Origin: an uncultured Alphaproteobacteria bacterium
Lineage (GTDB): Bacteria; Pseudomonadota; Alphaproteobacteria; Rs-D84
Direction of reading: 5' to 3'
Assembly: GCA_947367055.1 (NCBI GenBank)
Contig: CANBCI010000003.1
Coordinates: 92,713-156,712, forward strand
Length of the DNA: 64,000 bases
Shown here: piece after piece, positions 1 to 64,000 of the stretch
Position numbering within the stretch: position 1 is the first letter of the stretch
Layout: the number at the start of each line of letters is the position of its first letter
Program-made: the position numbers and the translations under genes
The notes under the pieces: model-generated
What the model was told of the DNA's origin: nothing
Database searches by the model: none
The model's input: the letters and a program-made list of their open reading frames with translations, nothing else

Positions 1-1754
1 ATAAAACGGCCGAGGCTTACATTGTATATCGTAAAAAGCGTTCGGAAATCCGCGACGCGTCTGTCAACGCAATCGAAGTAATCGAGGGATATGTCGGCGG
101 TTCCAATTGGCGTATTAAGGAAAACGCAAACGTCGGATATTCAATCGGCGGATTGATTCTGCGCACATGCGAACGCGTAACGGCGGAATACTGGTTGAAC
201 CTGTATCCGCGCGAAATTGCAGATGCACACAAAAACGCCGCAATACATATTCACGATTTGGGGTGGCTGACTGGCTACTGTGCGGGGTGGTCATTGCGCG
301 AACTGCTGTACGAAGGGTTTAACGGTGTTCCGGGTTTTGTACACTGTGATCCGGCAAAACACATGGCGACCGCGATTTCACACATGGTGAATTTCCTTGG
401 CACGCTTCAGAACGAATTTGCCGGCGCCCAGGCGTTTTCATCCGTCGACACATACCTTGCGCCATACGTGCGCATTGACAACCTGTCCTATGACGATGTA
501 AAAAATGCAATGCAAACGCTGGTCTTTAACTGCGCGGTACCGTGCCGTTGGGGGACCCAGACGCCTTTCATCAATTTCACATTTGACTGGACATGTCCGA
601 CTGATTTGAAATCGCAGCATCCGTTTATCGGTAAAAAACAGGTTGATTTCACCTATGGCGATTTGCAGGCGGAAATGGACATGATAAACCGCGCGTTTAT
701 AGAGGTCATGACAGAAGGTGACGCATTGGGCCGTCCGTTTACATTCCCGATTCCGACATATAACATCACGTCGGATTTCCCGTGGGAACACCCGAATGTA
801 AAGCCATTGTTTGAACTGGCGGCGAAATACGGAATTCCGAATTTCCAAAATTTCTTAAATTCTGATTTGAACCCGACCGACGTCCGTTCAATGTGCTGCA
901 GACTGCGTCTGGATGTACGCGAATTGCTAAAGCGCGGCGGTGGTCTGTTTGGTTCGGCGGAAAAGACCGGTTCTATCGGCGTTGTCACAATCAACCTATC
1001 GCGGCTGGGTTATACGCACAAGGGTGACCGCGACGGACTGTTTGCGGAATTAAAGCGTTTGCTGGAACTGGGGCGCGATTCATTGGAAATCAAGCGCAAG
1101 ATTATCAGCAAAAATATGGAACGCGGCCTTTATCCGTTCACCAAAAGATACCTGGGCGACTGGAATCACCATTTCTCGACCATTGGTGTAAACGGTGCAA
1201 ATGAAATGGTTCGTAATTTCACGGGCGACCGCGAAAATATCGCCACCCCCATGGGCAAGAAACTGGTTCTGGACGTTATGGATTTCATACGCGAACACTT
1301 GGCCAATTTCCAGGAACAAACCGGAAACCTATATAATTTGGAGGCGACACCGGCCGAAGGTTGCTCTTACCGGTTCGCAAAAACGGACGTCAAGAATTTC
1401 CCGGACATTATCACTGCGGGAACGCCTGATGCCCCATACTACACCAATTCGACGCAGTTGCCGGTGAACTTTACGGACGACCCGTTTGTCGCCCTGGAAC
1501 ATCAGGAAGAATTACAGCGTAAATACACGGGGGGCACAATGCTGCACCTGTACATGGGCGAACCCGTGTCATCCGGGGATGCGGCGCAAAAGATTGTACG
1601 CACGATTTTTGAAAACTACAAAATTCCGTACATGACACTGACACCGACATTCTCGATATGTCCAAAGCATGGCTATTTGGCGGGTAATTTTGAATTCTGT
1701 CCGAAATGCGACGCGGAAATCGCCGCAAATGGGCAGGCATCAAACGAACAATAA
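1..1754 (+). CDS. nrdD: Anaerobic (class III) ribonucleoside-triphosphate reductase; N-terminus lies off-window and the frame stops just after the C-terminal Zn-ribbon
   Basis: The frame is open from nt 3 (KTAEAYIVYRKKRSEIRD...). The sequence is NrdD-like throughout, and the C-terminus CPKHG...FCPKCD is the Zn-ribbon. No glycyl-radical loop occurs in this frame. Confidence 0.9.
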   Translation, partial: KTAEAYIVYRKKRSEIRDASVNAIEVIEGYVGGSNWRIKENANVGYSIGGLILRTCERVTAEYWLNLYPREIADAHKNAAIHIHDLGWLTGYCAGWSLRELLYEGFNGVPGFVHCDPAKHMATAISHMVNFLGTLQNEFAGAQAFSSVDTYLAPYVRIDNLSYDDVKNAMQTLVFNCAVPCRWGTQTPFINFTFDWTCPTDLKSQHPFIGKKQVDFTYGDLQAEMDMINRAFIEVMTEGDALGRPFTFPIPTYNITSDFPWEHPNVKPLFELAAKYGIPNFQNFLNSDLNPTDVRSMCCRLRLDVRELLKRGGGLFGSAEKTGSIGVVTINLSRLGYTHKGDRDGLFAELKRLLELGRDSLEIKRKIISKNMERGLYPFTKRYLGDWNHHFSTIGVNGANEMVRNFTGDRENIATPMGKKLVLDVMDFIREHLANFQEQTGNLYNLEATPAEGCSYRFAKTDVKNFPDIITAGTPDAPYYTNSTQLPVNFTDDPFVALEHQEELQRKYTGGTMLHLYMGEPVSSGDAAQKIVRTIFENYKIPYMTLTPTFSICPKHGYLAGNFEFCPKCDAEIAANGQASNEQ

Positions 1755-1788
1755 AAAAACAAACAAAACACAAAGGGAGGAAAACAAA

Positions 1789-1983
1789 ATGGCAGAAGTC
1801 ACACAGAACACAATCAACAGAACACCGTGCGAAAGATTTTCACGTTCCATGGGTTTTATAAGACCGGTGTCCAATTTCAATATTGGTAAATATTCTGAAT
1901 TCTGTGAAAGAAAGACTTTTAAAGAATCGAACTGCCTGACAACCGGCGCCCGCCACAGTGAACTGATGAAAAAAGCGGCGTAA
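1789..1983 (+). CDS. 64-codon ORF carrying a class III RNR glycyl-radical-loop-like motif (detached NrdD C-terminus)
   Basis: A strong SD (AGGGAGG, 1774-1780) precedes the ATG. The peptide SRSMGFIRPVSNFNIGKYSEFCERK resembles the RxxG[YF]xxPVxx[WF]NxGKxxExxxRK radical loop. Confidence 0.6.
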   Translation: MAEVTQNTINRTPCERFSRSMGFIRPVSNFNIGKYSEFCERKTFKESNCLTTGARHSELMKKAA

Positions 1984-1988
1984 TAAAA

Positions 1989-2693
1989 ATGTCCGAAGTG
2001 CAAATTGGGGGAATGGTACCGTTCACAACCATTGATTTTCCGGGGCGCCTGTCGGCGGTATTATTCCTGTGCGGGTGCCCGGTTCGATGCAAGTATTGTT
2101 CAAACCCCCATTTGCTGGACATTGCGGACGGCGAATACGATCCGGAAAAAACATTTGAATGGATTCGTTCGCGCGTCGGCAGGTTAGAGGCCATCGTCTT
2201 TTCCGGGGGCGAGGCACTGATGCAGGGCGATGCACTGATTGAATACATGCGCCGGGTCAAGGAACTGGGGTTCAATATCTGTCTGCATACGAATGGATTT
2301 TATCCGGAAACATTGATGCGCGCGTCGGATATTGTTGACTGGATCGGCCTTGATTACAAGGCGACATGCGAAAAATATCCCGATTTAACCGGCCAAAATA
2401 TTGCATTTGATCACATGATAAAATCATTGGACGCATGGGTTTTAACCGGCCGCGGATTAGAGGTTCGCACCACCTGCGATCCACGATTTGTGACCAAATC
2501 AGATTTATTGGAAATTGCGCGCGATTGCGCGGGGCGTGGGGTAAAAAATTTTGCCGTGCAAAAATACATTCCACATTTTGAAGATGCCGCCCACCCCGAA
2601 ACAGATGCCGCGGCACGCGAACAGTTCTTTAATGATGACGCATTGCGCGCGGAAATTGACGCAATGTTTGACACCGTCACCTGGCGTGGTTAA
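1989..2693 (+). CDS. nrdG: Anaerobic RNR activating enzyme (radical SAM)
   Basis: It carries a CGCPVRCKYC CX3CX2C cluster motif near the N-terminus. It is 234 aa and lies immediately downstream of nrdD. Confidence 0.85.
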   Translation: MSEVQIGGMVPFTTIDFPGRLSAVLFLCGCPVRCKYCSNPHLLDIADGEYDPEKTFEWIRSRVGRLEAIVFSGGEALMQGDALIEYMRRVKELGFNICLHTNGFYPETLMRASDIVDWIGLDYKATCEKYPDLTGQNIAFDHMIKSLDAWVLTGRGLEVRTTCDPRFVTKSDLLEIARDCAGRGVKNFAVQKYIPHFEDAAHPETDAAAREQFFNDDALRAEIDAMFDTVTWRG

Positions 2694-2702
2694 ACACGCG
2701 CA
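2562..2702. repeat. Direct repeat copy 1 (last 44 codons of nrdG, the stop and 9 nt)
   Basis: 141 bp match 3928-4068 at 136/141 positions. Confidence 0.95.
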
Positions 2703-2705
2703 TGC

Positions 2706-3878
2706 TTAATGGCTGCGCACTTCACGCACTTGATAAGTAATTCTCGCTTGATTTTGCTTAAAAGATTTCTTAATTTGCCGGTCTCTGTTTGTGACTCTTA
2801 TATATCCAATCAACGGGACCATTCCCCATGCAATTTCTGAAAAATTTTGTCTTAACCGCTTGCGCCATGCCATTTGCAGTAATTCTTGCTTTATCTGTTC
2901 AATCGGTTTATTGCGTCCAGTTGCATCCTTATACGGCACAATAATATTCCAATCATAATAACTATGCCATTTAACGGTGCCGTCTTCGCGGAAACTTAAT
3001 TCCATGAACTTGTCGTCACCCGCAATACCACCGCATTGTTTTTCTGGATAAAAGATTTTATAACCGATTTTGTTCTGTGCGGCCCGACCGATACGCATGG
3101 TCGGATTTTCTTCATGAATAACCATGCGTTTATTATTGGCATAGAACACCTGGAAAAACGGAAAAAATAAATCACGCGGTTCAAAACGTAACGGTATTCC
3201 GCGTGCCTTGAAATATTCCGGCTGTAAAACGGTATTGTTTGCCATGCAATAATCCAAACGCGATGACATGATACGAATTTTTGTATTATCAAAATGCTCG
3301 TCGGTGGCAACGCGACATATCAGTTCGCGAACCCCGTCCAATGCGGCTTTTGAACGAAACCTATCAACAGATACATCAAGTTTAAGTATTTTTCCGGCAC
3401 GCGCCAGTTTTGTCTGAATTTTCTGCAAATCCGAATATATCTTGTCACGATTTGGTCCAAATACCCATCGGCAATTTGTTTGAATATTATAAACGTCCGA
3501 ATTTCTCAAATTTATCGAATCAAATACACGCAGCATATAACCGGGTGCAACATCATATATCAAAGACCATTCACCACCGGTCATGCAGGTGCCCTTCCAA
3601 TGTTTCATTGAATTTTGATAATATGCAATATCGGATACCGGCAATACCTGCAATGGGTTATTTGGCCCGGAGCACTCAAAGCAGCGTACACAATTTTCAT
3701 CACACCGATTGGTGCAACGGAACCTAATATCTATCGGGACACCGCGCCATGCGTCCATAAAATGCCGACGCGAAAAGGCCGCGATAAACTTATCCCGAAT
3801 AAACGCAAAAATATTTTGCCGGCCTGCCGCATCCGCATCATTATTGCCCGATATTAAAATAACATTATCTTCATCCAT
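2706..3878 (-). CDS. Radical SAM domain protein, function unknown
   Basis: It carries a CDENCVRC (CX3CX2C) motif. I place the start at the MDEDNVIL Met (3878). The longer ORF call to 4046 reads antisense through repeat copy 2. Confidence 0.6.
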   Translation of the reverse strand: MDEDNVILISGNNDADAAGRQNIFAFIRDKFIAAFSRRHFMDAWRGVPIDIRFRCTNRCDENCVRCFECSGPNNPLQVLPVSDIAYYQNSMKHWKGTCMTGGEWSLIYDVAPGYMLRVFDSINLRNSDVYNIQTNCRWVFGPNRDKIYSDLQKIQTKLARAGKILKLDVSVDRFRSKAALDGVRELICRVATDEHFDNTKIRIMSSRLDYCMANNTVLQPEYFKARGIPLRFEPRDLFFPFFQVFYANNKRMVIHEENPTMRIGRAAQNKIGYKIFYPEKQCGGIAGDDKFMELSFREDGTVKWHSYYDWNIIVPYKDATGRNKPIEQIKQELLQMAWRKRLRQNFSEIAWGMVPLIGYIRVTNRDRQIKKSFKQNQARITYQVREVRSH

Positions 3879-3927
3879 ATCAAGGCATATTTTAATACAA
3901 AAAACATTCTTGTCAACAAAAACAATT

Positions 3928-4068
3928 AAATACATCCCACATTTTGAAGACGCCGCCCACCCCGAAACAGATGCCGCGGCACGCGAACAGTTCTTTAATG
4001 ATGACGCATTGCGCGCGGAAATTGATGCAATGTTTGATACCGTCACATGGCGTGGTTAAACACGCGCA
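3928..4068. repeat. Direct repeat copy 2 (orphan nrdG 3' end)
   Basis: It encodes the same 43-aa peptide KYIPHFED...TVTWRG as nrdG but has no upstream nrdG body. Confidence 0.95.
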
Positions 4069-4101
4069 AAATAAGGTGCCTTCAACTTACACAAAACACA
4101 C

Positions 4102-4130
4102 TTGACAAAAATAACGACAAGTGCTACCAT
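4102..4130 (+). promoter_or_regulatory. Sigma70-like promoter candidate
   Basis: TTGACA, a 17-nt spacer, then TACCAT. Confidence 0.4.
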
Positions 4131-4154
4131 ATTTATAAATTAAAAAGGTCAAAT

Positions 4155-4397
4155 GTGGATAAAAGATTATTGGTTAACTTATCAAAAGCTGTGGCAATGC
4201 CGCTATTAGTAGCGTCCGTCTTAAGCATTATGGTTCGTTCGTTTATACCGCATAATTTTTTAATTACGGCACCGATGACATCTGTATTTTACATTTACCT
4301 TACAAAAATGCGTCACAACACATCATGGCGCAACGCAATTGATATAGCGGCGGCCGAATTTGATAAATTGTGCGAATATTTATCGCGTCGTCGTTAA
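4155..4397 (+). CDS. Small hypothetical membrane protein (GTG start guessed)
   Basis: The frame is open downstream of the promoter candidate and contains a hydrophobic segment (AMPLLVASVLSIMV). No family was recognised. Confidence 0.3.
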   Translation: MDKRLLVNLSKAVAMPLLVASVLSIMVRSFIPHNFLITAPMTSVFYIYLTKMRHNTSWRNAIDIAAAEFDKLCEYLSRRR

Positions 4398-5029
4398 CTA
4401 AAACTGATTTCTTTCTTTGCGCGCCTAAACTTTATTAAATCGGCGGAAAACACATACACGTTCTCGGAATGTTCTTCGCCACCGTTTGCCGCCGTGGCAC
4501 GGTACACCTCGCGTGCACCTTGGGCGCGATAAAAACCGACACTGCAACTGTCGTCTGTATCTATGCGCATTCTTTTAACGCCGCGGGCGGCGGCATCGTG
4601 CATCATTTCCATAAACAGCACGCGTCCCGCCCCGCCGCGATGCCACTTATCAACAATCAATATGTCACATTCCGCATCAAATTGGCGCGCAATACCCGCC
4701 GGCGCATAGTTATAGACATTATAGTATTCACGCAACGCGCCACGGTTCCTTACCGCCAATGGCAAAACGAAATGAACCGCGCGCCAAAAGATGCGCCGAA
4801 ACGCATGACGCCGTGCATTTTTCTGGGAATATCCGGCAAATCCAATCGGCCGACCGTCATTCGCTGTTAAAACCAGCATATCGGTATTTACAGCAAGTAT
4901 TTCGGCGCAGTAAATCCAATCACATAGGCGCCCGGCACCGGTTGACCGCTTGGCCAAATCCCATTCAGCCCCAATCATACGAACCAAATGCCGCGCATCA
5001 CCCAACTTAAAACATCTGATATTATTCAT
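4394..5029 (-). CDS. GNAT-family N-acetyltransferase
   Basis: It has a motif-A-like stretch, VDKWHRGGAGRVLFMEMMHDAAARG. Confidence 0.7.
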   Translation of the reverse strand: MNNIRCFKLGDARHLVRMIGAEWDLAKRSTGAGRLCDWIYCAEILAVNTDMLVLTANDGRPIGFAGYSQKNARRHAFRRIFWRAVHFVLPLAVRNRGALREYYNVYNYAPAGIARQFDAECDILIVDKWHRGGAGRVLFMEMMHDAAARGVKRMRIDTDDSCSVGFYRAQGAREVYRATAANGGEEHSENVYVFSADLIKFRRAKKEISFS

Positions 5030-5070
5030 ATATCAGATTATATCACATCAAACAATGAACCACATAAAAA

Positions 5071-5322
5071 TTATTGTGCCGACGCGTTGTTTTTCTGTCT
5101 GTCTACAAAACCGGCAAAATAAGCCAAATCCATTCCAAGCGCATCCAAAACCTTGGCCAGGCTTTGCAATGACACCCAGCGCGCCTTGCCGTCACGTGTG
5201 TAACGTTTGCTTTTATTAAATGTCGTGGAACTCAATCCGCTTTGCTTGGCCAATCCCGAACAGGATAAATTTTGCGCCGCCGCCATTTCATCCAGCGCAT
5301 TCCAAATTTCTTTATGTGTCAT
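5071..5322 (-). CDS. Small helix-turn-helix DNA-binding protein
   Basis: The HTH reads LSCSGLAKQSGLSSTTFNKSKR. A GGAGAGGGG SD precedes the MTHKEIW start. It is a paralogue of 50744-51016. Confidence 0.6.
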   Translation of the reverse strand: MTHKEIWNALDEMAAAQNLSCSGLAKQSGLSSTTFNKSKRYTRDGKARWVSLQSLAKVLDALGMDLAYFAGFVDRQKNNASAQ

Positions 5323-5487
5323 TTCCCCTCTCCAAAAATTTTTTCTCATACAGCCCATAATTTATTCGGCTTACCGTCTTATTATAGTTGAATAAAGGAA
5401 TAAAATCAACTTAAAGTTATTATGATTTTAATATTTATAAAGTCGCACGCGCACGATAAGGGCCACGGTGATTTTTTACAAAAAAAA

Positions 5488-5516
5488 TTGACACTTGAAA
5501 AATTACGGTCTATACC
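5488..5516 (+). promoter_or_regulatory. Promoter candidate for the DGR operon
   Basis: TTGACA, a 17-nt spacer, then TATACC, about 30 nt upstream of the avd-like ORF. Confidence 0.45.
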
Positions 5517-5546
5517 ACTAAACATAATATTTCCAAAGTTGCAGAC

Positions 5547-6140
5547 ATGACAAACGACAAATTAAGCCGCAATAAGACCATAAAACTGCCCCGCAAAGTA
5601 CAAAACGAGGGCGGCACTGCAAACACAATTGAAGACCTGTTTTCCGTCCGCCAGGGTTCCGCAACCGGATTTGATGTAAAATTCAACAGCGAAAAGGAAC
5701 GCGCCAAAGCCGACCAAATCGACTGCGAATTGGATCAAATTTCCAAAATATCACCGGAATCAAGCGACCTGCTGGTAATAACGCGAACCAAGAAACTGGG
5801 GGCGTACATTTTTGCAATAACAATCAAGACGCCACAGAAATTTCGAAGCATATACATTCGCCGCCTGCATGATTTGTGCATTGACGCATTGGACTGCATG
5901 TACCACGCAAACGCAATAAAGCAGGATTCACCCGCCAACAAACAGCGCCGCGAACAATATCAGACCGATGCGATTATAAAATTAAAATTACTGGGGTATA
6001 TGGCGTTGCTGGCGGAAAATGCGGCATGCATATTACTGCGCCAGTATAAACAAATTTCCATACTGCTGGGCGACGCGATAAATTTGTGCGCGGCCTGGCG
6101 GAAAAGCGACAATGAAAAATGGGAGGCAAAGAACAAATAA
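5547..6140 (+). CDS. avd: DGR accessory variability determinant (Avd)-like four-helix-bundle protein with a basic N-terminal extension of about 70 aa
   Basis: The C-terminal 125 aa or so have the helical heptad pattern of Avd / 23S-IVS-type four-helix-bundle proteins. The gene lies directly upstream of the TR and RT. Confidence 0.6.
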   Translation: MTNDKLSRNKTIKLPRKVQNEGGTANTIEDLFSVRQGSATGFDVKFNSEKERAKADQIDCELDQISKISPESSDLLVITRTKKLGAYIFAITIKTPQKFRSIYIRRLHDLCIDALDCMYHANAIKQDSPANKQRREQYQTDAIIKLKLLGYMALLAENAACILLRQYKQISILLGDAINLCAAWRKSDNEKWEAKNK

Positions 6141-6204
6141 ACAACACACAGATTTGAAATCCGAAAGGTTTCAAGCAAGGGGGAACTTATATTTACGAGC
6201 CGGC

Positions 6205-6317
6205 TTTCTGGTCGGCCTCGTCCAATGAAAACAGTAATGTTCGTTGCGCCGACAATAATGGCGATAAGAATTGGTATAATCCCAAAAATCGCAAAGTTGC
6301 CGGCCGCCCCGATTTGC
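6205..6317 (+). repeat. DGR template repeat (TR)
   Basis: This non-coding 113-nt segment matches 7871-7983. There are 14 mismatches and 13 fall at TR adenines. It contains AAT/AAC/AAA-rich codon-equivalents. Confidence 0.9.
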
Positions 6318-6570
6318 TCTTGAAGAGAAACGACAAAGTTGTGATTGGCAAAGCCACAATGTTTCTATACAACATGCCAGATATGCGGATTTTACATAAA
6401 ACCCGCCCGCGCACAGAGCAAAGGAAGTTTCCTCTTTTCCAACCGCTGTCGGCGATATGCCCAGTGCGGTGGATAAATAAAAAACGCGTCGCGTTTCAAG
6501 AAACATCACGCATTTTAACGCAACCGCTTTATAGTGCTATTGGGTGTTTCTTTTTTTCAATGGTAACAAA

Positions 6571-7620
6571 ATGACACTGGATGAAATATTCACATTTGAA
6601 AACCTGTTTGACGCGCACACGCAATGCCGCCGCGGTAAACAACACAAACGCGGAACGATAATGACGGAACTGGAACTGGGGCAAATCATAAAAAAATTGG
6701 CATCTGATTTAACGCAGCGAAAATACCGGATCGGGAAATATCGTGAATTTAAAATTTACGACCCCAAGGAACGAATAATACGCGCCCTGCCGTACAAGGA
6801 CAGAATGGTTCAAATGTGCTTTTGCAAAAATGCAATGGCGCCACGATTGGAACGGCGCCTGATTTATGACAATGCGGCGTCGCGTACCGGCCGCGGCCCG
6901 GATTTTGCGACGCGGCGCCTGCATGGGTTTATGCGGTCGTCATTTATCACAAACGGCGGCAACGGTGCGTATTTTCTAAAGTGTGACATATCAAAATATT
7001 TCCCCAGCATAAATCATGATATTTTATTGTCAAAACTGCGCCGGGCCGGATTTTCCCCGGATGAAATGTGGTTTATGGAACAAGTAATCCACTCAACAAA
7101 TGCGCCATGCGGCGTGCCCCTGGGCAACCAGACCAGCCAGTGGTTCGCATTGCTGTATCTGGATGAAATAGACCGCCTGATAAAGGAAAAACTGCGCATT
7201 AAATACTATGTGCGATACATGGATGACTTTGTTTTGATTCATTCGGACAAGGCGTTTTTGCAGCAATGCCGCACGGCAATTGAACGCGCCTGTGCGGAAA
7301 AATTGAAACTGCGCCTTAATTCCAAGACACAGATTGGCCGATTAAAAGACGGGCTGGACTTTCTGGGGTTCAACCATAAACTGACCGATACGGGCCGCGT
7401 TATAAAAAAGGTGCGCGCATCCGCCCGCCTGCGCCAGCGTCGCTATCTTAATACAATCGCAAAGTATTATATGAACGACATTGTGGACGATGAATATTTA
7501 CAGGCGCGATGCGCCGCATTTCGGGCGCATTTGGCGGGAACCGGATCACAAAAATTCATAACAAATGAAATAAACAGCCTGCGTCGTCGCAAGCGATTAC
7601 AGCGCAAATGTGGCAAATAA
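6571..7620 (+). CDS. DGR-type reverse transcriptase
   Basis: It carries the YMDD box (YVRYMDDFVLI) and the DGR-diagnostic LGNQTSQ motif ([ILV]GxxxSQ) in place of the retroviral QGxxxSP. About 350 aa. Confidence 0.9.
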   Translation: MTLDEIFTFENLFDAHTQCRRGKQHKRGTIMTELELGQIIKKLASDLTQRKYRIGKYREFKIYDPKERIIRALPYKDRMVQMCFCKNAMAPRLERRLIYDNAASRTGRGPDFATRRLHGFMRSSFITNGGNGAYFLKCDISKYFPSINHDILLSKLRRAGFSPDEMWFMEQVIHSTNAPCGVPLGNQTSQWFALLYLDEIDRLIKEKLRIKYYVRYMDDFVLIHSDKAFLQQCRTAIERACAEKLKLRLNSKTQIGRLKDGLDFLGFNHKLTDTGRVIKKVRASARLRQRRYLNTIAKYYMNDIVDDEYLQARCAAFRAHLAGTGSQKFITNEINSLRRRKRLQRKCGK

Positions 7621-7632
7621 ATATTTAAAACC

Positions 7633-7661
7633 TTGTAAATTGCATAAAAATAGGGTATAAT
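7633..7661 (+). promoter_or_regulatory. Promoter candidate for the target gene
   Basis: TTGTAA, a 17-nt spacer, then TATAAT, in the RT-target gap. Confidence 0.5.
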
Positions 7662-7676
7662 TTCACATAACAGGGG

Positions 7677-9686
7677 ATGAGAAATAACAGATGCCGGGAT
7701 ACAAGTATTATGGAAACAACATTTCTAACCGAAGATCAAATATGGGGCGATAATGCCCTGCCTGTATTAAAAGAATATGGTGTTGCCGCCGCCCCAACCG
7801 ATTTAGCCGTTATATTAGGCGCAGTACTTGGCGGCAAATCAGTTGACAAAGAAAAACATTTGTCTGGACATTTCTGGTCGGCCTCGTCCGATGAGGGCAG
7901 GCTTGTTCGTTGCGCCGACTATAATGGCGATAGGGATTGGTATTATCCCAAGAATCGCATAGTTGCCGGCCGCCCCGCTTTGCCTAAATCTTCCACATCT
8001 ATAATTCGGTCGAGCGCAGCGAGACCGAATCGCAAAATTGGAAATATTCAAGTAATCGAATACGGCACATATCCACAAACCGCCGCCCCACAAAAAATCG
8101 CTGATGAACTAGAATCCGCCTATAAACGCCACAGTCTGTCCACAACGGGCAATAAATATACGTTTGATACACGTGCCTTGGACGATTATAACAATGGCTT
8201 TTCCGGGGCGGATTATGATGAATATGCGCACAATGGCAAACGATACATCCGCGTCTTGGGAAAACCATACGACGGCGACAGTAAAACCCACGACGGGCGA
8301 CAAATAGAAAAAGACAAGGTTTATTGGGTCGAAGTCCAACCGGTTGAATGGCTGGCCGACAAAAGCGGCGTCTGGGTATCGCGGGAATCGCTGTTTGCGG
8401 GCATTCGTTTCAATCCGCCTGGTGCTTATGACGGCGATTTTTCCAAAACGGAAATGAACCAATACCTGAAAAAATATTTTACACCGCAATTAACGCAAAG
8501 CAACACTTCAATTCACACCGCCACACGTGACGCATCGGCCAAGGAAAAATTTACCCAGGCCGCGAAAAAACTGTCCCATGGCGTCCAGGTAATTGATGAA
8601 CCGATGCCAATCAAAGAACAAATCTCGTTCTATGTAAAAACCGGAAAATCATTTATGCTGCACGGCCCCAGTGGTATCGGTAAAACGGCCCGCGTCGAAG
8701 CAATCGATCCGGATTTGACCGCGGTGCCGTTATGGAACGGCGTTCTGCCCGAAGATATTGTCGGCAAAGTGCGTTACCCGAACGGGAATATTGAATCACT
8801 GATGACGCCGTCGCAAACCGGCGAAGACGCAATTGAAAAACTGAACGGCGGCGGTGTATGGGTGGCGCCGGACTGGTATAATGAACTGACGCGCAAATGC
8901 GCGGCCGAACCGGACAAAACGCACGTCCTGTTTATCGACGAGGTGACCAACGCCAAACCGACAACGCAGTCTCTGATATTCCATATCGTTTTGAAAAAAT
9001 CAATCAGTCCGTCAAAGGGCAAACTGCCTGCAAACGCGGTTGTTGTTCTGGCCGGAAATGACAAAAGCGAATCCGGCGCGGCATACAATATGCCCGCGCC
9101 CCTATTCCGACGCATGTCGGGGCATATCCGTCTGGAATACAATCTGCCGGAATGGTTGGAATGGGCGTCTGAAAAAAGCCGCAAGCATCCCAAAGACCCG
9201 GCCCGCCTGAATGCACACCCGTTGATTGCACAATTCCTGGCGGCCAACCCCCAGGCGTTCTATTCAAATTATAACGAAGAAAACCCCGAACAATGGGCGA
9301 TTGACCCGCGCGGCTGGGAACAAATATCTGACATCATATACGACAACGGCAATACAATCCGGCGTGAACTTATTGAAAACAAAATCGGCCGGGAAAATGC
9401 CGCCGCATTAATGGCCTTTGCGCGCGAACCGATGATTACACTTGACGATGTGGTAAACGGGACATACAACACGGACGACATTCCGCAAAATGCCGACATG
9501 CGCCTGGCGACCACATTGAACTTGCGTTATGCCAACACGCGCCAGGTGAAAATCGTCCGCCAATTCATCCAGCAACACTTGGGGGCGGAAAACTTGGCGA
9601 TATTTGATTCCCTGTGGGTGGGCGATGACCCCGAACGCGCGATTCAAATCACACAAATGCAAAGTTTTATAAAAGAGGGGCGATAA
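7677..9686 (+). CDS. DGR variable protein: N-terminal ligand-binding-like region containing the VR, fused to a MoxR/AAA_5-like ATPase
   Basis: The VR covers aa 65-103. Walker A is GPSGIGKT, Walker B is VLFIDEV, and PLFRRM looks like an Arg-finger region. An alternative start is 7710 (METTF). Confidence 0.85.
   Translation: MRNNRCRDTSIMETTFLTEDQIWGDNALPVLKEYGVAAAPTDLAVILGAVLGGKSVDKEKHLSGHFWSASSDEGRLVRCADYNGDRDWYYPKNRIVAGRPALPKSSTSIIRSSAARPNRKIGNIQVIEYGTYPQTAAPQKIADELESAYKRHSLSTTGNKYTFDTRALDDYNNGFSGADYDEYAHNGKRYIRVLGKPYDGDSKTHDGRQIEKDKVYWVEVQPVEWLADKSGVWVSRESLFAGIRFNPPGAYDGDFSKTEMNQYLKKYFTPQLTQSNTSIHTATRDASAKEKFTQAAKKLSHGVQVIDEPMPIKEQISFYVKTGKSFMLHGPSGIGKTARVEAIDPDLTAVPLWNGVLPEDIVGKVRYPNGNIESLMTPSQTGEDAIEKLNGGGVWVAPDWYNELTRKCAAEPDKTHVLFIDEVTNAKPTTQSLIFHIVLKKSISPSKGKLPANAVVVLAGNDKSESGAAYNMPAPLFRRMSGHIRLEYNLPEWLEWASEKSRKHPKDPARLNAHPLIAQFLAANPQAFYSNYNEENPEQWAIDPRGWEQISDIIYDNGNTIRRELIENKIGRENAAALMAFAREPMITLDDVVNGTYNTDDIPQNADMRLATTLNLRYANTRQVKIVRQFIQQHLGAENLAIFDSLWVGDDPERAIQITQMQSFIKEGR
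7871..7983 (+). repeat. DGR variable repeat (VR)
   Basis: It lies in frame inside 7677-9686 (FWSASSDEGRLVRCADYNGDRDWYYPKNRIVAGRPAL). It ends just after an all-G/C 13-mer, GCCGGCCGCCCCG, followed by CTTTGC. Confidence 0.9.
8004..8030 (+). other. Stem-loop downstream of the VR
   Basis: ATTCGGTC / GACCGAAT forms an 8-bp stem with an 11-nt loop, starting 20 nt after the VR end. It is absent downstream of the TR. Confidence 0.5.
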
Positions 9687-9689
9687 AAC

Positions 9690-10040
9690 ATGACACCTGC
9701 ACAAAACGCAAAACTAACCCAGGTTTTACAGTCAAACGCGACATGGCCGCTGATTATTGTGGGCATGATGGCGGCACGGGCCCCGAATGCAACCGTTATA
9801 CCTGCGACAATTGCCGAACGCGACCTGCATAACGACACAATTCTAATAAAACCCTACATTGTGATTGACGGACTGGACAACATATCCGCCGACGCACAGC
9901 GCAAGTTTGTTCCCCTGCTAAAAGACCGGCGAACCGGAATGCATAAACTGCCGGCGGATGTGCGTATCATTGTCCCGGTGCGTTCGGCCGACAAACTGTC
10001 AAAACAAATAAAAGACCTGGCATTGATATATAATGTTTGA
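9690..10040 (+). CDS. Small protein resembling a Walker-A-less AAA+ core fragment
   Basis: IVIDGLDNISADAQRKFVPLLKDRRTGMHKLPADVRIIVPV resembles the MoxR Walker B to sensor-1 stretch. It is translationally coupled on both sides. Confidence 0.5.
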   Translation: MTPAQNAKLTQVLQSNATWPLIIVGMMAARAPNATVIPATIAERDLHNDTILIKPYIVIDGLDNISADAQRKFVPLLKDRRTGMHKLPADVRIIVPVRSADKLSKQIKDLALIYNV

Positions 10041-11463
10041 CCAACTCAAAGAATATATTTTCAAAGCGTCCGAAGAAAAACTGCGCCAGCAGGAAGAAAT
10101 AGAATACGTGCGCGATCGCGTGTTGGCGAAATTCCCGTTGCTGGGGACAACCATGGCGCGATTGAAAACCGCTCCCGCAAAGGTCATTGATGACGAAACA
10201 ATTGACACCGCCGCAACGGACGGACGAACAGTTTTTTATAATCCGGACTGGTTTATGCCCCTGTCCGACGATGAAAAGGTGTTTGTCTATGCGCACGAGG
10301 TGATGCACGTCGCATTCAACCATATTTTGCGCAGTGGCAACCGCAATCACAAGATATGGAACCAAGCCACCGACGCCGTCATAAATCAAATATTAAAATC
10401 CGAAAGCCTGCCGATGCCGGAAAACGGTGTGGATATAGCCGATGCAATCCAACATTCCGCCGAAGAGATGTATGAAAAATTGTTGCGGGAAAATAAAAAC
10501 AACAAAAACGACAAAAACGAACAGGCCGGCCACGACAACCACAATATTTGGAAAAAGGCACTAGAACGCGCTGAAAAAGAAAAACAGAAACAGAAAAATA
10601 ATAATGGCGCCAGTGGCGACGAAAAAAACGAAAAACAACAAAACCAGGATCAGGGTGGCACCCAAAATCAGGCGCAAAAAAATCAGTCGGAAACGGACAA
10701 AAAAAATTCACCAAACGACAGTGAAAGTGAAAAAAACTTTCCCCAGGAAAATCAGCGCACCCGGGCGCAGCGCGCCGCCCAGGCCCAGCGCGCCTTAAGC
10801 GCCGCAAAAAATCATGCCATGAACCAGGCCGCCCGGGATTCCGTCCAAAATTTCGGTCCGGTCGGCGAATCCGACGCCGTTGTTGATTGGCGCCGGGTGC
10901 TAAAAAAATCACTTGAAGAAGAGCATGACAAATGGTCGTACCGCCGCAGCGACGAAGATAATGATTTTATGGCGCGCGTTGAAGAACTGGACGACGAAGA
11001 ACGTGCCGACACCGAAGTCATGCTGGACACCAGCGGTTCGGTCAGTGAAAGTTTTCTGCGTGAATTCCTGCGTCAATTGAAACCGCTGCTAAAAAACGGC
11101 AACCTGCACGCGGGATGTTTTGATGAACTCTTTTACGGCTTAAATGACATCAAAACCAATGACGACATTGACAACTTTAAAATTATCAGTCAAACCGGCG
11201 GAACACGATTGGATGTGCCGGTCAAATCATTTTCAAAAAAACCAGATATAAATAAAATAATTTTTACCGACGGATATTGCAGTCCACATGCAATGCCTGA
11301 TGCCAGCACACGAAATATAAAAAATTTGATATGGCTGGTCTATGGCAATCGTGATTTTCACCCGATTTGCGGCCGCGTGATACAGATTGACCCCACCACA
11401 ATCCACAACAACTTTACAATGGTGCCACACGCGGCGATTATTGACCCAAGCCATCACCGGTAA
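10033..11463 (+). CDS. DUF2201-type putative metallopeptidase plus VWA-like domain protein
   Basis: It has an HExxH motif (YAHEVMHVAFNH) in the N-terminal half and a MIDAS-like motif (MLDTSGSVS) in the C-terminal half. A K/N/Q/E low-complexity linker joins them. Confidence 0.8.
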   Translation: MFDQLKEYIFKASEEKLRQQEEIEYVRDRVLAKFPLLGTTMARLKTAPAKVIDDETIDTAATDGRTVFYNPDWFMPLSDDEKVFVYAHEVMHVAFNHILRSGNRNHKIWNQATDAVINQILKSESLPMPENGVDIADAIQHSAEEMYEKLLRENKNNKNDKNEQAGHDNHNIWKKALERAEKEKQKQKNNNGASGDEKNEKQQNQDQGGTQNQAQKNQSETDKKNSPNDSESEKNFPQENQRTRAQRAAQAQRALSAAKNHAMNQAARDSVQNFGPVGESDAVVDWRRVLKKSLEEEHDKWSYRRSDEDNDFMARVEELDDEERADTEVMLDTSGSVSESFLREFLRQLKPLLKNGNLHAGCFDELFYGLNDIKTNDDIDNFKIISQTGGTRLDVPVKSFSKKPDINKIIFTDGYCSPHAMPDASTRNIKNLIWLVYGNRDFHPICGRVIQIDPTTIHNNFTMVPHAAIIDPSHHR

Positions 11464-11544
11464 ATCGGACCGGCACTATAAAACAATCTGCGGCCATTTA
11501 TACGACCCAACTATACCAACACCCAAAATAACCAAATAGACTTT

Positions 11545-11886
11545 ATGCGCAATGGCGATGATTTAATTCTGGCGCGGCCGGTGGTGCTGAACAAATGGAC
11601 AGGTAGCAATAAGTATAATACGGGACGCGCGGGCCTGATGACACGGACCGATAATCACAATATGATTGTGCTGGCATTTGCAACTGCCTGGCGTTATCGC
11701 ACGGCATATGAAAAACATGGCGATTTAGAATATGCTATAAAGTCCGAACAAACATCATGGCGCAGTCTGTATCACTACCTGAATCTGGCGTATATGCACC
11801 CTGAAAAAGTGAACAGTATTTTATCCGGCAAAGAGCCATGCAGTACGGCGAAAATCTTTGCAATTGCCCCAAAACACCAAATTTAA
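11545..11886 (+). pseudogene. C-terminal remnant of a serine-recombinase-family protein
   Basis: It has only the tail region (LAFATAWRYR...LNLAYMHPEKVNSILSGKEP) and no catalytic domain. It is a diverged paralogue of 20309-20770. Confidence 0.5.
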
Positions 11887-11976
11887 TTGCTTTTTATCGT
11901 GTTTTGTGGTATAGTAAAAGTGTACTAATTTTAGTCGGCATTGTGCCGACTTTTTTATTTTTCAAAAGGATTTACA

Positions 11977-12981
11977 ATGGCATTAAAAGAATACACCACA
12001 ATGACAACCAAAGATTGGTTGCGGGTCGCCAGCACCGCATACAAGGCATATGTAAAAACAAGAACAGGAAACAATCAAGGCACATCAGATGACGAAGAAA
12101 AATGCGATGGCATAATTCAGGTTGGCGGCTATACCCGTTCCGATGGCGCAAAAGTTGGTGCATATGAAAGAATTTGCCCATATCATTATCAAGGCGGGAA
12201 ACGTCCAAATGAAGAAAACAAAGAGAAAAAATTTTCTTTAACCACAGGAATTTCTTCAAGTAGTAATGCCAACAGCAATGATGTTATAAAACTGAAAACA
12301 TACTTAAACAAAATGAATTATTACAAACCGGAACCGCGCAGTGAAACAGAAGACAAGTTTCACGGGTATCCGAATGACGCCTTGGTGGATGCGATTAAAA
12401 ACTTTCAAAAAGATAATGGATTGATTGCGACCGGTAAAATATTTCCAGGCGACGCGACTGAATCTGCAATAAACAGTAAATTTGAATCGCACGGCGTGAC
12501 ATTTGAATATCCAGTGAATACAAACAAGAATCAAATCGCAATATTTGATGGCAAATCACTGACATTGTATGAAAATGATAAAAAAATAAAATCATGGGAC
12601 GGAATGTCTGGAAAGCCTGATTATCAAGGCAAAGAAAACCAAGGTTTAAAAAATAAAGGCCCATTACCAGAAGGTACATACGTTGCAAGGCAGTCAAAGA
12701 TACAAAATATAGATCTAAAAAATGCTGCTTTGGGTTCGGCAAGCGCTATCGGCATAAAAGCCGGCGGATGGCCAGGTTCTTATTATTCATGGGGCAAGCA
12801 CAGGGTTTGGCTGGAAGCATCACAAGAAACAAACACATACAATCGAAACAAATTTAGCATACATGGCGGTTGGCGCCCAGGTTCTGCAGGCTGTATTGAT
12901 TTGACCGATGGGATAAATACTTTTATTAAAGAATTAGAAAGTACTGGCAAAGACTTGGTTATTAAAGTAAAATACGAATAA
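11977..12981 (+). CDS. Tlde1/DUF2778-like L,D-transpeptidase-fold toxin with a peptidoglycan-binding domain
   Basis: The PG_binding_1-like segment is DALVDAIKNFQKDNGLIATGKI. The C-terminus has GPLPEGTY and HGGWRPGSAGCID (an H...SxGC catalytic motif). Confidence 0.65.
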   Translation: MALKEYTTMTTKDWLRVASTAYKAYVKTRTGNNQGTSDDEEKCDGIIQVGGYTRSDGAKVGAYERICPYHYQGGKRPNEENKEKKFSLTTGISSSSNANSNDVIKLKTYLNKMNYYKPEPRSETEDKFHGYPNDALVDAIKNFQKDNGLIATGKIFPGDATESAINSKFESHGVTFEYPVNTNKNQIAIFDGKSLTLYENDKKIKSWDGMSGKPDYQGKENQGLKNKGPLPEGTYVARQSKIQNIDLKNAALGSASAIGIKAGGWPGSYYSWGKHRVWLEASQETNTYNRNKFSIHGGWRPGSAGCIDLTDGINTFIKELESTGKDLVIKVKYE

Positions 12982-13346
12982 TGAAACGATGGCAAAAGAT
13001 AATTTTCGGCATATTCTTAGCAATACATGCGTTGATTATGTATGCATGCGTTTATGATTATTATGATGCAATTATCAAAAATTGCGCGGGCTGGGGCCCG
13101 GGCTTTGACTGTCCTTGGGGCAGTGAGGCCATGGGGGTTGCGTGGACAGATCCATATGTATACATCTCCATGCTAAGCAGGGATTTTATGATGTCTATTG
13201 TATTTGTTATGTTCTCAATTCTCGCAGTACATAAAAAGAACTATACAATTGCAATCTGGTTCTTAGCATTACCGTTATTGGTAGGTTTTTGTGCTCATAT
13301 TGCAGAGATACCGCTGTCAGCATCGATTATGTTTACACAGACATAA
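12981..13346 (+). CDS. Multi-pass membrane protein, candidate cognate immunity protein
   Basis: TAATG start/stop overlap with the toxin gene. It has 3-4 hydrophobic helices. Confidence 0.5.
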   Translation: MKRWQKIIFGIFLAIHALIMYACVYDYYDAIIKNCAGWGPGFDCPWGSEAMGVAWTDPYVYISMLSRDFMMSIVFVMFSILAVHKKNYTIAIWFLALPLLVGFCAHIAEIPLSASIMFTQT

Positions 13347-14101
13347 ATTGTCTTATAAATGGTAAAAACAGGTATCGGCATGAAAAAATATGTTCATATT
13401 ATATTGGCATGTGTTGCGGCGATTGCATTTTGTGCTTTTATGATATTTTTTTTGGGATTTGGCTCTTTTTAACCGAGTCGGCAAGATGTGTAGCATCTGG
13501 GAAAATATATTTTACGAATATGGCAGAAGCGAAAACCGTATGGCTGTATTGATGGCTGATATGGATATTTTGGGTGTTTTTGGCTCTTTACTGATATTCG
13601 AAATTCCAATGTTGGAACTGTTTATGCGATATAAATATTGGATAATGTTAATACCTGTTATTGGCTTCATCTTATTTTTGTTTATTGCGCCAATAACTTT
13701 ATGTCCGGTGTAATACGGATGATATTAGAACACATGTTGTTTTAGGCTTTCCACTGCCAAGGCGAAAAAGGCCAATGTATAGAAAGTGGTTTTTATTTGC
13801 CAATTTTTGAAATTTCGCGATATACCGCGGATGAGTTATAAATAAAAAGCCCCGATTGCCCGGGGCCTTGCGCGTTATATGTTTGTATATTTAAAATATA
13901 ACTGATTCCTGGCGGAGGTAGATAATTATACGGTCTATTGCACACAACAACAGGGAATTTAATTCAAAATCTATCTTTTCTATTGATTTTTTAGCCAATT
14001 TTTGATATAATCTTCGTTAAGATAAGCAGGCGATTTTGTCGCCGTTTTTTATTGCTCTGCCCGATGTCGGCGGGGCTTTTTTATTACCCAAAGGAATAAC
14101 C

Positions 14102-14752
14102 ATGAAAAAGTCACACATTGTCATTTCCGACATAACATGCATGAAAGAAAAGTTCTGCATTGCCGGTTTTGACACGTATGAAAAGCGTATGAAACGTCTA
14201 ATGATTGACGGTGGATATTGGGATGCGAATCAAATTCCGGCCACATATTGCGAAATACTTGTTGATAACGAAGAATTCAAGGAGCCACGTGATTACCCAC
14301 ACCGAACCGAAGATGTAAATATAGATTTTGATTCAATTGAAGTTTTGCAAGAATTTGAACCAGGAAAAGATCTGGCAAATGCTTTGCGCGATAGCGTTTC
14401 AAAAGATATCCAGGGCATATTCCATCATCAGGTCAAAGAAGATACCTATGTGCCACAGAAAACCAAATGCCCTTCGTTGGGCGCCATATTGATTCCGGCA
14501 CACAATATTGAATTCTTTACAGAAGACGGCAAATTACGCGCCCGTATTACAGACTATTCCAAACAAACATATGAATTAAAGGTCAGTTGCAAATACCTGC
14601 GTGATATATTCGAAAAAGACAAAGATGTCACAGGTTTGAACAATGCTGTTGCCGCCAGCCAGTATGCCCACTGTCGCATAGGATTGGCACGAAAGTTTCT
14701 TATGCGGGAAAATCATTGCTATTTGATGTTAAACGGGCTATTTTTGTATTGA
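14102..14752 (+). CDS. Hypothetical protein (216 aa)
   Basis: An AAAGGA SD is present. The stop lies 1 nt from the DUF488 start. No family was recognised with confidence. Confidence 0.6.
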   Translation: MKKSHIVISDITCMKEKFCIAGFDTYEKRMKRLMIDGGYWDANQIPATYCEILVDNEEFKEPRDYPHRTEDVNIDFDSIEVLQEFEPGKDLANALRDSVSKDIQGIFHHQVKEDTYVPQKTKCPSLGAILIPAHNIEFFTEDGKLRARITDYSKQTYELKVSCKYLRDIFEKDKDVTGLNNAVAASQYAHCRIGLARKFLMRENHCYLMLNGLFLY

Positions 14753-14753
14753 T

Positions 14754-15179
14754 ATGACAAAGATTTTTACGATTGGTTTTAGTGGTAAAAGTCCTGACGC
14801 GTTTCTGGATGTGCTAAACGCGGTGCGTGTGCGTGCTGTTTGGGACATACGCCTGTGGCGAACAAGCATATACGTGCCATTCTACAGTGGCGACAGTTTG
14901 GCGGGTGTGCTGGGGAAGCGGTACGAATATCACCCAGAATTCGCCCCAAGCACCGAAATCCTTGCCGGTTACAAAGATGGCCGCATAACCTGGCCTGATT
15001 ATGAGCGTATGTACCATGAATTGCTGACCACACGCCATCCGACCGCAGGAATGACACCGGACGCGCTTGACCGCATTTGCCTGCTATGCACTGAAAAATC
15101 CGCCACACAATGCCACCGACGCATTGCTACCGAATACATTGCAGCACAATTTTCTGATATTGAAATTGTGGATTTATAA
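14754..15179 (+). CDS. DUF488-family protein
   Basis: The signature reads IFTIGFSGKS...VWDIRLWRTS...LLCTEKSATQCHRRIATEYI. Confidence 0.8.
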   Translation: MTKIFTIGFSGKSPDAFLDVLNAVRVRAVWDIRLWRTSIYVPFYSGDSLAGVLGKRYEYHPEFAPSTEILAGYKDGRITWPDYERMYHELLTTRHPTAGMTPDALDRICLLCTEKSATQCHRRIATEYIAAQFSDIEIVDL

Positions 15180-16613
15180 TTATCCCCCAAAATCTAGTGT
15201 ACAAGAGCTACTAAAAATCGTTAATGTCTTGCATGCCCTGCTTATTGCTACATAAAAATTCTTACAATCCATTGTTTGTGCATCTAAAACAATCACGTTA
15301 TCAAATTCTAAACCCTTTGTAAGAAGCGTAGAACCAATACACTTACTATGTAAGCTTCGACCTGCTTGGCGTATTTTGTTCTTATATGCATACATTGAAT
15401 CACATATAGACATATCAGATATAGCAGCATCTTTCACTGCTTTTATTATGGCGTTCAATAGTTCCGGGCGCTGATATTTTAATTTAAGTTCATCTTTCAT
15501 GAATTTGACGATATAATGTAACGATTGTTTATCTATGCAATTGTTTTGCAATTTTTCGATGTGGGATTTTAGCAAATTGCATTTTTCTATATCCGATTGA
15601 CTCCTTTTACATTTTAATCCTGTTGCATTAAACCAGTTAGCAATATCTGTTTTATTAAATATGAATGATTCGCAAATTTCTTTAAATAAAGAAAATTGTC
15701 TTTCAGATGTGCAGAGATCATCTAATTTGGCCGATATATTATAAAAATCTCTATCATCAATTGATTCAATTAATTGAAACCGCTGCAACCCCAAAGAATT
15801 ACGTAATTTTTGTCTCTGTTTTATTTGCCTATTATCTATTATCAGTATATTATCATAGGTATTAGCTAGTCTCAAAAGGCTTCTTTTATACAAAGTATCC
15901 TCATAAACACCACCAGATGTTCGTATAAAAGTTATGCCAGGCCTATCTACCGACAAATCTATAATGCTATCTACTTCAATATGTCGTCTAATTTCTTTTA
16001 TGGACTCCCCTAATTCAAGATTGTTGCTATTTGTACTCCTCCACCGCCATGGTATTTCCAACGTTCCTGCCTCATCTGAAAAATCACATAAACACTCATT
16101 AAATTCAACCAGTTGTTCTCTAAATTCAAAAATACCTTGCAGAGGATCGCCTAGTACATGCATTGGAATAAAATCTTTCAGTTTCATTAGCATATTATGC
16201 TGTTTTAACGTACAATCCTGATATTCATCAATAAATATACCTGTATATGTTTTTTTGATTATTCCAATTATTGGTCTCTTTGAAAATAATTCCGTCGCTT
16301 TTTCAATAATAATATCATGAAATCCAACTGCCTTTTGTTCTGGAACTTGATTTGCCATAAATCCTAGAACATATTTTTGAGCATAACCGCATATTGTTTC
16401 AACATTATATGCGGATGGTCGAACTCCTTGTTTTAATAGTTTTGACTTTATTGAAGCCACACCTGCGTGAGTATGCGTTAAAATAAGCTGTTTCCCCTTA
16501 TTGCGTTCATACGTATACTTGATACACTCTGCAATAAATTGCGTTTTTCCATAACCCGCCGGCGCAATCACTTTTGTCTTTAAACCACTTATAAACGTCT
16601 CTATATCTACCAT
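15180..16613 (-). CDS. gajB: UvrD-like superfamily 1 helicase (Gabija GajB-like)
   Basis: It has the APAGYGKT Walker A, FIDEYQD motif II and LTKGLEFDNVIVLD / YVAISRA C-terminal motifs. The start abuts the gajA-like stop. Confidence 0.8.
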   Translation of the reverse strand: MVDIETFISGLKTKVIAPAGYGKTQFIAECIKYTYERNKGKQLILTHTHAGVASIKSKLLKQGVRPSAYNVETICGYAQKYVLGFMANQVPEQKAVGFHDIIIEKATELFSKRPIIGIIKKTYTGIFIDEYQDCTLKQHNMLMKLKDFIPMHVLGDPLQGIFEFREQLVEFNECLCDFSDEAGTLEIPWRWRSTNSNNLELGESIKEIRRHIEVDSIIDLSVDRPGITFIRTSGGVYEDTLYKRSLLRLANTYDNILIIDNRQIKQRQKLRNSLGLQRFQLIESIDDRDFYNISAKLDDLCTSERQFSLFKEICESFIFNKTDIANWFNATGLKCKRSQSDIEKCNLLKSHIEKLQNNCIDKQSLHYIVKFMKDELKLKYQRPELLNAIIKAVKDAAISDMSICDSMYAYKNKIRQAGRSLHSKCIGSTLLTKGLEFDNVIVLDAQTMDCKNFYVAISRACKTLTIFSSSCTLDFGG

Positions 16614-18251
16614 TTATGCGTCAATCCATTCTGATAACGCGTTCCAAACTCTTTTCATATGACAGTCAGAAACCGCCCCCCAATTCGCGAATATAGTATT
16701 TCCCAACGTTTCAGCCTTATCAATTCTTTTGTACCATTCTCTATCTTTGTTAATTGACAATTTTGCAATTCTAATTCTATCTCTCTCAATATCAACTACA
16801 TTTCCCAAGGAAGAAGTATCTTCTTTTGAAATTATGCCTTCTATTACATCCCAAGGCAAATCTTTAAAAATTTGATGTTCTATATCATTACCGTCTTCAG
16901 AATCAAAAACCTGTATCCCATTGTCCCTCAATGCTTGTTTCTGTCCATTTACATCGGCTCTATCAGAATCTAAAAAAACACACACATCAAAGCCTAAGTC
17001 CTTTATTTTCTTAGCTCTATCAATTGCGCTACTTCCTTCTCCTACAATATAAAAACAATCTTTAGATGCCATTGACGGTAAATTTTGTTTTACACGCCAA
17101 GAATCCATAGCTCTGCATATTCCTATTTCTGTTTTTCCTTCACAAACAATGATTTTATTACAAAAAAATCCTTCAGGGTTTGCTCTAACAATGGCCTGCC
17201 AATTATCTTTTGAAGGAATATTTTTAATATACACATTTTCTTTGTCATCGAACTTTTTTACTAAATATAAATCATTTGAATTAAGTTCTACAATTGCATC
17301 TCGCGAATGAGTAGTCAGAAAAATCTGCCCCTTGTTTTCATTTTTTAACGATGATACTATTTGTCTAATTCTATCAGGTTCCAAACCTTGCTCTATTTCA
17401 TCTATCAACACAATTCCACCACGTTTTGCCAGAGCTAATTGTATCGCCATAGAAATTATACGTTTTGAGCCCTTACCCATTAAACGCAATGGGATATTAT
17501 TATCGTTATTTAAACATACCTTGTTATCTTTGATAACAATATCCTTAAAATCAATTGATGTTTTCATTGCACCAATATTTAATCCCAATATACCTACATA
17601 TTTTGTTACTTCATTTATTGCACTTTCTGTTTGTGGAAACCCCGCGCTATCTATATTTATTTTTACTTCACGCAGCCTATCAATAATTATATTACGCTCA
17701 TCTGTTTCTGACGAAAAATTCTTCAACAATTGATAAAGAGGCGACCCCTTACTCCAAGAAAAATGCTTATCAACATAGTCAGATATAAAAGAACAGTTTA
17801 ATTTTGATCTGTCTGTTGCGGATATCGCTTTGGGCTCCTGACGCCCAGTCACCATTTCCCATTTTGGTTCCAATGTTTTATCCACAGTTAATCTAATAGT
17901 ATATACATCTTCCAACTCCGGGTTATCTATTACTTCATCTGTAATTTCACCCGTACTTTTATTATATTGTCTTTTGTATAAACCAAATTTATCTTCTGTT
18001 TGCAATATATCCGGAATATTTGCTAATGTAGCCTCTATTTTTATTGGTTGAGTAACATCTGCATTAAAGAAGTCTGTATCATAAAATTGCAAAATATGGC
18101 TGGGGTATAAAACATAATAAATAGAATCCAAAATTGTTGTTTTTCCGCTATCTCCTCTACCAATTAAGCAAATAAAATTTTTATCAAACGTTTCTGAAAG
18201 ACATTTGATTCCACGAAAATTTTCTATATCCAACTTTAATATATTACTCAA
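16614..18251 (-). CDS. gajA: OLD-family ATPase plus Toprim nuclease (Gabija GajA-like)
   Basis: The N-terminus has GRGDSGKTT, followed by VLIDEIEQGLEP. The C-terminal Toprim has IIVCEGKTE and FLDSDR. Confidence 0.8.
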   Translation of the reverse strand: MSNILKLDIENFRGIKCLSETFDKNFICLIGRGDSGKTTILDSIYYVLYPSHILQFYDTDFFNADVTQPIKIEATLANIPDILQTEDKFGLYKRQYNKSTGEITDEVIDNPELEDVYTIRLTVDKTLEPKWEMVTGRQEPKAISATDRSKLNCSFISDYVDKHFSWSKGSPLYQLLKNFSSETDERNIIIDRLREVKINIDSAGFPQTESAINEVTKYVGILGLNIGAMKTSIDFKDIVIKDNKVCLNNDNNIPLRLMGKGSKRIISMAIQLALAKRGGIVLIDEIEQGLEPDRIRQIVSSLKNENKGQIFLTTHSRDAIVELNSNDLYLVKKFDDKENVYIKNIPSKDNWQAIVRANPEGFFCNKIIVCEGKTEIGICRAMDSWRVKQNLPSMASKDCFYIVGEGSSAIDRAKKIKDLGFDVCVFLDSDRADVNGQKQALRDNGIQVFDSEDGNDIEHQIFKDLPWDVIEGIISKEDTSSLGNVVDIERDRIRIAKLSINKDREWYKRIDKAETLGNTIFANWGAVSDCHMKRVWNALSEWIDA

Positions 18252-18370
18252 GCTGTTACCTCTATTAAATTACTAATAATTTTACAAAGACAATATATAG
18301 AATTCAAGCACATTAATTTTAAGTAGATTACATTATTTACATAGCAGCAAAATCCCCATAAACAATCAAC

Positions 18371-18399
18371 TTGATTTACTTTATTTATCACGGTACACT
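18371..18399 (+). promoter_or_regulatory. Promoter candidate for leader RNA copy 1
   Basis: TTGATT, a 17-nt spacer, then TACACT. Confidence 0.45.
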
Positions 18400-18405
18400 T
18401 TTCTC

Positions 18406-18588
18406 TTGAACCCAATGGGAATTGGGTTCGGGGCTGTGGTGGCCCGCAGACGCGGCATTTGTCGTTAAAATCCCCCGACTTTGGTCGGGGAGCCGTTCGC
18501 TATAAAACAGGGCTTGCCCGAAGGCTGCGGAGCATTCGTTTGCTGACACCAACTCCCCGGCCGTCAATTCCGTTGACGGTCTTTGATT
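18406..18588 (+). ncRNA. Structured leader RNA, family copy 1 (unassigned)
   Basis: It has a 9-bp P1 hairpin at 18408-18429, conserved blocks shared with 63757-63995 and 26860-27065, and an intrinsic terminator at 18561-18588. Confidence 0.6.
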
Positions 18589-18608
18589 TATAAACAAGGG
18601 GAATTTCT

Positions 18609-18839
18609 ATGATTATTACTACAGATTTAGATCTCTCAGTAACTTTATTCGTTGTATGCATTACCGTGATTATAGGTGGCGTGATTAAGCGTGCAACAGC
18701 AAATAGTAAAGCCAAAGCCTATGCTGAATATGTAGAAGAATGCAAAAAGTCCAAAAAGGAACCACTGGATTATGTTTCGTGGGAACGATTGGAAGCCGCC
18801 GCCCCACGATCATATGCAGACGATGACGATTGGGAATAA
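18609..18839 (+). CDS. Small single-pass membrane protein with an acidic tail
   Basis: A GGGGAA SD is present. It has one TM helix (VTLFVVCITVIIGGVI) and a DDDDWE C-terminus. Confidence 0.5.
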   Translation: MIITTDLDLSVTLFVVCITVIIGGVIKRATANSKAKAYAEYVEECKKSKKEPLDYVSWERLEAAAPRSYADDDDWE

Positions 18840-18841
18840 AT

Positions 18842-19525
18842 ATGAATATTACAGAATCCGTTATTTCTGCATTTATGAATCTGAAACAAAAGCATCGGTT
18901 CTTTGTATCCGAGGCGGATTTTCAAGCATCTTTTACATGGGAACTGGCGCAAGTATTTCATGACCGACCAGATGTTAAAATATACCGTGAATTTCCTGTG
19001 CGCGTATATGACACCCAGTGGCGTACAATTTATATCGACATTTTGATTGTTGCCGATGGTCAAAGGTTTCCCATTGAGTTAAAATACAAAACCAACACAA
19101 TAGACTCTGACGAATTATATGAAGACACTGGCATCCCGATCAGAGACATATTAAAACCACAAGGTGCCAAAGACGAAGGCAGTTATGACTGTTGGAAAGA
19201 CATATCACGCATAGAGAAATTAGTTAATATCGGTTTTGCCCACAGTGGTATCTTTATATGCATTGCAAACGACAAATATTATTGGAACGGCAATTGCGGC
19301 GAAAGTACTCTTGGCTACGCATTTCGTATGAACTCGGGTCATAAATACGGTGGTGAATATAACTGGAATTTGGCAAATTGTGCAAACATAGAAAAGTTGC
19401 TAAAAGCGCGTCCAAATTTACATATCATGAATGACTATGAATTTGCCTGGCAGGACTTCTACGAGATGCGGGCACAAAATGGTTTGTTTAAGTTTTTATT
19501 AATCAAAATCCCATCAACGGAGTAG
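18842..19525 (+). CDS. PD-(D/E)xK nuclease-fold candidate
   Basis: YIDILIVADGQRFPIELKYK fits the D...ExK motif. Confidence 0.55.
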   Translation: MNITESVISAFMNLKQKHRFFVSEADFQASFTWELAQVFHDRPDVKIYREFPVRVYDTQWRTIYIDILIVADGQRFPIELKYKTNTIDSDELYEDTGIPIRDILKPQGAKDEGSYDCWKDISRIEKLVNIGFAHSGIFICIANDKYYWNGNCGESTLGYAFRMNSGHKYGGEYNWNLANCANIEKLLKARPNLHIMNDYEFAWQDFYEMRAQNGLFKFLLIKIPSTE

Positions 19526-19530
19526 CAAAA

Positions 19531-19827
19531 ATGACGAAAATATCGTTTATTATATTAGGCTTATTAAGTTTAACGGCATGTGCTACGGAAACAAGAGCTG
19601 TAGAAGTTTAGCACATAGATCCAGAATGGGAAATCTATAGTATTACATACAATGTAAAGCTGATCTTGAACAATTGTCAATATGACGACGACTGGGCCGA
19701 TGAGCAGAGTTACATCTGGTCTGGAAACTTTGAAAACACACATAAATCATTCTCGTTTACAACAGCCATGGGGGGGCAAAGGACTGTCCCTGTGTATTCT
19801 GGTGTTTGTTCAGTAAAAAAATTCTAA
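19531..19827 (+). pseudogene. Small lipoprotein gene interrupted by one in-frame TAG
   Basis: It has a signal peptide and lipobox (ILGLLSLTAC). The TAG is at 19609-19611, and the frame stays open for 71 more codons. Confidence 0.45.
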
Positions 19828-19890
19828 AAAGAACGCTGTTTGTCCTGGGAAAAAGATTGCGTTATTGAACAAAAAGATGATCGATATTCA

Positions 19891-19914
19891 AAAACGCCCC
19901 CAAAGGGGCGTTTT
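19891..19914 (+). terminator. Intrinsic terminator
   Basis: AAAACGCCCC-CAAA-GGGGCGTTTT. Confidence 0.6.
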
Positions 19915-20015
19915 ATTCATTGTTGCATCGCATAGTTTATGCACTAGGTTAATGCATCAACCTGGTCTTTGTATTTGCTGTTTGGAAATCCCAACAGCTC
20001 TTTCTTGAAATCTGA

Positions 20016-20260
20016 CTACCATGGTGCTTCCTTTTGTGGGAATTTCAATGTGCTGTTTTCTATCAAAGCGCTACACCCTATCAGACGCGAATACAGCGTA
20101 GAGCCATACCATTCGTTTAACTTGGCATGTTGGGATTCTGATGACGCATCCACAGATTTTTGCGGATCGTCTATTATAATCCAGTCCGCCCCACGCCCAG
20201 TCAACGTTCCACCGATATATGTAGCCATACGCCCGCCACTGTGGACGCAATGAGGCACAT
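20016..20260 (-). pseudogene. Phage terminase large-subunit fragment
   Basis: GGTLTGRGADWIIIDDPQK...LNEWYGSTLYSRL resembles the Walker-B region of terminase/GTA-type large subunits. Only about 80 aa remain. Confidence 0.5.
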
Positions 20261-20308
20261 AAACATTCAAAACGCACCATACGCAGAAAAAAAATCTTTG
20301 TTCAATCA

Positions 20309-20770
20309 TTGGTTGATAAAGTTATATACTCGCAGGAAAAACTGATATTTTATCTGATACCAGACGTGGCAAAATTACAACCATTCGCGGCCGAGAACTT
20401 TATAAATCAGAAATCTGATCCGATGGAATTTACGGTCAGCGATAGTCGCATCGTTATAGCCGTCCCGATTGTCCTGCGAAAATATGTGCATACAGTATTT
20501 GATAAAACCAAGAACGGCGTCTTGACCATCACCGATAACAACCACCTAATCCTTAAAGCCTTCGCAACAGCATTGCGGTATCGAGAGATGTATGAAGAAT
20601 GTGGCGACACCGATAAAATCATCGCCATGTAACATACATCCCCACGCCAGTTTTACCGCCACCTTGACCTAGCATATATGAATCCGGACAAAATCAACGA
20701 AATTCTGTCCGGACGATTAAAAATTAATGTTAATGATTTGTTCCATATTGCTACTGTAAATTATTTATAA
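20309..20770 (+). pseudogene. C-terminal remnant of a serine-recombinase-family protein with an in-frame TAA
   Basis: LKAFATALRYREMYEE...(TAA at 20630-20632)...LDLAYMNPDKINEILSGR. There is no catalytic domain. Confidence 0.5.
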
Positions 20771-21835
20771 TTATTTTGTGTTGTTTTCTTGTTCTACTTG
20801 CGCACTAGCAATTGGGGTACTGACGCCATATACTTTTCTTTTATTCAAAAAAACTTCTCTCAACACTTTGTTTTCGCGTTTTATTGCAGTATCTAAATCC
20901 ACAGAATGGTCTGGAGCTTTAGAAAAATATTCTGATAATATTTGCCACTTCAAATCGGATTTGGCGTTTTCTATATCTTCTTTATTTTCAAAATCAATTT
21001 CACGTCCCAATACGATACTAACACTTTGTTCATTCATATGCGTGATTAACGCCTCTATCGCTGATATTTTTCGTTTCTCCCCATTAATTTTTTCATACAC
21101 ATTAAAAAGGGCATTAAATATTTTATACAAAACGAACAATATCCCTACAAACAGTAAGGCATTTGGGATTTTAACAACAACTATCGAAAGTGCCGCATAC
21201 ACCCAATTCCAACCATTTGGCACAAGACTTGCATTGATAAGGTTCAGCTGCTCTGAAAAAAGACTTAAAGTTTCAGAGATATTGCAAAGAGAAAAACAGC
21301 CAAGAATTACCGCCAACACAATTGCTCCAAACATACACCGTCCATAAAAACGCATGTTTTTAACGGACTCTTCTTTGAAATCTTTGACGCTATTTATAAT
21401 TTTTATATTTTTTTCGATCTTCGCCTTGTGCTTTTGATATTTTTCATCCAATAGCTTCGTTTTGTTAGCTATTTCTTCTTCTCGCTTTTGAGCGGTCTCT
21501 TCCAACTCAACAATCCTATTTTCTAATTGTATTTTCTTATGATTCAAAGACACCGCAGGATATTCACCCGTATCGTCTTGGAGGCCAATTTTTGTTTCCA
21601 ACTGATCCTGTGCTGTTTTCAACTGATTAATATTATTAATCAGCGCATTCTCCTCCGATTTATATCTGGTCAAATTCTGTGTGTTTACAGAAATATCTGA
21701 CTGTAAGGAAGTCAATGTATCTTGCGCTTGCGATATTTCATTTTGTAGTGTCTGTTTTTCCGTTTCCAATTGTTTATTTTCTTCAATAAGTTGTTGCCTA
21801 CTTAATGCTAATGCGGAATTTGTTATGGGTGCCAT
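20771..21835 (-). CDS. Coiled-coil protein with two central TM helices
   Basis: The N-terminal 190 aa or so are heptad-rich (Q/E/L/N). The TM segments are FGAIVLAVILGCFSL and VYAALSIVVVKIPNALLFVGILFVLY. Confidence 0.6.
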   Translation of the reverse strand: MAPITNSALALSRQQLIEENKQLETEKQTLQNEISQAQDTLTSLQSDISVNTQNLTRYKSEENALINNINQLKTAQDQLETKIGLQDDTGEYPAVSLNHKKIQLENRIVELEETAQKREEEIANKTKLLDEKYQKHKAKIEKNIKIINSVKDFKEESVKNMRFYGRCMFGAIVLAVILGCFSLCNISETLSLFSEQLNLINASLVPNGWNWVYAALSIVVVKIPNALLFVGILFVLYKIFNALFNVYEKINGEKRKISAIEALITHMNEQSVSIVLGREIDFENKEDIENAKSDLKWQILSEYFSKAPDHSVDLDTAIKRENKVLREVFLNKRKVYGVSTPIASAQVEQENNTK

Positions 21836-22064
21836 TATTTAGTCCTTTTATTTTATCACGTTTTATGTAGGATTTTTTTAACAGTTTTCAAGGGATAATA
21901 CGCAAAACTGGCATCCTTATTTTAGGCAAGGTATGCTGCGCGAGGAATTATGGTGTGATTTGGTGCGAAGGCGAGTATACACCGGTACCGTTGCTGATAA
22001 AAATCCTCGGATTCCGGAGCAAAAGAAACATCCCGCGGGATTACCGTGGGATGCGTCACATTCC

Positions 22065-22154
22065 TGGCGGATGGGGAGGGATTCGAACCCCCGGAAGCAT
22101 TGCTGCTTCAACGGTTTTCAAGACCGCCGCAATCGACCGCTCTGCCACCCATCC
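22065..22154 (-). tRNA. tRNA-Ser (UGA)
   Basis: A 90-nt cloverleaf folded by hand. It has a long variable arm, anticodon loop CUUGAAA and an encoded CCA. Confidence 0.95.
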
Positions 22155-22158
22155 GAAA

Positions 22159-22980
22159 CTAATATGCGTTGTCTATTTTATCCTTTTTCTGGCGAAACGC
22201 AACTGTAAAAATTATAGCGCCGGCAACAAACATCAACCACGACAGTAACTGCCCCATGGTCAGCCAGTTTGTGCCAAACAAAAATCCAATCTGTGCATCC
22301 GGGGCGCGAAACTGTTCGCAACAAATGCGCGCCAAGGCATACCCCATTCCCAGCGCGCCCGACAATGCGCCTGGGCGCGTGCGCAATTTTGTAAACCGCC
22401 ACAGGCAATACATCAACACAAATAACAGCACGCCCTCGGTTGCGGCTTCGTACAGGGGACTTGGGTGGCGTGGTCCAATTCCGGTACCGACAAATTCAAC
22501 CGCCCACGGAACATCAGTCGGACGCCCCATTACCTCCATATTTATAAAGTTCGCAATACGTCCGAAAAACAAACCAATCGGTGCAATCACCGCCATTATG
22601 TCCAAAATTTTCCACGGATTAACTTTATTTGCCCGCCCGAACAACAGGGTCGCCACAATCACCCCGCAAAGGCCGCCATGAAAACTCATCCCACCATGCC
22701 AAACTGCAAAAATTTCCAACGGATGCGCGATAAAAAACCACAGGTTATACAGCAATACATACCCCAGGCGCCCGCCCAAAATCACGCCTAAAATAACCGC
22801 CGTTAACAAATCGTCAAGCTGTTTTTTTGAAAGTATGACATCACCGTCACGCCGCATAAAACGGCGAAACAAATAGTATCCGATGACAAACCCTGCAACG
22901 TACGCCAGCGCATACCAGCGCACATCAAGCCCCATAACGGAAAAAGCGACCGGTGAAATCGGGTTAACCACAACAGCCAT
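22159..22980 (-). CDS. lgt: Prolipoprotein diacylglyceryl transferase
   Basis: It is Lgt-like along its whole length (HGGMSFHGG, GRIANFIN, HPSPLYEA). Confidence 0.9.
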   Translation of the reverse strand: MAVVVNPISPVAFSVMGLDVRWYALAYVAGFVIGYYLFRRFMRRDGDVILSKKQLDDLLTAVILGVILGGRLGYVLLYNLWFFIAHPLEIFAVWHGGMSFHGGLCGVIVATLLFGRANKVNPWKILDIMAVIAPIGLFFGRIANFINMEVMGRPTDVPWAVEFVGTGIGPRHPSPLYEAATEGVLLFVLMYCLWRFTKLRTRPGALSGALGMGYALARICCEQFRAPDAQIGFLFGTNWLTMGQLLSWLMFVAGAIIFTVAFRQKKDKIDNAY

Positions 22981-22994
22981 CTGCAGTCCGCGTT

Positions 22995-23273
22995 TTATCG
23001 TACATTCTGGGGAATTACATGCGTTTTTGCCGCATTGCTTAAAATCTCTTTTAAATTAGCAATTACGGTTTCGCAACGCGAAATCACCACAGGGTTTGGG
23101 TTCGGTTTTGCGCGTTCCGCATCCAGCTTTTCCTGAACGGATTTCAATTTATCACCCAAACTAACAATACCATCACGTACGATGCCGCGCCCTTCCAAGG
23201 CTTCATTAAGATCACGCGTACGAACGGAATACTCGGGTCGGGGTATTTTATGCAATCGTTGATTTCTGCTCAT
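22995..23273 (-). CDS. Small coiled-coil protein (possibly UbiK/YqiC-like)
   Basis: It is 92 aa and lies upstream of lgt. The family call is tentative. Confidence 0.45.
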   Translation of the reverse strand: MSRNQRLHKIPRPEYSVRTRDLNEALEGRGIVRDGIVSLGDKLKSVQEKLDAERAKPNPNPVVISRCETVIANLKEILSNAAKTHVIPQNVR

Positions 23274-23350
23274 TATTTATCTCACCTTTAAAATACTTGA
23301 ATTTGCATCGGCATTGTATTATATATTCCATAAATAACAAGGAGAAAATT

Positions 23351-24106
23351 ATGGCAGAAAAACACGCAACACAAAAAGCCGTACGCGTGACACGTGCGAC
23401 AAAGTCAGATGTCGCCCAAACGCAATCGGGTGGTCTGGAATCATATCTGCGGCGGATTTTCGCATTGATGTTCGGCGCGGTCGCGGTCACTGCAGTGGCG
23501 TCACTTATAACAATGATAACCCCGTTGTGGGGAATGCTGTTTACCGGAACGGGGATGTCGGCACTGTTCTATATTTTAATGTTAGGCGGATTGGGTCTGT
23601 CCCTGTGGGCACAGGTTCGTGCATTTTCAATGAAGCCGGCGACGGGCGCCATTATGCTTTTCATATATGCGATACTGGTCGGCATTGTGATGACACCGTT
23701 GTTGCTGCTTGCGGTGACAAATAATCCGTTCACAATCTTATTCGCATTCGGCATTGCGGCGGTAATGTTCGCGTGCATGGCCATGTTCGGATACAAAACG
23801 GTCAAGGACCTGTCTTTCATGGGCATATTCCTGCAAATGGGGATGATTGGCCTGTTGCTGGTCGGTCTGGCATCGTTTATATGGCCGACAATGCTGGGCG
23901 GAACATTCGGAACAATCGTTTGCTTTATCGGCGTATTGGTATTCGCACTGTTCACGGCATATGATATGCAGACTTTAAAGCGCGCATATGCAATGGGCGG
24001 CGATGAAACTGTAAAAAATCAACTGGCGGTACTGGGGGCATTGCATCTGTACATATCATTCATTGCGATGTTCGAGTATCTGTTGAGTTTGTTAAACAAA
24101 AACTAA
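23351..24106 (+). CDS. BAX inhibitor-1/YccA-family membrane protein
   Basis: It has 7 TM helices and a FTAYDMQ motif. A GGAGAA SD is present. Confidence 0.85.
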   Translation: MAEKHATQKAVRVTRATKSDVAQTQSGGLESYLRRIFALMFGAVAVTAVASLITMITPLWGMLFTGTGMSALFYILMLGGLGLSLWAQVRAFSMKPATGAIMLFIYAILVGIVMTPLLLLAVTNNPFTILFAFGIAAVMFACMAMFGYKTVKDLSFMGIFLQMGMIGLLLVGLASFIWPTMLGGTFGTIVCFIGVLVFALFTAYDMQTLKRAYAMGGDETVKNQLAVLGALHLYISFIAMFEYLLSLLNKN

Positions 24107-24123
24107 ACACAAAAGGCGAAAAA

Positions 24124-24309
24124 ATGGCATATAAAATAGATCCACAAAAATGTATTGCGTGTCACACATGCATGGGCGCATGCCCGGTATGCGCGATATC
24201 GGTCGGCGCAGACGGCAAATGCGTAATTGACCCGACCAAGTGCATTTCATGCGGCACATGCGCGGCGGTTTGTCCGGTTTCAGCGATTGCACCCGACACA
24301 GGCGCATAA
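24124..24309 (+). CDS. 2x[4Fe-4S] ferredoxin
   Basis: CIACHTCMGACP and CISCGTCAAVCP. Confidence 0.85.
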   Translation: MAYKIDPQKCIACHTCMGACPVCAISVGADGKCVIDPTKCISCGTCAAVCPVSAIAPDTGA

Positions 24310-24330
24310 ATAAATCGCGAATAAAACCTA

Positions 24331-24355
24331 AACGGGGCAATTGCCCCGTTTTTTT
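24331..24355 (+). terminator. Intrinsic terminator
   Basis: AACGGGGC-AATT-GCCCCGTT followed by a T-run. Confidence 0.7.
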
Positions 24356-24418
24356 AATTGCAAAAAATCGAATTCGTTATAATATATGCACTGTTAATAT
24401 TTTAGGGGTACAAATAAA

Positions 24419-25783
24419 ATGCCAGCAAAAACAATCAATGATATTGTCGCATTATGCAAGCGGCGCGGTTTTATATTCACAGGTTCTGAAATTTACGGGG
24501 GACTTGGCGGGGCGTATGATTACGGCCCGTATGGCGTCGAATTGATGAAAAACATCCGCAATGCATGGTGGAATGCAATGGTTTATTCCCGCAATGATAT
24601 TGAGGGACTGGATGCCGCGTTGATTTCTAACCGGCTTTTATGGAAATATTCCGGACACGAAGGCAGTTTTTCCGACCCACTGGTCGAATGCAAAAAATGC
24701 GGCGCCCGCATGCGTCAGGACAAGATGAAAGACCAGACGAAATGCGACAATTGTGGTTCAACGGATATTACGGAACCGCGCGCATATCAGTTGATGATGG
24801 GGCTGTCCATCGGGGCAATGGCCGACGGCGCAATCAATGCGTACCTGCGTCCGGAAACGGCAACGACGACATATACTAATTTCAAGAATGTTCTGGACGC
24901 CAAGCCCCACAAATTGCCGTTCGGCATCGCCCAGATTGGCAAGGCGTTCCGAAATGAAATTTCCCCGCGCGGCTTTGTTTTCCGTATGCGCGAATTCGAA
25001 CAGGCGGAAATGCAGTACTTTGTTAACCCGGCCGACGATGAAAAACAATTCGAACATTGGAAGGAAACACGCATGAAATGGTGGGTGGATGTTTTGGGCA
25101 TTCCTGCCGCGTCATTGCGCTTTTTGCCGCATGAAAAATTGGCCCATTACGCCAAGGCCGCGGTTGATATTGAATACGCATTCCCCGACGGCTTTGACGA
25201 GGTTGAAGGCATCCACAACCGCCAGGATTTCGACCTGGGGTCACATACGAAATCCCAATCGGAATTCAAAATCAGCGCCAAGGTTATGGAGAACAAGGAC
25301 AGTACGGTTAAATTGTCGTATTCCGACCCGCAAACCGGCGAAAACTTTATCCCGTATGTCATTGAAACGGCGATGGGGGTCAACCGCGCAATGCTGGCCG
25401 TGATGCACAACGCATATACCGAAGAAGAACTGCCGGACGGCAAATCACGCCTGGTATTAAAACTAAAGCCGTGGCTGTCCCCGGTCAAGGCGGCGGTGAT
25501 TCCGCTGGCGCGAAATGTTCCGGAATTGCTGGCGACGGCGGTCGATATTGAAAACGCACTGCGCAAATTACAAATCGGACGCATTGAATTGGAAAATTCG
25601 GGCAATATCGGTAAAAATTATCGTCGCCATGACGAAATCGGGACCCCGGTATGCATAACAGTCGACCACCAGACGACAGAGGACGGCACCGTCACCATGC
25701 GTCACCGCGACACAATGGCGCAGGAACGCATCAAAATCGCGGACGTACCGCGCCGGGTTTTGGAAATTGTAAACGGCCTATAA
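24419..25783 (+). CDS. glyQS: Glycine--tRNA ligase (homodimeric class II type)
   Basis: The N-terminus reads IVALCKRRGFIFTGSEIYGGLGGAYDYGPYG. 454 aa. Confidence 0.95.
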   Translation: MPAKTINDIVALCKRRGFIFTGSEIYGGLGGAYDYGPYGVELMKNIRNAWWNAMVYSRNDIEGLDAALISNRLLWKYSGHEGSFSDPLVECKKCGARMRQDKMKDQTKCDNCGSTDITEPRAYQLMMGLSIGAMADGAINAYLRPETATTTYTNFKNVLDAKPHKLPFGIAQIGKAFRNEISPRGFVFRMREFEQAEMQYFVNPADDEKQFEHWKETRMKWWVDVLGIPAASLRFLPHEKLAHYAKAAVDIEYAFPDGFDEVEGIHNRQDFDLGSHTKSQSEFKISAKVMENKDSTVKLSYSDPQTGENFIPYVIETAMGVNRAMLAVMHNAYTEEELPDGKSRLVLKLKPWLSPVKAAVIPLARNVPELLATAVDIENALRKLQIGRIELENSGNIGKNYRRHDEIGTPVCITVDHQTTEDGTVTMRHRDTMAQERIKIADVPRRVLEIVNGL

Positions 25784-25787
25784 AAAA

Positions 25788-25811
25788 ATCCCCCAAAACG
25801 GGGGGTTTTTT
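25788..25811 (+). terminator. Intrinsic terminator
   Basis: A CCCCC-AAAAC-GGGGG stem-loop followed by a T-run. Confidence 0.7.
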
Positions 25812-25848
25812 GATATAATACATTTGATAAAACCAAAGGATGACGAAC

Positions 25849-26784
25849 ATGAAAATAGCAATTATCGGATTGGGCAGTGTTGGTTCGGCCGTGGCCACCG
25901 CGGTAAAAAACACGGGGTTCGTACACGAGATTGTTTTATTTGACCGCGACGGTGTGCGCGCCCGCGCCGCCGCCGAAGATTTGGGCCACGCCGCCAGTTT
26001 TGGATTTGATGTTAAAATAACCGCGGCAAACAATTACCGTGCAATCCGCGGCGCCGACACGGTCATAATCGCAGCCGGGGCAAATCAAAAACCGGGCGAA
26101 ACACGCATGGATTTGTTGAATAAAAATGCAGATGTAATTCGTGACATCGTGCCAAAGATAATGGCGAACACGGACCCAAAGCATGTAAAAATCATTGTGG
26201 TCACGAACCCGCTGGACGTTATGGTAATGCTGACCCAGAAAATATCCAAACTGCCGGCGGCGCGCGTTATCGGCACGGGAACCATGCTGGATTCGGCGCG
26301 CCTGCGGACAATATTATCACGGCAACTGTCGGTATCAACCCAGTCGGTCAACGCATATGTTCTGGGCGAACATGGCGACAGCAGTTTTGTCGCATGGGAT
26401 TCGGCATGCGTCGGCGCGATTGCAATCAACGATTTCTGCCGGCAGGTAAAGGTCCCGCTGACGCAAACCGCGCGCAACACAATTGAACACCGTGTACGAA
26501 ACGCGGCATATGAAATCATACGCGGGCGCGGTGCCACATGGGACGGGATCGGCGCGGCGGCGGCGGATTTGCTACGCTGCATAATAAACGATGAACGCCG
26601 CATCATGACCGTCAGCAGCGTAAGCGGCACCGGCGCCAATGCGGTTGCGGTATCTATGCCGCGCATTGTCGGGCGCGACGGCGTTGCGGCGACAATAATG
26701 CCAAAACTGTCCGCAGATGAAAAATCCGCACTAAAGAAATCCGAGAAAATAATCCGCAAAAACTATGATGCGATAATAAAATAA
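25849..26784 (+). CDS. ldh: L-lactate/malate dehydrogenase family (LDH-like)
   Basis: IIGLGSVGSAVA, GANQKPGETRMDLL, GEHGDS. Confidence 0.8.
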   Translation: MKIAIIGLGSVGSAVATAVKNTGFVHEIVLFDRDGVRARAAAEDLGHAASFGFDVKITAANNYRAIRGADTVIIAAGANQKPGETRMDLLNKNADVIRDIVPKIMANTDPKHVKIIVVTNPLDVMVMLTQKISKLPAARVIGTGTMLDSARLRTILSRQLSVSTQSVNAYVLGEHGDSSFVAWDSACVGAIAINDFCRQVKVPLTQTARNTIEHRVRNAAYEIIRGRGATWDGIGAAAADLLRCIINDERRIMTVSSVSGTGANAVAVSMPRIVGRDGVAATIMPKLSADEKSALKKSEKIIRKNYDAIIK

Positions 26785-26808
26785 AAACGGGGCATGTCCC
26801 CGTTTTTT
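26785..26808 (+). terminator. Intrinsic terminator
   Basis: AACGGGGC-ATGT-CCCCGTT followed by a T-run. Confidence 0.7.
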
Positions 26809-26859
26809 AGTCTTTATTTTTAATCGCATATGTTTTATACTTTTATTAAATACGCAGGA

Positions 26860-27065
26860 AATGTGGATTTGGAACTTAGAAAATCCCTTATACCTTCGGT
26901 GCGTGAAATTCACGCATCGTTAAAAAAATGGCATCAAATTTGATGCCCCCCGACGCATAGGTCGGGTTGTCGCGGTTATAAAACAGGTCTTATCCAAAAC
27001 CCGCGAGGTCATTAAGGTATATGATTTTTCTAACATCCCGGCCACCACATAATTGGTGGTTTTTC
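26860..27065 (+). ncRNA. Structured leader RNA, family copy 3 (5' half diverged)
   Basis: It shares the CCCGAC/GTCGGG hairpin, the TTATAAAACAGG block, the CCCGGCC segment and the terminator architecture with copies 1 and 2. The 5' boundary is uncertain. Confidence 0.45.
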
Positions 27066-27093
27066 GTTGTGTATTAACAAAGGAAGGGGAAAA

Positions 27094-27663
27094 ATGCGCT
27101 TCACAACAAAAATGTTAATATTACTAATAGGCCTGTTTATCTCAAATGCTCGTGCTAATCAAATATGCGGTCTGTTGACATCCGATGGCTGGCTGTCAGA
27201 AAATGGCAATTTGTATGAATGCCTGGTTGCCGACAATCGATCCGACACACGAACCGCAGAATTAATGGCCGAATACTTTAACGAAAAATTTTCCGGCGCA
27301 TGTCTTGAATATCTGGACATTCAAAAGGTTTCCAACGATCTGTCATCATTAACATACTGCACGATTGAAACATATGGATGCCGTGCCGAAGAATACTATA
27401 CACCTGATGGATGCAAGCCATGTGGGAACGGCAACCATGCCGGCGGCACCGACGCGCACAACAGCACAAAATGCAATTATTGCTATAATGAACACTATTA
27501 TTATTCAGAAACAGACGATGATTGTTATCTATGTCCCGACAACGGATACGCCAATGATGTTGAATCACCCATAACAGACTGTTACATAACGCAAAGTAAA
27601 ACAGGCACCGATAAAACCGGTTCATATGAAATGAGTGACACCCGGTGTTACTGGACGGAATAA
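27094..27663 (+). CDS. Secreted cysteine-rich protein
   Basis: It has a signal peptide (MRFTTKMLILLIGLFISNARA) and repeated CxxC / Cx(n)C spacing in the C-terminal half. Confidence 0.6.
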   Translation: MRFTTKMLILLIGLFISNARANQICGLLTSDGWLSENGNLYECLVADNRSDTRTAELMAEYFNEKFSGACLEYLDIQKVSNDLSSLTYCTIETYGCRAEEYYTPDGCKPCGNGNHAGGTDAHNSTKCNYCYNEHYYYSETDDDCYLCPDNGYANDVESPITDCYITQSKTGTDKTGSYEMSDTRCYWTE

Positions 27664-27737
27664 ATTTCGGTCGGATAACAATCATATTTATATCGGGAAT
27701 TCCCCGTGTTATCATCAAATCGTACGGGGGAAATGAT

Positions 27738-28034
27738 ATGGATAACGTAGAATATGTTTTGTTTGACAATGGGCTCGGCTTTAACGCAGAGAAAAACGGC
27801 CAACATATTGGTGAAATAACTTTCGTGCGCGTGGGACTTGATAAACTTATCATAGACCACACGGATGTCGCGCCCGCGTACCAACATTCACAAATAGGCC
27901 TGAATCTGGTGCGTCGGGTTGCGGGACTGGCGCGAAACCAAAAACGCAAGATTATACCGTTGTGCCCGTTTGCGCGTGCAATGTTCTGTCGGTATCCGGA
28001 ATTTGACGATGTGCGCTTAATGAACGCGCATTGA
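27738..28034 (+). CDS. Small GNAT-like (YjdJ-type) acetyltransferase
   Basis: About 98 aa. Motifs are IDHTDVAPAYQHSQIGLNLV and IPLCPFARAMF. Confidence 0.7.
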   Translation: MDNVEYVLFDNGLGFNAEKNGQHIGEITFVRVGLDKLIIDHTDVAPAYQHSQIGLNLVRRVAGLARNQKRKIIPLCPFARAMFCRYPEFDDVRLMNAH

Positions 28035-28094
28035 TTGATTTAATTTGCCTAAACTATATTTTTTTACTAGCATGCCTAAATCAAGGGGAAGGAC

Positions 28095-29480
28095 ATGCAA
28101 AACAAAAAATCCGCATTTCTGTTATTGGGGCTTATATTTCTTAACGGTTACGTCAGTTTATCGCTGGAACTGGTGATACTGCGCCAACTGGGGTTCTATG
28201 TCGGTTCCAGCGCCGTCATTACCAGCATTATAATGGGAACATTTCTGGGGTTCATGTCATTGGGATATTTCCTGGGGTCGTCAAAAAAAATATCACCCAA
28301 AAATATTTGCCGTATTCTTGGAATCAGTTTTATCGTAATCGCAATATTTTCATTTCTCGCAGCCAGTTTCCCGTTGATTTCAAACTATTTCACATGGCTG
28401 TACCGCATCGGGGCAACACGCGCAATCGCCCAGACATTCATATATTCGTTTGCAATGCTGTCAATCGGGCCGTTTTTATTCGGGTTTAACACAACACTTT
28501 TGTCACGCGCACTGCACGAACATAATACGAATTATACCGGGACAATAATGGCATGGGACACAATCGGATCGGTTTTGGGGTCCCTGCTGACAACACTGAT
28601 ACTTATGCCGTTTATCGGTGTGAATTATACGGTTGCGGCAATTGCAATACTGGCATGCACATGTGCAATATTGGCGCATCCCCGCGTCTGGACAATACTG
28701 GCATCGCTATTGATACTTGCGCCGACAATGTATATAAACAGCAATAAATACCAACGTCATAATTTCGGCATACTGGTCAACAACGCCAATTCCACGATTT
28801 CAGTTTCACAATATCCCAACATGCGCATTCTAAATATGAATGGTTTGCCGATGTCCGTATATGTTCCGGCAACAAACACATCGGCGGAATACATAAATTA
28901 TATAAACGATAATTTCCTGTACACCATGCCGAACGACCATGTGCGAAAAATATTGGTTTTGGGGGCCGGCGGGTTCACGGCCGGACTGCGGGACGAATAT
29001 AACGACTACACCTTTGTCGACATAGAACACACATTAAAAGACATATCCGAAGAAAAATTCTTGCATCAAAAACTGACGCCGAACAAAAAATTCATAGTCC
29101 AAGATGCCGGACAGTTCTTAAAAAACACACCGGAAAAATATGATGTTATTCTGCTGGACGTGTATTCCAATTCTTTTCAGATACCAGAGGCATTTATAAC
29201 CGCAGAATTTATGGAACGCATAAAATCGCGCGTCGCGCCGGACGGCATCATAATAATGAATGTAATCGCAACCCCGAATTTTGCCGATGATTTCAGCCGC
29301 GTTTTCGACAACACTTTTCATGCGGTGTTTCCGGCAAACACCACGCGTCAAATTATCGGCGACTTTAACCCGTGGGCACCGCCCAATGCGGTGAATGTAA
29401 TCTACGTTTATTACAATCATAAAAACGATAACCGCATTTATACCACAAACAAAACACCGGTTATATACGATAGATATTAA
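28095..29480 (+). CDS. Membrane-anchored spermidine-synthase-like methyltransferase-fold protein
   Basis: It has about 7 N-terminal TM helices, then ILVLGAGGFTAG and VILLDVYS motifs. Confidence 0.75.
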   Translation: MQNKKSAFLLLGLIFLNGYVSLSLELVILRQLGFYVGSSAVITSIIMGTFLGFMSLGYFLGSSKKISPKNICRILGISFIVIAIFSFLAASFPLISNYFTWLYRIGATRAIAQTFIYSFAMLSIGPFLFGFNTTLLSRALHEHNTNYTGTIMAWDTIGSVLGSLLTTLILMPFIGVNYTVAAIAILACTCAILAHPRVWTILASLLILAPTMYINSNKYQRHNFGILVNNANSTISVSQYPNMRILNMNGLPMSVYVPATNTSAEYINYINDNFLYTMPNDHVRKILVLGAGGFTAGLRDEYNDYTFVDIEHTLKDISEEKFLHQKLTPNKKFIVQDAGQFLKNTPEKYDVILLDVYSNSFQIPEAFITAEFMERIKSRVAPDGIIIMNVIATPNFADDFSRVFDNTFHAVFPANTTRQIIGDFNPWAPPNAVNVIYVYYNHKNDNRIYTTNKTPVIYDRY

Positions 29481-29483
29481 AAC

Positions 29484-29502
29484 GGGCGGGGATTACCCGC
29501 CC
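29484..29502. terminator. Shared hairpin between convergent genes
   Basis: GGGCGGG-GATTA-CCCGCCC. Confidence 0.55.
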
Positions 29503-29507
29503 TATTA

Positions 29508-30098
29508 TTACATTTTTAAGTTTTCCAACGCGAAATCCCAATTCACCATTTTATCCAAGAATGAATCTATAAAATCAGCGCGTCTGTTTTGATAATCCAG
29601 GTAATAGGCATGTTCCCATACATCCAGGGTCAAAATCGGCTGCATGCCGTGGGCAATCGGCGTTTCGGCACCCGCGCCCGCGATGATTTTTAATTTATCA
29701 CCGTCGCGCGCCACCCAGGCCCACCCACTGCCGAATATTCCGGCGGCGGTTGATTTGAACTCGGCGCGAAATGCGTCCGCCCCGCCAAAGGCATCGGCGA
29801 TTTCATCCGGAACGCGCCCGCCGCCACCACGGCGCAGGCAATGAAAAAAGAAATCATGATTGAAAACCTGGGCCGAATTATTAAAAATTTTGGTTGCGTT
29901 TTCCGCCGCCGCCTTTTTTATAATTTTTCGCAGTGGCAATACCTCGTACTCGGTACCCTCAATCAAATCGTTCAAATTGTTTATATATGTCGCCAAATGT
30001 TTGTCATGATGAAAATGCAGCGTGTTTTCAGACATGTCCGGTTCCAGTGCATCATATTCAAACGGCAACGGAAATTGTGTCAATGTAAACATGTTCAT
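29508..30098 (-). CDS. sodB: Fe/Mn superoxide dismutase
   Basis: FHHDKHLATYINNLN and DVWEHAYYLDYQNRR. Confidence 0.9.
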   Translation of the reverse strand: MNMFTLTQFPLPFEYDALEPDMSENTLHFHHDKHLATYINNLNDLIEGTEYEVLPLRKIIKKAAAENATKIFNNSAQVFNHDFFFHCLRRGGGGRVPDEIADAFGGADAFRAEFKSTAAGIFGSGWAWVARDGDKLKIIAGAGAETPIAHGMQPILTLDVWEHAYYLDYQNRRADFIDSFLDKMVNWDFALENLKM

Positions 30099-30234
30099 GT
30101 TCCCCCTTGGGGTTGATTGTGCCGCCGCCCGGCGCAAAACACAACAGGAAAAATTTACACCCCATTTGGAAAAAGCACTTGCACCCGGCGCCATGGATTT
30201 CTATAATAAAAAAACCAAGGATTAAGGAGAAAAT

Positions 30235-30792
30235 ATGCAAAGATTATTTAAAATGGCCGCGGTATTGGCGATGTCTTTTATTGGATCCGCAAACGCGGCG
30301 AACATAACCCTGTATTATTCGCCGACATGCCCGCATTGTCATCATGCGCGCGAATTTATTGAAAGCCGCCTGGTCTATGAATACCCGCAAATTCAGGTAA
30401 AAAGCGTAAATGTCATGGACGAAGAAAACCGTGACGAGTTCTTTAAGACTTTGGAAAAATGCGAATATAACTCCGGGGGCGTGCCGGTTTTGGTAATTGG
30501 CGAAAAATGTTTCCAGGGCTATGCCGATTTCATGCAGTCGGATATCCGCACCGCAATAGAGGCGGATTTACCCGCCGACGCCAAGACCGAGGCTGCGGAA
30601 AATAAAAAGGCCATGGATTCCGACGCAGACGCATTTCGTGCCGCGCACACGGACCGCGCGGGCGTTGTTACGGAACAAATCGCAAAAAAAAACTCTAATG
30701 GGGCGGGCAATTTCTGGTTTTACGGATTGCTGATTGTATTGGTATGCGCACTGGGTTTTGTAATGCTGCGCGGCAATAAAAATAAACAATAA
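30235..30792 (+). CDS. Thioredoxin-fold thiol:disulfide oxidoreductase with a signal peptide and C-terminal TM anchor
   Basis: YYSPTCPHCHHA CxxC motif. Confidence 0.7.
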   Translation: MQRLFKMAAVLAMSFIGSANAANITLYYSPTCPHCHHAREFIESRLVYEYPQIQVKSVNVMDEENRDEFFKTLEKCEYNSGGVPVLVIGEKCFQGYADFMQSDIRTAIEADLPADAKTEAAENKKAMDSDADAFRAAHTDRAGVVTEQIAKKNSNGAGNFWFYGLLIVLVCALGFVMLRGNKNKQ

Positions 30793-30809
30793 ATAACCGG
30801 GACAAAACA

Positions 30810-31580
30810 ATGTTTGATTTAACCGCACTTGATTATGTTTATGTGGCCGTCGTGTTGGCGTCAACAATTTGGGCGACATTGCGCGGTGGCATTTTTGAAA
30901 CGGTTGCAACCATGTCATGGGTTGTCGCTGCGGTGGCCGCACGATTTGCATCACCTGTTTTGGACAAACTGCTGCAATCCTGGTTCGGATTATCCGAATC
31001 TACGGTCGGTACGTTAATCGCATCGTATTTTATCGTATTTTTTGCGATATTGATGCTGGTCGGATTCTTTAATCAGAAGCTGCGCGACCGTATTCAGCGC
31101 AGCATTATGAATGTCACCGATCACACTTTGGGCGTCATCTTTGGCATAACGCGCGGCGTTGTGGTTATGGGCGTCGTGTATTGGATTGCGCTGTGGTATT
31201 ATTCGGATTCACCGTTTTTGCCGCAATGGATTGCGGATGCGCGCACGCGCCCGATTATGCAATTAACGGCGGTAAAACTGGACGAATGGTTTATTCCCGG
31301 CGGCGAAAACAAATTATTGGCGCGCGACATGACCGGCACACACGAAGCTATGGAGATTTACAAAAATCTGATAAACCCGGCGGTTCTTGATAAAAAGAAT
31401 TCTGACGCCGCCCCGGTATCGGGTAAAACAGCCGCGTCGACCGAACAGGCCGGCGAAGTTCAGGCCGAAACCGGATACAAGTCTTCGGAACGAACCGCAC
31501 TGGAAAACCAGCTGCTGCAAATTGAGACGGCGGCGCGCGCCGAAGAAATTCGCGACGCGGAAAAAGATTTTAATGAATAA
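30810..31580 (+). CDS. cvpA: CvpA-family membrane protein
   Basis: The N-terminal TM pattern is CvpA-like (LDYVYVAVVLASTIWATLRG). Confidence 0.75.
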   Translation: MFDLTALDYVYVAVVLASTIWATLRGGIFETVATMSWVVAAVAARFASPVLDKLLQSWFGLSESTVGTLIASYFIVFFAILMLVGFFNQKLRDRIQRSIMNVTDHTLGVIFGITRGVVVMGVVYWIALWYYSDSPFLPQWIADARTRPIMQLTAVKLDEWFIPGGENKLLARDMTGTHEAMEIYKNLINPAVLDKKNSDAAPVSGKTAASTEQAGEVQAETGYKSSERTALENQLLQIETAARAEEIRDAEKDFNE

Positions 31581-31594
31581 AAATACAAATGAAT

Positions 31595-31623
31595 CAAATC
31601 CGCCGATTGGCGGATTTTTTTTT
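31595..31623 (+). terminator. Intrinsic terminator
   Basis: AAATCCGCC-GATT-GGCGGATTT followed by a T-run. Confidence 0.7.
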
Positions 31624-31689
31624 GCGGATTCGTTCCTAGTGACTTATGCGCGAACATATATGATAATCACAATATACAAGGAGAGAAAA

Positions 31690-32235
31690 ATGTTTCTAAA
31701 AACCAAAATATACTTCACTATTTTTTCACTGTATGAAATTCTGGCGGGAATTCTGCTGCATTGTCCGCGCACGTGCGATGCAATGTTCGGTGGGAACTTC
31801 TGCATGTCCGGCGGATACAAATACTTTATCGGCATGGTTGTGATACCGTTGCTGGCGCTGTTGATATGTATGTGGATACATGAAATATTTATTGCGCACC
31901 GTCATCATCATTCCCTGATGCACCGCGCCAAGGATGCCGCACATGACGCATGGGACAATGTAAAGGAACGCGTTTCGGCAAACATATCGCGCGCGGACAT
32001 CGAAAAATTCCTGACGGCGGCGGCATTGATCGGCGTAAAAAAATATGCCAGCAAACATCCGGAAACAAAAAACACACTGAAAAAAATATTCGCGCAATCC
32101 GATGTAAACATCGCGGACATAATCAACGAAGATGACGATGACGACGAATATATGGAAATGCGCCATACAACACGCACAGCGAATTCGACCCGCGGCGCAA
32201 AAGCGCATACAACCACTGCCAAGCGCAGAAAATAA
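31690..32235 (+). CDS. Hypothetical membrane protein
   Basis: A GGAGAGAA SD precedes MFLKTKIY. It has two TM helices and an acidic/basic tail. Confidence 0.5.
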   Translation: MFLKTKIYFTIFSLYEILAGILLHCPRTCDAMFGGNFCMSGGYKYFIGMVVIPLLALLICMWIHEIFIAHRHHHSLMHRAKDAAHDAWDNVKERVSANISRADIEKFLTAAALIGVKKYASKHPETKNTLKKIFAQSDVNIADIINEDDDDDEYMEMRHTTRTANSTRGAKAHTTTAKRRK

Positions 32236-32250
32236 TTCTCACGCCCCACG

Positions 32251-32279
32251 CGCCCCGGAAAATTCCGGGGCGTTTTTTT
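32251..32279 (+). terminator. Intrinsic terminator
   Basis: CGCCCCGGAA-AATT-CCGGGGCG followed by a T-run. Confidence 0.7.
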
Positions 32280-32319
32280 AACACAAAAACAGCGAAACAA
32301 TGATATAATCCACATTGAC

Positions 32320-33405
32320 ATGGTTTTAATTCGCCCAAAAAATTTACCGCATCCTGGACCGGAAAATCTGAATACGCTATGCGTATCGGCAAACCGGATA
32401 CTTAAACACGCCCCGATTTTCGTCACAGATTTCACACGCCCGGACATCGATCCGCGAAATTATTACAGTATCGGCCGCTACTATCATCCGAACCCGGAAA
32501 CAGCAGACGGCCTGCCGTGGGTATCACGCGACGGAATTGCGAACCCGGCGGCCGATTACGGCCCCAAGGCGGCCATGCGCGAACTGGCGCGCGATGTGTT
32601 GCAACTGGCGGTGGCCGGATTTTTTATTGATGAGAAATATGCCTTGGGCGCGACGGAACGCATGACCAAATGGTTTCTTGATTGTCAAAACGGAATGCGG
32701 CCCCACCTTGAAAATGCGCAAATGGTACCCGGTGTAAACACGGGACGGCCCGCCGGAATTATTGATTCGCACATGTGGCTAAATTTTGTTTTGGCGACGG
32801 ATTTTCTAAATGCGACGATTACGAATAACGATTTTTTCGACGGCATGCGCGAATGGTTCGGGCAATATTCAGACTGGCTGATGTACAGTTCCAACGGCAT
32901 CGCTGCGCGCGATATCGGAAATAACATTTCTGCATGGTGGGCGGCCCAGATAATGGCGTTTTCCATATTTGCCGGAAACCGCGACGCACAAATTCATGCC
33001 GCCGTCGACATGTACAAGCGGCTTATAAACGAACGGCTGGATAACGCGGGATGCTTTTTCGGTGAATTGCGGCGGACGCGTTCGCTACATTACTGCCTGT
33101 TTCATTTAAATGCGATGACATTGATTGCCGAATTGGCGAACGGCATCGGAATTGACCTATGGAATTGGCGCGGGGTTGCCGGATTTGGGATTGAACGCGC
33201 GTTTGATTTCCTGGCTCCGTATTTGTCGGGCCGGGCCGCCTGGCCCCATACGCAAATAGCCGCCGAACAATTTCCGACATTATTTTCATTTCATTTGGCG
33301 GCATGTCGACTGGGGCGCCCCGACCTTGATAAAGTCAACCAAATGCAATCACGCGCCGCCACATTTGGCGATATAATGGGCCCACAGTGGATTTGGCCCA
33401 AATAA
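32320..33405 (+). CDS. Alginate-lyase-family (PL5-like) protein
   Basis: YYSIGRYYHPNPETADGLPWVSRDGIANP resembles the AlgL-type N-terminal motif. The call is tentative. Confidence 0.5.
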   Translation: MVLIRPKNLPHPGPENLNTLCVSANRILKHAPIFVTDFTRPDIDPRNYYSIGRYYHPNPETADGLPWVSRDGIANPAADYGPKAAMRELARDVLQLAVAGFFIDEKYALGATERMTKWFLDCQNGMRPHLENAQMVPGVNTGRPAGIIDSHMWLNFVLATDFLNATITNNDFFDGMREWFGQYSDWLMYSSNGIAARDIGNNISAWWAAQIMAFSIFAGNRDAQIHAAVDMYKRLINERLDNAGCFFGELRRTRSLHYCLFHLNAMTLIAELANGIGIDLWNWRGVAGFGIERAFDFLAPYLSGRAAWPHTQIAAEQFPTLFSFHLAACRLGRPDLDKVNQMQSRAATFGDIMGPQWIWPK

Positions 33406-33432
33406 AAAATCCGCGGGACCCCGCGGAAATTC

Positions 33433-33508
33433 TGGTGCCAGTTGTCGGACTTGAACCAACGACCCTCTGATTACAAATCAGATGCTCTACCAACTGAGCT
33501 AAACTGGC
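33433..33508 (-). tRNA. tRNA-Thr (UGU)
   Basis: A 76-nt cloverleaf folded by hand, with anticodon loop UUUGUAA and an encoded CCA. Confidence 0.95.
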
Positions 33509-33615
33509 AACGGGTTTCACTATACATTGTTAAATTTATAATTTCAAGCCTAAAAATTCATAATTTATTTGCTTTTATAAAATATTGATTAAAAATATAC
33601 GGCAAAGGATTGCAA

Positions 33616-34854
33616 ATGATTAAAATACCCGAATTGCTGGCCCCGGCCGGAACATTGGACGCCTTCAAGACCGCGATTTTATACGGCGCAGACGCAATAT
33701 ATGCGGGCCTTCCCGGTTTTTCAATGCGGGCGCGTGCAAAAATCACCACCGAAGAGGTAAAGACCGGGATTGATTTGGCGCACGCGGCGGGTAAAAAAGT
33801 TTATTTGGCATTTAACTTGTTCGCACATGACCGTGATTATGCAAACATGGACCGCGTGCGGGACGCGATAAATTATCTGCGTCCGGACGCGCTGATTGTG
33901 TCCGACCCGGGTGTTGTCATGTGGGTACGCGAAAACCACCCCGACATGAAAATTCATATTTCAACCCAGGCCAACATTTGTTCGGCCCAATCGGTAAAAT
34001 TCTGGGCGGCCGCGGGGGCCAGCCTGTGCGTGCTTGCGCGTGAAGTATCGCATGATGAATTCAAGTCAATACGCGCCGCGTGCCCCGACATAGGGCTTGA
34101 AATATTTGTTCACGGCGCCATGTGCATGAGTTATTCGGGGCGTTGCCTGCTGTCTAACTTTATAACGGGGCGGCCTGCCAACCGGGGTGCATGCGCCCAA
34201 CTGTGCCGCTGGAAATACGATGTTATTTTGCGCGAACGGGAATCGGGGCTTGAAATGCCAATCGAAGAGGACGACCGCGGCGCATATATAATGAACGCCA
34301 AAGATTTATGCCTGATGCCGCGCCTGCTTGACGTTGTGACGGCGGGGCCTGATTCACTGAAAATAGAGGGACGCAACCGCAGCGAATATTATGTCGGCAG
34401 TGTTGTTCGCGCATACCGCGCCGCGCTTGACGCGATTGCAAAAAACCCCGAAAACTTTGACCCGGCGCCGTTTATGAATGACCTGAACATATTGGAAACA
34501 CGCGGGTATACGACTGCGTTTTTTGACGGGCCCGTCACACATGACGCACACGATTACGACACCACGCGCAGCACATCGGATTATCACGCGGCGGGCGTCG
34601 TCACCGGAACGCGAAACGGCGACATAATACTGGAACTGCGCAACGAAATACGCGCGGGCGACGAAATAACATTTTTATCACCAATCGCCGATAAAATAAC
34701 CGTAAAATTGCAAAACATAATAAACGCCGCAAACGGCACGGATATGCCCAAAATGTCCGCAGGTCAAGGAAACAGCCTGATTATCCCGGCCAAATGGCTG
34801 AACGGCGCCGCCGATAAATTACCCGAATACACATTGGCGTATAAGCATAAATAA
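33616..34854 (+). CDS. Peptidase U32 family protein
   Basis: PELLAPAGTLDAFKTAILYGADAIYAG, with U32-like sequence throughout. Confidence 0.85.
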   Translation: MIKIPELLAPAGTLDAFKTAILYGADAIYAGLPGFSMRARAKITTEEVKTGIDLAHAAGKKVYLAFNLFAHDRDYANMDRVRDAINYLRPDALIVSDPGVVMWVRENHPDMKIHISTQANICSAQSVKFWAAAGASLCVLAREVSHDEFKSIRAACPDIGLEIFVHGAMCMSYSGRCLLSNFITGRPANRGACAQLCRWKYDVILRERESGLEMPIEEDDRGAYIMNAKDLCLMPRLLDVVTAGPDSLKIEGRNRSEYYVGSVVRAYRAALDAIAKNPENFDPAPFMNDLNILETRGYTTAFFDGPVTHDAHDYDTTRSTSDYHAAGVVTGTRNGDIILELRNEIRAGDEITFLSPIADKITVKLQNIINAANGTDMPKMSAGQGNSLIIPAKWLNGAADKLPEYTLAYKHK

Positions 34855-34874
34855 CCTCCACCATGGGGGGCTTA

Positions 34875-35405
34875 TCATGCCGCGCGGCCATAATTTACCT
34901 TCTGATTTAACTGCATTATCATCATTTGCCGCATTTTTTGCTGGGCCATGGCATAATTGACATTTTTGTCAGCCGGCATTTCAGTCGCGCGATATTTGCC
35001 GATAACATTATTCAAAACTGCCATTGCAGAACCAACCTCCCTGTTTGCAAGTTGCGTCATTTTCACCAGCATTTTGGCCCCACATTCAATTTCTTTGTCA
35101 CGGTTTTGATTTGTCATCATAACCTTGGACCAACGGGTTTTGTGCGCCGCATGCACCTGGCGCAGATACATTACCGCCGGATTATTCGCATTTTTTGCCC
35201 CCAGCATTGCATCCACCTGTGCCATTGCGCGATGCCATGCCGCGCCCACGGTCCCGCCGCGCAACCAGTTGGCCAGCGCAAGTCCGAAATATAACTTGAA
35301 ATACGCGGCGGCCAAATTTTCTTTTTCCGCCTTGGTTAATTCAACTTCCTTTTTAGGGCATTCCCCCATAACAATGGCCATATTTTTTTGAAACGCATCA
35401 TTCAT
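34875..35405 (-). CDS. Hypothetical helical protein
   Basis: A long ORF with a clear start context. No family was recognised. Confidence 0.5.
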   Translation of the reverse strand: MNDAFQKNMAIVMGECPKKEVELTKAEKENLAAAYFKLYFGLALANWLRGGTVGAAWHRAMAQVDAMLGAKNANNPAVMYLRQVHAAHKTRWSKVMMTNQNRDKEIECGAKMLVKMTQLANREVGSAMAVLNNVIGKYRATEMPADKNVNYAMAQQKMRQMMIMQLNQKVNYGRAA

Positions 35406-35632
35406 TTTGGCCTCCTTTTATCAACTTCGTTATATATATAGGTCCGTGGGCGTACTCTTTCAAGTCCGATATGTCAAGATAAAAGTTTTTTTGACTTTAT
35501 TCCCAGCCAGTGTCATTATATGCGGGTTCGTATCACAAAAACATACTGTTGCCAATAATGGGCGGTGTGGATACGGGCCCCGGTCTTGCCAATAATGGGG
35601 GCCGTGGAATTTCATCTAACACAAGGAGTTAA

Positions 35633-36739
35633 ATGATGAAAAAATCTTTGAAACTGGCGGTGGCGGCATCTGTGCTGGCGTCGCCTGCAATGGCGGCACA
35701 GACAACACTTTCCAATATGGAAAACCCGTTGTACATGCCGACACAAAAAACATTTTATTCGAAATTATCAAACGGCATTATGCTAAAGGTTGCGGATTCA
35801 TCCGACGCGCATAAGGCAAAAAATCACGACGGCAAGGTTGAATTCCCGATTATCCGTATTCAGGAAGAAATGGGATACGGCATAACAGACCGCTGGGCGG
35901 CACACTTTTCCGTGCAATACACGCACGACGACGACATCAGCCGCACAGGCTTGTCTGCAGGCCGCATTGGAACGACATACCGCCTGCTGAACCAGTATAA
36001 CGGCTTTGTCTGGGATTTGTATGGCGACTTGCACCTGGGGGGCATTGGTGAAATGCGCGGTCAGTATAATGTAAAAATGGACCGTCAAGCATTACTTGGC
36101 AATATGTCCGGTGTAACTGGAATATTTGATTATGACAATTATTCCAATGGTATGTGGGGTTTCCATGTTGGAACCAGATTTGGTCGTGTTTGGAATGAAA
36201 GATTAACCACCAGCGCATTTGTTGAAGTACTGCGCACATTTGGCGACGATAATAATACAATCCGTATTGTTGGTGACAACACCCCATTAAGCACATTAAC
36301 ATTACCAAACGGGCAAACAGGCATACTCTCCACAGCGACACTGTTGGCCGCCATGGGGGCACCAAACCAAGTTTCTGTCGATTTGAAATCCACAACAGAA
36401 GTTAATGCCGGATTAAATGCGTTCTATCAGTGGTCCGACCGTTGGTCAACTGGCGCATGGTTCCGCTATAATCACCATGCTTCTCAGGGTGTGGAAAAAA
36501 TCACAACAAATCTAAATGCAAATCTTAAGCCTTTGGCAACTTTGTTGGAACAGAAACTGGCCGATATGGAAGACGGGTTTGATGAATACATCATCGGTCT
36601 GTCGGCGGCATATCAGTTCACTGATCATGCCCAGGTTGCGCTGTATGGCGAATACACATTCGACACCGCCGAGAAAAAATCCCAAAACGGCACCGATGTT
36701 AAGGCCGAAATGGGCGTTCGCGTGAACTTTAGATTCTAA
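35633..36739 (+). CDS. Outer-membrane beta-barrel protein
   Basis: It has a signal peptide and alternating beta-strand pattern, and ends with the aromatic residues ...VRVNFRF. Confidence 0.65.
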   Translation: MMKKSLKLAVAASVLASPAMAAQTTLSNMENPLYMPTQKTFYSKLSNGIMLKVADSSDAHKAKNHDGKVEFPIIRIQEEMGYGITDRWAAHFSVQYTHDDDISRTGLSAGRIGTTYRLLNQYNGFVWDLYGDLHLGGIGEMRGQYNVKMDRQALLGNMSGVTGIFDYDNYSNGMWGFHVGTRFGRVWNERLTTSAFVEVLRTFGDDNNTIRIVGDNTPLSTLTLPNGQTGILSTATLLAAMGAPNQVSVDLKSTTEVNAGLNAFYQWSDRWSTGAWFRYNHHASQGVEKITTNLNANLKPLATLLEQKLADMEDGFDEYIIGLSAAYQFTDHAQVALYGEYTFDTAEKKSQNGTDVKAEMGVRVNFRF

Positions 36740-36775
36740 AAAACACGCAAAACAACAAACATATATTGGACACTT

Positions 36776-36799
36776 AACCCGCCACCCGGCGGGTTTTTT
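36776..36799 (+). terminator. Intrinsic terminator
   Basis: AACCCGCC-ACCC-GGCGGGTT followed by a T-run. Confidence 0.7.
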
Positions 36800-36869
36800 G
36801 TGTGCAAAAATGCTTTGCGCACCACCCCATATCATGATATAATAAAAACAATAGAATAATGGGAAAGGT

Positions 36870-37970
36870 ATGAAAAGGTTCAATATTTGCGCCATATTGG
36901 CGGGAATTGTCATTGTGGCATCGCACGCGGCGAACGCCGCATATCCCGCCGCCCAGGCGGTCACGGTCAACGGCCAGCAGGTTTACCTGCCGTCCAGCAA
37001 CAGCCGCGTTGTCGGCACACGCATGCCGACGCAATCGGTCACAACACCGGCCGCCGCCGCACCGACACGCATAACGGGTTCGCTACCGCGGGTGGGTTCA
37101 ACCGCAACCGCTGCCGGCCGCCAGTATTATCAGCCGGCGGACTATGACCGCTTGGCCGACAGTGGCTTGTACGTCGGACTGTCCGCCGGATATTCGGCCA
37201 GTGTTATGGGCTCTATGCGGGCGGATTACACCGGCGAAACCGACGCTGCGTTTGTTCCGGGTGCCTTTAAGGATGCGGATTTCAAGACCGATACCGTTAT
37301 CCCATTGCAACTTTCCGTCGGCGCGTCAATAAACAATGACATTCGCGTGGACTTTTCATACCTGCGCTATTCAAACATATCGTACCCAAACACCATTGAA
37401 TCATCAAACGGCAGTGGCGGTTATGTCCAGGCCCAGGTTGACGGCGGCGCCGTAACCGCGAATGCGACCATGCTGAACATATATTACAACATTGATTCAT
37501 ACACCGGGTATTTGGCGGGCGGTTCCCTGCGGCCGTATATTGGTGCGGGCGTCGGTCTGTCACTAAACACGATTGCCGATTATGTGGCATATGACAACAC
37601 GTTTTATGAAATCGCACCGACGGATTCTAACGGCAACGTTATCGCCGACGCCGGTAAAATAAGCGGCGTTTCCGATGTATACGCATATCACAACGGCGGC
37701 ACAACGGAACAATTGGCCTTTATGCTGGAAGGGGGGCTGACCACCGAAATGGACGGCGGAATAAAACTTGATTTCTTTGTCAGATACGCAAACCTGGGGC
37801 GCGTCAAGACATCGGGCAGTATTGTCGTATCCCAAACCGAATGGCTGGCCGACGGTGCCGGTGGCGAGTATGAGGCACCATATGACAGCGTATTTCACTA
37901 TACAAACTGGTATGAAAGCGGCCGCTTAAGCATGGTTGACGTCGGCGTCAGATTAAGACTGCAGTTCTAA
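36870..37970 (+). CDS. Outer-membrane beta-barrel (porin-family) protein
   Basis: It has a signal peptide and ends ...VRLRLQF. Confidence 0.7.
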   Translation: MKRFNICAILAGIVIVASHAANAAYPAAQAVTVNGQQVYLPSSNSRVVGTRMPTQSVTTPAAAAPTRITGSLPRVGSTATAAGRQYYQPADYDRLADSGLYVGLSAGYSASVMGSMRADYTGETDAAFVPGAFKDADFKTDTVIPLQLSVGASINNDIRVDFSYLRYSNISYPNTIESSNGSGGYVQAQVDGGAVTANATMLNIYYNIDSYTGYLAGGSLRPYIGAGVGLSLNTIADYVAYDNTFYEIAPTDSNGNVIADAGKISGVSDVYAYHNGGTTEQLAFMLEGGLTTEMDGGIKLDFFVRYANLGRVKTSGSIVVSQTEWLADGAGGEYEAPYDSVFHYTNWYESGRLSMVDVGVRLRLQF

Positions 37971-38010
37971 ACATACCGCACGCATAATGCATTGGGGACA
38001 CGGAGAGAGA

Positions 38011-39741
38011 ATGAAACACCAAACATCATTTGCATGCTATTCCCTGTTTTTAGGGCTGCTGGGGGCGGCGACGGTGCCGCATGACGGCATGGCCGTTATA
38101 CGTGTCGCGAACCAGGCACCCCGCAATTATGCCGATGCATATTATCAATTGAACATGGCGCAAAACGCCGCCCAGGTCACCGACCCGTATGCCGGCGTCA
38201 CAACCACCTCCGCGGCCAAGGCGACATTGCAATTACCGGTTCGCGTGGCCAATGCGGGCTTGGCGGAAAAACTGGCGCGCGGCGAACAATCTGACAATGT
38301 GACGATACCGCGCCTGGAATCATGCGCAAACATTTATCCAAACGGCGAATTTGCATGGGACACACCCACGGCTGGCCGCGGCACGGGCGGCGCCCAAACA
38401 TGCGTTGCGGTTGTTGAAATGCGCGGCTATCAAATGGGCCCGGGCGGCACGGATTTGGTGTTGGCGCGTGCAAATGTCGCGGCGGGCGATGCGGTAAAAT
38501 GCAACATTTCCGAATTTCCGGAATCTGGGTACACGAACGATGTCGGCAATGTCGTTTTTCCCGCGGACGCGGAACCCACAACCGATGACGTAATTCGTGT
38601 TTTGAACGAAGAACAAAAGAAAGGCGCCGGATACAAAATCGCGGCGACAACAATTGTCGGTGCATTGGGCGGCAACATCGCCGGCGGGAACGAGGTCGGC
38701 GAAGACGGCCTGATGGGCACCGGCAAAAAGAAAATGAAGGGCACGCTTATCGGGGCCCTGGGCGGTGCGGCGATTGGTGCGGGCAACGCATATTCGGGCA
38801 AGGTTGCCGGCGACATGATTTTATCAACCGGTGTTAATGCCGCGGCGGGCAGTGCAGTCGGCAACATAATGGCCAGCGGCCAAGATGTCCTGCGCATTGA
38901 AGATTGTGAATTACCCGACAAGCAAAAGACAACATGCTTGTGGGGTATGCTGGTTTCAAAAAAGCCGCTAAATTTATCTGCCGCAACCCAACCGGAATAC
39001 AAGGCCGCATTTTACAATATTGAAACAGAAGAAACGATTGTCTGCAACGGGACACCCAACGAGAGTGGCGAATATACCGGTTGCACGCCGACGGATTTAA
39101 TATCAATAACCCTGGACGCATACCCGGACAAGGATTTGGAGGCCGCACACGGCGAAGGTTTCAATAAAATCATCGGCCCGAACAGCGGCGCAAACCAATT
39201 CCATATTGAAAAGGGCCAAACCGGCACCAAGATTATTCAGGGCAGTCCATACGACGGCACCGGCATTTATGCAAAAATATCCGACGCCGGTATTCCCGAC
39301 AAGCAGACCCAGGCACTGATTGCGAACTTTTCCGACAAAGCGTTCGGCATGAAAAAATCCGATTGGTCGGATTGGAAAAGGAAAAACGCCACCAGTGCGC
39401 AAAACCGGATTTACGGCCGCAACAACAACGGCAACGCATTTGAATTGGACGGGACTTATTCTATCCAGGATTTTTACCCGATGTACAAAAGCGCATCCGA
39501 CGGCGGCATAATTGATTTCGGAAACAAGGCACGCTTAAAGGGTACACTTATCGGTGCGGGCGCGGGCGGCGCAATGGGCGCATTCACCGCATACCAGGGC
39601 GCACAAAATGATATAGAGGAACGTTGGGTTGCGGCCGTGCGCGAGTACAAGGATTCATTACAGAAAATATACTGCATAACGGGATCACGATTCCTGACCT
39701 ACTACAATGACACAGTAATAATCCCGAACGAAAATCAGTAA
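38011..39741 (+). CDS. Secreted protein with glycine-zipper segments
   Basis: It has a signal peptide and three GxxxG-rich stretches (GALGGNIAGG, GALGGAAIGAG, GAGAGGAMGAF). Confidence 0.6.
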   Translation: MKHQTSFACYSLFLGLLGAATVPHDGMAVIRVANQAPRNYADAYYQLNMAQNAAQVTDPYAGVTTTSAAKATLQLPVRVANAGLAEKLARGEQSDNVTIPRLESCANIYPNGEFAWDTPTAGRGTGGAQTCVAVVEMRGYQMGPGGTDLVLARANVAAGDAVKCNISEFPESGYTNDVGNVVFPADAEPTTDDVIRVLNEEQKKGAGYKIAATTIVGALGGNIAGGNEVGEDGLMGTGKKKMKGTLIGALGGAAIGAGNAYSGKVAGDMILSTGVNAAAGSAVGNIMASGQDVLRIEDCELPDKQKTTCLWGMLVSKKPLNLSAATQPEYKAAFYNIETEETIVCNGTPNESGEYTGCTPTDLISITLDAYPDKDLEAAHGEGFNKIIGPNSGANQFHIEKGQTGTKIIQGSPYDGTGIYAKISDAGIPDKQTQALIANFSDKAFGMKKSDWSDWKRKNATSAQNRIYGRNNNGNAFELDGTYSIQDFYPMYKSASDGGIIDFGNKARLKGTLIGAGAGGAMGAFTAYQGAQNDIEERWVAAVREYKDSLQKIYCITGSRFLTYYNDTVIIPNENQ

Positions 39742-39745
39742 AAGC

Positions 39746-39772
39746 GCGCCCCGGTTATCCGGGGCGTTTTTT
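39746..39772. terminator. Bidirectional intrinsic terminator
   Basis: GCGCCCCGG-TTAT-CCGGGGCG flanked by A and T runs. Confidence 0.7.
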
Positions 39773-39773
39773 A

Positions 39774-40598
39774 TTAGGCGATTTTTTTATCTTTTAACTG
39801 CATGTATTTGTCCGACACAATATCATGCAGTGCCGCCGCAATTTGCTTTCGGTCCATACCGTGCAAATCGGGCGCCGGCAGAACCGTTATTTCAACCATA
39901 AATCCGCCGATAACCATGATGTGAAATATCTGCATAAACGCACTGCGTTCGCGCGAACATAGCGGCCCGGTCTCCATATCACGATTGTTAAAGTATCCGT
40001 AATGCTCGGCCAAATCCTCATCGCTTATTGGGGCCCCGTTGCGAAACCGATAGTGCATGGCCATGGGCTGAACCATGACATCGGAATTTTCCACAAAGTT
40101 AAACAGTGAACTTTTGAATTTCTTTACATACGCGCCGTTGGTGGTTGTGCCCTCGGGGAATATATACATCGGGTACTTTACCCGCGTCACCGTTTCGGAA
40201 ACCGTTTTTAATGCCTCGGCCGCATGCGACGGACGGCGATCGACAAATATCACACCGAACTTTTTCGCAACCCATCCGACAACCGGCCATGATTCAACTT
40301 CCTTTTTTGCGACAAAACTGCCGCCGAACGCAATCGGGTATGTCGCAATTTCAAACAGCGATATGTGGTTTGACACCACCAACAACGGCCGGTGCACCGG
40401 CAAAGTCCCGTGAACCTTTATCTTTATCCCGGATAAAAACACCAAAAACCACATAAACACGCGCATATATCGCACGCCTGCGCGCCGCGGCAGCAGCATA
40501 ATTATCGGCAATTGCAAAATTACGACAATCCAAAACATCGCGAACCGCACCGCGGCCCATGTGGTATTAAAAATATTTTGCCGGCGAACATGTGACAT
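39774..40598 (-). CDS. olsA: Lyso-lipid acyltransferase (PlsC family; OlsA-like by context)
   Basis: It has the VSNHISLFE (NHxxxxD-type) and FPEGTT motifs and lies downstream of the olsB-like gene. Confidence 0.7.
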   Translation of the reverse strand: MSHVRRQNIFNTTWAAVRFAMFWIVVILQLPIIMLLPRRAGVRYMRVFMWFLVFLSGIKIKVHGTLPVHRPLLVVSNHISLFEIATYPIAFGGSFVAKKEVESWPVVGWVAKKFGVIFVDRRPSHAAEALKTVSETVTRVKYPMYIFPEGTTTNGAYVKKFKSSLFNFVENSDVMVQPMAMHYRFRNGAPISDEDLAEHYGYFNNRDMETGPLCSRERSAFMQIFHIMVIGGFMVEITVLPAPDLHGMDRKQIAAALHDIVSDKYMQLKDKKIA

Positions 40599-40602
40599 GG
40601 GT

Positions 40603-41568
40603 TTATTCCTCTGTATCTGTGGCGGCGGATTCTTCCTCTATCAACTCGGCCTCGACCGCGTCTTCACGCAACAGGAATTCAACAAACGCGCGCATTACTT
40701 TTAACGGGCCCGTCACCGGGAACATCGCAATTTTTCCAATGGTCTTTATCGCGCCGTCGGCGTTTCCGTCCTCTAAATCATCCAATGCGTTTTCGCGCCC
40801 CAGGAAATGCTTCTGATATGCCCTGTCAATATTCTTGGTGCGCAGCATTACAAACACATCGTATGAATTGAACGGCGCGTCAATAAACACCCCTTTGCCG
40901 AATGTGGCGCCCAACCGCAGATAACCCTTAATCAGCGGTGTCATTTCACGCACGGCGGCGTCTTGGTCGACAAAAACCTCTGGCAAAATGTTCATGCGCG
41001 ACAATTTCGGATTTATGCCATCCGCAAAGTTTTCGGACAATACCGTCGCACGCAAATTCAGCGGTGACAAATGATTGTAGTACAAATATGAAATCGCCTG
41101 GGCCGATGCGGCGGGCTTGGAACCGACCCACGACGCAACCCCGAACAGCACGCCGATTTTACGACGCACCACATATTCGCCCAGCCCCGCCCACAGCATG
41201 CGCATCACCAGTGCGTTTTCACGATATTCGGCGGCAACGCATGCGCGCGACATTTCGGCAATGTTGCCCTTGTACTTTTTAATCTTGGAAATATTGTATT
41301 CGGTTTCGGTGTAAAATCCGCCCATTTTTTCGGCCGCCGCCCGGTCAATAATCCGATATGTTCCAACGATTTTTCCGTTGTGAAACACCGCCATATATTC
41401 GGCAAAGCGGTCATACGCATCATATTCCTCGCGCAGGCTTTTCTGCTCTTCGGTGGCGCCGGCGCCCTCTTCCTCGACAAAAACTTCATAGCGCAGTGCG
41501 CGGACCTGTCTGCGTTCTTCTTTGTTTCGGGTAAGTCTTACTTCAAAATCACGAACCTTGATAGCCAT
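40603..41568 (-). CDS. olsB: Ornithine-lipid N-acyltransferase (OlsB-like GNAT/hemolysin family)
   Basis: VRLTRNKEERRQVRALRYEVFVEEEGA...YDAYDRF. Confidence 0.75.
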   Translation of the reverse strand: MAIKVRDFEVRLTRNKEERRQVRALRYEVFVEEEGAGATEEQKSLREEYDAYDRFAEYMAVFHNGKIVGTYRIIDRAAAEKMGGFYTETEYNISKIKKYKGNIAEMSRACVAAEYRENALVMRMLWAGLGEYVVRRKIGVLFGVASWVGSKPAASAQAISYLYYNHLSPLNLRATVLSENFADGINPKLSRMNILPEVFVDQDAAVREMTPLIKGYLRLGATFGKGVFIDAPFNSYDVFVMLRTKNIDRAYQKHFLGRENALDDLEDGNADGAIKTIGKIAMFPVTGPLKVMRAFVEFLLREDAVEAELIEEESAATDTEE

Positions 41569-41635
41569 AAATAAATCCTTTGTGTATTCATATACACAAA
41601 AATGGTATCAAACAAGGCGTCGATTAGCAATTGTT

Positions 41636-42760
41636 TTATTTTAATTTTTCGGCCAGTTCGCCAATCGCAATTGCATACCAATTTGAACTGTTCCATTTCT
41701 TGATTCGATAAAAATTTGGATATGTCAGGTACGCCGTTATCGCCGGCATCGGTTGAATATCAGTATCGGCAATATACGCATCACCATACTGCGCGGCGGG
41801 GTCTTGCGCGATGTTTGCTGATGCGGCCGCCGCGGCGGCGTGGCGCGCATCATATTCGGCGCGCGCGGCGTTGATTGAATTTACATCCGCGACCAATCCC
41901 GCGGTCATTTCCGATGCGGGTATATTCGTACCGTCCGGGTTTGTGACGCCCATCGCCGCCCATTCAATCAATGTCTTTTTCGTATCACCGTTCAGCAGGG
42001 ACACATCAAAATCCGCCGGCAACACAACACGTCGCACAATGCGTTCATTCTTGTTCCAGCCCAGTTTATTCAGGTAATTTCCCGCGCTGTGCATTGCGTC
42101 GCCGACACTGCCTATAATGTCGACACGACCGTCGCCGTTCCCGTCAACCCCATACTGCGCCAATGTTGTCGGAATAAACTGAAAATGTCCCATGGCGCCG
42201 GCCCAACTGCCGTGAATATCGTTTATATCCAGTTTGTTTTTATCCGCAATTTTCATCAGCGCCAACAATTGATTGCCAAAGAATGTTTCACGCCGACCGT
42301 CGTACATTAGCGTCAAAAACGCATCGGTCAGTTTATGCCGCGACTTTAACGCGCCATAGTTTGATTCCATTCCCCAAAATGCGAGTATCACATGCGGCGG
42401 CACACCGTATTTGGATTCAACGCGATGCAGCATTGTCGGATATGTCGTGCGCATTTTTTTACCGTTCGCAATGCGCGCGTCATTGACCGTCCGCCCCAGA
42501 TATTCATCCAGCGTCAGTTTGAACTCGGACTGATTTGCATCGCTTTTTGCAATTGCGGGAATAAAGGCGGGATACTTTAATGTGGCGTCAATCGTCGCGC
42601 GCGATATGTTCTGGGCCGCGGCGCGCGTGCGAACATTTGACAATATCTCGTCCCAGCGGTTCAGGTCAAATTCACCGCGGTCCGCGAACGCACACAGCGG
42701 CACAGTACAGAGCAACATGGCGACACGCGCCAGTGATAAAATCTTACACGACATAATCAC
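41636..42760 (-). CDS. Lytic murein transglycosylase (MltB family)
   Basis: ILAFWGMESNYG, GAMGHFQFIPTT, GDGRVD. Confidence 0.85.
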   Translation of the reverse strand: MIMSCKILSLARVAMLLCTVPLCAFADRGEFDLNRWDEILSNVRTRAAAQNISRATIDATLKYPAFIPAIAKSDANQSEFKLTLDEYLGRTVNDARIANGKKMRTTYPTMLHRVESKYGVPPHVILAFWGMESNYGALKSRHKLTDAFLTLMYDGRRETFFGNQLLALMKIADKNKLDINDIHGSWAGAMGHFQFIPTTLAQYGVDGNGDGRVDIIGSVGDAMHSAGNYLNKLGWNKNERIVRRVVLPADFDVSLLNGDTKKTLIEWAAMGVTNPDGTNIPASEMTAGLVADVNSINAARAEYDARHAAAAAASANIAQDPAAQYGDAYIADTDIQPMPAITAYLTYPNFYRIKKWNSSNWYAIAIGELAEKLK

Positions 42761-42785
42761 ACCTTAATTTATTTTTATCAAAGCG

Positions 42786-44330
42786 TTAAAACGCGTACTT
42801 CAATCCCAGATGCAACCCAAACGATTGCCATGTCGCGCGCTTTAGGGAATCGGTCACATCCTCGGTATGGGCGGGGGTGACAACCCATTTTGGCAACTGA
42901 ACGACCGTGCCATTTTCCAGTGTCACTTCTTCCAAAACATACTGGCCGTTTTCATCCAGCAAAAATTCGCCATATTCCGCGATATACAGTTTTCCGCCGA
43001 TTTTCCCGACATGAAATACATCCATGTCAACCTTTAGCGCCAATTGCAGCCGGTTTGACAGTCTGTAATTATACTCCATTTCCGCCCGATATGAATAGGA
43101 ACCGTTGCTGCCTTCGTCCAGGAAACTCGGGTTCTGTTGCCAATCGTCGCGATTGGGCCATATACCCTCTGACGAATATTTGGGCAATCCGAACTGGACA
43201 TAAAAACGCAACTTATCGGACAGTGTCATTTGCTTTTCAATTTCCAGCCCGATATAAAAACCGCTCCATGTCGTGTTATAAATGTGCGTTGTGCCGGAAA
43301 CAATGCTGGGGCCGTCACCGCCGATAATAACGCAATCACCGGGCCCAACACCCCAAGGAACATACGGATCCACCGGATTTACGCCCGGCTTATAATCGCC
43401 GGTCACCAAATCATCACCCAACTGGAAAAATCCGTTGCCCAATGCGGTGCCCGTATTTTGAACCAACTTGATGTCTTCGGGCGACATGCAGACTTGGTAC
43501 CAGCCCTCCGGCGGGGTGACATTTGTATCCCCGGCGAAATAATTACCCGCCTCGTCCCCATAGACATACTTTCCATCACTGGTCATCAACGGCAGATATA
43601 TGCCGGGATTAGGATAGTAATGGTCGGACATTTTCAAGTCATGCTTGAATATTTCATACCCGATTGACGGTGACAATTTCCACCCGCCAATATCCCAGAC
43701 ATGATGCGCGCCGAACCCGATGCGCAAATGATTGGTTTTACCGCTTTCATCACCCATGGAAATGGTAAATATGCCGTATTCCGGCTGCGCCTCGTCAAAC
43801 GGTTTCAAGTCATAGTCCATGGACAGACCGCCGTGCGACATCTGGCCATAAGCATAGTCCGCATACGCAAACATGTCGAAATTGCGCAGGCTGAAATTAT
43901 GGCGCGCGCCGACATTGATTTCATTGAATATCATGTCGTCCCATTCCAAAATGGAATTAACGCCCGTTTCAAATTCAAAATCGGCAAAGCGGCGTGAATA
44001 TCCCGCATAAACATGGGTGCCCTTTTCTGCATCGGCCGGCAATGCGATTCCGTTTGCGGTCATGGTGCCCGAAATGGTCGGTGCGGTTGCAACCGGCACC
44101 TGATATGAATACGTGCGGCTGCCAACAACCTGCTTGCTGCCGGATTGGCCGACATATTTGGTGTATCCCTGACTTTGATAGTCGGAATATGCCGCCTGGT
44201 TCACGGTTGTCGGGGCATTGCTTTTGTAATACGACGGGACACCTTCGCTGCTGGCGGCCAGGGCGGCAACAGGCGCGAAAATCCCGCTAAAAAATGAAAC
44301 TAATTTTCCTTTCATACCTAATACTTTCAC
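42786..44330 (-). CDS. Large outer-membrane beta-barrel protein
   Basis: It has a signal peptide and ends ...GLKYAF. Confidence 0.6.
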   Translation of the reverse strand: MKVLGMKGKLVSFFSGIFAPVAALAASSEGVPSYYKSNAPTTVNQAAYSDYQSQGYTKYVGQSGSKQVVGSRTYSYQVPVATAPTISGTMTANGIALPADAEKGTHVYAGYSRRFADFEFETGVNSILEWDDMIFNEINVGARHNFSLRNFDMFAYADYAYGQMSHGGLSMDYDLKPFDEAQPEYGIFTISMGDESGKTNHLRIGFGAHHVWDIGGWKLSPSIGYEIFKHDLKMSDHYYPNPGIYLPLMTSDGKYVYGDEAGNYFAGDTNVTPPEGWYQVCMSPEDIKLVQNTGTALGNGFFQLGDDLVTGDYKPGVNPVDPYVPWGVGPGDCVIIGGDGPSIVSGTTHIYNTTWSGFYIGLEIEKQMTLSDKLRFYVQFGLPKYSSEGIWPNRDDWQQNPSFLDEGSNGSYSYRAEMEYNYRLSNRLQLALKVDMDVFHVGKIGGKLYIAEYGEFLLDENGQYVLEEVTLENGTVVQLPKWVVTPAHTEDVTDSLKRATWQSFGLHLGLKYAF

Positions 44331-44388
44331 ATCATTATATCATATAAATAAACCTTGCGCCAATAAAAAACAGCGATACAATACCCGC

Positions 44389-45444
44389 ATGAACTGCGCC
44401 CACAACATATATATTCATATCCCGTTCTGCATGTCAAAATGCAATTACTGCGCGTTTTTTTCTAGGCCCTGCGCCAACCCTGATTGGGACGCATACGCGA
44501 ACGGCATTTTATCCGAAATCGACAAATGGGGCGACGCATTGGGACGCGTAGCGGTGCCAACAATATTTTTTGGCGGCGGAACGCCGTCGCTGATGCCGGT
44601 GAAAATATTTGAACAGATTATTGCGCGTCTGGCGCGGACATTTAACCTGTCCAAAGATTGCGAAATTACATTGGAATCAAACCCGGGGACATTGACCGAC
44701 GACAAATTGTCGGATTTCATGACGGCCGGAATGAACCGGTTGTCAATCGGCGTCCAAAGGTTAAATGATGACGAGTTAAAATTTTTAGGGCGACGCCATG
44801 ACGCGAACGCGGCGCGCCGTTTGATTCAGGCGGGGTTGCATCGCGGGCTTCGCGTGTCGGCCGATTTTATTTACGGATTGCCGGGTGATGATGCGCGGTC
44901 CGTCGCGGCATTATGCCGTGAAATAAACAATCTTGGACTGCGCCACTGTTCAATGTATGAACTGACAATTGAACACGGCACACCGTTTGCAGGAATGAAT
45001 TTGAACATGCCGGACAACGACGCAATGGCCGAAATGTATGACGCGATTGACGCCACACTAAACATGCCACGATACGAGGTGTCAAATTACGCGGCCCCGG
45101 GCGACGAATGCAAACACAATCAAAACATTTGGGACGGCGCACCGTACATCGGCATTGGCCGCGGCGCGGCGGGCCGGCCATTTATTGCGGGCGTGTGGTA
45201 CGAACAATTGGGCGCGGGGGAAAAGTTTGAAAAACTCTCCATGAACGCCCGCGCGGTTGAAATGGTGTTGACCGGAATGCGGACACGGCGCGGCGTAAAA
45301 CTAACGCCATGCACACGGGGTGTGATAAACATGGATTTTGCGCACGGCGCCACCGGTCTTGTTGAAATTTCAGGCGACCGCCTGCGCGCCACAAAACAAG
45401 GCATTTTGATTTTGGATGATTTGATGATAAAATTGGTAAAATAA
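44389..45444 (+). CDS. hemW: Radical SAM HemW/HemN-like protein
   Basis: IYIHIPFCMSKCNYCAF, GGGTPS. Confidence 0.85.
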   Translation: MNCAHNIYIHIPFCMSKCNYCAFFSRPCANPDWDAYANGILSEIDKWGDALGRVAVPTIFFGGGTPSLMPVKIFEQIIARLARTFNLSKDCEITLESNPGTLTDDKLSDFMTAGMNRLSIGVQRLNDDELKFLGRRHDANAARRLIQAGLHRGLRVSADFIYGLPGDDARSVAALCREINNLGLRHCSMYELTIEHGTPFAGMNLNMPDNDAMAEMYDAIDATLNMPRYEVSNYAAPGDECKHNQNIWDGAPYIGIGRGAAGRPFIAGVWYEQLGAGEKFEKLSMNARAVEMVLTGMRTRRGVKLTPCTRGVINMDFAHGATGLVEISGDRLRATKQGILILDDLMIKLVK

Positions 45445-45445
45445 A

Positions 45446-47431
45446 ATGGAAAGCAAATTCTTGAACATTATCGGCATAATTTCGGTTGCGATTGCAATTG
45501 GGTTTGCCATACACAGCACAAAGGGAACAAAAATGACAATCGGAATTCAGACGCAAAACATGGACACAACCATAAACCCGGGAAACGATTTTTATGATTA
45601 TGCGACACTTGGCTGGCGGCGTGCGAATCCGATTCCGGACGATTATTCCAGATATGGCGCATGGGAAATTATACGCAACACAAACCTGGAACGCGTGCGC
45701 GAAATCGCCGAAACCGATAACGGGAAAATTGGCAAGCTTTATAAAATTGCGATGGATGATAAAAAACTAAACCGCGACGGCGTAAGCCCGGTTGCGCCGC
45801 AAATAAAAGAAATTGATGCGATAAAATCAATTGATGAACTGCCCGCGTTTTTGGGGCGCATGCACGCCATAACATCCACATTCTGGGGCGACGGCGTGGA
45901 CCTTGATGAAATGGACAGCAACCATTACCTCTACTATTTATATCAGGGCGGCATTGGCCTGGCGCGCGATTACTTTTTCGACACCGATGAAAAGTCGGCG
46001 GAAATTCGAAAGCTCTATAAAAAATACATTGAAAAAATAACACAAAATTTTGGCATTGATGCGAATCCCGAAAAAATATATGCACTGGAAGAACGCATGG
46101 CCAAATCATTTTACCCAAAGGAAAAACTGCGCGACCCGCATGCAAACTATCACAAAATGTCCGTCGCCGAAATAAAGAAAGAAATACCGAATTTTGACTG
46201 GGACGCATATTTGTCGGCACGCGGCGCCGCGGCGGCAACGCACATCAACATCGCACAACCAGAGGCTATAAAAGAATCCGTCGCCATAATGCACGACACG
46301 GATTTGGAATTGATAAAGTCATACCTGAAATACCAAATTGCAAATTCCGCCGCGTCCGTTTTGGACGATGCGACATATGAAATCGCATTTGATTTCTATA
46401 ACCGCGCCATGGCCGGACAAAAGGAACAAAAGCCCCGCTGGAAACGCGCAATTGCAATGTTGGATGGGTCAATCGGGGACGAAATCGGGCGCCTGTATGT
46501 TGAAAAATATTTCCCGGCGGCGGCGAAAAAGCGCATGCAGGATTTGGTTGAAAACCTGCGCCGGGCATACGCGATGCGCATTGAAAATCTGGAATGGATG
46601 TCGGATGACACGAAATCGCGGGCACTGGAAAAACTGGCGCGGTTCAATGTAAAAATCGGATACCCAGACAAATGGATTGATTACAGCAAACTGGAAATCA
46701 AGGATGATTCATTATGGGAAAACATGATGCGCGTCGCACGGTTCGAAGACCAATACTGGCTGGACAAAATCGGTCGTGAAAAAGACCCAACCATATGGCA
46801 CATGAACGCGCACGAAGTCAACGCGTATTATGATATGTCAATGAATGAAATTTGTTTCCCGGCCGGAATATTGCAGCCGCCCTTCTTTGACATGACGGCC
46901 GACGACGCGTTTAATTATGGCGCAATCGGGGCGATTATCGGGCATGAAATGACGCACGGCTTTGACGACAGCGGCCGCAACTTTGACGCAAACGGCAACA
47001 TGCGCGATTGGTGGACGGCCGACGACGCCGACGCATTCAACAAACGCACAAATGTTATGCGCGAATTTTTCAACCGGATTGAAATCGCCCCCGGCGTAAA
47101 CGCAAACGGTGAATTTACACTGGGCGAAAACCTGGCGGACTATGGCGGAATGACAATCGCATACACCGCGTTCAAGAACTTTGGCACCCCGTGCGAAACG
47201 GTAAATGATTTGACGCCGGACATGCGGTTCTTTTTGGCGAACGCCGGCGCATGGGCGCAAAACATCCGTAGCGACGAAGAAATCCGCCTGACAAAAATAG
47301 ACGAGCATTCCCTGGGGCGCAACCGTGTCAACGGCATATATCCGCACATTGACGCATGGTACGACGCATTTGGGATAAAATCGGGCGACAAAATGTATGT
47401 TGCCCCCGGCGACCGCGTTAAGTTATGGTAA
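45446..47431 (+). CDS. pepO: M13-family zinc metallopeptidase
   Basis: HEMTHGFD, GENLADYGG. Confidence 0.9.
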   Translation: MESKFLNIIGIISVAIAIGFAIHSTKGTKMTIGIQTQNMDTTINPGNDFYDYATLGWRRANPIPDDYSRYGAWEIIRNTNLERVREIAETDNGKIGKLYKIAMDDKKLNRDGVSPVAPQIKEIDAIKSIDELPAFLGRMHAITSTFWGDGVDLDEMDSNHYLYYLYQGGIGLARDYFFDTDEKSAEIRKLYKKYIEKITQNFGIDANPEKIYALEERMAKSFYPKEKLRDPHANYHKMSVAEIKKEIPNFDWDAYLSARGAAAATHINIAQPEAIKESVAIMHDTDLELIKSYLKYQIANSAASVLDDATYEIAFDFYNRAMAGQKEQKPRWKRAIAMLDGSIGDEIGRLYVEKYFPAAAKKRMQDLVENLRRAYAMRIENLEWMSDDTKSRALEKLARFNVKIGYPDKWIDYSKLEIKDDSLWENMMRVARFEDQYWLDKIGREKDPTIWHMNAHEVNAYYDMSMNEICFPAGILQPPFFDMTADDAFNYGAIGAIIGHEMTHGFDDSGRNFDANGNMRDWWTADDADAFNKRTNVMREFFNRIEIAPGVNANGEFTLGENLADYGGMTIAYTAFKNFGTPCETVNDLTPDMRFFLANAGAWAQNIRSDEEIRLTKIDEHSLGRNRVNGIYPHIDAWYDAFGIKSGDKMYVAPGDRVKLW

Positions 47432-47442
47432 GGCGCAAAAAT

Positions 47443-47468
47443 AAAAATCCCGCACACGCGGGATTTTT
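47443..47468. terminator. Bidirectional intrinsic terminator
   Basis: AAAAATCCCGC-ACAC-GCGGGATTTTT. Confidence 0.7.
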
Positions 47469-48390
47469 ATTTTTCAAACACCGCAAAGATTTCCCAGTGG
47501 GCACTACCCACAAACTGATCGACGGGAACAAGTTTTGTTATTTTATACCCGCCACGAATCAGGGTCGCCGCATCGCGGCGAAATGTGTCCGGATTGCACG
47601 AAACATAAATCACGCGCGCTACATCCGATTTAATCAGTTCACGGCACTGCGCATCCGCACCGGCACGCGGCGGATCCATAACGACGCAGTCATATTCGCG
47701 CAACATGCCCGGCGTTAGCGGATTGCGGAACAAATCGCGCGACGCGCCCACGCCAAAAATATCAAACCCGCGCGCATTTAGTGAAAATGTAAAATTCCCC
47801 AGCCCGCAAAACAAATCCGCCACGCGGCGCGCACCACGCGCGGCATCAACAACCAACGCCCGCAGCGCCGATTCCCCGGCAACAGACGGCTGCAAGAAAC
47901 CGTTTGGCGGATATTCAACCGAATTTCCGTCAAAACTTATCCGCGGGACCTGCGTCTGATGCACGACGCGGCCATTCCATGTCACACGAATTACGGGCAG
48001 ACGCGCGGCCGCGCGCGCAAACGCCGCATCAAAATGCGGAACATCCGAATTTATACAAACATCAATTCCATTGTCGCACTTCGTCACCAGGCACGATCCC
48101 GCCCCCGGCATCGGCAGCGCGGCCAGCGCCGGCAAAATATTATTTATGTCCGCATCCAAATTCGGGCAATTTCGCACGGGTACAATATTTTTAGACCCGC
48201 GTTCAAACATTCCAAATTCACCCGCCGCGAAACAGAAATCTGCACGACGGCGGCCGCCCGGCGCAATCCAAACGGGGTCATCGGTCGGGGTGACGCCGCG
48301 TAATGCACCTAATTTTTTTTCGCGATAGTTTTCATCTGCAAAATCAAATTTGCACCCGCCGCAACGATTAAAGAAAGGACACATCGCCAT
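47467..48390 (-). CDS. SAM-dependent RNA (uracil-5) methyltransferase, TrmA/RlmD family
   Basis: The N-terminal Fe-S cysteines are CPFFNRCGGCKF. Other motifs are DLFCGLGNF, DPPRAGA and YVSCNP. Confidence 0.85.
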   Translation of the reverse strand: MAMCPFFNRCGGCKFDFADENYREKKLGALRGVTPTDDPVWIAPGGRRRADFCFAAGEFGMFERGSKNIVPVRNCPNLDADINNILPALAALPMPGAGSCLVTKCDNGIDVCINSDVPHFDAAFARAAARLPVIRVTWNGRVVHQTQVPRISFDGNSVEYPPNGFLQPSVAGESALRALVVDAARGARRVADLFCGLGNFTFSLNARGFDIFGVGASRDLFRNPLTPGMLREYDCVVMDPPRAGADAQCRELIKSDVARVIYVSCNPDTFRRDAATLIRGGYKITKLVPVDQFVGSAHWEIFAVFEK

Positions 48391-48398
48391 AATTTATT

Positions 48399-49055
48399 TT
48401 AGAAATTCACGCGCGCGCCCGCCTGGAACTGATGCGCGGTCGGCGCCAGGTCGGACACACCCGCGACATCCGGGGTCATCATGTACAGATAACGGTACCC
48501 CAAATCAACCGCAAAGTGACCGCCCATTTCAATCGCGAACCCGGCCATAACATTAAAGACCGGCACAACCTCGTTCCCCAGTTTTACGCCGTCATCCGCC
48601 GACAACCATGCCGCACCCGCGCCCGCGCCAACATACGGGACAATCGTCTGCGTCCGAAACAGGCGGTAAATACTATCGATTCTGGCGTCAAATATTGCGT
48701 TTATCATCGCCGTGTCCGCCGTCATTTTCAATTCGTTCCATTTCGGGGCAAGGCGGGAATAATTCGCCTCTAGCCGGAAAGTATCATACAGGCGCACGCC
48801 CGCCATTACGTCGAATCCGTCGGTATTTTTGCCCCCCAGATGAACATTTTTGTCATCGGTGAACGCGTCCCACATTGAAAAGTTATACGCCCCACCGATG
48901 TAAAAGCGGTGTTCGCGCGCATACGATGTGCGGTCCGACCCGTTTTGGGCGCGCGCGGCGGCGGGGGATGCGACCTGCTCTACCCGGTATGGGATTGCGG
49001 CATTTGCCGATAATGTCACCAGGCCCAACAAACCAAACAATATTTTTGCTTTCAT
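48399..49055 (-). CDS. Omp25/31-like small porin-family protein
   Basis: It has a signal peptide and an 8-strand-like pattern, and ends ...GARVNF. Confidence 0.75.
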   Translation of the reverse strand: MKAKILFGLLGLVTLSANAAIPYRVEQVASPAAARAQNGSDRTSYAREHRFYIGGAYNFSMWDAFTDDKNVHLGGKNTDGFDVMAGVRLYDTFRLEANYSRLAPKWNELKMTADTAMINAIFDARIDSIYRLFRTQTIVPYVGAGAGAAWLSADDGVKLGNEVVPVFNVMAGFAIEMGGHFAVDLGYRYLYMMTPDVAGVSDLAPTAHQFQAGARVNF

Positions 49056-49069
49056 CTTTTTATCCCCTA

Positions 49070-49831
49070 TCAGAAATTAACCCGGAACGACGCGACAACA
49101 TTGCTGACGCTGGCGCTGGTGTCACCCTTCCAGCCAAAGCCGTCACTAATCATCAACTGATATTGATACGCAATGTCAACGCCGAATAAATCATTGAACA
49201 TTATGTTAAAACCGATTTCCGCACGCGGCGCCGCCAAGACCAATCCGTCCGCACCATTTGCGCCGTCAAACCTATACTGGCCCACACCGGCGCCGATGCC
49301 CATAAACGGAACAAATACGCGCCGCCGCGTCACATCGCCCGTTTGAACATAGCGACGCGCGAAATCAAAGTACAGCATTCCGGACAGGGTCTGGAAACTG
49401 GCCCCGTTGTCGGTATGCGCAAAATTAAGTGTCATTGTTTGAAAATCGATTTCCGTGCGGACAAAGGACGACAAATTCCACCCCAGCCCGATTTCGGCGG
49501 TGTACCCGCCGCGGGCATCATATTCGGTGGCATTGGATTTTGCCGCGCTGGTCGCGGCTCCGATGTTTAGCCCCGCGCCCGCGCGCATATACATTGTCGT
49601 CGGGACAAAGACGCGCACATCGGACGCATCCACGGCATCCATTGTCTGATACACTTCGTACCCCAGTTCACCGGGGGCGGCCGCGCTGGACGCGACATCA
49701 ATGGTTTCGCGCACCGTCACAATATCCAGCCCGCGCTGAATTTCCGATTGTAATTTTTTATTGTTTGCGGCATCGGCGGGCCCCGAAACGCACACCGCCG
49801 CCATTAAACAAAAATAAGATATTTTTTTCAT
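49070..49831 (-). CDS. Porin-family outer-membrane protein
   Basis: It has a signal peptide and ends ...SFRVNF. Confidence 0.7.
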   Translation of the reverse strand: MKKISYFCLMAAVCVSGPADAANNKKLQSEIQRGLDIVTVRETIDVASSAAAPGELGYEVYQTMDAVDASDVRVFVPTTMYMRAGAGLNIGAATSAAKSNATEYDARGGYTAEIGLGWNLSSFVRTEIDFQTMTLNFAHTDNGASFQTLSGMLYFDFARRYVQTGDVTRRRVFVPFMGIGAGVGQYRFDGANGADGLVLAAPRAEIGFNIMFNDLFGVDIAYQYQLMISDGFGWKGDTSASVSNVVASFRVNF

Positions 49832-49916
49832 GCTTTTACCTGCCTGTTATTATCGGTCAAATTGTATCACAAATTGCGACTTGATTCCAGCCCGATTTAC
49901 GCGTACCATACACATC

Positions 49917-50747
49917 ATGAATAAAGCGAAACAAAATTCGGATAAAAAGATAGCCCTGGTCGCAGGTGCGCTTGATTTGCCATTTTTCACACGCGACGCA
50001 TTACGGCGTGCGGGCTGGGATGTGTTTGTGGTGGGACTAAAAAACTTTTATGACCCGCGACTGGAACCGGACATGGTGGTGCGCCTGGGGGGCGGTGGTC
50101 GTGCGGTGCGTGAATTTCGCCGCCGCGGGATAAACAAACTGACCTTTGTCGGGGCGTTGGGTCATGTAAATTTATCGGACATACGGCCGGATTTATGGTC
50201 GATATTCGCACTGATTAGCATTATGAAACATCAACGGGGGTATGATTCAATGGCGGTTGCATTAAACAAAGTTTTGGAAAAGCGTGGATTATCGGTTGTC
50301 GCCGCCCAGGATTTGGCGCCGGAATTGGCGTTTGAAACGGCGGGGGTAAAGACCAAGACGCGCCCGAGTGCGCGTGACCGGCGCGACATTGAACGCGCGA
50401 TTGAGGTATCACACACAATCGGCGCGGCGGACATAGGCGCATCGGTTGTCGTTGACAAGCAGGTCTTTGCCGTAGAGGCCGCCGAAGGCACCGCCAAAAT
50501 GTTGGAACGGGTTGTTGCGATGCGAAAAAATTACAAGAAATCATCGGGCGTGTTTGCCAAGATGACCAAACCCGGCCAAGATTTGCGGATTGACATTCCG
50601 GCGATTGGCGTTGATACGGTGAACGCGGTTGCGGACGCGCACCTAAAAGGGATTGTGGTCAACGCCAAGACCTGCTTTGTCGTGGACAAGGCAAACGTGA
50701 TACAGCAGGCCAACCGCCGCGGCATATTTATAATCGCCATGGACTAG
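49917..50747 (+). CDS. lpxI: UDP-2,3-diacylglucosamine pyrophosphatase LpxI (DUF1009)
   Basis: KIALVAGALDLP ... GASVVVDKQVFAVEAAEGTAKMLERV. Confidence 0.8.
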   Translation: MNKAKQNSDKKIALVAGALDLPFFTRDALRRAGWDVFVVGLKNFYDPRLEPDMVVRLGGGGRAVREFRRRGINKLTFVGALGHVNLSDIRPDLWSIFALISIMKHQRGYDSMAVALNKVLEKRGLSVVAAQDLAPELAFETAGVKTKTRPSARDRRDIERAIEVSHTIGAADIGASVVVDKQVFAVEAAEGTAKMLERVVAMRKNYKKSSGVFAKMTKPGQDLRIDIPAIGVDTVNAVADAHLKGIVVNAKTCFVVDKANVIQQANRRGIFIIAMD

Positions 50748-51016
50748 GGCATTTTTGCCATAACCATTTCGATAAATTCAGGCCATGTCGTGTTTGTTGC
50801 ATGCAACATTCTATCCACTGTTTCAAATGTCGGAAACCGCGGGCGACCGGTGCGGGACGCATAACGCTTTGACGGGTTGAACGCGGTTAAAGTCAATCCC
50901 GTTATACGCGCCAGACCGCATGCCGTCAGTCCATTATTCGCCGCGAGTTCATCAATCGCCGCCCACAACGCGCCATGAAATTCACGCAGAGCCCCGTCTA
51001 TTTTATTTAGCCACAT
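50744..51016 (-). CDS. Small HTH DNA-binding protein (paralogue of 5071-5322)
   Basis: LTACGLARITGLTLTAFNPSKRY. Confidence 0.55.
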   Translation of the reverse strand: MWLNKIDGALREFHGALWAAIDELAANNGLTACGLARITGLTLTAFNPSKRYASRTGRPRFPTFETVDRMLHATNTTWPEFIEMVMAKMP

Positions 51017-51356
51017 TTAGACGCCGTATTATATTTAATATCATTTTCTTGTCCGCGTCATTCATTTGGCACAGACACCGGATTATATCCCGCATTGTTT
51101 GGTCATACACGGCGTTGTACCGTTCAACCTCGCCAAACAATGTGCTAACCGGCATTTCCATTGCCTGCGCGATTTGAAACAAACGCGACGCAGATATTCG
51201 ATTACCGGCGGTTTCATATTTTTGTAATTGCTGAAAAGTGACACCGATTTTACGCGCCAAATCCTTTTGTCGCATGCCAAATTTATTGCGCCAATTTGCA
51301 ACAATTTGGCCGATATAGACATCGATTTCACTTGGCTTAAATGGCCGACCAGACAT
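51003..51356 (-). CDS. XRE-family transcriptional regulator
   Basis: GMRQKDLARKIGVTFQQLQKYETAGNRISASRL. An AGGGGAG SD is present. Confidence 0.8.
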   Translation of the reverse strand: MSGRPFKPSEIDVYIGQIVANWRNKFGMRQKDLARKIGVTFQQLQKYETAGNRISASRLFQIAQAMEMPVSTLFGEVERYNAVYDQTMRDIIRCLCQMNDADKKMILNIIRRLNVAK

Positions 51357-51392
51357 GTTCTTATCTCCCCTGTTTTTTATTAAAAACAAAAA

Positions 51393-51415
51393 CCACTGGA
51401 AATTATTTCAAGTGG
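51393..51415. promoter_or_regulatory. Imperfect 23-bp palindrome (operator candidate)
   Basis: CCACTgGAAAt-t-aTTTCaAGTGG lies between the XRE gene start and the first array module. Confidence 0.35.
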
Positions 51416-52972
51416 CTGGAGGATAGAAACAATACGAAAGTCGATTGCCCTGTTTATTTAAATATATCACAGGCCTCCAGCCATTTCGACTGGACAAGAC
51501 AATGCCCACGTGGGCTTCTTTCGTATCTTGAGGTTTCTATGCCCCATTTGCAACAGGAGTAAATACCAATATGCGTTCCGAATTATATCAGTTGCAGGAC
51601 ATATTTCCACAAAAAAATGCGTGCTACTAATATAAAAACCCATCAAATAACAGACGGGCTGGAGGTTAGTATTTGCACGCTTACTTGCTCACCGTCTATT
51701 CAATATATTCAACGGCCTCCAACCCTGTCGGATTGGGTTTTCGCCCACGTGGGCGATAAGCGCGCGGCATACTAATTCCGCATAATGGAACACCCATTAC
51801 AATTAGTACTATATCCTATATTTATAAATTATGCAAACAATTATTACGGGAATTAAATACACAATTTCGCATTATTAAATAATTAAAATGGTTGGAGTTA
51901 AAATGATACTCAAACGTTATCCCGGCTTATTCAATATATTCGCCGACTCCAACCAACACTTGGTGGAGCATTTTACGCCTGCAGGCGGTTCTAGTGAGCG
52001 AGATTTCAGCTCGCACTTTTTTGCAACAGGGGGATGCCCATTACAATCATATTGTATCACATACATTTATAATTGCAACCGCCAAAATCTCTAGAAGACC
52101 GGGGCGGGAGTTACAGAACACATTACCAGAATGTGCCGATTGAAATTCAACCGGTCTCCCAACCCCGGATAGGGTTGAAAGTTTTACGCCTTTGCAGACA
52201 ACTGGTAATCGAGTTCTGTATTCTCGAGCAACGGAACTCCCGTTGCAACAAGTACTATATCCTATTTTTTATCATATTGCAAACAATTATTACGGGAATT
52301 AAATACACAATTTCGCATTATTAAATAATTAAAATGGTTGGGTGTTCGTAACAATACAAGCATTGCCCGCTTTATTCAATATATTCAGCGGTCCCCAACC
52401 AAATGGCTGGAAGTTAGTAACTGCACAGTAGCATGCAAGTGATTTATTTGGTTATTCATCACCATCCAGCCAGATTATATTTTACCGTACACCACGCATA
52501 CTTGCAAACAATTATTACAGGAATTAAATACACAATTTCGCATTATTAAAAATTAAAATGGTTGGAGCTGAAAAAGATAGTAAAACTTATCCCGGCTTAT
52601 TCGATATATTCGCCGGCTCCAACCAAATGGCTGGAAGTTAGTAACTGCACATACCATGCAAGTGATTTATTTGGTTATTCATCACCATCCAGCCAGATTA
52701 TATTTTACCGTACACCACGCATACTTGCAAACAATTATTACGGGAATTCTGGTATAATATTCGCATAAATAAATTTGTTGAAAATAACAAAACCTTATTT
52801 TATAATATACTCAACGTGATGAAAAATCACGCCGGGGTGTCGAAACCCTTAGTTCATTGATGTCCGTGGGGACATAAAAAACTCCACACCATATTTTAAT
52901 AATGGTTGGAGAATGGTGGGATAACCAATACACCATACTATTTTCATGAGCTATAGTTTCGAATCTCCAACC
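51414..52972 (+). repeat. Array of nine 65-70-nt stem-closed modules (candidate structured sRNA genes)
   Basis: Modules: A 51414-51482, B 51656-51725, C 51890-51954, D 52099-52168, E 52336-52400, F 52405-52471, G 52560-52624, H 52629-52694, I 52904-52972. Each is closed by a 7-12-bp GGYTGGRG.../...CYCCARCC-type stem. Confidence 0.6.
51994..52022 (+). terminator. Intrinsic terminator inside the array (after module C)
   Basis: A GCGAG-ATTTCAG-CTCGC stem-loop followed by TTTTTT. Confidence 0.5.
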
Positions 52973-53093
52973 ACCTTGTTTTTTTCCCGGTGGTTATTAT
53001 TTTAAGTAAGTATGTTCCGGTGCGGGGTGATTTGTTTCTCATCTCCCAAACAAAAAGAAAATGGGTCGCATCGCCACCGGAACACCCGGTTTC

Positions 53094-53123
53094 AAAAATC
53101 CCCGCAAAACTGCGGGGATTTTT
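53094..53123 (-). terminator. Intrinsic terminator of the FKBP gene
   Basis: AAAAATCCCCGC-AAAA-CTGCGGGGATTTTT. Confidence 0.7.
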
Positions 53124-53139
53124 AAGTCTAATTTCATCC

Positions 53140-53469
53140 TTATTGTCGAATGATGTCGTTCACCGTCACCTGAAACACAACGGCACGGCCCGCCATTTCC
53201 GGATAATAATTCTGGGGGAATGTAATGTTGACACTGCGTACTTCGCCAACCTCGGCCCCGATCAGTTGTTCTTCGAATCCGGGAACGAACGTGCCACTGC
53301 CCAGCGTCAACGGATAATCATGCCCCGTGCCGCCTGGAAACTGAACCCCGTCCATATATCCCGCAAAATCAATTACAACCGTGTCGCCAACCTGCGCGCC
53401 GGCATGACTGTCGCACGCCGCCACACCAAACACACCGCACAGGCCCAATACCGCCATTATCTTTTTCAT
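53140..53469 (-). CDS. FKBP-type peptidyl-prolyl isomerase lipoprotein
   Basis: It has a lipobox (LGLCGVFGVAAC) and the GDTVVIDFAGYMDGVQF...GSGTFVPGFEEQLIG PPIase core. Confidence 0.8.
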   Translation of the reverse strand: MKKIMAVLGLCGVFGVAACDSHAGAQVGDTVVIDFAGYMDGVQFPGGTGHDYPLTLGSGTFVPGFEEQLIGAEVGEVRSVNITFPQNYYPEMAGRAVVFQVTVNDIIRQ

Positions 53470-53484
53470 ATTCGCACGCCCCTT

Positions 53485-54048
53485 TTAATTATTATACACG
53501 CAACGGAAACCGTATTCACGCATGGTGGCGCCTTCGGCCTCTATCCGGTAATCAAAATACGGTGTCGGGCGCATTACATCAAATGACGGCTTGTCATAAA
53601 CCATGACAATGCTGTCCGCGTTGCGGCCGCATACGCGCTTCATTTCATAATCGGCAACGCGCGACAAAATCGTGCGCGCATCCCCGTCGACATCCATTCC
53701 GTCCGCATTCTGCATCAGGCGCAACCGCATTTCACGCAAATCCGTGTTGCCCAACAATATCTGAACGCGAACCATGGCGCCCTTATACTCCTGCCACCTG
53801 GTTTCCATGCGCGCCGTGTTCCAACGGTTGCTGTTCTGTTCCTTTTCCGCGGCGGTTTTTGGTTTGTATGAATCAATGTTCGCGTATTGGTTGTCGGGCT
53901 GCATAAATGTGCTGCTGCGTTCGTTGTACAGTGGCGCATCCGCCCCGCCCTGGGCAAAATCGTCAACATTGTACGGCGTGTCTTCGCCCGTTGCGCACCC
54001 GCCCAGAATCAGTGCACCGCAAATTGCAAACAGTAATGATTTCTTCAT
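53485..54048 (-). CDS. Lipoprotein of unknown function
   Basis: It has a signal peptide and lipobox (MKKSLLFAICGALILGGC). Confidence 0.6.
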   Translation of the reverse strand: MKKSLLFAICGALILGGCATGEDTPYNVDDFAQGGADAPLYNERSSTFMQPDNQYANIDSYKPKTAAEKEQNSNRWNTARMETRWQEYKGAMVRVQILLGNTDLREMRLRLMQNADGMDVDGDARTILSRVADYEMKRVCGRNADSIVMVYDKPSFDVMRPTPYFDYRIEAEGATMREYGFRCVYNN

Positions 54049-54123
54049 GGCAATCTCTCTTTTTTTTGATTTTAACAAATAAACCTTTTTGATTCAAGCG
54101 GCGATTTATGATAAAATCAAAGC

Positions 54124-55083
54124 ATGGCAAATGTTGTCTTGGAATCTTTGTTAAAACCGTTGGAGGATTTTTATAAACCCTCCTTTGTCGAAGAAATCGC
54201 AATAAATCACGCCGGCCAGGTGTGGATGCGCCTGCACGGCGCGCGCGTGCCCTGGGTGTCTTATAACAGCGAAGTGTTGTCCAAGCAATATCTGGTCGAC
54301 CTGATTCACACGGTGGCAAATATTTATGAACGCCCGTTTGACCCGATTCACGGCGTGCCCGTGGTGTACGCAACACTGCCGGGGAACCACAGGTTTTCCG
54401 CAATCGCCGGCCCCAATGTTCAATACGACGAACGCGATGTGACGGGCGGCGTCGCCATGAATATTCGCGGCGGCGGTGCGGTCGACACCAGTTTTGAAAA
54501 CTATCACCTGCGGCGCGGGGAACAATTGCTAAAGGTAAAGCCGCGTGAAAACATCCGCCCCGATGATCCGTACGACCGATTGATGACCGCCATAAATGAC
54601 GGCAGTCCCATTTTAATCAGCGGCGCGACCGCCACCGGGAAAACAACATTCTTGAACCATATGTTGACGCTGATTGATAAAAACAGCCGCGTCATCACCG
54701 TCGAAGATGCCCGCGAAATCCGCGTCCCCCAGGAAAACCGTGTGCACTTTGTCCTGTCCCGTACGGAACAGAGCAACGATTTCAACTATGCGCGATTACT
54801 GGATTTGGTTGTCCGCATGACCCCCGATGTCATAATCGGCGGCGAAATTTCAACCGACAATGCGTCGGTGCTGTGGGAAATGCTGGGGACGGGGCATGAT
54901 CATTTCTATACCACAATTCATGCCGAAAGCGCCGATGCCGCATACGCCGCGTTCGCCGACCGTATTCTGCATACCCAGCCCGCGTACAACCGCACCGAAC
55001 TGATTGCGGAAATGAAAAAGAAAATACGCGTCGTGCAGTTGTCCCGCGACGGGGCCCTGCGCGCCGTGACAGAGGTTGTATAA
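54124..55083 (+). CDS. virB11: VirB11/TrbB-family secretion ATPase
   Basis: GATATGKTT, RVITVEDAREI, GTGHDHFYTTIHA. 319 aa. Confidence 0.8.
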   Translation: MANVVLESLLKPLEDFYKPSFVEEIAINHAGQVWMRLHGARVPWVSYNSEVLSKQYLVDLIHTVANIYERPFDPIHGVPVVYATLPGNHRFSAIAGPNVQYDERDVTGGVAMNIRGGGAVDTSFENYHLRRGEQLLKVKPRENIRPDDPYDRLMTAINDGSPILISGATATGKTTFLNHMLTLIDKNSRVITVEDAREIRVPQENRVHFVLSRTEQSNDFNYARLLDLVVRMTPDVIIGGEISTDNASVLWEMLGTGHDHFYTTIHAESADAAYAAFADRILHTQPAYNRTELIAEMKKKIRVVQLSRDGALRAVTEVV

Positions 55084-55180
55084 CCCCACCGCCCACAAAA
55101 TCCCCCCCTTTCCGTTTCCCATTTTTATCTTGCATGGTGATTTTTATGCTCTATAATGCCATGAAATAAAGGAATACAAG

Positions 55181-55408
55181 ATGAATAAAGAGCCATTGGT
55201 TATCACGGATGCCGCAAAGCGTTCAGTTAATGTTGAACACGAAATAAACCTATCAAAAAAATACAGCGATGAAAAATTAGCGCGCGCCGCCAAGGCCGAA
55301 CAAAAAAGGCTGGATACCATCGACGCCGTCACCAACCCGATTGTTAATATATTTCTGTCGTTTTATGAAATAATAAACGATTTACGGCGCGGCGCGAAAA
55401 CAAAATAA
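55181..55408 (+). CDS. Small hypothetical protein
   Basis: Open frame only. Confidence 0.4.
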   Translation: MNKEPLVITDAAKRSVNVEHEINLSKKYSDEKLARAAKAEQKRLDTIDAVTNPIVNIFLSFYEIINDLRRGAKTK

Positions 55409-55436
55409 AAAACGGGCAAAACGCCCGTTTTATTTT
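55408..55436. terminator. Bidirectional intrinsic terminator
   Basis: AAAACGGGC-AAAA-CGCCCGTTTT. Confidence 0.7.
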
Positions 55437-55438
55437 TC

Positions 55439-55762
55439 TTAATCATTCTTTAGCAACTTTGCGCGCATCGCGTCAAATTCCGATTTGGTTATAATTTTTT
55501 CCTTGTACAATCTGGTCAGTTTTTCCAGTTTATCCAGGTTTTCAATCACGCAGTCCCCGCGCAGCACCAGCGACAGTATCAACGCCGCAAACCATGTGAC
55601 ACCGAAAAATACCCCCATCCACGCCAGCAGTATTATCAGCATACGCTTGCCGCCGCATATTCCGCGCTGATTCGCAATCATTATCGGAATATAGATAAAC
55701 GCGCATACAAAAGCACACGCCATCATAAACATTAAAAACAGTGCCAAATATTCAACAAACAT
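55439..55762 (-). CDS. Membrane protein with a C-terminal SHOCT-like domain
   Basis: It has three TM helices, then LEKLTRLYKEKIITKSEFDAMRAKLL. Confidence 0.65.
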   Translation of the reverse strand: MFVEYLALFLMFMMACAFVCAFIYIPIMIANQRGICGGKRMLIILLAWMGVFFGVTWFAALILSLVLRGDCVIENLDKLEKLTRLYKEKIITKSEFDAMRAKLLKND

Positions 55763-55822
55763 GTCGTTCCCCCTTTTTCTGAAATTCTAACGAAAAAATT
55801 CCCAGAATTCAATTCTTTTTAT

Positions 55823-58033
55823 CTACATAAAATTTATTGGATTCACATCAATTTTCACGCGAATATTGGCGGGCGTGCGAACCTTGGCAATCCAATGCGC
55901 GACAACCGGCTGCAACTGGGCGGTGGCGCCGCCCGAAATCAAAAACCGCATTCGGTACCAGTTGCGAACCTGATATACCTGGGCGGCGATTGGCCCCATA
56001 ATCTTTGCACCGTGCAAAACCGGCGCCGCCGCACGCAATGCATCGCAATAATCGCGCAGGGTGGTTTCCTTTTGCCCTTCTATTACCAACGCAATCAGTT
56101 GCCCGTATGGGGGCATCGCCGCCGCACGCCGCGCCGCCATGTCGGACGCCATAAACGCATCGCGGTCGCCCGCACAAATCGCATTTAATACCGGGTGCAT
56201 CGGCTGATATGTCTGCAGTAAAACGCGCCCGGGCGCCGTGCCGCGACCCGCGCGGCCCGCGACTTGGAATAATTGCTGGAAAGTATGCTCGGCCGCGCGA
56301 AAGTCCGTACCGAACAACCCCATGTCCGCATCCACCGCCCCCACCAGCGTCAAGTTCGGGAAATGATGCCCCTTGGCCAGAATTTGCGTTCCGATAACAA
56401 TGTCAATTTCCCCCGATTCCATTTTTGAAACAATTCGTTCCAGTGATTGGCGCGACGAAATCGTGTCGCTGGAAACCAGGGCCACGCGCGCCGCTGGGAA
56501 TTTTGCGCCGACCTCTTCCGCTATCTTTTCCAGGCCCGCCCCGCGCATGGTGACCGCCCCGCCACAGTCGGGACATACATCCGGCAATGGCGCCGTGCGC
56601 CCGCACATGTGGCACAGCATGCGCGACAACCGCTTGTGATATGTCATGCCCACACTGCAATCGGGGCACGCGGCGACCCAGCCGCACTTTTGGCACTGTA
56701 CAATCGGGGCAAACCCGCGCCGGTTGATGAACAGCATCACCTGCTGGCCGGCCCGCAATGTTTGCGATATGGCATCGCACAGCGCGGGCGACAAATATCC
56801 GTTTCGCGGCGCCGCATCCGTCGCGTCAGTTGAAATGCGATACGGCACGGGCCGGCTTTCGCGCAAATCAATCGTTTGAATTTCGGGCAATGACGCACCG
56901 CCAAAGCGCGATGTCAAACTCAATCGCCGGTACTTTCCCTGATTTACATTTTTCAACGTTTCGGCGGCGGGGGTCGCACTGGCCAAGACAACGGGGAACC
57001 CGGCGATTTTTGCCCGCAGCACCGCCATGTCGCGCGCGTGATAATTGCCCATGTCTTCCTGCTTGTACGATGTGTCGTGTTCTTCGTCCACGACAACAAG
57101 GCCCAACCTTTGCCACGGCAGGAACAATGCACTGCGCGTGCCGACAACCATTCTTATGTCGCCCCGCATAACGCCGCGCCAAATTTCACGCCGCCGCGCC
57201 GCGGTTAAATTACTGTGCCACACGACGGGCGGCGCGCCAAAGCGCTTTGCAAATCTATCCATAAACTGTGCCGTCAGGGCGATTTCCGGCATCATCAGCA
57301 GAACACTTTCGCCGCGCTTATATGCGCGCCATGCGGCGTCAAAATAAACCTGGGTCTTGCCGCTGCCCGTGATTCCATCAAGCAGAAAAACCGAAAATCC
57401 GCCGCGCCCGATTGCATCCGCGATTGCAGATGCGGCCGCCGCCTGCTCTGCATTTAATGTGACGGTTTGGGTGTCATGATAATCATAAACAAATTGTTTT
57501 GGCGGGGCGCGGAAATCACGCGGCGCAAGCGTGCCGTTCTTTATCATCGCGCGCACAACCGCCGCCGATACATGCGCAATGTTTTGAATATCCGACGCGG
57601 ACATCGGTTCATTGTCGTTTGATGCAAACGCGTCGGCAACGGCCTGGCGATTGTCAGTCATGCGAACGGCCGGGGCGGATTCAAATGTGTACAATTGTTC
57701 CATTCGCGGCGCGCCAAAGGCGTCCGGCACATTCAAAATCAAACGCAAAACGGCGCCCGGCGGCATCATTGTCCACGCCGCCATTTTCTGAATCCAAATT
57801 AAATCACATTCGGGAATTTTCGAATCCAGAACTTCTGTTGTGGGTTTAATTTTCTCTGGCGCAAGGCCGCTGTCGCCGGGGCCGATAACAACGCCGACAT
57901 ACGGCCGGTTCATAACCGTCACACGGACAAACGCGCCAGTGGGGGCATTTGCCGTCAAACGGTAATCATACCCGGTGTTAACCGCATTAGGTATCAAAAC
58001 TTTTACAATATCGCCCGCATTGAACATACCCAT
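55823..58033 (-). CDS. priA: Primosomal protein N' (replication restart helicase)
   Basis: GSGKTQVY, VVDEEHD, and the Zn-binding CQKCGW...CPDC...CHMCG...CPDCGG. Confidence 0.95.
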   Translation of the reverse strand: MGMFNAGDIVKVLIPNAVNTGYDYRLTANAPTGAFVRVTVMNRPYVGVVIGPGDSGLAPEKIKPTTEVLDSKIPECDLIWIQKMAAWTMMPPGAVLRLILNVPDAFGAPRMEQLYTFESAPAVRMTDNRQAVADAFASNDNEPMSASDIQNIAHVSAAVVRAMIKNGTLAPRDFRAPPKQFVYDYHDTQTVTLNAEQAAAASAIADAIGRGGFSVFLLDGITGSGKTQVYFDAAWRAYKRGESVLLMMPEIALTAQFMDRFAKRFGAPPVVWHSNLTAARRREIWRGVMRGDIRMVVGTRSALFLPWQRLGLVVVDEEHDTSYKQEDMGNYHARDMAVLRAKIAGFPVVLASATPAAETLKNVNQGKYRRLSLTSRFGGASLPEIQTIDLRESRPVPYRISTDATDAAPRNGYLSPALCDAISQTLRAGQQVMLFINRRGFAPIVQCQKCGWVAACPDCSVGMTYHKRLSRMLCHMCGRTAPLPDVCPDCGGAVTMRGAGLEKIAEEVGAKFPAARVALVSSDTISSRQSLERIVSKMESGEIDIVIGTQILAKGHHFPNLTLVGAVDADMGLFGTDFRAAEHTFQQLFQVAGRAGRGTAPGRVLLQTYQPMHPVLNAICAGDRDAFMASDMAARRAAAMPPYGQLIALVIEGQKETTLRDYCDALRAAAPVLHGAKIMGPIAAQVYQVRNWYRMRFLISGGATAQLQPVVAHWIAKVRTPANIRVKIDVNPINFM

Positions 58034-58098
58034 AAAGTACTTGTTTTTTTCGTTTTTTTCAATACCATTATTTGCATAAACAAACACAGGGACGCATT

Positions 58099-58887
58099 AT
58101 GTGGAAACTATTTTTTGACACATGTTATTTATTTAGTTATCTGATAATCGGGCGCCGCAACCGGCGCTGGTTTCGCGAGGTGAAATTATTCGACTATCGC
58201 CGAAAATTGAATCTTTTGCGCGGCGCATATCCGGAACTGGACTGGAGGCATGTCTATATGCGCAAGGGCGGATGCAGCCTGGCGTTCATGGTAAACAACA
58301 AATATGTGTTCAAGGTTCGCAAATTTAACAGCGACATCGAATCAATCAAGCGGTACCACTATGAAAAACTGGTAACGGACGCATTGGCGGGCGTGTTGCC
58401 GACGCGTATCCCCAAAATGACATTAATGGAACTGGACGGCCTGCTGTTTAGCAAGTCCGAACTGATACCGGGAAAAATGCTGATTGATTTGCCGTTGAAA
58501 AAACTGATTGCAAATCGCGAAAAATTGGGCCGGCAATTGGGCGGAATAATTTACAAACTGTTTAATTCAAATATTTTGCCGGAATTAAAGCCCGCAAATT
58601 GCGACCCGGTCGACTGTGGCTTTATACACTGCGACATGTGCAGCAATATTGTCGCAAATCCCGACACCATGGACATCACGGGAATAATAGACTGGGAATT
58701 CGCACATTACGGATCGTTAAAGATTGATTTTATCGGCATATTCCGCGTTCGCCGCAAAATGCGCAAAACCGACATCGCGGTCGAGGCCATGTGGGAATAC
58801 TATCGCCTGCGCGACGCGGCGCAAAAGGCAGGGACGGCCCCTAAAAAAGCGCCAATCAAAAAGAAACCCGCCAAAAAAACAAAATAA
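58099..58887 (+). CDS. Aminoglycoside/choline-kinase-like phosphotransferase-fold protein
   Basis: It has IHCDMCSNIV and IIDWEFAHYG motifs and a lysine-rich tail. Confidence 0.65.
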   Translation: MWKLFFDTCYLFSYLIIGRRNRRWFREVKLFDYRRKLNLLRGAYPELDWRHVYMRKGGCSLAFMVNNKYVFKVRKFNSDIESIKRYHYEKLVTDALAGVLPTRIPKMTLMELDGLLFSKSELIPGKMLIDLPLKKLIANREKLGRQLGGIIYKLFNSNILPELKPANCDPVDCGFIHCDMCSNIVANPDTMDITGIIDWEFAHYGSLKIDFIGIFRVRRKMRKTDIAVEAMWEYYRLRDAAQKAGTAPKKAPIKKKPAKKTK

Positions 58888-58902
58888 TACATAATTTCCC
58901 AT

Positions 58903-58927
58903 TCGCCCCACCACGGGGCGATTTTTT
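58903..58927 (+). terminator. Intrinsic terminator
   Basis: TCGCCCC-ACCAC-GGGGCGA followed by a T-run. Confidence 0.7.
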
Positions 58928-59010
58928 ATTCCCCCACTCGCGAAATATATTGACAACATAGATTTTTGTGTTATATATTAATGTGTAAATAAATTATTAC
59001 GGAGAGTGAA

Positions 59011-59550
59011 ATGGCCAAAATAGTAAAACAAGTTTTTGAAGATTATAAAAAATATATAACGCAGTGTGTTATAGAAGAGTTTGGCACATCCTATCTAGTG
59101 GCAAGCGAGGTCCAAGACAACTGGCGTCTTGAAATCAAATATAGCCCGGAATGCGAAGAAATGCTGTTGCTTAAAACAAATGTGTTTATCCGCATGCTTG
59201 AACACAAAGACCCGAATTATAGAAATTTGGATTTTCTAAAATCGCTTACCAACAAGATTTCTTCTTATCTGGCGCTATATATAACCAGCAAAGCACCAAA
59301 TGCGGACTATAACACATGCCTGTATCAATTACGTGATAAATTATACACCAATTCATCATATGTGCAGAGTCTGGAAAATAATTTAAAAAGCAAAAGACAA
59401 AACCGCCATATAGCTATTTCAAATAAGTCGCAAAATGCCCAGGACAAAAAAGTGAAATTTGAACATGGCGCGAAAAAACTTTCTTATCAGGAAAAAACGC
59501 GCGAAATTATCACACACAGAATCAGCAAGATAAATCCACGCATGAAATAG
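59011..59550 (+). CDS. Hypothetical protein
   Basis: An open frame with a GGAGAG SD. No family was recognised. Confidence 0.45.
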   Translation: MAKIVKQVFEDYKKYITQCVIEEFGTSYLVASEVQDNWRLEIKYSPECEEMLLLKTNVFIRMLEHKDPNYRNLDFLKSLTNKISSYLALYITSKAPNADYNTCLYQLRDKLYTNSSYVQSLENNLKSKRQNRHIAISNKSQNAQDKKVKFEHGAKKLSYQEKTREIITHRISKINPRMK

Positions 59551-60415
59551 CCCCGGGCGAAACATCGGTAATTTCAATATCGGCGGCGAACTGGGTACGG
59601 AACCATGTTCGCTGCCGCTTTGCATATTGATTGGTCTTTGTCGTCCAATCCTGAACGCATGCGTCACGCGATACCTCGCCACGCAGATAACGGCATAACT
59701 GCACCGCACCGATTGCGCGCGATGCGTCCAAATTGTTGCTTATTATATTTTCCGCCTCTACAATTGCGCCACCGGAAATCATTTCCGAAATCCGCGCCGC
59801 AATCCGCGCGCGCAATATTTCGACCGGCGGGTTAATCAGTATTTTTCGTGCGTCACCCGCCACCGCGCCCATACGCGGTGCGTTTTGAAATTCCGCCAAA
59901 TGATGACCTGTTTGTAAAAACACCTCGACCGCACGGGCGACGCGTTGCGGGTCGGTCGCGCCAAAATCCGTCGGCAATAATTTGCGCGCGGCGTCAATAT
60001 CATGTTCAACCATATCGCGGGCCCGCCGCCGCGTCGCCGCGTCAATATCCGGCATGGGGGAAATTCCGTTCAAAATCGCATTTGCATAATACCCGGTGCC
60101 GCCAACAAATATCGCCGGGCGCCCCGCGCACCGCGCCGCCGAATATTCATGACGCGCCAAATCAAGGTAATCTGCCACACTGATTTGTTCCGATAATGGC
60201 AATATGGAAAAAAGTTTATACGGCACCCCGTCAATTTCGTCTGTAATGTCGCGGCCGGCAAAGGGACTGGCCGAAATGTTTTCAATGCCGCGATAAACCT
60301 GAACACTGTCGCAATTTATAATCACCGCGCCGATTTTTTTCGCCAATCGGTGCGCAAAATCAGATTTCCCGGATGCCGTCGGCCCCACAACAAGATAAGA
60401 AGAACTATTATTCAT
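59522..60415 (-). CDS. miaA: tRNA dimethylallyltransferase
   Basis: VVGPTASGKS, with MiaA-like sequence throughout. Confidence 0.9.
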   Translation of the reverse strand: MNNSSSYLVVGPTASGKSDFAHRLAKKIGAVIINCDSVQVYRGIENISASPFAGRDITDEIDGVPYKLFSILPLSEQISVADYLDLARHEYSAARCAGRPAIFVGGTGYYANAILNGISPMPDIDAATRRRARDMVEHDIDAARKLLPTDFGATDPQRVARAVEVFLQTGHHLAEFQNAPRMGAVAGDARKILINPPVEILRARIAARISEMISGGAIVEAENIISNNLDASRAIGAVQLCRYLRGEVSRDACVQDWTTKTNQYAKRQRTWFRTQFAADIEITDVSPGAISCVDLSC

Positions 60416-60518
60416 GTTGATAAATTATAAATGCGGGATTCGCAAAATTCAATTGTAATATTGGAATTTTTAATGCTAAAATAAGACCGTCCAATAAGTA
60501 AAAAGAAAGGAAAATATT

Positions 60519-61520
60519 ATGTCAAAAGTAAGAGTAGCAATTAACGGTTTCGGCCGCATCGGCCGTCTGGTATTACGTGCGGCATTGGAATCGGGACGCG
60601 ACGATATTGAATTTGTTGCGGTTAACGACCTGGCGCCGGCGGAACAGAATGCGTACCTGCTGGAATATGATTCCGTGCATGGCAAACTGCCGATGGAAGT
60701 TAAACTGGACGGCGACTACATCATCGTCGGCAACCAGAAAATCAAATGCATCGCGGAAAAAGACCCGACAAAACTGCCCTGGGGTGAAATGGATATTGAC
60801 ATTGTTATGGAATGCACCGGTATCTTTACCGCCGCAGACAAGGCCCGCGTTCATCTAGAGGCCGGCGCAAAACGCGTTCTGGTTTCCGCCCCGTCGGCGG
60901 GTGCAGACGCCACAATCGTGTACGGCGTGAACCAAGATACATTAAAACCGACCGATTTGATTGTGTCCAACGCATCATGCACGACAAACTGCCTGGCCCC
61001 GGTGGCAAAGGTTTTGGACGACACATACGGCATCATATCGGGCTGGATGACAACTGTTCACGCATACACCGGCGATCAGCAGTTGCTGGACAAAAATCAC
61101 AAGGATTTCCGTCGTGCACGTGCGGCGGCACTGTCCATGATTCCGACCAGCACCGGCGCAGCCAAGGCAATCGGATTGGTTCTGCCGAAACTCTCTGGCA
61201 AACTGGACGGTATGGCAATCCGCGTTCCGACGCCCGATGTATCGGTTGTCGAACTGGTTGTAAATTTGGAAAAAGATGCAACCGTCGACGGCATCAACGC
61301 CGCGATGCGGGCCGCTGCATCACGCACATTCGGCTACAACGACAAACCGCTGGTATCCGTCGACTTTACCGGCGACGCGCACAGTTCCATTTTTGACGCA
61401 TCCCAGACCAAGGTCTTGGGCGACAAATTGGTTCATGTGACCGCATGGTACGACAATGAATGGGGTTTCTCGAACCGCATGGGCGACACAGCCGTCGCGA
61501 TGGGCAAACTGATTAAATAA
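60519..61520 (+). CDS. gap: Glyceraldehyde-3-phosphate dehydrogenase
   Basis: INGFGRIGR, SNASCTTNCLAP, WYDNEWG. Confidence 0.95.
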   Translation: MSKVRVAINGFGRIGRLVLRAALESGRDDIEFVAVNDLAPAEQNAYLLEYDSVHGKLPMEVKLDGDYIIVGNQKIKCIAEKDPTKLPWGEMDIDIVMECTGIFTAADKARVHLEAGAKRVLVSAPSAGADATIVYGVNQDTLKPTDLIVSNASCTTNCLAPVAKVLDDTYGIISGWMTTVHAYTGDQQLLDKNHKDFRRARAAALSMIPTSTGAAKAIGLVLPKLSGKLDGMAIRVPTPDVSVVELVVNLEKDATVDGINAAMRAAASRTFGYNDKPLVSVDFTGDAHSSIFDASQTKVLGDKLVHVTAWYDNEWGFSNRMGDTAVAMGKLIK

Positions 61521-61532
61521 TCAATGCCGAAT

Positions 61533-61563
61533 AAAAATCCCCGTGAATCACGGGGATTTTTTT
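61533..61563 (+). terminator. Intrinsic terminator
   Basis: AAAAATCCCCGTG-AAT-CACGGGGATTTTTTT. Confidence 0.7.
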
Positions 61564-61680
61564 GTGTATGGGATTTCATATGTTTATCTGTCGCGTATTC
61601 ATACTTATAGCCATACTCAAATTTATGAAAAAAAGCGCTTGCATTTGAAATCCAGACAGTATAATATACGTAACGCTTTA

Positions 61681-61757
61681 GGGGTTGTAGCTCAGCTGGT
61701 TAGAGCGTCTGCCTGTCACGCAGAAGGTCGCGGGTTCGAGCCCCGTCAATCCCGCCA
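61681..61757 (+). tRNA. tRNA-Asp (GUC)
   Basis: A 77-nt cloverleaf with anticodon loop CUGUCAC and an encoded CCA. Promoter-like TTGCAT...TATAAT lies at 61639-61667. Confidence 0.95.
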
Positions 61758-61789
61758 GTAATTTACCGCAGTTATACTGCGGTTTTTTT
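61751..61789. repeat. Direct repeat copy 1 (tRNA-Asp 3' end plus terminator)
   Basis: CCCGCCAGTAATTTACCGCAGTTATACTGCGGTTTTTT. Confidence 0.9.
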
Positions 61790-61919
61790 ATATTGATTGA
61801 CGGGGCGAGAACCCGGCGGGTTCGTCTGCGGAGTTGGCGAAAACAAGTAAAACGCTGTTTGAGCCTTACGAGCGGAAAGGGGCCCGACGCAAAGGCGGCG
61901 GGAATTACAGCCCCGTGGT

Positions 61920-61957
61920 CCCGCCAGTAATTTACCGCAGTTATACTGCGGTTTTTT
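61920..61957. repeat. Direct repeat copy 2
   Basis: The same 38 nt occur 169 bp downstream. A further AGCCCCGT match lies just upstream of both copies. Confidence 0.9.
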
Positions 61958-62079
61958 ATTTCGCCCATGTTTCTTTTCGCGTCACCACATGCCCGCACAT
62001 GGGAATATTCGCCCCCTTGATATTGCATGAAATAAGTTATATCATTATTTCATATCGAACCAAAAATGGAGAAAAAGAT

Positions 62080-62508
62080 ATGAAAATCAAACTATTCGCA
62101 TTCGGTGCGTGCGCACTGGCCTTGGCGGCATGCGGCGACGGCACACAAAATCCGGCCGCGTTAAAGGGTACAAACTTTATCGCCGCATCGGGTGATACGA
62201 ACATAACACTGTCATTTGCAGAAAACGAAATGCGCGTAAATGGCCAGGTGGTGAATCTGTATAACGCGTCTTATACTGCGAACGGCGACAACATAGAATT
62301 TGGCAACATCGCATCAACGATGATGATGGGCCCAGTGGAATCAATGGAGGTTGAACAGGATTATTTCCAATTCCTGTCGACGGTTGAAAAGTATGAATTG
62401 AAAAACGGGCGTCTGACGCTTAAAAACGGCGCAGGCCGCGAAATAGTATTTCAACAGGTTGATGAAATCGAAGAAAGCGAAACCGTTGAAGTGTTTATGG
62501 GCGAATAA
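62080..62508 (+). CDS. META-domain (HslJ-like) lipoprotein
   Basis: It has a lipobox (ALALAAC) and a META-like pattern (ASTMMMGP..EQDYFQFL..YELKNGRLTL). Confidence 0.7.
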   Translation: MKIKLFAFGACALALAACGDGTQNPAALKGTNFIAASGDTNITLSFAENEMRVNGQVVNLYNASYTANGDNIEFGNIASTMMMGPVESMEVEQDYFQFLSTVEKYELKNGRLTLKNGAGREIVFQQVDEIEESETVEVFMGE

Positions 62509-62536
62509 CAACGTCTGAAACGATAATACATTTGGC

Positions 62537-62565
62537 TTGACAATGAATAAAATGCCGGTTATAAT
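62537..62565 (+). promoter_or_regulatory. Promoter candidate for tRNA-Glu
   Basis: TTGACA, a 17-nt spacer, then TATAAT. Confidence 0.55.
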
Positions 62566-62609
62566 TTGCCGGCATTTTTAAGTTTAACATTTAGGAATGC
62601 GGCAGTTTT

Positions 62610-62685
62610 GGCCCCATCGTCTAGAGGCCTAGGACACCGCCCTTTCAAGGCGAGAACACCAGTTCGAATCTGGTTGGGGCTGCCA
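62610..62685 (+). tRNA. tRNA-Glu (UUC)
   Basis: A 76-nt cloverleaf with anticodon loop CUUUCAA and an encoded CCA. Confidence 0.95.
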
Positions 62686-62901
62686 AATTGGATTACCGTT
62701 CATATTCATCAGAATATCGAACGGTTTTTTCATGCTGTATAAGGCTTTGCCGTCTTTCAGGACACAGTTCGAAAGTAGTAAATTCAATAATGCTCTTTTT
62801 TGCTCTACTTTCGAACTCTGCTGCTTTTGGTATTCCAACTATGATTTAAACTATATTTATAGTATAATAGACTGAAACATACTTGGAACAGGAATCTTGG
62901 A

Positions 62902-63577
62902 ATGAGTTTTTTATCCGAACTTTCATTACGTATTCATATTTTACGATACAGGGTCGGTTTGCGAAAAACTTTGCCCGCGGCGATAATAAATCGTGTTAAA
63001 ATATCGGAATCTAATGAGCCAATGATTGATATCCGCAAATGTCATGACTTTTTCTTTGGCAATGGATTGGAACAGCGCGATGCGGTTTATGTGCGTCGCG
63101 GTGTTTATGAGCGACTGATAATGGTGACGCAATCTTTACCCGGTGAATATAGATTGAAGATAATGTCTGCACACCGGTCTTTGCCAGAACAACAAGATTT
63201 ATGGAACCGACAAATGGTGCGAACACGGGCGGAAAATCCGAACGCATCCGAATCTGAACTGATAACAATAAACAGACGATTTGTTTCCCAACCACATCAT
63301 GGATTTGGCGGTCATCAAACCGGTGGTGCGGTTGATGTGACACTATGTGATACAAATGGTGCAGATGTCGGTTTGGGCAAATGGCTAAATACAGACCCGA
63401 TTATGGGGGGGCACGAAAACAAAACGTCTGCGCAGAATCTTAAAACGCGCAATGTGCGCGGCCGGTTTTGTTAACTATCCGGCGGAATGGTGGCATTTTA
63501 GCTATGGTGACCGTATGTGGGCGGCGTATACAAAACGTTCAAAATGTTTTTATGGTTTGATTGAATCTGTTGAATAG
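62902..63577 (+). pseudogene. M15 D-Ala-D-Ala dipeptidase (VanX/DdpX-like) with a frameshift at a G7 run
   Basis: SAHRSLPEQQDLW and GGHQTGGAVDV lie in frame 1. The conserved tail AGFVNYPAEWWHFSYGD lies in frame +1 after the GGGGGGG run at 63411-63417. Confidence 0.65.
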
Positions 63578-63721
63578 AATGATGGTTTAAATCGTTTCGC
63601 ATGAATACCGGATTTCAACAAATTTCTTAAAATCATTTGTTATGAAATTGCATAAACACGTCGGCCCAAAGTCCCCCCATGCGTGTGTTTTTTCATCGAA
63701 ACCCGCGTTCAAACAAACACC

Positions 63722-63750
63722 TTGCGCCCTGTTTTTGTCTGTGTTAAAAT
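63722..63750 (+). promoter_or_regulatory. Promoter candidate for leader RNA copy 2
   Basis: TTGCGC, a 17-nt spacer, then TAAAAT. Confidence 0.45.
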
Positions 63751-63756
63751 AATAAT

Positions 63757-63995
63757 GAATCCAATGGGAATTGGGTTCGGGGCTGTCGAAAGCTCTCCAA
63801 AAAGCGGCATTGACAACAATGTTGAATCCGCCAATATAGGCGCAATAGCGTCTTTTATTGTATCACCCCACCAGTCACAGGTCGGGGAGCCGTCAGTTAT
63901 AAAACAGGGTTTCCCGAAGACTGGCGGAATCAGTCTTTTTGGTGATTTTCGAACTCTCCCGACCGTCAAATTTCCGTTGACGGTATTTTTATTTT
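63757..63995 (+). ncRNA. Structured leader RNA, family copy 2
   Basis: P1 (63757-63778) is near-identical to copy 1 and carries a U-G for C-G change. It shares blocks B2-B4 and has a terminator at 63962-63990. The downstream gene lies off-window. Confidence 0.6.
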
Positions 63996-64000
63996 AACGG

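Follow-up and report, generated by a model that had tools for sequence, protein, structure and literature searches.

A pseudoknotted leader RNA related to sRNA-Xcc1 precedes surface-type genes in gut Alphaproteobacteria and may act as a conditional terminator

Three copies of one leader in 64 kb

Three leaders with a common architecture lie on the plus strand of the window, as we call the whole 64,000-nucleotide stretch of Rs-D84 DNA that was analysed: copy 1 at 18371-18608, copy 3 at 26813-27093 and copy 2 at 63722-64000 (Table 1). Read from 5' to 3', the order is promoter, hairpins H1 and H2, variable hairpins, a C-rich strand termed anti-P1, a junction of the helices P1, P2 and P3, a terminator, a Shine-Dalgarno (SD) sequence and a gene. 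An earlier note on this DNA had described three plus-strand elements of shared design; all three lie at or near the places it gave, and the covariance model R1, built from relatives other than copies 1 and 3, recovers each of them. That this three-copy leader RNA family is a real feature is close to certain.

The genes that follow are of different kinds. Copy 1 is situated next to a Gabija pair (GajA 2e-157, GajB 1e-114) within a low-GC island, and it is the only copy in a defence-island setting; the two open reading frames behind it, of 76 and 231 amino acids, found no match in Pfam or PADLOC. Copy 3 precedes a 189-aa secreted, Cys-rich protein that starts at the ATG at 27094. The gene of copy 2 is cut off by the end of the window, and the closest relative of this copy (L032, with a near-identical junction core) precedes a GT-D glycosyltransferase. 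A 104-aa reading frame that runs across copy 2 itself (63683-63997) is taken to be spurious.

Copies 1 and 2 had been credited with promoters of their own. These sites are weaker than was claimed, since they match the consensus at 8/12 positions and fall below the 9/12 threshold of the promoter scan, but their position is conserved across the family: a sigma70-like site (at least 8/12) whose -10 element ends 3-10 nt before H1 is found in 93% of members, compared with 12% of shifted control windows. Because the promoter position is conserved just upstream of H1, the transcript probably starts at H1, and H1 of copy 1 is likely to be the 5' end of its RNA.

Table 1. Coordinates of the leader features in the window
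Copy	Feature	Position	Strand	Details
1	Promoter-like site	18371-18399	+	-35 TTGATT 18371-18376; 17-nt spacer; -10 TACACT 18394-18399; 8/12 consensus
1	H1	18408-18429	+	GAACCCAAU-GGGA-AUUGGGUUC; 9-bp stem, GNRA-type loop
1	H2 (GGGC/GCCC)	18431-18445	+	Loop holds PK1 5' box UGGUG, 18437-18441
1	PK2 5' box GCAGACG	18446-18452	+	Directly 3' of H2; partner CGUUUGC 18537-18543 in P3 loop
1	Anti-P1 CCCCGAC	18473-18479	+	Partner is P1 5' strand GUCGGGG, 18484-18490
1	Three-way junction	18483-18562	+	R1 54 bits, E 6e-10; RF02221 full-length alignment, 23.4 bits; covariation; single-sequence folds
1	P1	18483-18492 / 18553-18562	+	Junction closing helix
1	P2	18493-18501 / 18523-18530	+	Part of junction
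1	P2 internal loop	18502-18509 / 18520-18522	+	AUAAAACA opposite GAA
1	Mini-hairpin P2b	18510-18519	+	Inside P2
1	P3	18531-18544	+	Part of junction
1	J3/1	18545-18552	+	Includes PK1 3' box CACCA, 18547-18551
1	Intrinsic terminator	18559-18591	+	GGCCGUCAA-UUCCG-UUGACGGUC, then UUUGAUUUAU
1	SD	18596-18602	+	AAGGGGA
1	First ORF	18609-18839	+	76 aa, predicted membrane protein
1	Second ORF	18830-19525	+	231 aa, overlaps the 76-aa ORF
3	Complete leader	26813-27093	+	RF02221 30.9 bits
3	Promoter	26813-26841	+	-35 TTTATT 26813-26818; -10 TATACT 26836-26841
3	H1, diverged	26848-26870	+	
3	PK1	26876-26883 / 27026-27033	+	H2 loop UUAGAAAA with UUUUCUAA
3	PK2	26889-26896 / 27014-27021	+	UAUACCUU with AAGGUAUA
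3	Junction	26960-27043	+	R1 78 bits, E 2e-15
3	Terminator	27040-27066	+	Followed by SD
3	Start codon	27094	+	ATG
2	Complete leader	63722-64000	+	Gene cut off by window end; RF02221 30.2 bits
2	Promoter	63722-63750	+	-35 TTGCGC 63722-63727; -10 TAAAAT 63745-63750
2	H1	63757-63778	+	
2	PK1	63786-63791 / 63947-63952	+	UCGAAA with UUUCGA
2	PK2	63797-63804 / 63935-63942	+	CCAAAAAG with CUUUUUGG
2	Junction	63880-63964	+	R1 89 bits, E 4e-18
2	Terminator	63962-63994	+	

Relatives and their downstream genes

Relatives were gathered with an exact 21-nt pattern, GGTCGGGNNGNCGN{3,6}TATAAAACAGG, so that the invariance of GGUCGGG and UAUAAAACAGG within the family is partly a matter of construction. The scan returned one viral contig and 69 genome loci, of which one (L011) proved to be a chance match inside a coding region, leaving 68 genome relatives. 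Almost all come from Candidatus Enterousia and from other uncultured gut Alphaproteobacteria or 'Rickettsiales' metagenome-assembled genomes (MAGs), sampled from humans, ruminants, horses, chickens and termites. Enterousia belongs to the order Rs-D84 of uncultured gut bacteria, whose genomes are mostly smaller than 1 Mb (PMC12306168). Under the strict pattern, 11 assemblies carry two or three loci each. The leader of copy 1 is shared with three relatives (L016, L049 and L056), two of which (L016 and L049) also share its 76-aa downstream frame; as a module of promoter, leader and terminator, the copy-1 type recurs in near-identical form at no fewer than 14 loci with three different cargo genes.

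For most members, P1 begins about 120-140 nt ahead of the start codon, irrespective of the gene, and the genes themselves are unrelated. Pfam searches with ten representatives identified autotransporter beta-domains with Chlamydia-PMP repeats, an outer-membrane beta-barrel, glycosyltransferases of the GT2, GT8 and GT-D types, a PAP2 phosphatase and a PLD-like protein, while most other products carry signal peptides or lipoprotein signals as judged by eye. Targets of this range, from surface proteins and glycosyltransferases to defence-island cargo, do not belong to one pathway and thus give no pointer to a single metabolite. For regulon and copy number c-di-GMP-I offers a comparison among riboswitches, with many copies per genome that precede surface-related genes.

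A covarying three-way junction

When raw flanking sequences were aligned with MAFFT and folded with RNAalifold, only P1 and the terminator emerged; P2 and P3 were misplaced, and for that reason constrained single-sequence folds combined with a covariance model were adopted instead. Folded one at a time, nearly all of 54 distinct cores yield the same three-way junction. According to the consensus of these folds it is closed by a 10-bp P1 (GGUCGGGGAG/CUCCCCGACC) and comprises a 9-bp P2, in which an internal loop sets AUAAAACA opposite GAA or AAA around the mini-hairpin P2b, a P3 of 5-7 bp and a junction strand J3/1 of about 7 nt.

Model R1 was trained on 22 folded cores, and 72 family members were aligned to it. 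Among 59 distinct sequences 96.7% of the cells in paired columns are standard pairs, double changes occur in 12/27 pairs, and 119 compensatory cells are observed where shuffles lead one to expect 26; these figures lean towards structure, given an alignment fitted to the model and sequences of shared ancestry, yet the margin is large, and slid controls of the same alignment are paired in only 31-53% of cells. Two proposals of the earlier note, a distal alternative pairing (our P1) and a variable helix around UAUAAAACAGG (our P2), thereby receive strong support. The note had also made its case depend on further homologues and on covariation, and the search for both has yielded 68 more members and covariation in P1, P2, P3 and H1.

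Many junction positions alternate between G-U and A-U or G-C pairs (UG:30 and GU:29 at single positions, for example). As G-U pairs would fail on the opposite strand, the structure belongs to the plus-strand RNA. This bears directly on the idea that the element is no RNA but a repeat acting as DNA, for instance a site of recombination, an array bound by proteins or a miniature mobile element. Several copies per genome, three of them in 64 kb, the 11 assemblies with at least two loci and one subtype that is near-identical across many MAGs would all suit a repeat of this kind. The pairing, however, leans on G-U pairs that work only in the plus-strand transcript, the sequence varies freely while the pairing is kept, the orientation relative to promoter, terminator and downstream gene is fixed, and no terminal repeats or target duplications were seen. 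We regard a DNA-level repeat as very improbable.

The 5' domain and two long-range helices

The hairpin GAAYCCAAU-GGGA-AUUGGGUUC, reported previously for copies 1 and 2, is real and is kept family-wide; what had been missed is its diverged version in copy 3, the 5' domain of which has the same layout in diverged form. The base of H1 (GAA...UUC) is conserved, its middle covaries freely and its loop is of the GNRA type (GGGA, GAGA, GAAA or GGAA); 94% of cells are paired, and 6/9 pairs have changes on both sides. H2 (GGGGCU...AGCCC) follows directly and is 73% paired in an alignment that is imperfect here; one or two variable hairpins come next. Two other uses of this region were considered. Attenuation by a leader peptide is rejected: copies 1 and 2 have an AUG in their H1 loop, but it is not conserved, other members having GAAA, GAGA or GGAA. 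A G-rich strand that follows H1 (GGUUCGGGG) may, according to RNAfold, pair with anti-P1 or the P1 3' strand; its variation, however, is accounted for by H2 and does not track P1.

Covariation further supports two long-range helices, PK1 and PK2, which are new and were not seen in the earlier note. PK1 links the H2 loop to J3/1, and the two are Watson-Crick complementary in 38/39 members; 87% of members can form a strict Watson-Crick helix of at least 6 bp, compared with 15% when partners are permuted, and there are 24 distinct box pairs, such as UUAGAAAA:UUUUCUAA, UCGAAA:UUUCGA, UCACAA:UUGUGA, UGGUAA:UUACCA and UGAUUA:UAAUCA. PK2 joins the P3 loop to the segment that directly follows H2, in a helix of 7-14 bp; at least 7 bp are available in 95% of members, compared with 33% when partners are permuted, and 35 distinct pairs occur. 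Both helices are present in all three copies of the window. These percentages come from our own Python permutation tests rather than from R-scape, applied to relatives that are phylogenetically related; permutation took the place of formal pair counts because no alignment was both in register and unbiased.

PK1 and PK2 appear to be geometrically ordinary H-type pseudoknots, compatible with H2 and P3. Since they tie the 5' hairpins to the 3' junction, the leader of about 190-240 nt makes up one structured unit. They would form with P1 open or closed and hence cannot by themselves discriminate an ON from an OFF state.

Competing pairings at P1

The 5' strand of P1 has a second potential partner. 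Anti-P1 is a C-rich strand (CCCCGAC, CCCUGAC, or CCCCACC with a bulge) located 3-12 nt upstream of P1, and the CCCCGAC/GUCGGGG hairpin that had been put forward is found in most members and covaries at P1 position 8: an A at this position meets a U in anti-P1 in 7/7 cases, and a G meets a C in 31 and a U in 7. A helix of at least 7 bp is possible in 88% of members against 52% of composition-preserving shuffles, a weakly discriminating control, and support for anti-P1 is accordingly drawn from the covariation at position 8.

At the other end P1 runs into the terminator. An intrinsic terminator ahead of the SD had been claimed, and a scan tool places terminator-like sites at 18559-18581, 27040-27061 and 63962-63984. 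In most members the terminator stem opens with the final 3-4 nt of the 3' strand of P1 (GACC or GGCC); in copy 1 the last four nucleotides of that strand, GGCC, are the first four of the terminator. For all three leaders the minimum free energy structure given by RNAfold combines anti-P1 with the full terminator, and the P1-closed state is 10-13 kcal/mol less stable in a calculation that leaves pseudoknots outside its scoring. PK1 and PK2 could offset this cost only if they favoured the P1-closed state, which is uncertain. The overlap is just 3-4 nt, so short that a full terminator could also coexist with a frayed P1.

The 3' strand of P1 additionally contains CUCCCC, a complement of the G-rich SD; the match may add a layer of translational control, but some complementarity of this sort is to be expected of any SD. 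In three members (L020, L037 and L061) there is no terminator and the leader runs directly into a G-rich SD. These members count in favour of a switch, because riboswitch families also vary their expression platforms.

The same pairings weigh upon a different reading of the family, namely that the leader is a constitutive structural element which acts on RNA polymerase or Rho to secure read-through, both at the terminator and along long operons of surface genes, or stabilises or processes the mRNA, with control residing at the promoter. The put, EAR and NusG-paralog leaders offer the comparison, that of processive antitermination, and from general knowledge the regulon seen here, with its surface proteins, glycosyltransferases and horizontally acquired cargo, resembles the targets of such systems; the copy-1-type module, near-identical at its many loci in front of three cargo genes, likewise has the look of a portable expression module. 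Conserved, covarying and apparently mutually exclusive pairings of anti-P1, P1 and the terminator base are nevertheless hard to explain without switching, and the regulated units are mostly single genes, not long operons. We therefore consider a constitutive element unlikely.

Kinship with sRNA-Xcc1 and c4

At gathering score, a search of the whole window with the 4227 families of Rfam 15 returned four tRNAs only, and to that extent the description of the family as unassigned stands. It does not hold below the threshold: in the E-value mode of Infernal the best Rfam match of each copy is RF02221 (sRNA-Xcc1), over model positions 1-87, with 23.4 bits for copy 1, 30.2 for copy 2 and 30.9 for copy 3 against a gathering score of 53. 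Model R1, trained on the alphaproteobacterial family alone, in turn finds certified RF02221 members over their full length with up to 50 bits (E 5e-8) and gives about 25 matches below E 1e-3 among canonical sRNA-Xcc1 loci, so that the relationship is reciprocal. The canonical loci were collected with a core pattern that has at least 120 matches in viral contigs, and twelve sampled loci score 55-85 bits for RF02221. Other searches were uninformative: BLAST of the Rfam consensus against plasmids gave one partial match, and a tandem array at 51.3-52.3 kb of the window has no Rfam match. Type III toxin-antitoxin RNAs, with a similar layout of promoter, RNA, terminator and gene, are set apart by internal tandem repeats, none of which occur in this single unit of about 200 nt.

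Leader and sRNA-Xcc1 have in common a G-rich P1 (GGNCGGGG/CCCCGNCC), a P3 hairpin, a J3/1 of about 7 nt and a P2 whose internal loop (AUAnAAnA facing GAA) surrounds a mini-hairpin, and in both the P3 loop and J3/1 pair in a partner-specific manner with two short boxes. By eye, some RF02221 members also seem to possess a strand upstream of P1 that could pair with its beginning, as in the leader. Canonical sRNA-Xcc1 lies about 110 nt upstream of reading frames whose N-termini resemble, again by eye, the AntA, Bro-N, KilA-N, Rha, ORF6N and P22 antirepressor families, and it has been reported upstream of symE (bioRxiv 10.1101/2025.06.18.660453) and of an ORF6N protein (PMC7313666). By a criterion derived here from 91 canonical members, and not a published one, the P3 loop is complementary to a box next to the SD over at least 7 nt in 80/91 members, against 27/273 permuted pairs, with a mean downstream complementarity of 7.25 nt against 5.24 nt; the P3/J3/1 region of sRNA-Xcc1 also matches upstream sequence. 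The leader family differs from it in keeping the upstream boxes only, which lie in the conserved 5' domain H1/H2: towards the downstream translation start region it shows no complementarity (mean 5.42 nt against 5.17 nt when permuted). It differs as well in having the terminator fused to P1 and in preceding mainly envelope genes, not genes of the antirepressor or toxin type in prophages or integron cassettes.

The Rfam consensus of C4 (RF01695) follows the same plan: besides P1 and a CC-rich tail it has hairpins P2 and P3, the latter with a loop of 12 nt, and a J3/1 of 7 nt. C4, isrK and sRNA-Xcc1 lie side by side in one prophage locus (L141). Neither C4 nor isrK reaches its gathering score in the window, and in E-value mode on the copies the only hit is isrK on copy 2, which at E 0.78 is not significant. 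In phages P1 and P7, c4 represses icd/ant translation by covering the ribosome-binding site, and the c4 of phage P1 is released from its operon transcript by RNase P as an RNA of about 77 nt. Citron and Schuster reportedly described in 1990 that c4 recognises its target through two short elements, whose matching boxes lie on either side, a1/b1 upstream and a2/b2 downstream, within one transcript. A literature search found nothing on the function of the a1/b1 boxes. Unlike c4, the leader has no downstream target, and its output appears to be the terminator. We file the leader as a relative of both RF02221 and c4, and as a member of neither.

This kinship raises the possibility that the leader is itself a c4-like antisense or 'immunity' RNA, in which the junction is released (for example by RNase P) and its P3 loop and J3/1 pair in trans with the corresponding 5'-domain boxes of new transcripts of the same locus, so that individual surface genes would each be under feedback of their own or be expressed in a bistable ON/OFF manner. 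The junction plan shared with RF01695, the relationship to RF02221 and the complementarity of the canonical RF02221 P3 loop and J3/1 to upstream and SD-adjacent downstream boxes fit this proposal, as do boxes that differ between copies like addresses, in 24 and 35 distinct pairs for PK1 and PK2. In the family alignment P1 is usually followed by GCCA, ACCA or GUCA, which is no more than suggestive of c4-like processing. What weighs against a trans-acting RNA is that the downstream start region shows no complementarity, that matching boxes are found only in the same molecule, where ordinary structural covariation explains their diversity, and that a terminator fused to P1 would be left without a role. 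Release and action in trans thus seem rather unlikely.

A conditional terminator as the best explanation

The best explanation, and in our judgement a moderately probable one, is that the leader is a cis-acting conditional terminator, in other words a riboswitch-like attenuator. This had been the reading of the earlier note, and it is supported by the covarying helices, the competing pairings, the terminator and the promoter; the fold on which it was based was incomplete and lacked PK1 and PK2. Each copy would constitute a small transcription unit of its own, with transcription of an RNA of about 190-240 nt initiated from a weak sigma70-type promoter. Some 15-40 nt past the terminator would come the SD and start codon, so that the gene would be expressed by read-through only. 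P1 is the putative switch point, since its 5' strand can pair alternatively with anti-P1 and the end of its 3' strand is the base of the terminator. Were P1 to close, the terminator would be cut to a weak hairpin of 5-6 bp, CUCCCC would be sequestered, and polymerase would read through into the gene (ON). Were anti-P1 to persist, the full terminator of 9-10 bp would form and the gene would be OFF; in this state CUCCCC, no longer paired, may in addition cover the G-rich SD. Candidate triggers range from a small molecule or ion to a protein or a matching RNA in trans.

Comparison with known riboswitches points in both directions. As in transcriptional ON riboswitches of the adenine pbuE type, in which closure of P1 keeps the terminator from forming, the closing helix of a pseudoknotted, covarying 5' leader would compete with a terminator, and as in riboswitch families occasional members carry an SD-type platform in its place. 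Unlike them, the leader has an additional upstream competitor strand, anti-P1, and its overlap with the terminator is short, at 3-4 nt. By analogy, the nearest relatives also speak against the sensing of a ligand, sRNA-Xcc1 and c4 being described as antisense RNAs or behaving like them. More tentatively, and with rather less confidence than we attach to conditional termination as such, the family might be a sensing RNA of a new class, be it an orphan riboswitch or a feedback switch addressed to itself, that serves as the main regulator of the Rs-D84 surface proteome and its glycosylation. The junction elements of c4 and sRNA-Xcc1 would then have been turned inward onto the leader's own 5' boxes, and would control a terminator instead of a ribosome-binding site.

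Implications

The results bring c4, sRNA-Xcc1 and the present leader together under a common junction plan, in which two pairing elements are programmable. sRNA-Xcc1 is usually annotated as a virulence-linked small RNA of Xanthomonas; the results suggest that it is mainly a leader of genes resembling phage antirepressors. As two of its helices are free in sequence and kept in pairing, the fold of the leader would be easy to test by compensatory mutation and makes an attractive scaffold for engineering. For the organisms that carry it, a leader found three times within 64 kb in front of surface-type genes could be a principal means of controlling the cell surface in Enterousia and its relatives.

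A seemingly portable leader module and its genomic setting

The promoter-leader-terminator module of copy 1 recurs in near-identical form in many metagenome-assembled genomes and in one viral contig (loci L001, L004, L006, L007, L016, L018, L041, L043, L049, L051, L052, L056 and L063), and the similarity extends from the -35 box to just past the terminator. The genes that follow it are of at least three kinds: an 82-aa protein, a 76-aa membrane ORF, or directly a protein of about 230 aa. The copy-1 unit behaves like a portable expression module in variable islands. In the window it lies in a low-GC island together with the Gabija genes gajA and gajB, a PDC-M45C-like candidate defence gene and a tRNA gene, with leader and gajA in divergent orientation. 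The 231-aa cargo protein encoded here has no match in Pfam or PADLOC; read by eye, its D...ELK stretch (YIDILIV...FPIELKYK) looks similar to the motif of PD-(D/E)XK nucleases.

Features of the window and of the prophage locus L141
Feature	Position	Strand	Remark
Low-GC island	~12000-22154		34-39% GC
PDC-M45C-like gene	14754-15179	plus	candidate defence gene
GajB	15180-16613	minus	Gabija
GajA	16614-18251	minus	Gabija
Copy-1 module	18371-18591	plus	promoter, leader, terminator
231-aa cargo protein	18830-19525	plus	
tRNA gene	22068-22154		
XRE/Cro-like HTH ORF	51003-51389	minus	3' of unit D
Tandem array	51413-52178	minus	four short three-way-junction units, from folds
Array unit D	51413-51484	minus	
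Array unit C	51660-51735	minus	
Array unit B	51890-51955	minus	
Array unit A	52105-52178	minus	
104-aa ORF	63683-63997	plus	begins upstream of copy 2, covers nearly the entire leader
sRNA-Xcc1, isrK, C4, four further sRNA-Xcc1 copies	L141:7577-9493	all one strand	single prophage locus

Variants and an overlapping reading frame

Some members of the leader family depart from the common architecture. L020, L037 and L061 are without an intrinsic terminator after the junction stem P1 and carry a G-rich Shine-Dalgarno (SD) sequence (AAGGGGAA or AAGGGAA) about 25-45 nt or less 3' of the P1 strand CUCCCC; these leaders may represent a translational expression platform. In another variant (L044:620-734) an insertion of about 30 nt turns the mini-hairpin P2b into a long stem while the remaining junction is intact, which argues that P2b tolerates insertions. 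The 104-aa ORF running across copy 2 shares its reading frame with an AUG located in the loop of hairpin H1, and automatic annotation might call it; since this AUG is not conserved among relatives, the ORF is probably spurious.

A tandem array of junction units

Elsewhere in the window four short three-way-junction units (A-D) follow one another at a spacing of about 215-245 nt, with -35-like TTGCAA motifs between them, and a terminator comes after unit D, then an SD and the HTH ORF of XRE/Cro-like type. Two upstream boxes are present in each of units A, C and D, one of which pairs with the junction strand J3/1 and the other with the P3 loop (in unit D, for example, AUAGAAAC:GUUUCUAU and AUACGAAAG:CUUUCGUAU); unit B has the J3/1 box only. 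This is the pairing logic of the main leader family. The array has no match in Rfam, and R1, the covariance model built from the main-family junction cores, matches units B and D weakly in a search of the window.

sRNA-Xcc1 in phages and prophages

The canonical form of the related junction, sRNA-Xcc1 (RF02221), is very frequent in phage and prophage contigs (viral loci L071-L190). About 110 nt downstream lies an ORF that is either antirepressor-like, judged by eye to be of the AntA, Bro-N, KilA-N, Rha, ORF6N or P22 antirepressor type, or about 80 aa long. The prophage locus L141 combines sRNA-Xcc1 with isrK and C4, and its four later sRNA-Xcc1 copies are spaced by about 381 nt, a distance similar to that between the five tandem copies reported from a Xylella genomic island (PMC12189769). 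In canonical sRNA-Xcc1 an SD-adjacent box is complementary to the P3 loop in a partner-specific manner, and upstream sequence is likewise matched by the P3/J3/1 region. These complementarities, together with the location before antirepressor-like ORFs, suggest for canonical sRNA-Xcc1 an antisense or leader role like that of c4, and not that of a free-standing virulence sRNA.

Follow-up and report, generated by a model that had tools for sequence, protein, structure and literature searches.

Nine stem-closed modules of 65-70 nt, all within positions 51414-52972 of a 64-kb stretch of alphaproteobacterial DNA (the window, meaning the whole stretch analysed), form the three-way-junction cores of a large, structured 5' leader RNA that is present here in seven tandem copies. 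The reading that best explains the whole, and that we regard as likely, is that six minus-strand transcription units, arrayed head to tail, and one plus-strand unit each carry one leader copy. The copies, in tandem and mostly orphan, probably represent a cis-acting element, either an attenuator or a riboswitch candidate. The leader has a wide distribution among uncultured gut alphaproteobacteria, and what had been an anonymous repeat array becomes a defined RNA family with a testable, 3D-like model of five helices and two pseudoknots.

Organization of the array

Covariance models were built for the module (R1) and for the full leader (R2). R1 scored the nine modules at 37-70 bits (E 1e-6 to 3e-15), against 15.7-17.1 bits on their reverse strands. 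One further R1 match at E<=1 was found in the window, a weak one at 26960-27043 (15.1 bits, E 0.4), and the scan of the 64 kb placed no copy inside any gene. Single-sequence folds on the correct strand beat shuffled sequences (z -2.5 to -5), and the loop TTATTCAATATATTC, allowing up to 2 mismatches, occurs 4 times where 0.46 are expected. The nine modules of the first-pass annotation are thereby confirmed in place. Its description of the region as ORF-free holds only approximately, since mechanical ORFs of up to 83 aa are present.

That annotation had read the modules on the plus strand, which is wrong for eight of the nine. Modules A-H lie on the minus strand by R1 (37-70 bits, against at most 17 bits on the plus strand) and by folding, as for module B (-20.2 versus -14.3 kcal/mol on the plus strand) and module D (-31.0 versus -24.6 kcal/mol), and are oriented towards an XRE-type HTH gene; module I alone is on the plus strand. 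A plus-strand terminator proposed at 51994-52022 is actually a minus-strand hairpin at 51998-52014, the P-b of unit C', whose loop pairs with J3/1; the terminator proposed after module I was correctly placed. The unit is also larger than the 65-70-nt module first described, being a leader of about 190 nt with a promoter, a 5' domain carrying two pseudoknots, and a terminator (Table 1).

Table 1. Positions of the array elements and neighboring genes in the window
Feature	Position	Strand	Remarks
90-aa ORF overlapping XRE gene end	50744..51016	minus	
XRE-family HTH regulator gene, 117 aa	51003..51356	minus	Pfam HTH_3, E 1.4e-11
XRE gene RBS and start	51354-51370	minus	GGGGAG + ATG
Unit A', complete leader directly upstream of XRE gene	51382..51609	minus	R1 68.2, R2 72.9 bits
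A' promoter	51582-51609	minus	TGGAAA-16-TATAAT, 10/12
A' P-b	51530-51545	minus	loop AUAGAAA pairs with J3/1 UUUCUAU
A' P-c	51504-51515	minus	
A' anti-P1	51488-51493	minus	
A' junction (module A)	51414-51482	minus	
A' terminator and U-tract	51382-51415	minus	
Unit B', complete orphan leader	51632..51837	minus	R1 52.9, R2 58.9 bits
B' promoter	51808-51837	minus	
B' P-a	51783-51799	minus	
B' P-b	51764-51781	minus	loop UUAGUAU pairs with J3/1 AUACUAA
B' P-c	51742-51755	minus	
B' anti-P1	51730-51739	minus	
B' junction (module B)	51656-51726 (module 51657-51725)	minus	
B' terminator	51632-51660	minus	
Conserved spacer GCGAAATTGTGTATTTAATTCC	51849..51870; copies 52295-52316, 52520-52541	minus	upstream of next unit's -35
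Unit C', orphan leader	51870..52078	minus	R1 60.7, R2 66.5 bits; U-rich tail only, no canonical terminator hairpin
C' promoter	52051-52078	minus	
C' P-b	51998-52014	minus	loop UGAAAU pairs with J3/1 AUUUUA
C' P-c	51976-51987	minus	
C' anti-P1	51960-51969	minus	
C' junction (module C)	51890-51954	minus	
Unit D', divergent orphan leader	52077..52282	minus	R1 37, R2 28.4 bits
D' promoter	52254-52282	minus	
D' P-a	52228-52246	minus	
D' P-b	52209-52227	minus	loop UACAGA pairs with J3/1 UCUGUA
D' PK2 segment			UACCAG pairs with P3 loop CUGGUA
D' anti-P1	52172-52181	minus	
D' junction (module D)	52100-52167	minus	P2 different
D' weak terminator-like hairpin	52077-52107	minus	
Unit F'-E'	52318..52507	minus	R1 62.5 and 69.9 bits
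F'-E' promoter	52479-52507	minus	
F' junction (module F)	52405-52471	minus	4 nt from E'
E' junction (module E)	52336-52400	minus	
Unit H'-G'	52541..52730	minus	R1 58.1 and 58.8 bits
H'-G' promoter	52702-52730	minus	
H' junction (module H)	52629-52694	minus	
G' junction (module G)	52560-52624	minus	
Unit I, complete orphan leader	52778..53003	plus	sole plus-strand copy; R1 64.5, R2 79.8 bits
I promoter	52778-52806	plus	TTGAAA-17-TATAAT, 11/12
I P-a	52813-52833	plus	
I P-b	52834-52848	plus	loop UCGAAA pairs with J3/1 UUUCGA
I P-c	52862-52873	plus	
I anti-P1	52882-52892	plus	
I junction (module I)	52904-52972	plus	
I terminator	52969-53003	plus	AACC common to P1

Promoter, P-b with its pseudoknot PK1 and anti-P1 are all found in units A', B', C', D' and I, with clear terminators in A', B' and I. 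Unit F'-E' has its two junction modules directly behind the promoter; it and its duplicate H'-G' (repeat D3, 98% identical) lack the 5' pseudoknot domain. Because F' and H' are without the whole 5' domain and C', E' and G' without a canonical terminator, part of the array may consist of decaying duplicates. Unit I is conserved in place in locus L002. The spacer GCGAAATTGTGTATTTAATTCC (repeat family D1), which has an identical sequence in the same locus, could function as an operator or UP element.

Of the seven units, one precedes a gene and six are orphans. The XRE gene would be the sole gene directly controlled by the array, through unit A', which ends 26 nt before its ATG, an arrangement kept in loci L002, L005 and L006. 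The gene and the 90-aa ORF are co-conserved as a pair in three loci, including L002 and L005; the ORF has no match in Pfam or PHROG.

Leader anatomy and downstream genes

Homologues were searched in 120 blocks of metagenome-assembled genomes (MAGs) of gut alphaproteobacteria (Candidatus Enterousia and relatives, RF32-type MAGs), which hold at least 137 leader copies beyond the window, at least 3-7 per MAG on different contigs. Because the recruiting pattern prescribed both P1 sequence and P2 loop, their apparent conservation, as well as the copy numbers, is biased.

The full leader spans about 190 nt from transcription start to U-tract. Its 5' part contains, in order, a small hairpin P-a, P-b, the PK2 segment, P-c and an A-rich stretch; its 3' part contains anti-P1 (CUCCAAC), the three-way junction P1-P2-P3 and an intrinsic terminator. 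In PK1 the P-b loop pairs with the single-stranded junction J3/1, and PK2 joins the P3 loop to the segment immediately 3' of P-b. The P1 arms are GGUUGGAGG/CCUCCAACC, and the P1 3' arm ends in 3-5 nt (AACC) that serve again in the terminator 5' strand. P2 is a 5-bp stem with a highly conserved 15-nt AU-rich loop, GAAUAUAUUGAAUAA, containing two GAAUA repeats; in modules D, F, H and I it departs from this sequence.

Among the copies listed, 120 of 137 are followed in gene orientation by the start codon of an ORF preceded by a Shine-Dalgarno (SD) sequence, at a median of 51 nt from the module end (34-75 nt in 104 of the 120), and 17 have no downstream ORF. In the same set, a sigma-70-like promoter lies 60-200 nt upstream in 93/130 copies (14/130 in a control region), an upstream stretch complementary to 6 nt or more of the P1 5' arm occurs in 124/135, and a hairpin with U-tract lies no more than 7 nt from the module end in 128/135; in 110 of those 128 the terminator takes in 3-5 nt from the P1 3' arm. 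The short spacing to the start codon, together with a terminator that overlaps P1, matches the layout expected of a cis-acting attenuator or riboswitch.

The 120 downstream ORFs among the copies listed comprise 56 with signal-peptide-like N-termini, 54 encoding small proteins (<=135 aa), many of which look HTH-like, and 10 others; Pfam matches were Flg_new, Gly_rich_2 and a weak HTH_31. Among the small proteins are clusters of at least 29 and at least 10 members. The set is one of cell-surface proteins and regulators and indicates no metabolite. The leader is a new orphan riboswitch candidate with a regulon outside metabolism.

The first-pass annotation could not assign a family, and the Rfam comparison it suggested agrees: none of 4227 models (Rfam 15) matched at gathering score in 51300-53150, where hits at E<=10 were terminator-like noise of at most 25 bits. 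A tRNA or tRNA-like identity, suggested by the size and the 7-9-bp closing stem, was rejected, since neither ARAGORN nor the Rfam tRNA model detects one in the region. A short leader peptide in L005 (ATG ACT GAA TAT ATC GAA TAA) was likewise set aside, its frame not being conserved in other copies. In full-text literature, paywalled work aside, no paper contained both 'Enterousia' and 'riboswitch'.

Covariation of helices and pseudoknots

Covariation is strong in all helices and in both pseudoknots. In the first 68 homologues, 97.5% of cells hold a standard pair, compared with 30-49% when partners are slid; double changes occur in 16 of 19 pairs, and G.U pairs are frequent (pair 42-78, for example, is GU in 35 and AU in 21). 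A G.U pair on one strand is an A.C mismatch on the other, so the pairing is strand-specific. The array itself shows the RNA-pairing type of substitution. The compensatory stem changes noted initially from the window are real in the at least 137 homologues from other genomes, which supports the earlier view of a multicopy battery of structured RNA under selection for base-pairing.

Two of the alignments (A2, A3) are derived from covariance models and lean towards the model structure; A5 was made with MAFFT and is not structure-fitted. On the MAFFT alignment, 95.3% of PK1 cells are paired and double changes occur in 5 of 5 pairs, one pair being CG in 30, AU in 21, GC in 7 and UA in 4 copies. Across the copies listed, at least 5 contiguous Watson-Crick pairs of PK1 form in 127/135; the mean is 5.4 within a copy's own sequence and 3.9 when J3/1 is swapped between copies, with at least 69 distinct combinations of loop and J3/1. 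The corresponding PK2 means among the copies listed are 6.7 bp and 4.3 bp, the PK2 partner follows the PK1 partner at 10-15 nt on its 3' side in 111/135 of them, and at least 125 distinct P3 loops occur. Helices, PK1 and PK2 together form a structured, covariation-supported domain of the kind expected of a riboswitch aptamer.

Resemblance to the Brt RNAs of Bartonella

Brt1-9 are Bartonella regulatory transcripts upstream of XRE 'Trp' genes (Tu et al. 2016, PMC5387305; PMC8070961). They are abundant terminated transcripts of 194-203 nt preceding poorly transcribed XRE genes; deletion of the Brt1 3' stem-loop de-represses trp1, making Brt1 an experimentally shown attenuator, and an action in trans has been proposed besides that in cis (PMC5387305, PMC8070961). 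Brt has been described as genus-specific and always trp-linked, with a published structure limited to a predicted 3' stem-loop (PMC5387305, PMC8070961).

Brt and the window leaders alike are RNAs of about 190-200 nt that occur in multiple copies, have their own promoters and stand in tandem arrays, some copies being orphan or chimeric. Unit A', like Brt, is a structured RNA directly upstream of a same-strand XRE gene, and the 117-aa product of that gene shares 37% identity over 78 aa (E 1e-17) with the 118-aa HTH protein downstream of Brt on pBGR3. A general link between the RNA and this gene type fails, however: among the copies listed, a gene of this XRE type follows 5 of 137, so the Brt-like arrangement is not the rule, and about 40 further copies precede other small HTH-like proteins.

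The agreement extends to architecture. In the 17 Brt copies read, the P-b loop pairs with J3/1 (PK1, 6-8 bp), the segment adjacent to P-b pairs with a 7-nt P3 loop (PK2, 6-7 bp), and anti-P1 stands directly before P1 of a P1-P2-P3 three-way-junction core, all as in the RF32 leaders; the junction is recovered in the Brt consensus fold, and a 3' attenuator hairpin is likewise shared. Each Brt pseudoknot is represented by about 9-10 different covarying sequences, and both lie at fixed positions in 12 of 17 distinct copies. Mean pairing within a copy's own sequence exceeds that after swapping (PK1, 6.4 versus 4.7 bp; PK2, 5.8 versus 3.6 bp). The proposed junction-plus-double-pseudoknot model of Brt comes from the present analysis and would direct work on Brt to mutants of PK1, PK2, anti-P1 and P2.

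An attempt to show homology to Brt by covariance model failed: R1 gave no match on pBGR3 at E<=1, and an unfiltered R2 search of five Bartonella plasmid loci reached a best E of 0.47 in a partial match to the P-b region only. Brt1-9 had themselves been defined by BLAST similarity, and no nucleotide-level homology of that kind was detected for the leaders. Comparison by eye of Brt primers with the window sequence gave no match, and pBGR3 has no Rfam match. What connects the leaders to Brt is the common architecture, the covariation and the homology of the protein encoded downstream. The two RNAs also differ: P1 is UCCGGGAG/CUCCCGGA in Brt, P2 is a long, conserved, interrupted helix in place of the 5-bp stem with its AU-rich loop, the Brt 3' hairpin has no obvious U-tract, and the genes following the RF32 leaders are mostly those of other small HTH-like and secreted or surface proteins, whereas Brt precedes trp.

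It is conceivable, though we hold it only tentatively, that the RF32/Enterousia leaders and Brt are two branches of one undescribed riboswitch-like class, marked by the doubly pseudoknotted junction and the anti-P1/P1/terminator switch, that would directly sense a host-derived or second-messenger signal and by which host-associated alphaproteobacteria would switch batteries of surface proteins and small HTH regulators. P2 would then be interchangeable and set the specificity for ligand or partner, and orphans would serve as buffers or decoys. The sole experimental hint for the signal of such a joint class is haem. Lower haem raised Brt1 read-through (PMC8070961). The comparison links gut commensal alphaproteobacteria to a circuit, Brt/Trp, which in Bartonella controls the BadA adhesin and biofilm formation and whose RNA was thought genus-specific.

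A candidate two-state switch

Constrained folding of 127 leaders gave two states of nearly equal energy, anti-P1 plus terminator being the favored one (median -1.7 kcal/mol). In the anti-P1 state, 3-4 nt of AACC pair with the terminator 3' strand in 105/127 leaders; in the P1 state, 0 nt do so in 110/127. As modeled, the leader would hold mutually exclusive terminator and antiterminator pairings in a 5'-UTR expression platform, as riboswitches do. A counterpoint to the switch is that P1 and the terminator overlap by just 3-5 nt.

The P1 5' arm (GGUUGGAGG) would have two possible partners. If anti-P1 paired with it, the P1 3' arm would be left free, the full terminator could form and transcription would stop; this is the presumed default OFF state, yielding a short RNA. 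If instead the junction and both pseudoknots folded, P1 would sequester AACC and cripple the terminator, and RNA polymerase would read into the gene (ON); P1 would additionally hide an anti-Shine-Dalgarno-like CCUCC. Candidates for the deciding signal are a small molecule or second messenger, a protein, another RNA, and haem, which has been suggested for Brt1. The haem response of Brt1 fits a ligand that turns the switch OFF better than one that stabilizes P1 and turns it ON. Within the window, the last unit, A', would alone gate a gene, the operon of XRE and 90-aa ORF; the upstream units, as orphan duplicates, would probably give short transcripts only.

Transcription-terminating riboswitches with a P1 antiterminator include purine-type three-way-junction aptamers and the c-di-GMP-I/II riboswitches upstream of adhesin and pilus genes. 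The c-di-GMP regulons contain surface proteins and regulators and may resemble that of the leader. Riboswitch-like features of the leader are its covarying, aptamer-like 5'-UTR domain, a P1 competing with an intrinsic terminator, and several copies per genome; unlike those riboswitches, it has an extra anti-P1 and two pseudoknots tying a separate 5' domain to the junction. Tandem riboswitches place serial aptamer/terminator units upstream of one gene, and read-through needs each to be open, whereas the window units have a promoter each and several lack parts of the aptamer or platform.

Alternative explanations

The same leader might instead be a docking site for a protein (an antiterminator or the encoded HTH-like protein) or an RNA, or a thermometer, that decides between P1 and the terminator. 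We consider this possible but doubtful. A regulon of surface proteins and regulators would suit it, and the long, conserved AU-rich 15-nt loop with its two GAAUA repeats looks macromolecule-binding. RF32 leaders and Brt moreover share the scaffold but have wholly different versions of P2, the best-conserved element. A double-pseudoknot three-way junction is, on the other hand, more elaborate than known protein-dependent attenuators, which is no proof, and no candidate RNA-binding protein is consistently encoded beside the element. Also against this reading, trp transcription in B. henselae is unaffected by temperature (27-37 C) or pH (PMC8070961).

The first-pass annotation had favored a battery of trans-acting sRNAs with the conserved AU-rich P2 loop as a shared seed for target mRNAs, which now appears improbable. 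Tandem multicopy sRNA families exist (Listeria LhrC1-5, Vibrio Qrr1-5, alphaproteobacterial 'cuckoo' CcsR RNAs), and like the array they consist of homologous small units set side by side in intergenic DNA with a conserved single-stranded loop. Six of seven window units are orphans with their own promoters, several with terminators, and the copies listed include the 17/137 without a downstream ORF; the loop GAAUAUAUUGAAUAA is highly conserved, and Brt1 is proposed to act in trans as well (PMC5387305, PMC8070961). The assumed strand is nevertheless wrong for eight of the nine modules, and the loop conservation is partly imposed by the search pattern, the loop itself differing in D, F, H, I and Brt. 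In about 0.9 Mb of related genomes, 116 of 121 occurrences of the loop motif (the motif itself counted) lie inside modules. LhrC/Qrr/CcsR-type families act in trans via C-rich or defined seeds and are not placed as leaders, unlike the norm of the present family, which is a cis leader followed by terminator, RBS and ORF. Since 120 of the 137 copies listed are followed by a start codon at a constant, short interval, with a terminator overlapping P1, a cis-acting leader is the better fit, although the orphan copies in the window may still have a role in trans.

A dispersed mobile or selfish MITE/REP-like palindromic repeat, whose stems would be merely inverted repeats and which the first-pass annotation had named as a possible refutation, can be dismissed almost entirely: MAGs do carry at least 3-7 copies scattered over different contigs, and copy content differs between strains with the same XRE protein, but the copies keep a constant orientation and distance to the start codon that follows, promoter and terminator come with each copy, the abundant G.U pairs work on one strand only, long-range pseudoknot covariation is meaningless for a DNA inverted repeat, and the 64-kb window holds no further copies and none inside a gene.

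A phage origin was rejected, the pattern being matched by only 3 of 2.9 million viral contigs. The viral-contig copies of the element also precede a secreted-protein gene.

Structured RNA modules, mostly minus-strand

The array is best explained as a tandem series of one riboswitch-like attenuator leader whose architecture resembles that of the Brt RNAs of Bartonella. Nine stem-closed modules (A–I, 51414–52972) had been proposed in the first-pass annotation to form structured RNA; they were recovered at those sites beyond chance, and the RNA reading is borne out by covariation and G·U pairing, whereas the strand of modules A–H and the 65–70-nt unit required revision. The module covariance model R1 (68 positions, 19 base pairs; trained on the window modules and a few relatives) matched all nine sites in the 64-kb window at 37–70 bits, other window matches at E ≤ 1 being the modules' own reverse strands (15.7–17.1 bits) and a weak one at 26960–27043 (15.1 bits, E 0.4). 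R1 assigned modules A–H to the minus strand and only I, as originally annotated, to the plus strand. The folds agree: those of A–H are more stable on the minus strand, and that of I is marginally more stable on the plus strand. G·U pairs, which become A·C mismatches on the opposite strand, are frequent in homologues (e.g., pair 42–78: GU 35, AU 21), so the structure is read on one strand, as RNA would be. Within the array region ARAGORN found no tRNA, and the Rfam search that had been recommended returned no family match, with zero hits at gathering score and only terminator look-alikes at E ≤ 10. Between unit I and the FKBP gene, which converge, lies a bidirectional terminator, a perfect 13-bp inverted repeat with A-runs and T-runs on its flanks; the weak Rfam "leader" matches arise from this repeat.

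Leader architecture and pseudoknots

Homologues were collected by a pattern scan of species-representative genomes, which yielded at least 120 blocks (several contigs share one MAG), and R1 recovered at least 137 leader copies from them. The recruiting pattern was fixed at GGTTGGRG, the P2 loop and YCCARCC. This, together with the restriction to the blocks listed, biases how conserved P1 and the P2 loop look, how many copies are counted and how wide their taxonomic range seems. Among the matches listed, nearly all are gut MAGs (Candidatus Enterousia, "Alphaproteobacteria bacterium RGIG...", "uncultured Rickettsiales UMGS..."); their leaders are hereafter called RF32 leaders. The window is 86–91% identical to MAG L077 over several kb and 65–75% to other MAGs of the group, and therefore belongs to it.

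Oriented flanks of the 137 copies listed revealed a leader of ~190 nt as the real unit. Its constant 5'-to-3' plan comprises promoter, 5' hairpin, hairpin P-b (GGGG-YGU-NNNNN-A-CCC) with a short segment just 3' of it, hairpin P-c, an A-rich stretch, a strand complementary to the P1 5' arm (anti-P1, CUCCAAC), the P1-P2-P3 three-way junction corresponding to the module, terminator, RBS and start codon. A sigma-70-like promoter match lies 60–200 nt upstream in 93/130 copies (14/130 in the control region), and an SD-preceded ORF follows 120 of the 137 copies among the matches listed, with a median of 51 nt from module end to start codon (34–75 nt in 104/120).

The compensatory stem changes noted earlier hold across homologues: in alignment A2 (68 sequences), 97.5% of helix cells pair, against 30–49% with 3' partners slid, and 16/19 pairs show double changes, including every P2 and P3 pair, which the recruiting pattern leaves unconstrained. 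Alignments A2 and A3 are model-fitted and A5 is structure-blind (MAFFT); phylogeny is taken into account by the slid-partner and swapped-partner controls but not by the shuffles. Two pseudoknots were resolved. PK1 joins the P-b loop to the junction strand J3/1: on A5, 95.3% of cells pair, with double changes in 5/5 pairs (e.g., CG 30, AU 21, GC 7, UA 4). Per sequence, 127/135 copies form at least five contiguous Watson-Crick pairs; the mean is 5.4 with a copy's own J3/1 and 3.9 with J3/1 swapped among copies, over 69 distinct loop/J3/1 combinations. PK2 joins the segment 3' of P-b to the P3 loop, averaging 6.7 bp in own sequences versus 4.3 swapped across 125 distinct P3 loops; in 111/135 copies its partner sits 10–15 nt to the 3' side of that of PK1. 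The window units pair in the same way (see table).

Predicted transcription units of the window

Minus-strand reading with a promoter/terminator scan predicted six minus-strand units, with TTGCAA-type -35 and TAnnnT -10 hexamers, heading towards an XRE-family HTH gene (HTH_3, E 1.4e-11) and an overlapping 90-aa ORF; among the window units, only A' would gate a gene. Of two plus-strand terminators annotated earlier, that following module I is present and ends unit I, whereas the one assigned after module C (51994–52022) is really a minus-strand hairpin of unit C'. Conserved in three loci, the 90-aa ORF extends over the stop codon of the XRE gene. Neither Pfam nor PHROG gave a match for it, and by eye it resembles a second HTH domain. 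A conserved spacer, GCGAAATTGTGTATTTAATTCC(C/T)GTAATAATTGTTTGCA, also found in L002, a related strain (about 5497–5535), sits just upstream of the -35 hexamer of successive units and includes it; the XRE protein may use this spacer as an operator, or it may function as an UP element. A perfect palindrome, GCCCACGTGGGC, occurs twice, each time as the P-c hairpin.

Features of the leader array and other window features (fold energies in kcal/mol, minus vs plus strand)
Feature	Position	Strand	Content	Fold	PK1	PK2
Unit H'G' promoter	52702–52730	−	modules H' + G'	H: −20.3 vs −16.0		
Unit F'E' promoter	52479–52507	−	modules F' + E'			
Unit D' promoter	52254–52282	−	module D'	D: −31.0 vs −24.6	UACAGA/UCUGUA	UACCAG/CUGGUA
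Unit C' promoter	52051–52078	−	module C'		UGAAAU/AUUUUA	no pairing ≥5 bp found
Unit C' hairpin	51998–52014	−				
Unit B' promoter	51808–51837	−	module B'	B: −20.2 vs −14.3	UUAGUAU/AUACUAA	CGCUUA/UAAGCG
Unit A' promoter	51582–51609	−	module A', then XRE gene		AUAGAAA/UUUCUAU	ACGAAAG/CUUUCGU
Unit I promoter	52778–52806	+	TTGAAA-17-TATAAT		UCGAAA/UUUCGA	8 bp, one G·U, by eye
Unit I terminator	52969–53003	+				
XRE gene	51003–51356					
90-aa ORF	50744–51016	−				
Conserved spacer	51849–51870, 52295–52316, 52520–52541	−				
Palindrome	51504–51515, 51743–51754		P-c, units A', B'			
Inverted repeat	53094–53123					
tRNA-Ser	22065–22154					

A candidate attenuator switch

In 128/135 copies a hairpin with a U-tract begins no more than 7 nt from the module end; in 110 of these 128, the 5' strand of the hairpin takes 3–5 nt (AACC) from the P1 3' arm. 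Upstream, at least 6 nt complementary to the P1 5' arm are present in 124/135 copies (at least 8 nt in 92/124), and at least one variant, L028, shows anti-P1 changing along with P1 (P1 5' arm GGCAGGAGG, anti-P1 CUUCUGCC). For 127 leaders, folds were computed with the P1 5' arm constrained to its upstream partner (anti-P1 state) or to its downstream partner (P1 state). In the anti-P1 state, the last four P1 nucleotides (AACC) pair with the terminator 3' strand (3–4 nt in 105/127); in the P1 state they do not (0 nt in 110/127). The two states are nearly isoenergetic, with a median of −1.7 kcal/mol favoring anti-P1 plus terminator, and lie within 3 kcal/mol in 69 leaders. Folding of the two forced states supports a model in which the leader would act as an attenuator with the folded junction as antiterminator; we infer both the direction of regulation and the effector. 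That these RNAs are structured cis leaders/attenuators is quite likely, and the array is of clear interest to RNA biologists.

The 120 downstream ORFs comprise 56 with signal-peptide-like N-termini, 54 small proteins (≤135 aa) without signal peptide and 10 others. For the largest small-protein cluster (29 members) the only match, to HTH_31, is weak (E 7e-4) and falls short of the Pfam cut-off; another cluster (10 members) and several singletons look XRE-type HTH-like by eye. Among the secreted ones are proteins with the Listeria-Bacteroides repeat (Flg_new), Cys-rich proteins and Gly_rich_2 proteins. Since no biosynthetic or transport operons occur among these ORFs, gene context names no ligand, and small-molecule binding by the leader is only a possibility.

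Comparison with Bartonella Brt RNAs

Brt1–9 are abundant 194–203-nt RNAs that directly precede XRE "Trp" genes, themselves poorly transcribed (PMC5387305); they were called genus-specific, with a 3' end predicted to be a terminator or riboswitch-like stem-loop (PMC5387305, PMC8070961). Deletion of the Brt1 3' stem-loop de-represses trp1 (PMC5387305, PMC8070961); temperature and pH are without effect in B. henselae, and for Brt1 less haem gives more read-through (PMC8070961). The Brt set assembled here comprises 17 distinct copies, drawn from five plasmids and from the chromosomes of B. henselae, B. tribocorum and B. elizabethae; the pBGR3 copy was located via the published BrtR primer. Like RF32 leaders, Brt folds by consensus into a P1-P2-P3 three-way junction (P1 UCCGGGAG/CUCCCGGA, long P2, P3 CUGA-7 nt-UCAG), with an anti-P1 right before P1, palindromic in Brt (CCCGGAA). 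PK1 (6–8 bp) and PK2 (6–7 bp) are shared at fixed positions in 12/17 copies, with 9–10 different covarying sequences; in B. henselae Brt, covariation extends to P1 and P2. The proteins downstream of the window leader and of Brt are homologous (37% identity, E 1e-17). In contrast, RF32-trained models miss Brt (R1, no match; R2, the full-leader model, best E 0.47, partial), and P2 differs entirely although it is the best-conserved element within each family. Given this failed link and the differing P2, we term the window RNAs Brt-like: by sequence they would not count as Brt family members, they are Brt-like in architecture and probably so in function. A new signal-sensing riboswitch-like class common to both seems rather unlikely.

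Turnover of leader copies

Duplication of repeated leaders and recombination between them best account for the window array, whose orphan units could perhaps serve as sRNAs or decoys. F'E' and H'G' represent a 223-nt duplication (98% identical); both units begin at the junction, without the 5' pseudoknot domain. Downstream of each of C', E' and G' come the conserved spacer and next promoter (repeat D1); none of the three has a terminator hairpin. In a database search the window XRE protein was known only from metagenome assemblies. Its relatives in L002 (84% identity), L005 (81%) and L006–L009 (51%) carry the same modules upstream, on the XRE strand, with promoter, leader and terminator. L002 keeps unit I beside the FKBP gene and has only three leaders upstream of an inverted XRE cassette. 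The cassette (XRE, 90-aa ORF and leaders) spans 50744–52730 in the window and lies inverted at L002 5336–6613, between flanks that remain syntenic (LpxI at one end, unit I with the FKBP gene at the other), which suggests recombination between oppositely oriented leader copies. An identical XRE protein (P0007) follows different leader sets in L006 (5560–5904) and L007–L009 (5612–5892); the set of leaders thus turns over from strain to strain. B. tribocorum (L140) likewise carries orphan Brt copies between Brt-trp pairs (8969–9116, 11756–11906, 12734–12881). In these copies the 5' domain has lost its match to J3/1 and to the P3 loop, leaving only 4 bp in each of PK1 and PK2; they are chimeric leaders, parallel to the window's orphan units.

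L077, the closest relative among the matches listed, has a leader copy at 5900–5966 and none stands at the matching window position (about 62000). The only listed match outside the gut alphaproteobacterial group, Gammaproteobacteria MAG SZUA-140 (L113), gave no R1 match at E ≤ 0.001 and is probably a chance hit. Only three of 2.9 million viral contigs carry the leader, among them IMG/VR contig L135 (12104–13164), where it lies 42 nt before a gene for a 316-aa secreted-type protein, as in cellular genomes. Elsewhere in the window, a low-GC stretch at 12001–22000 (0.34–0.39 versus 0.44–0.53 elsewhere) ends beside the tRNA-Ser gene and may be a genomic island or prophage.
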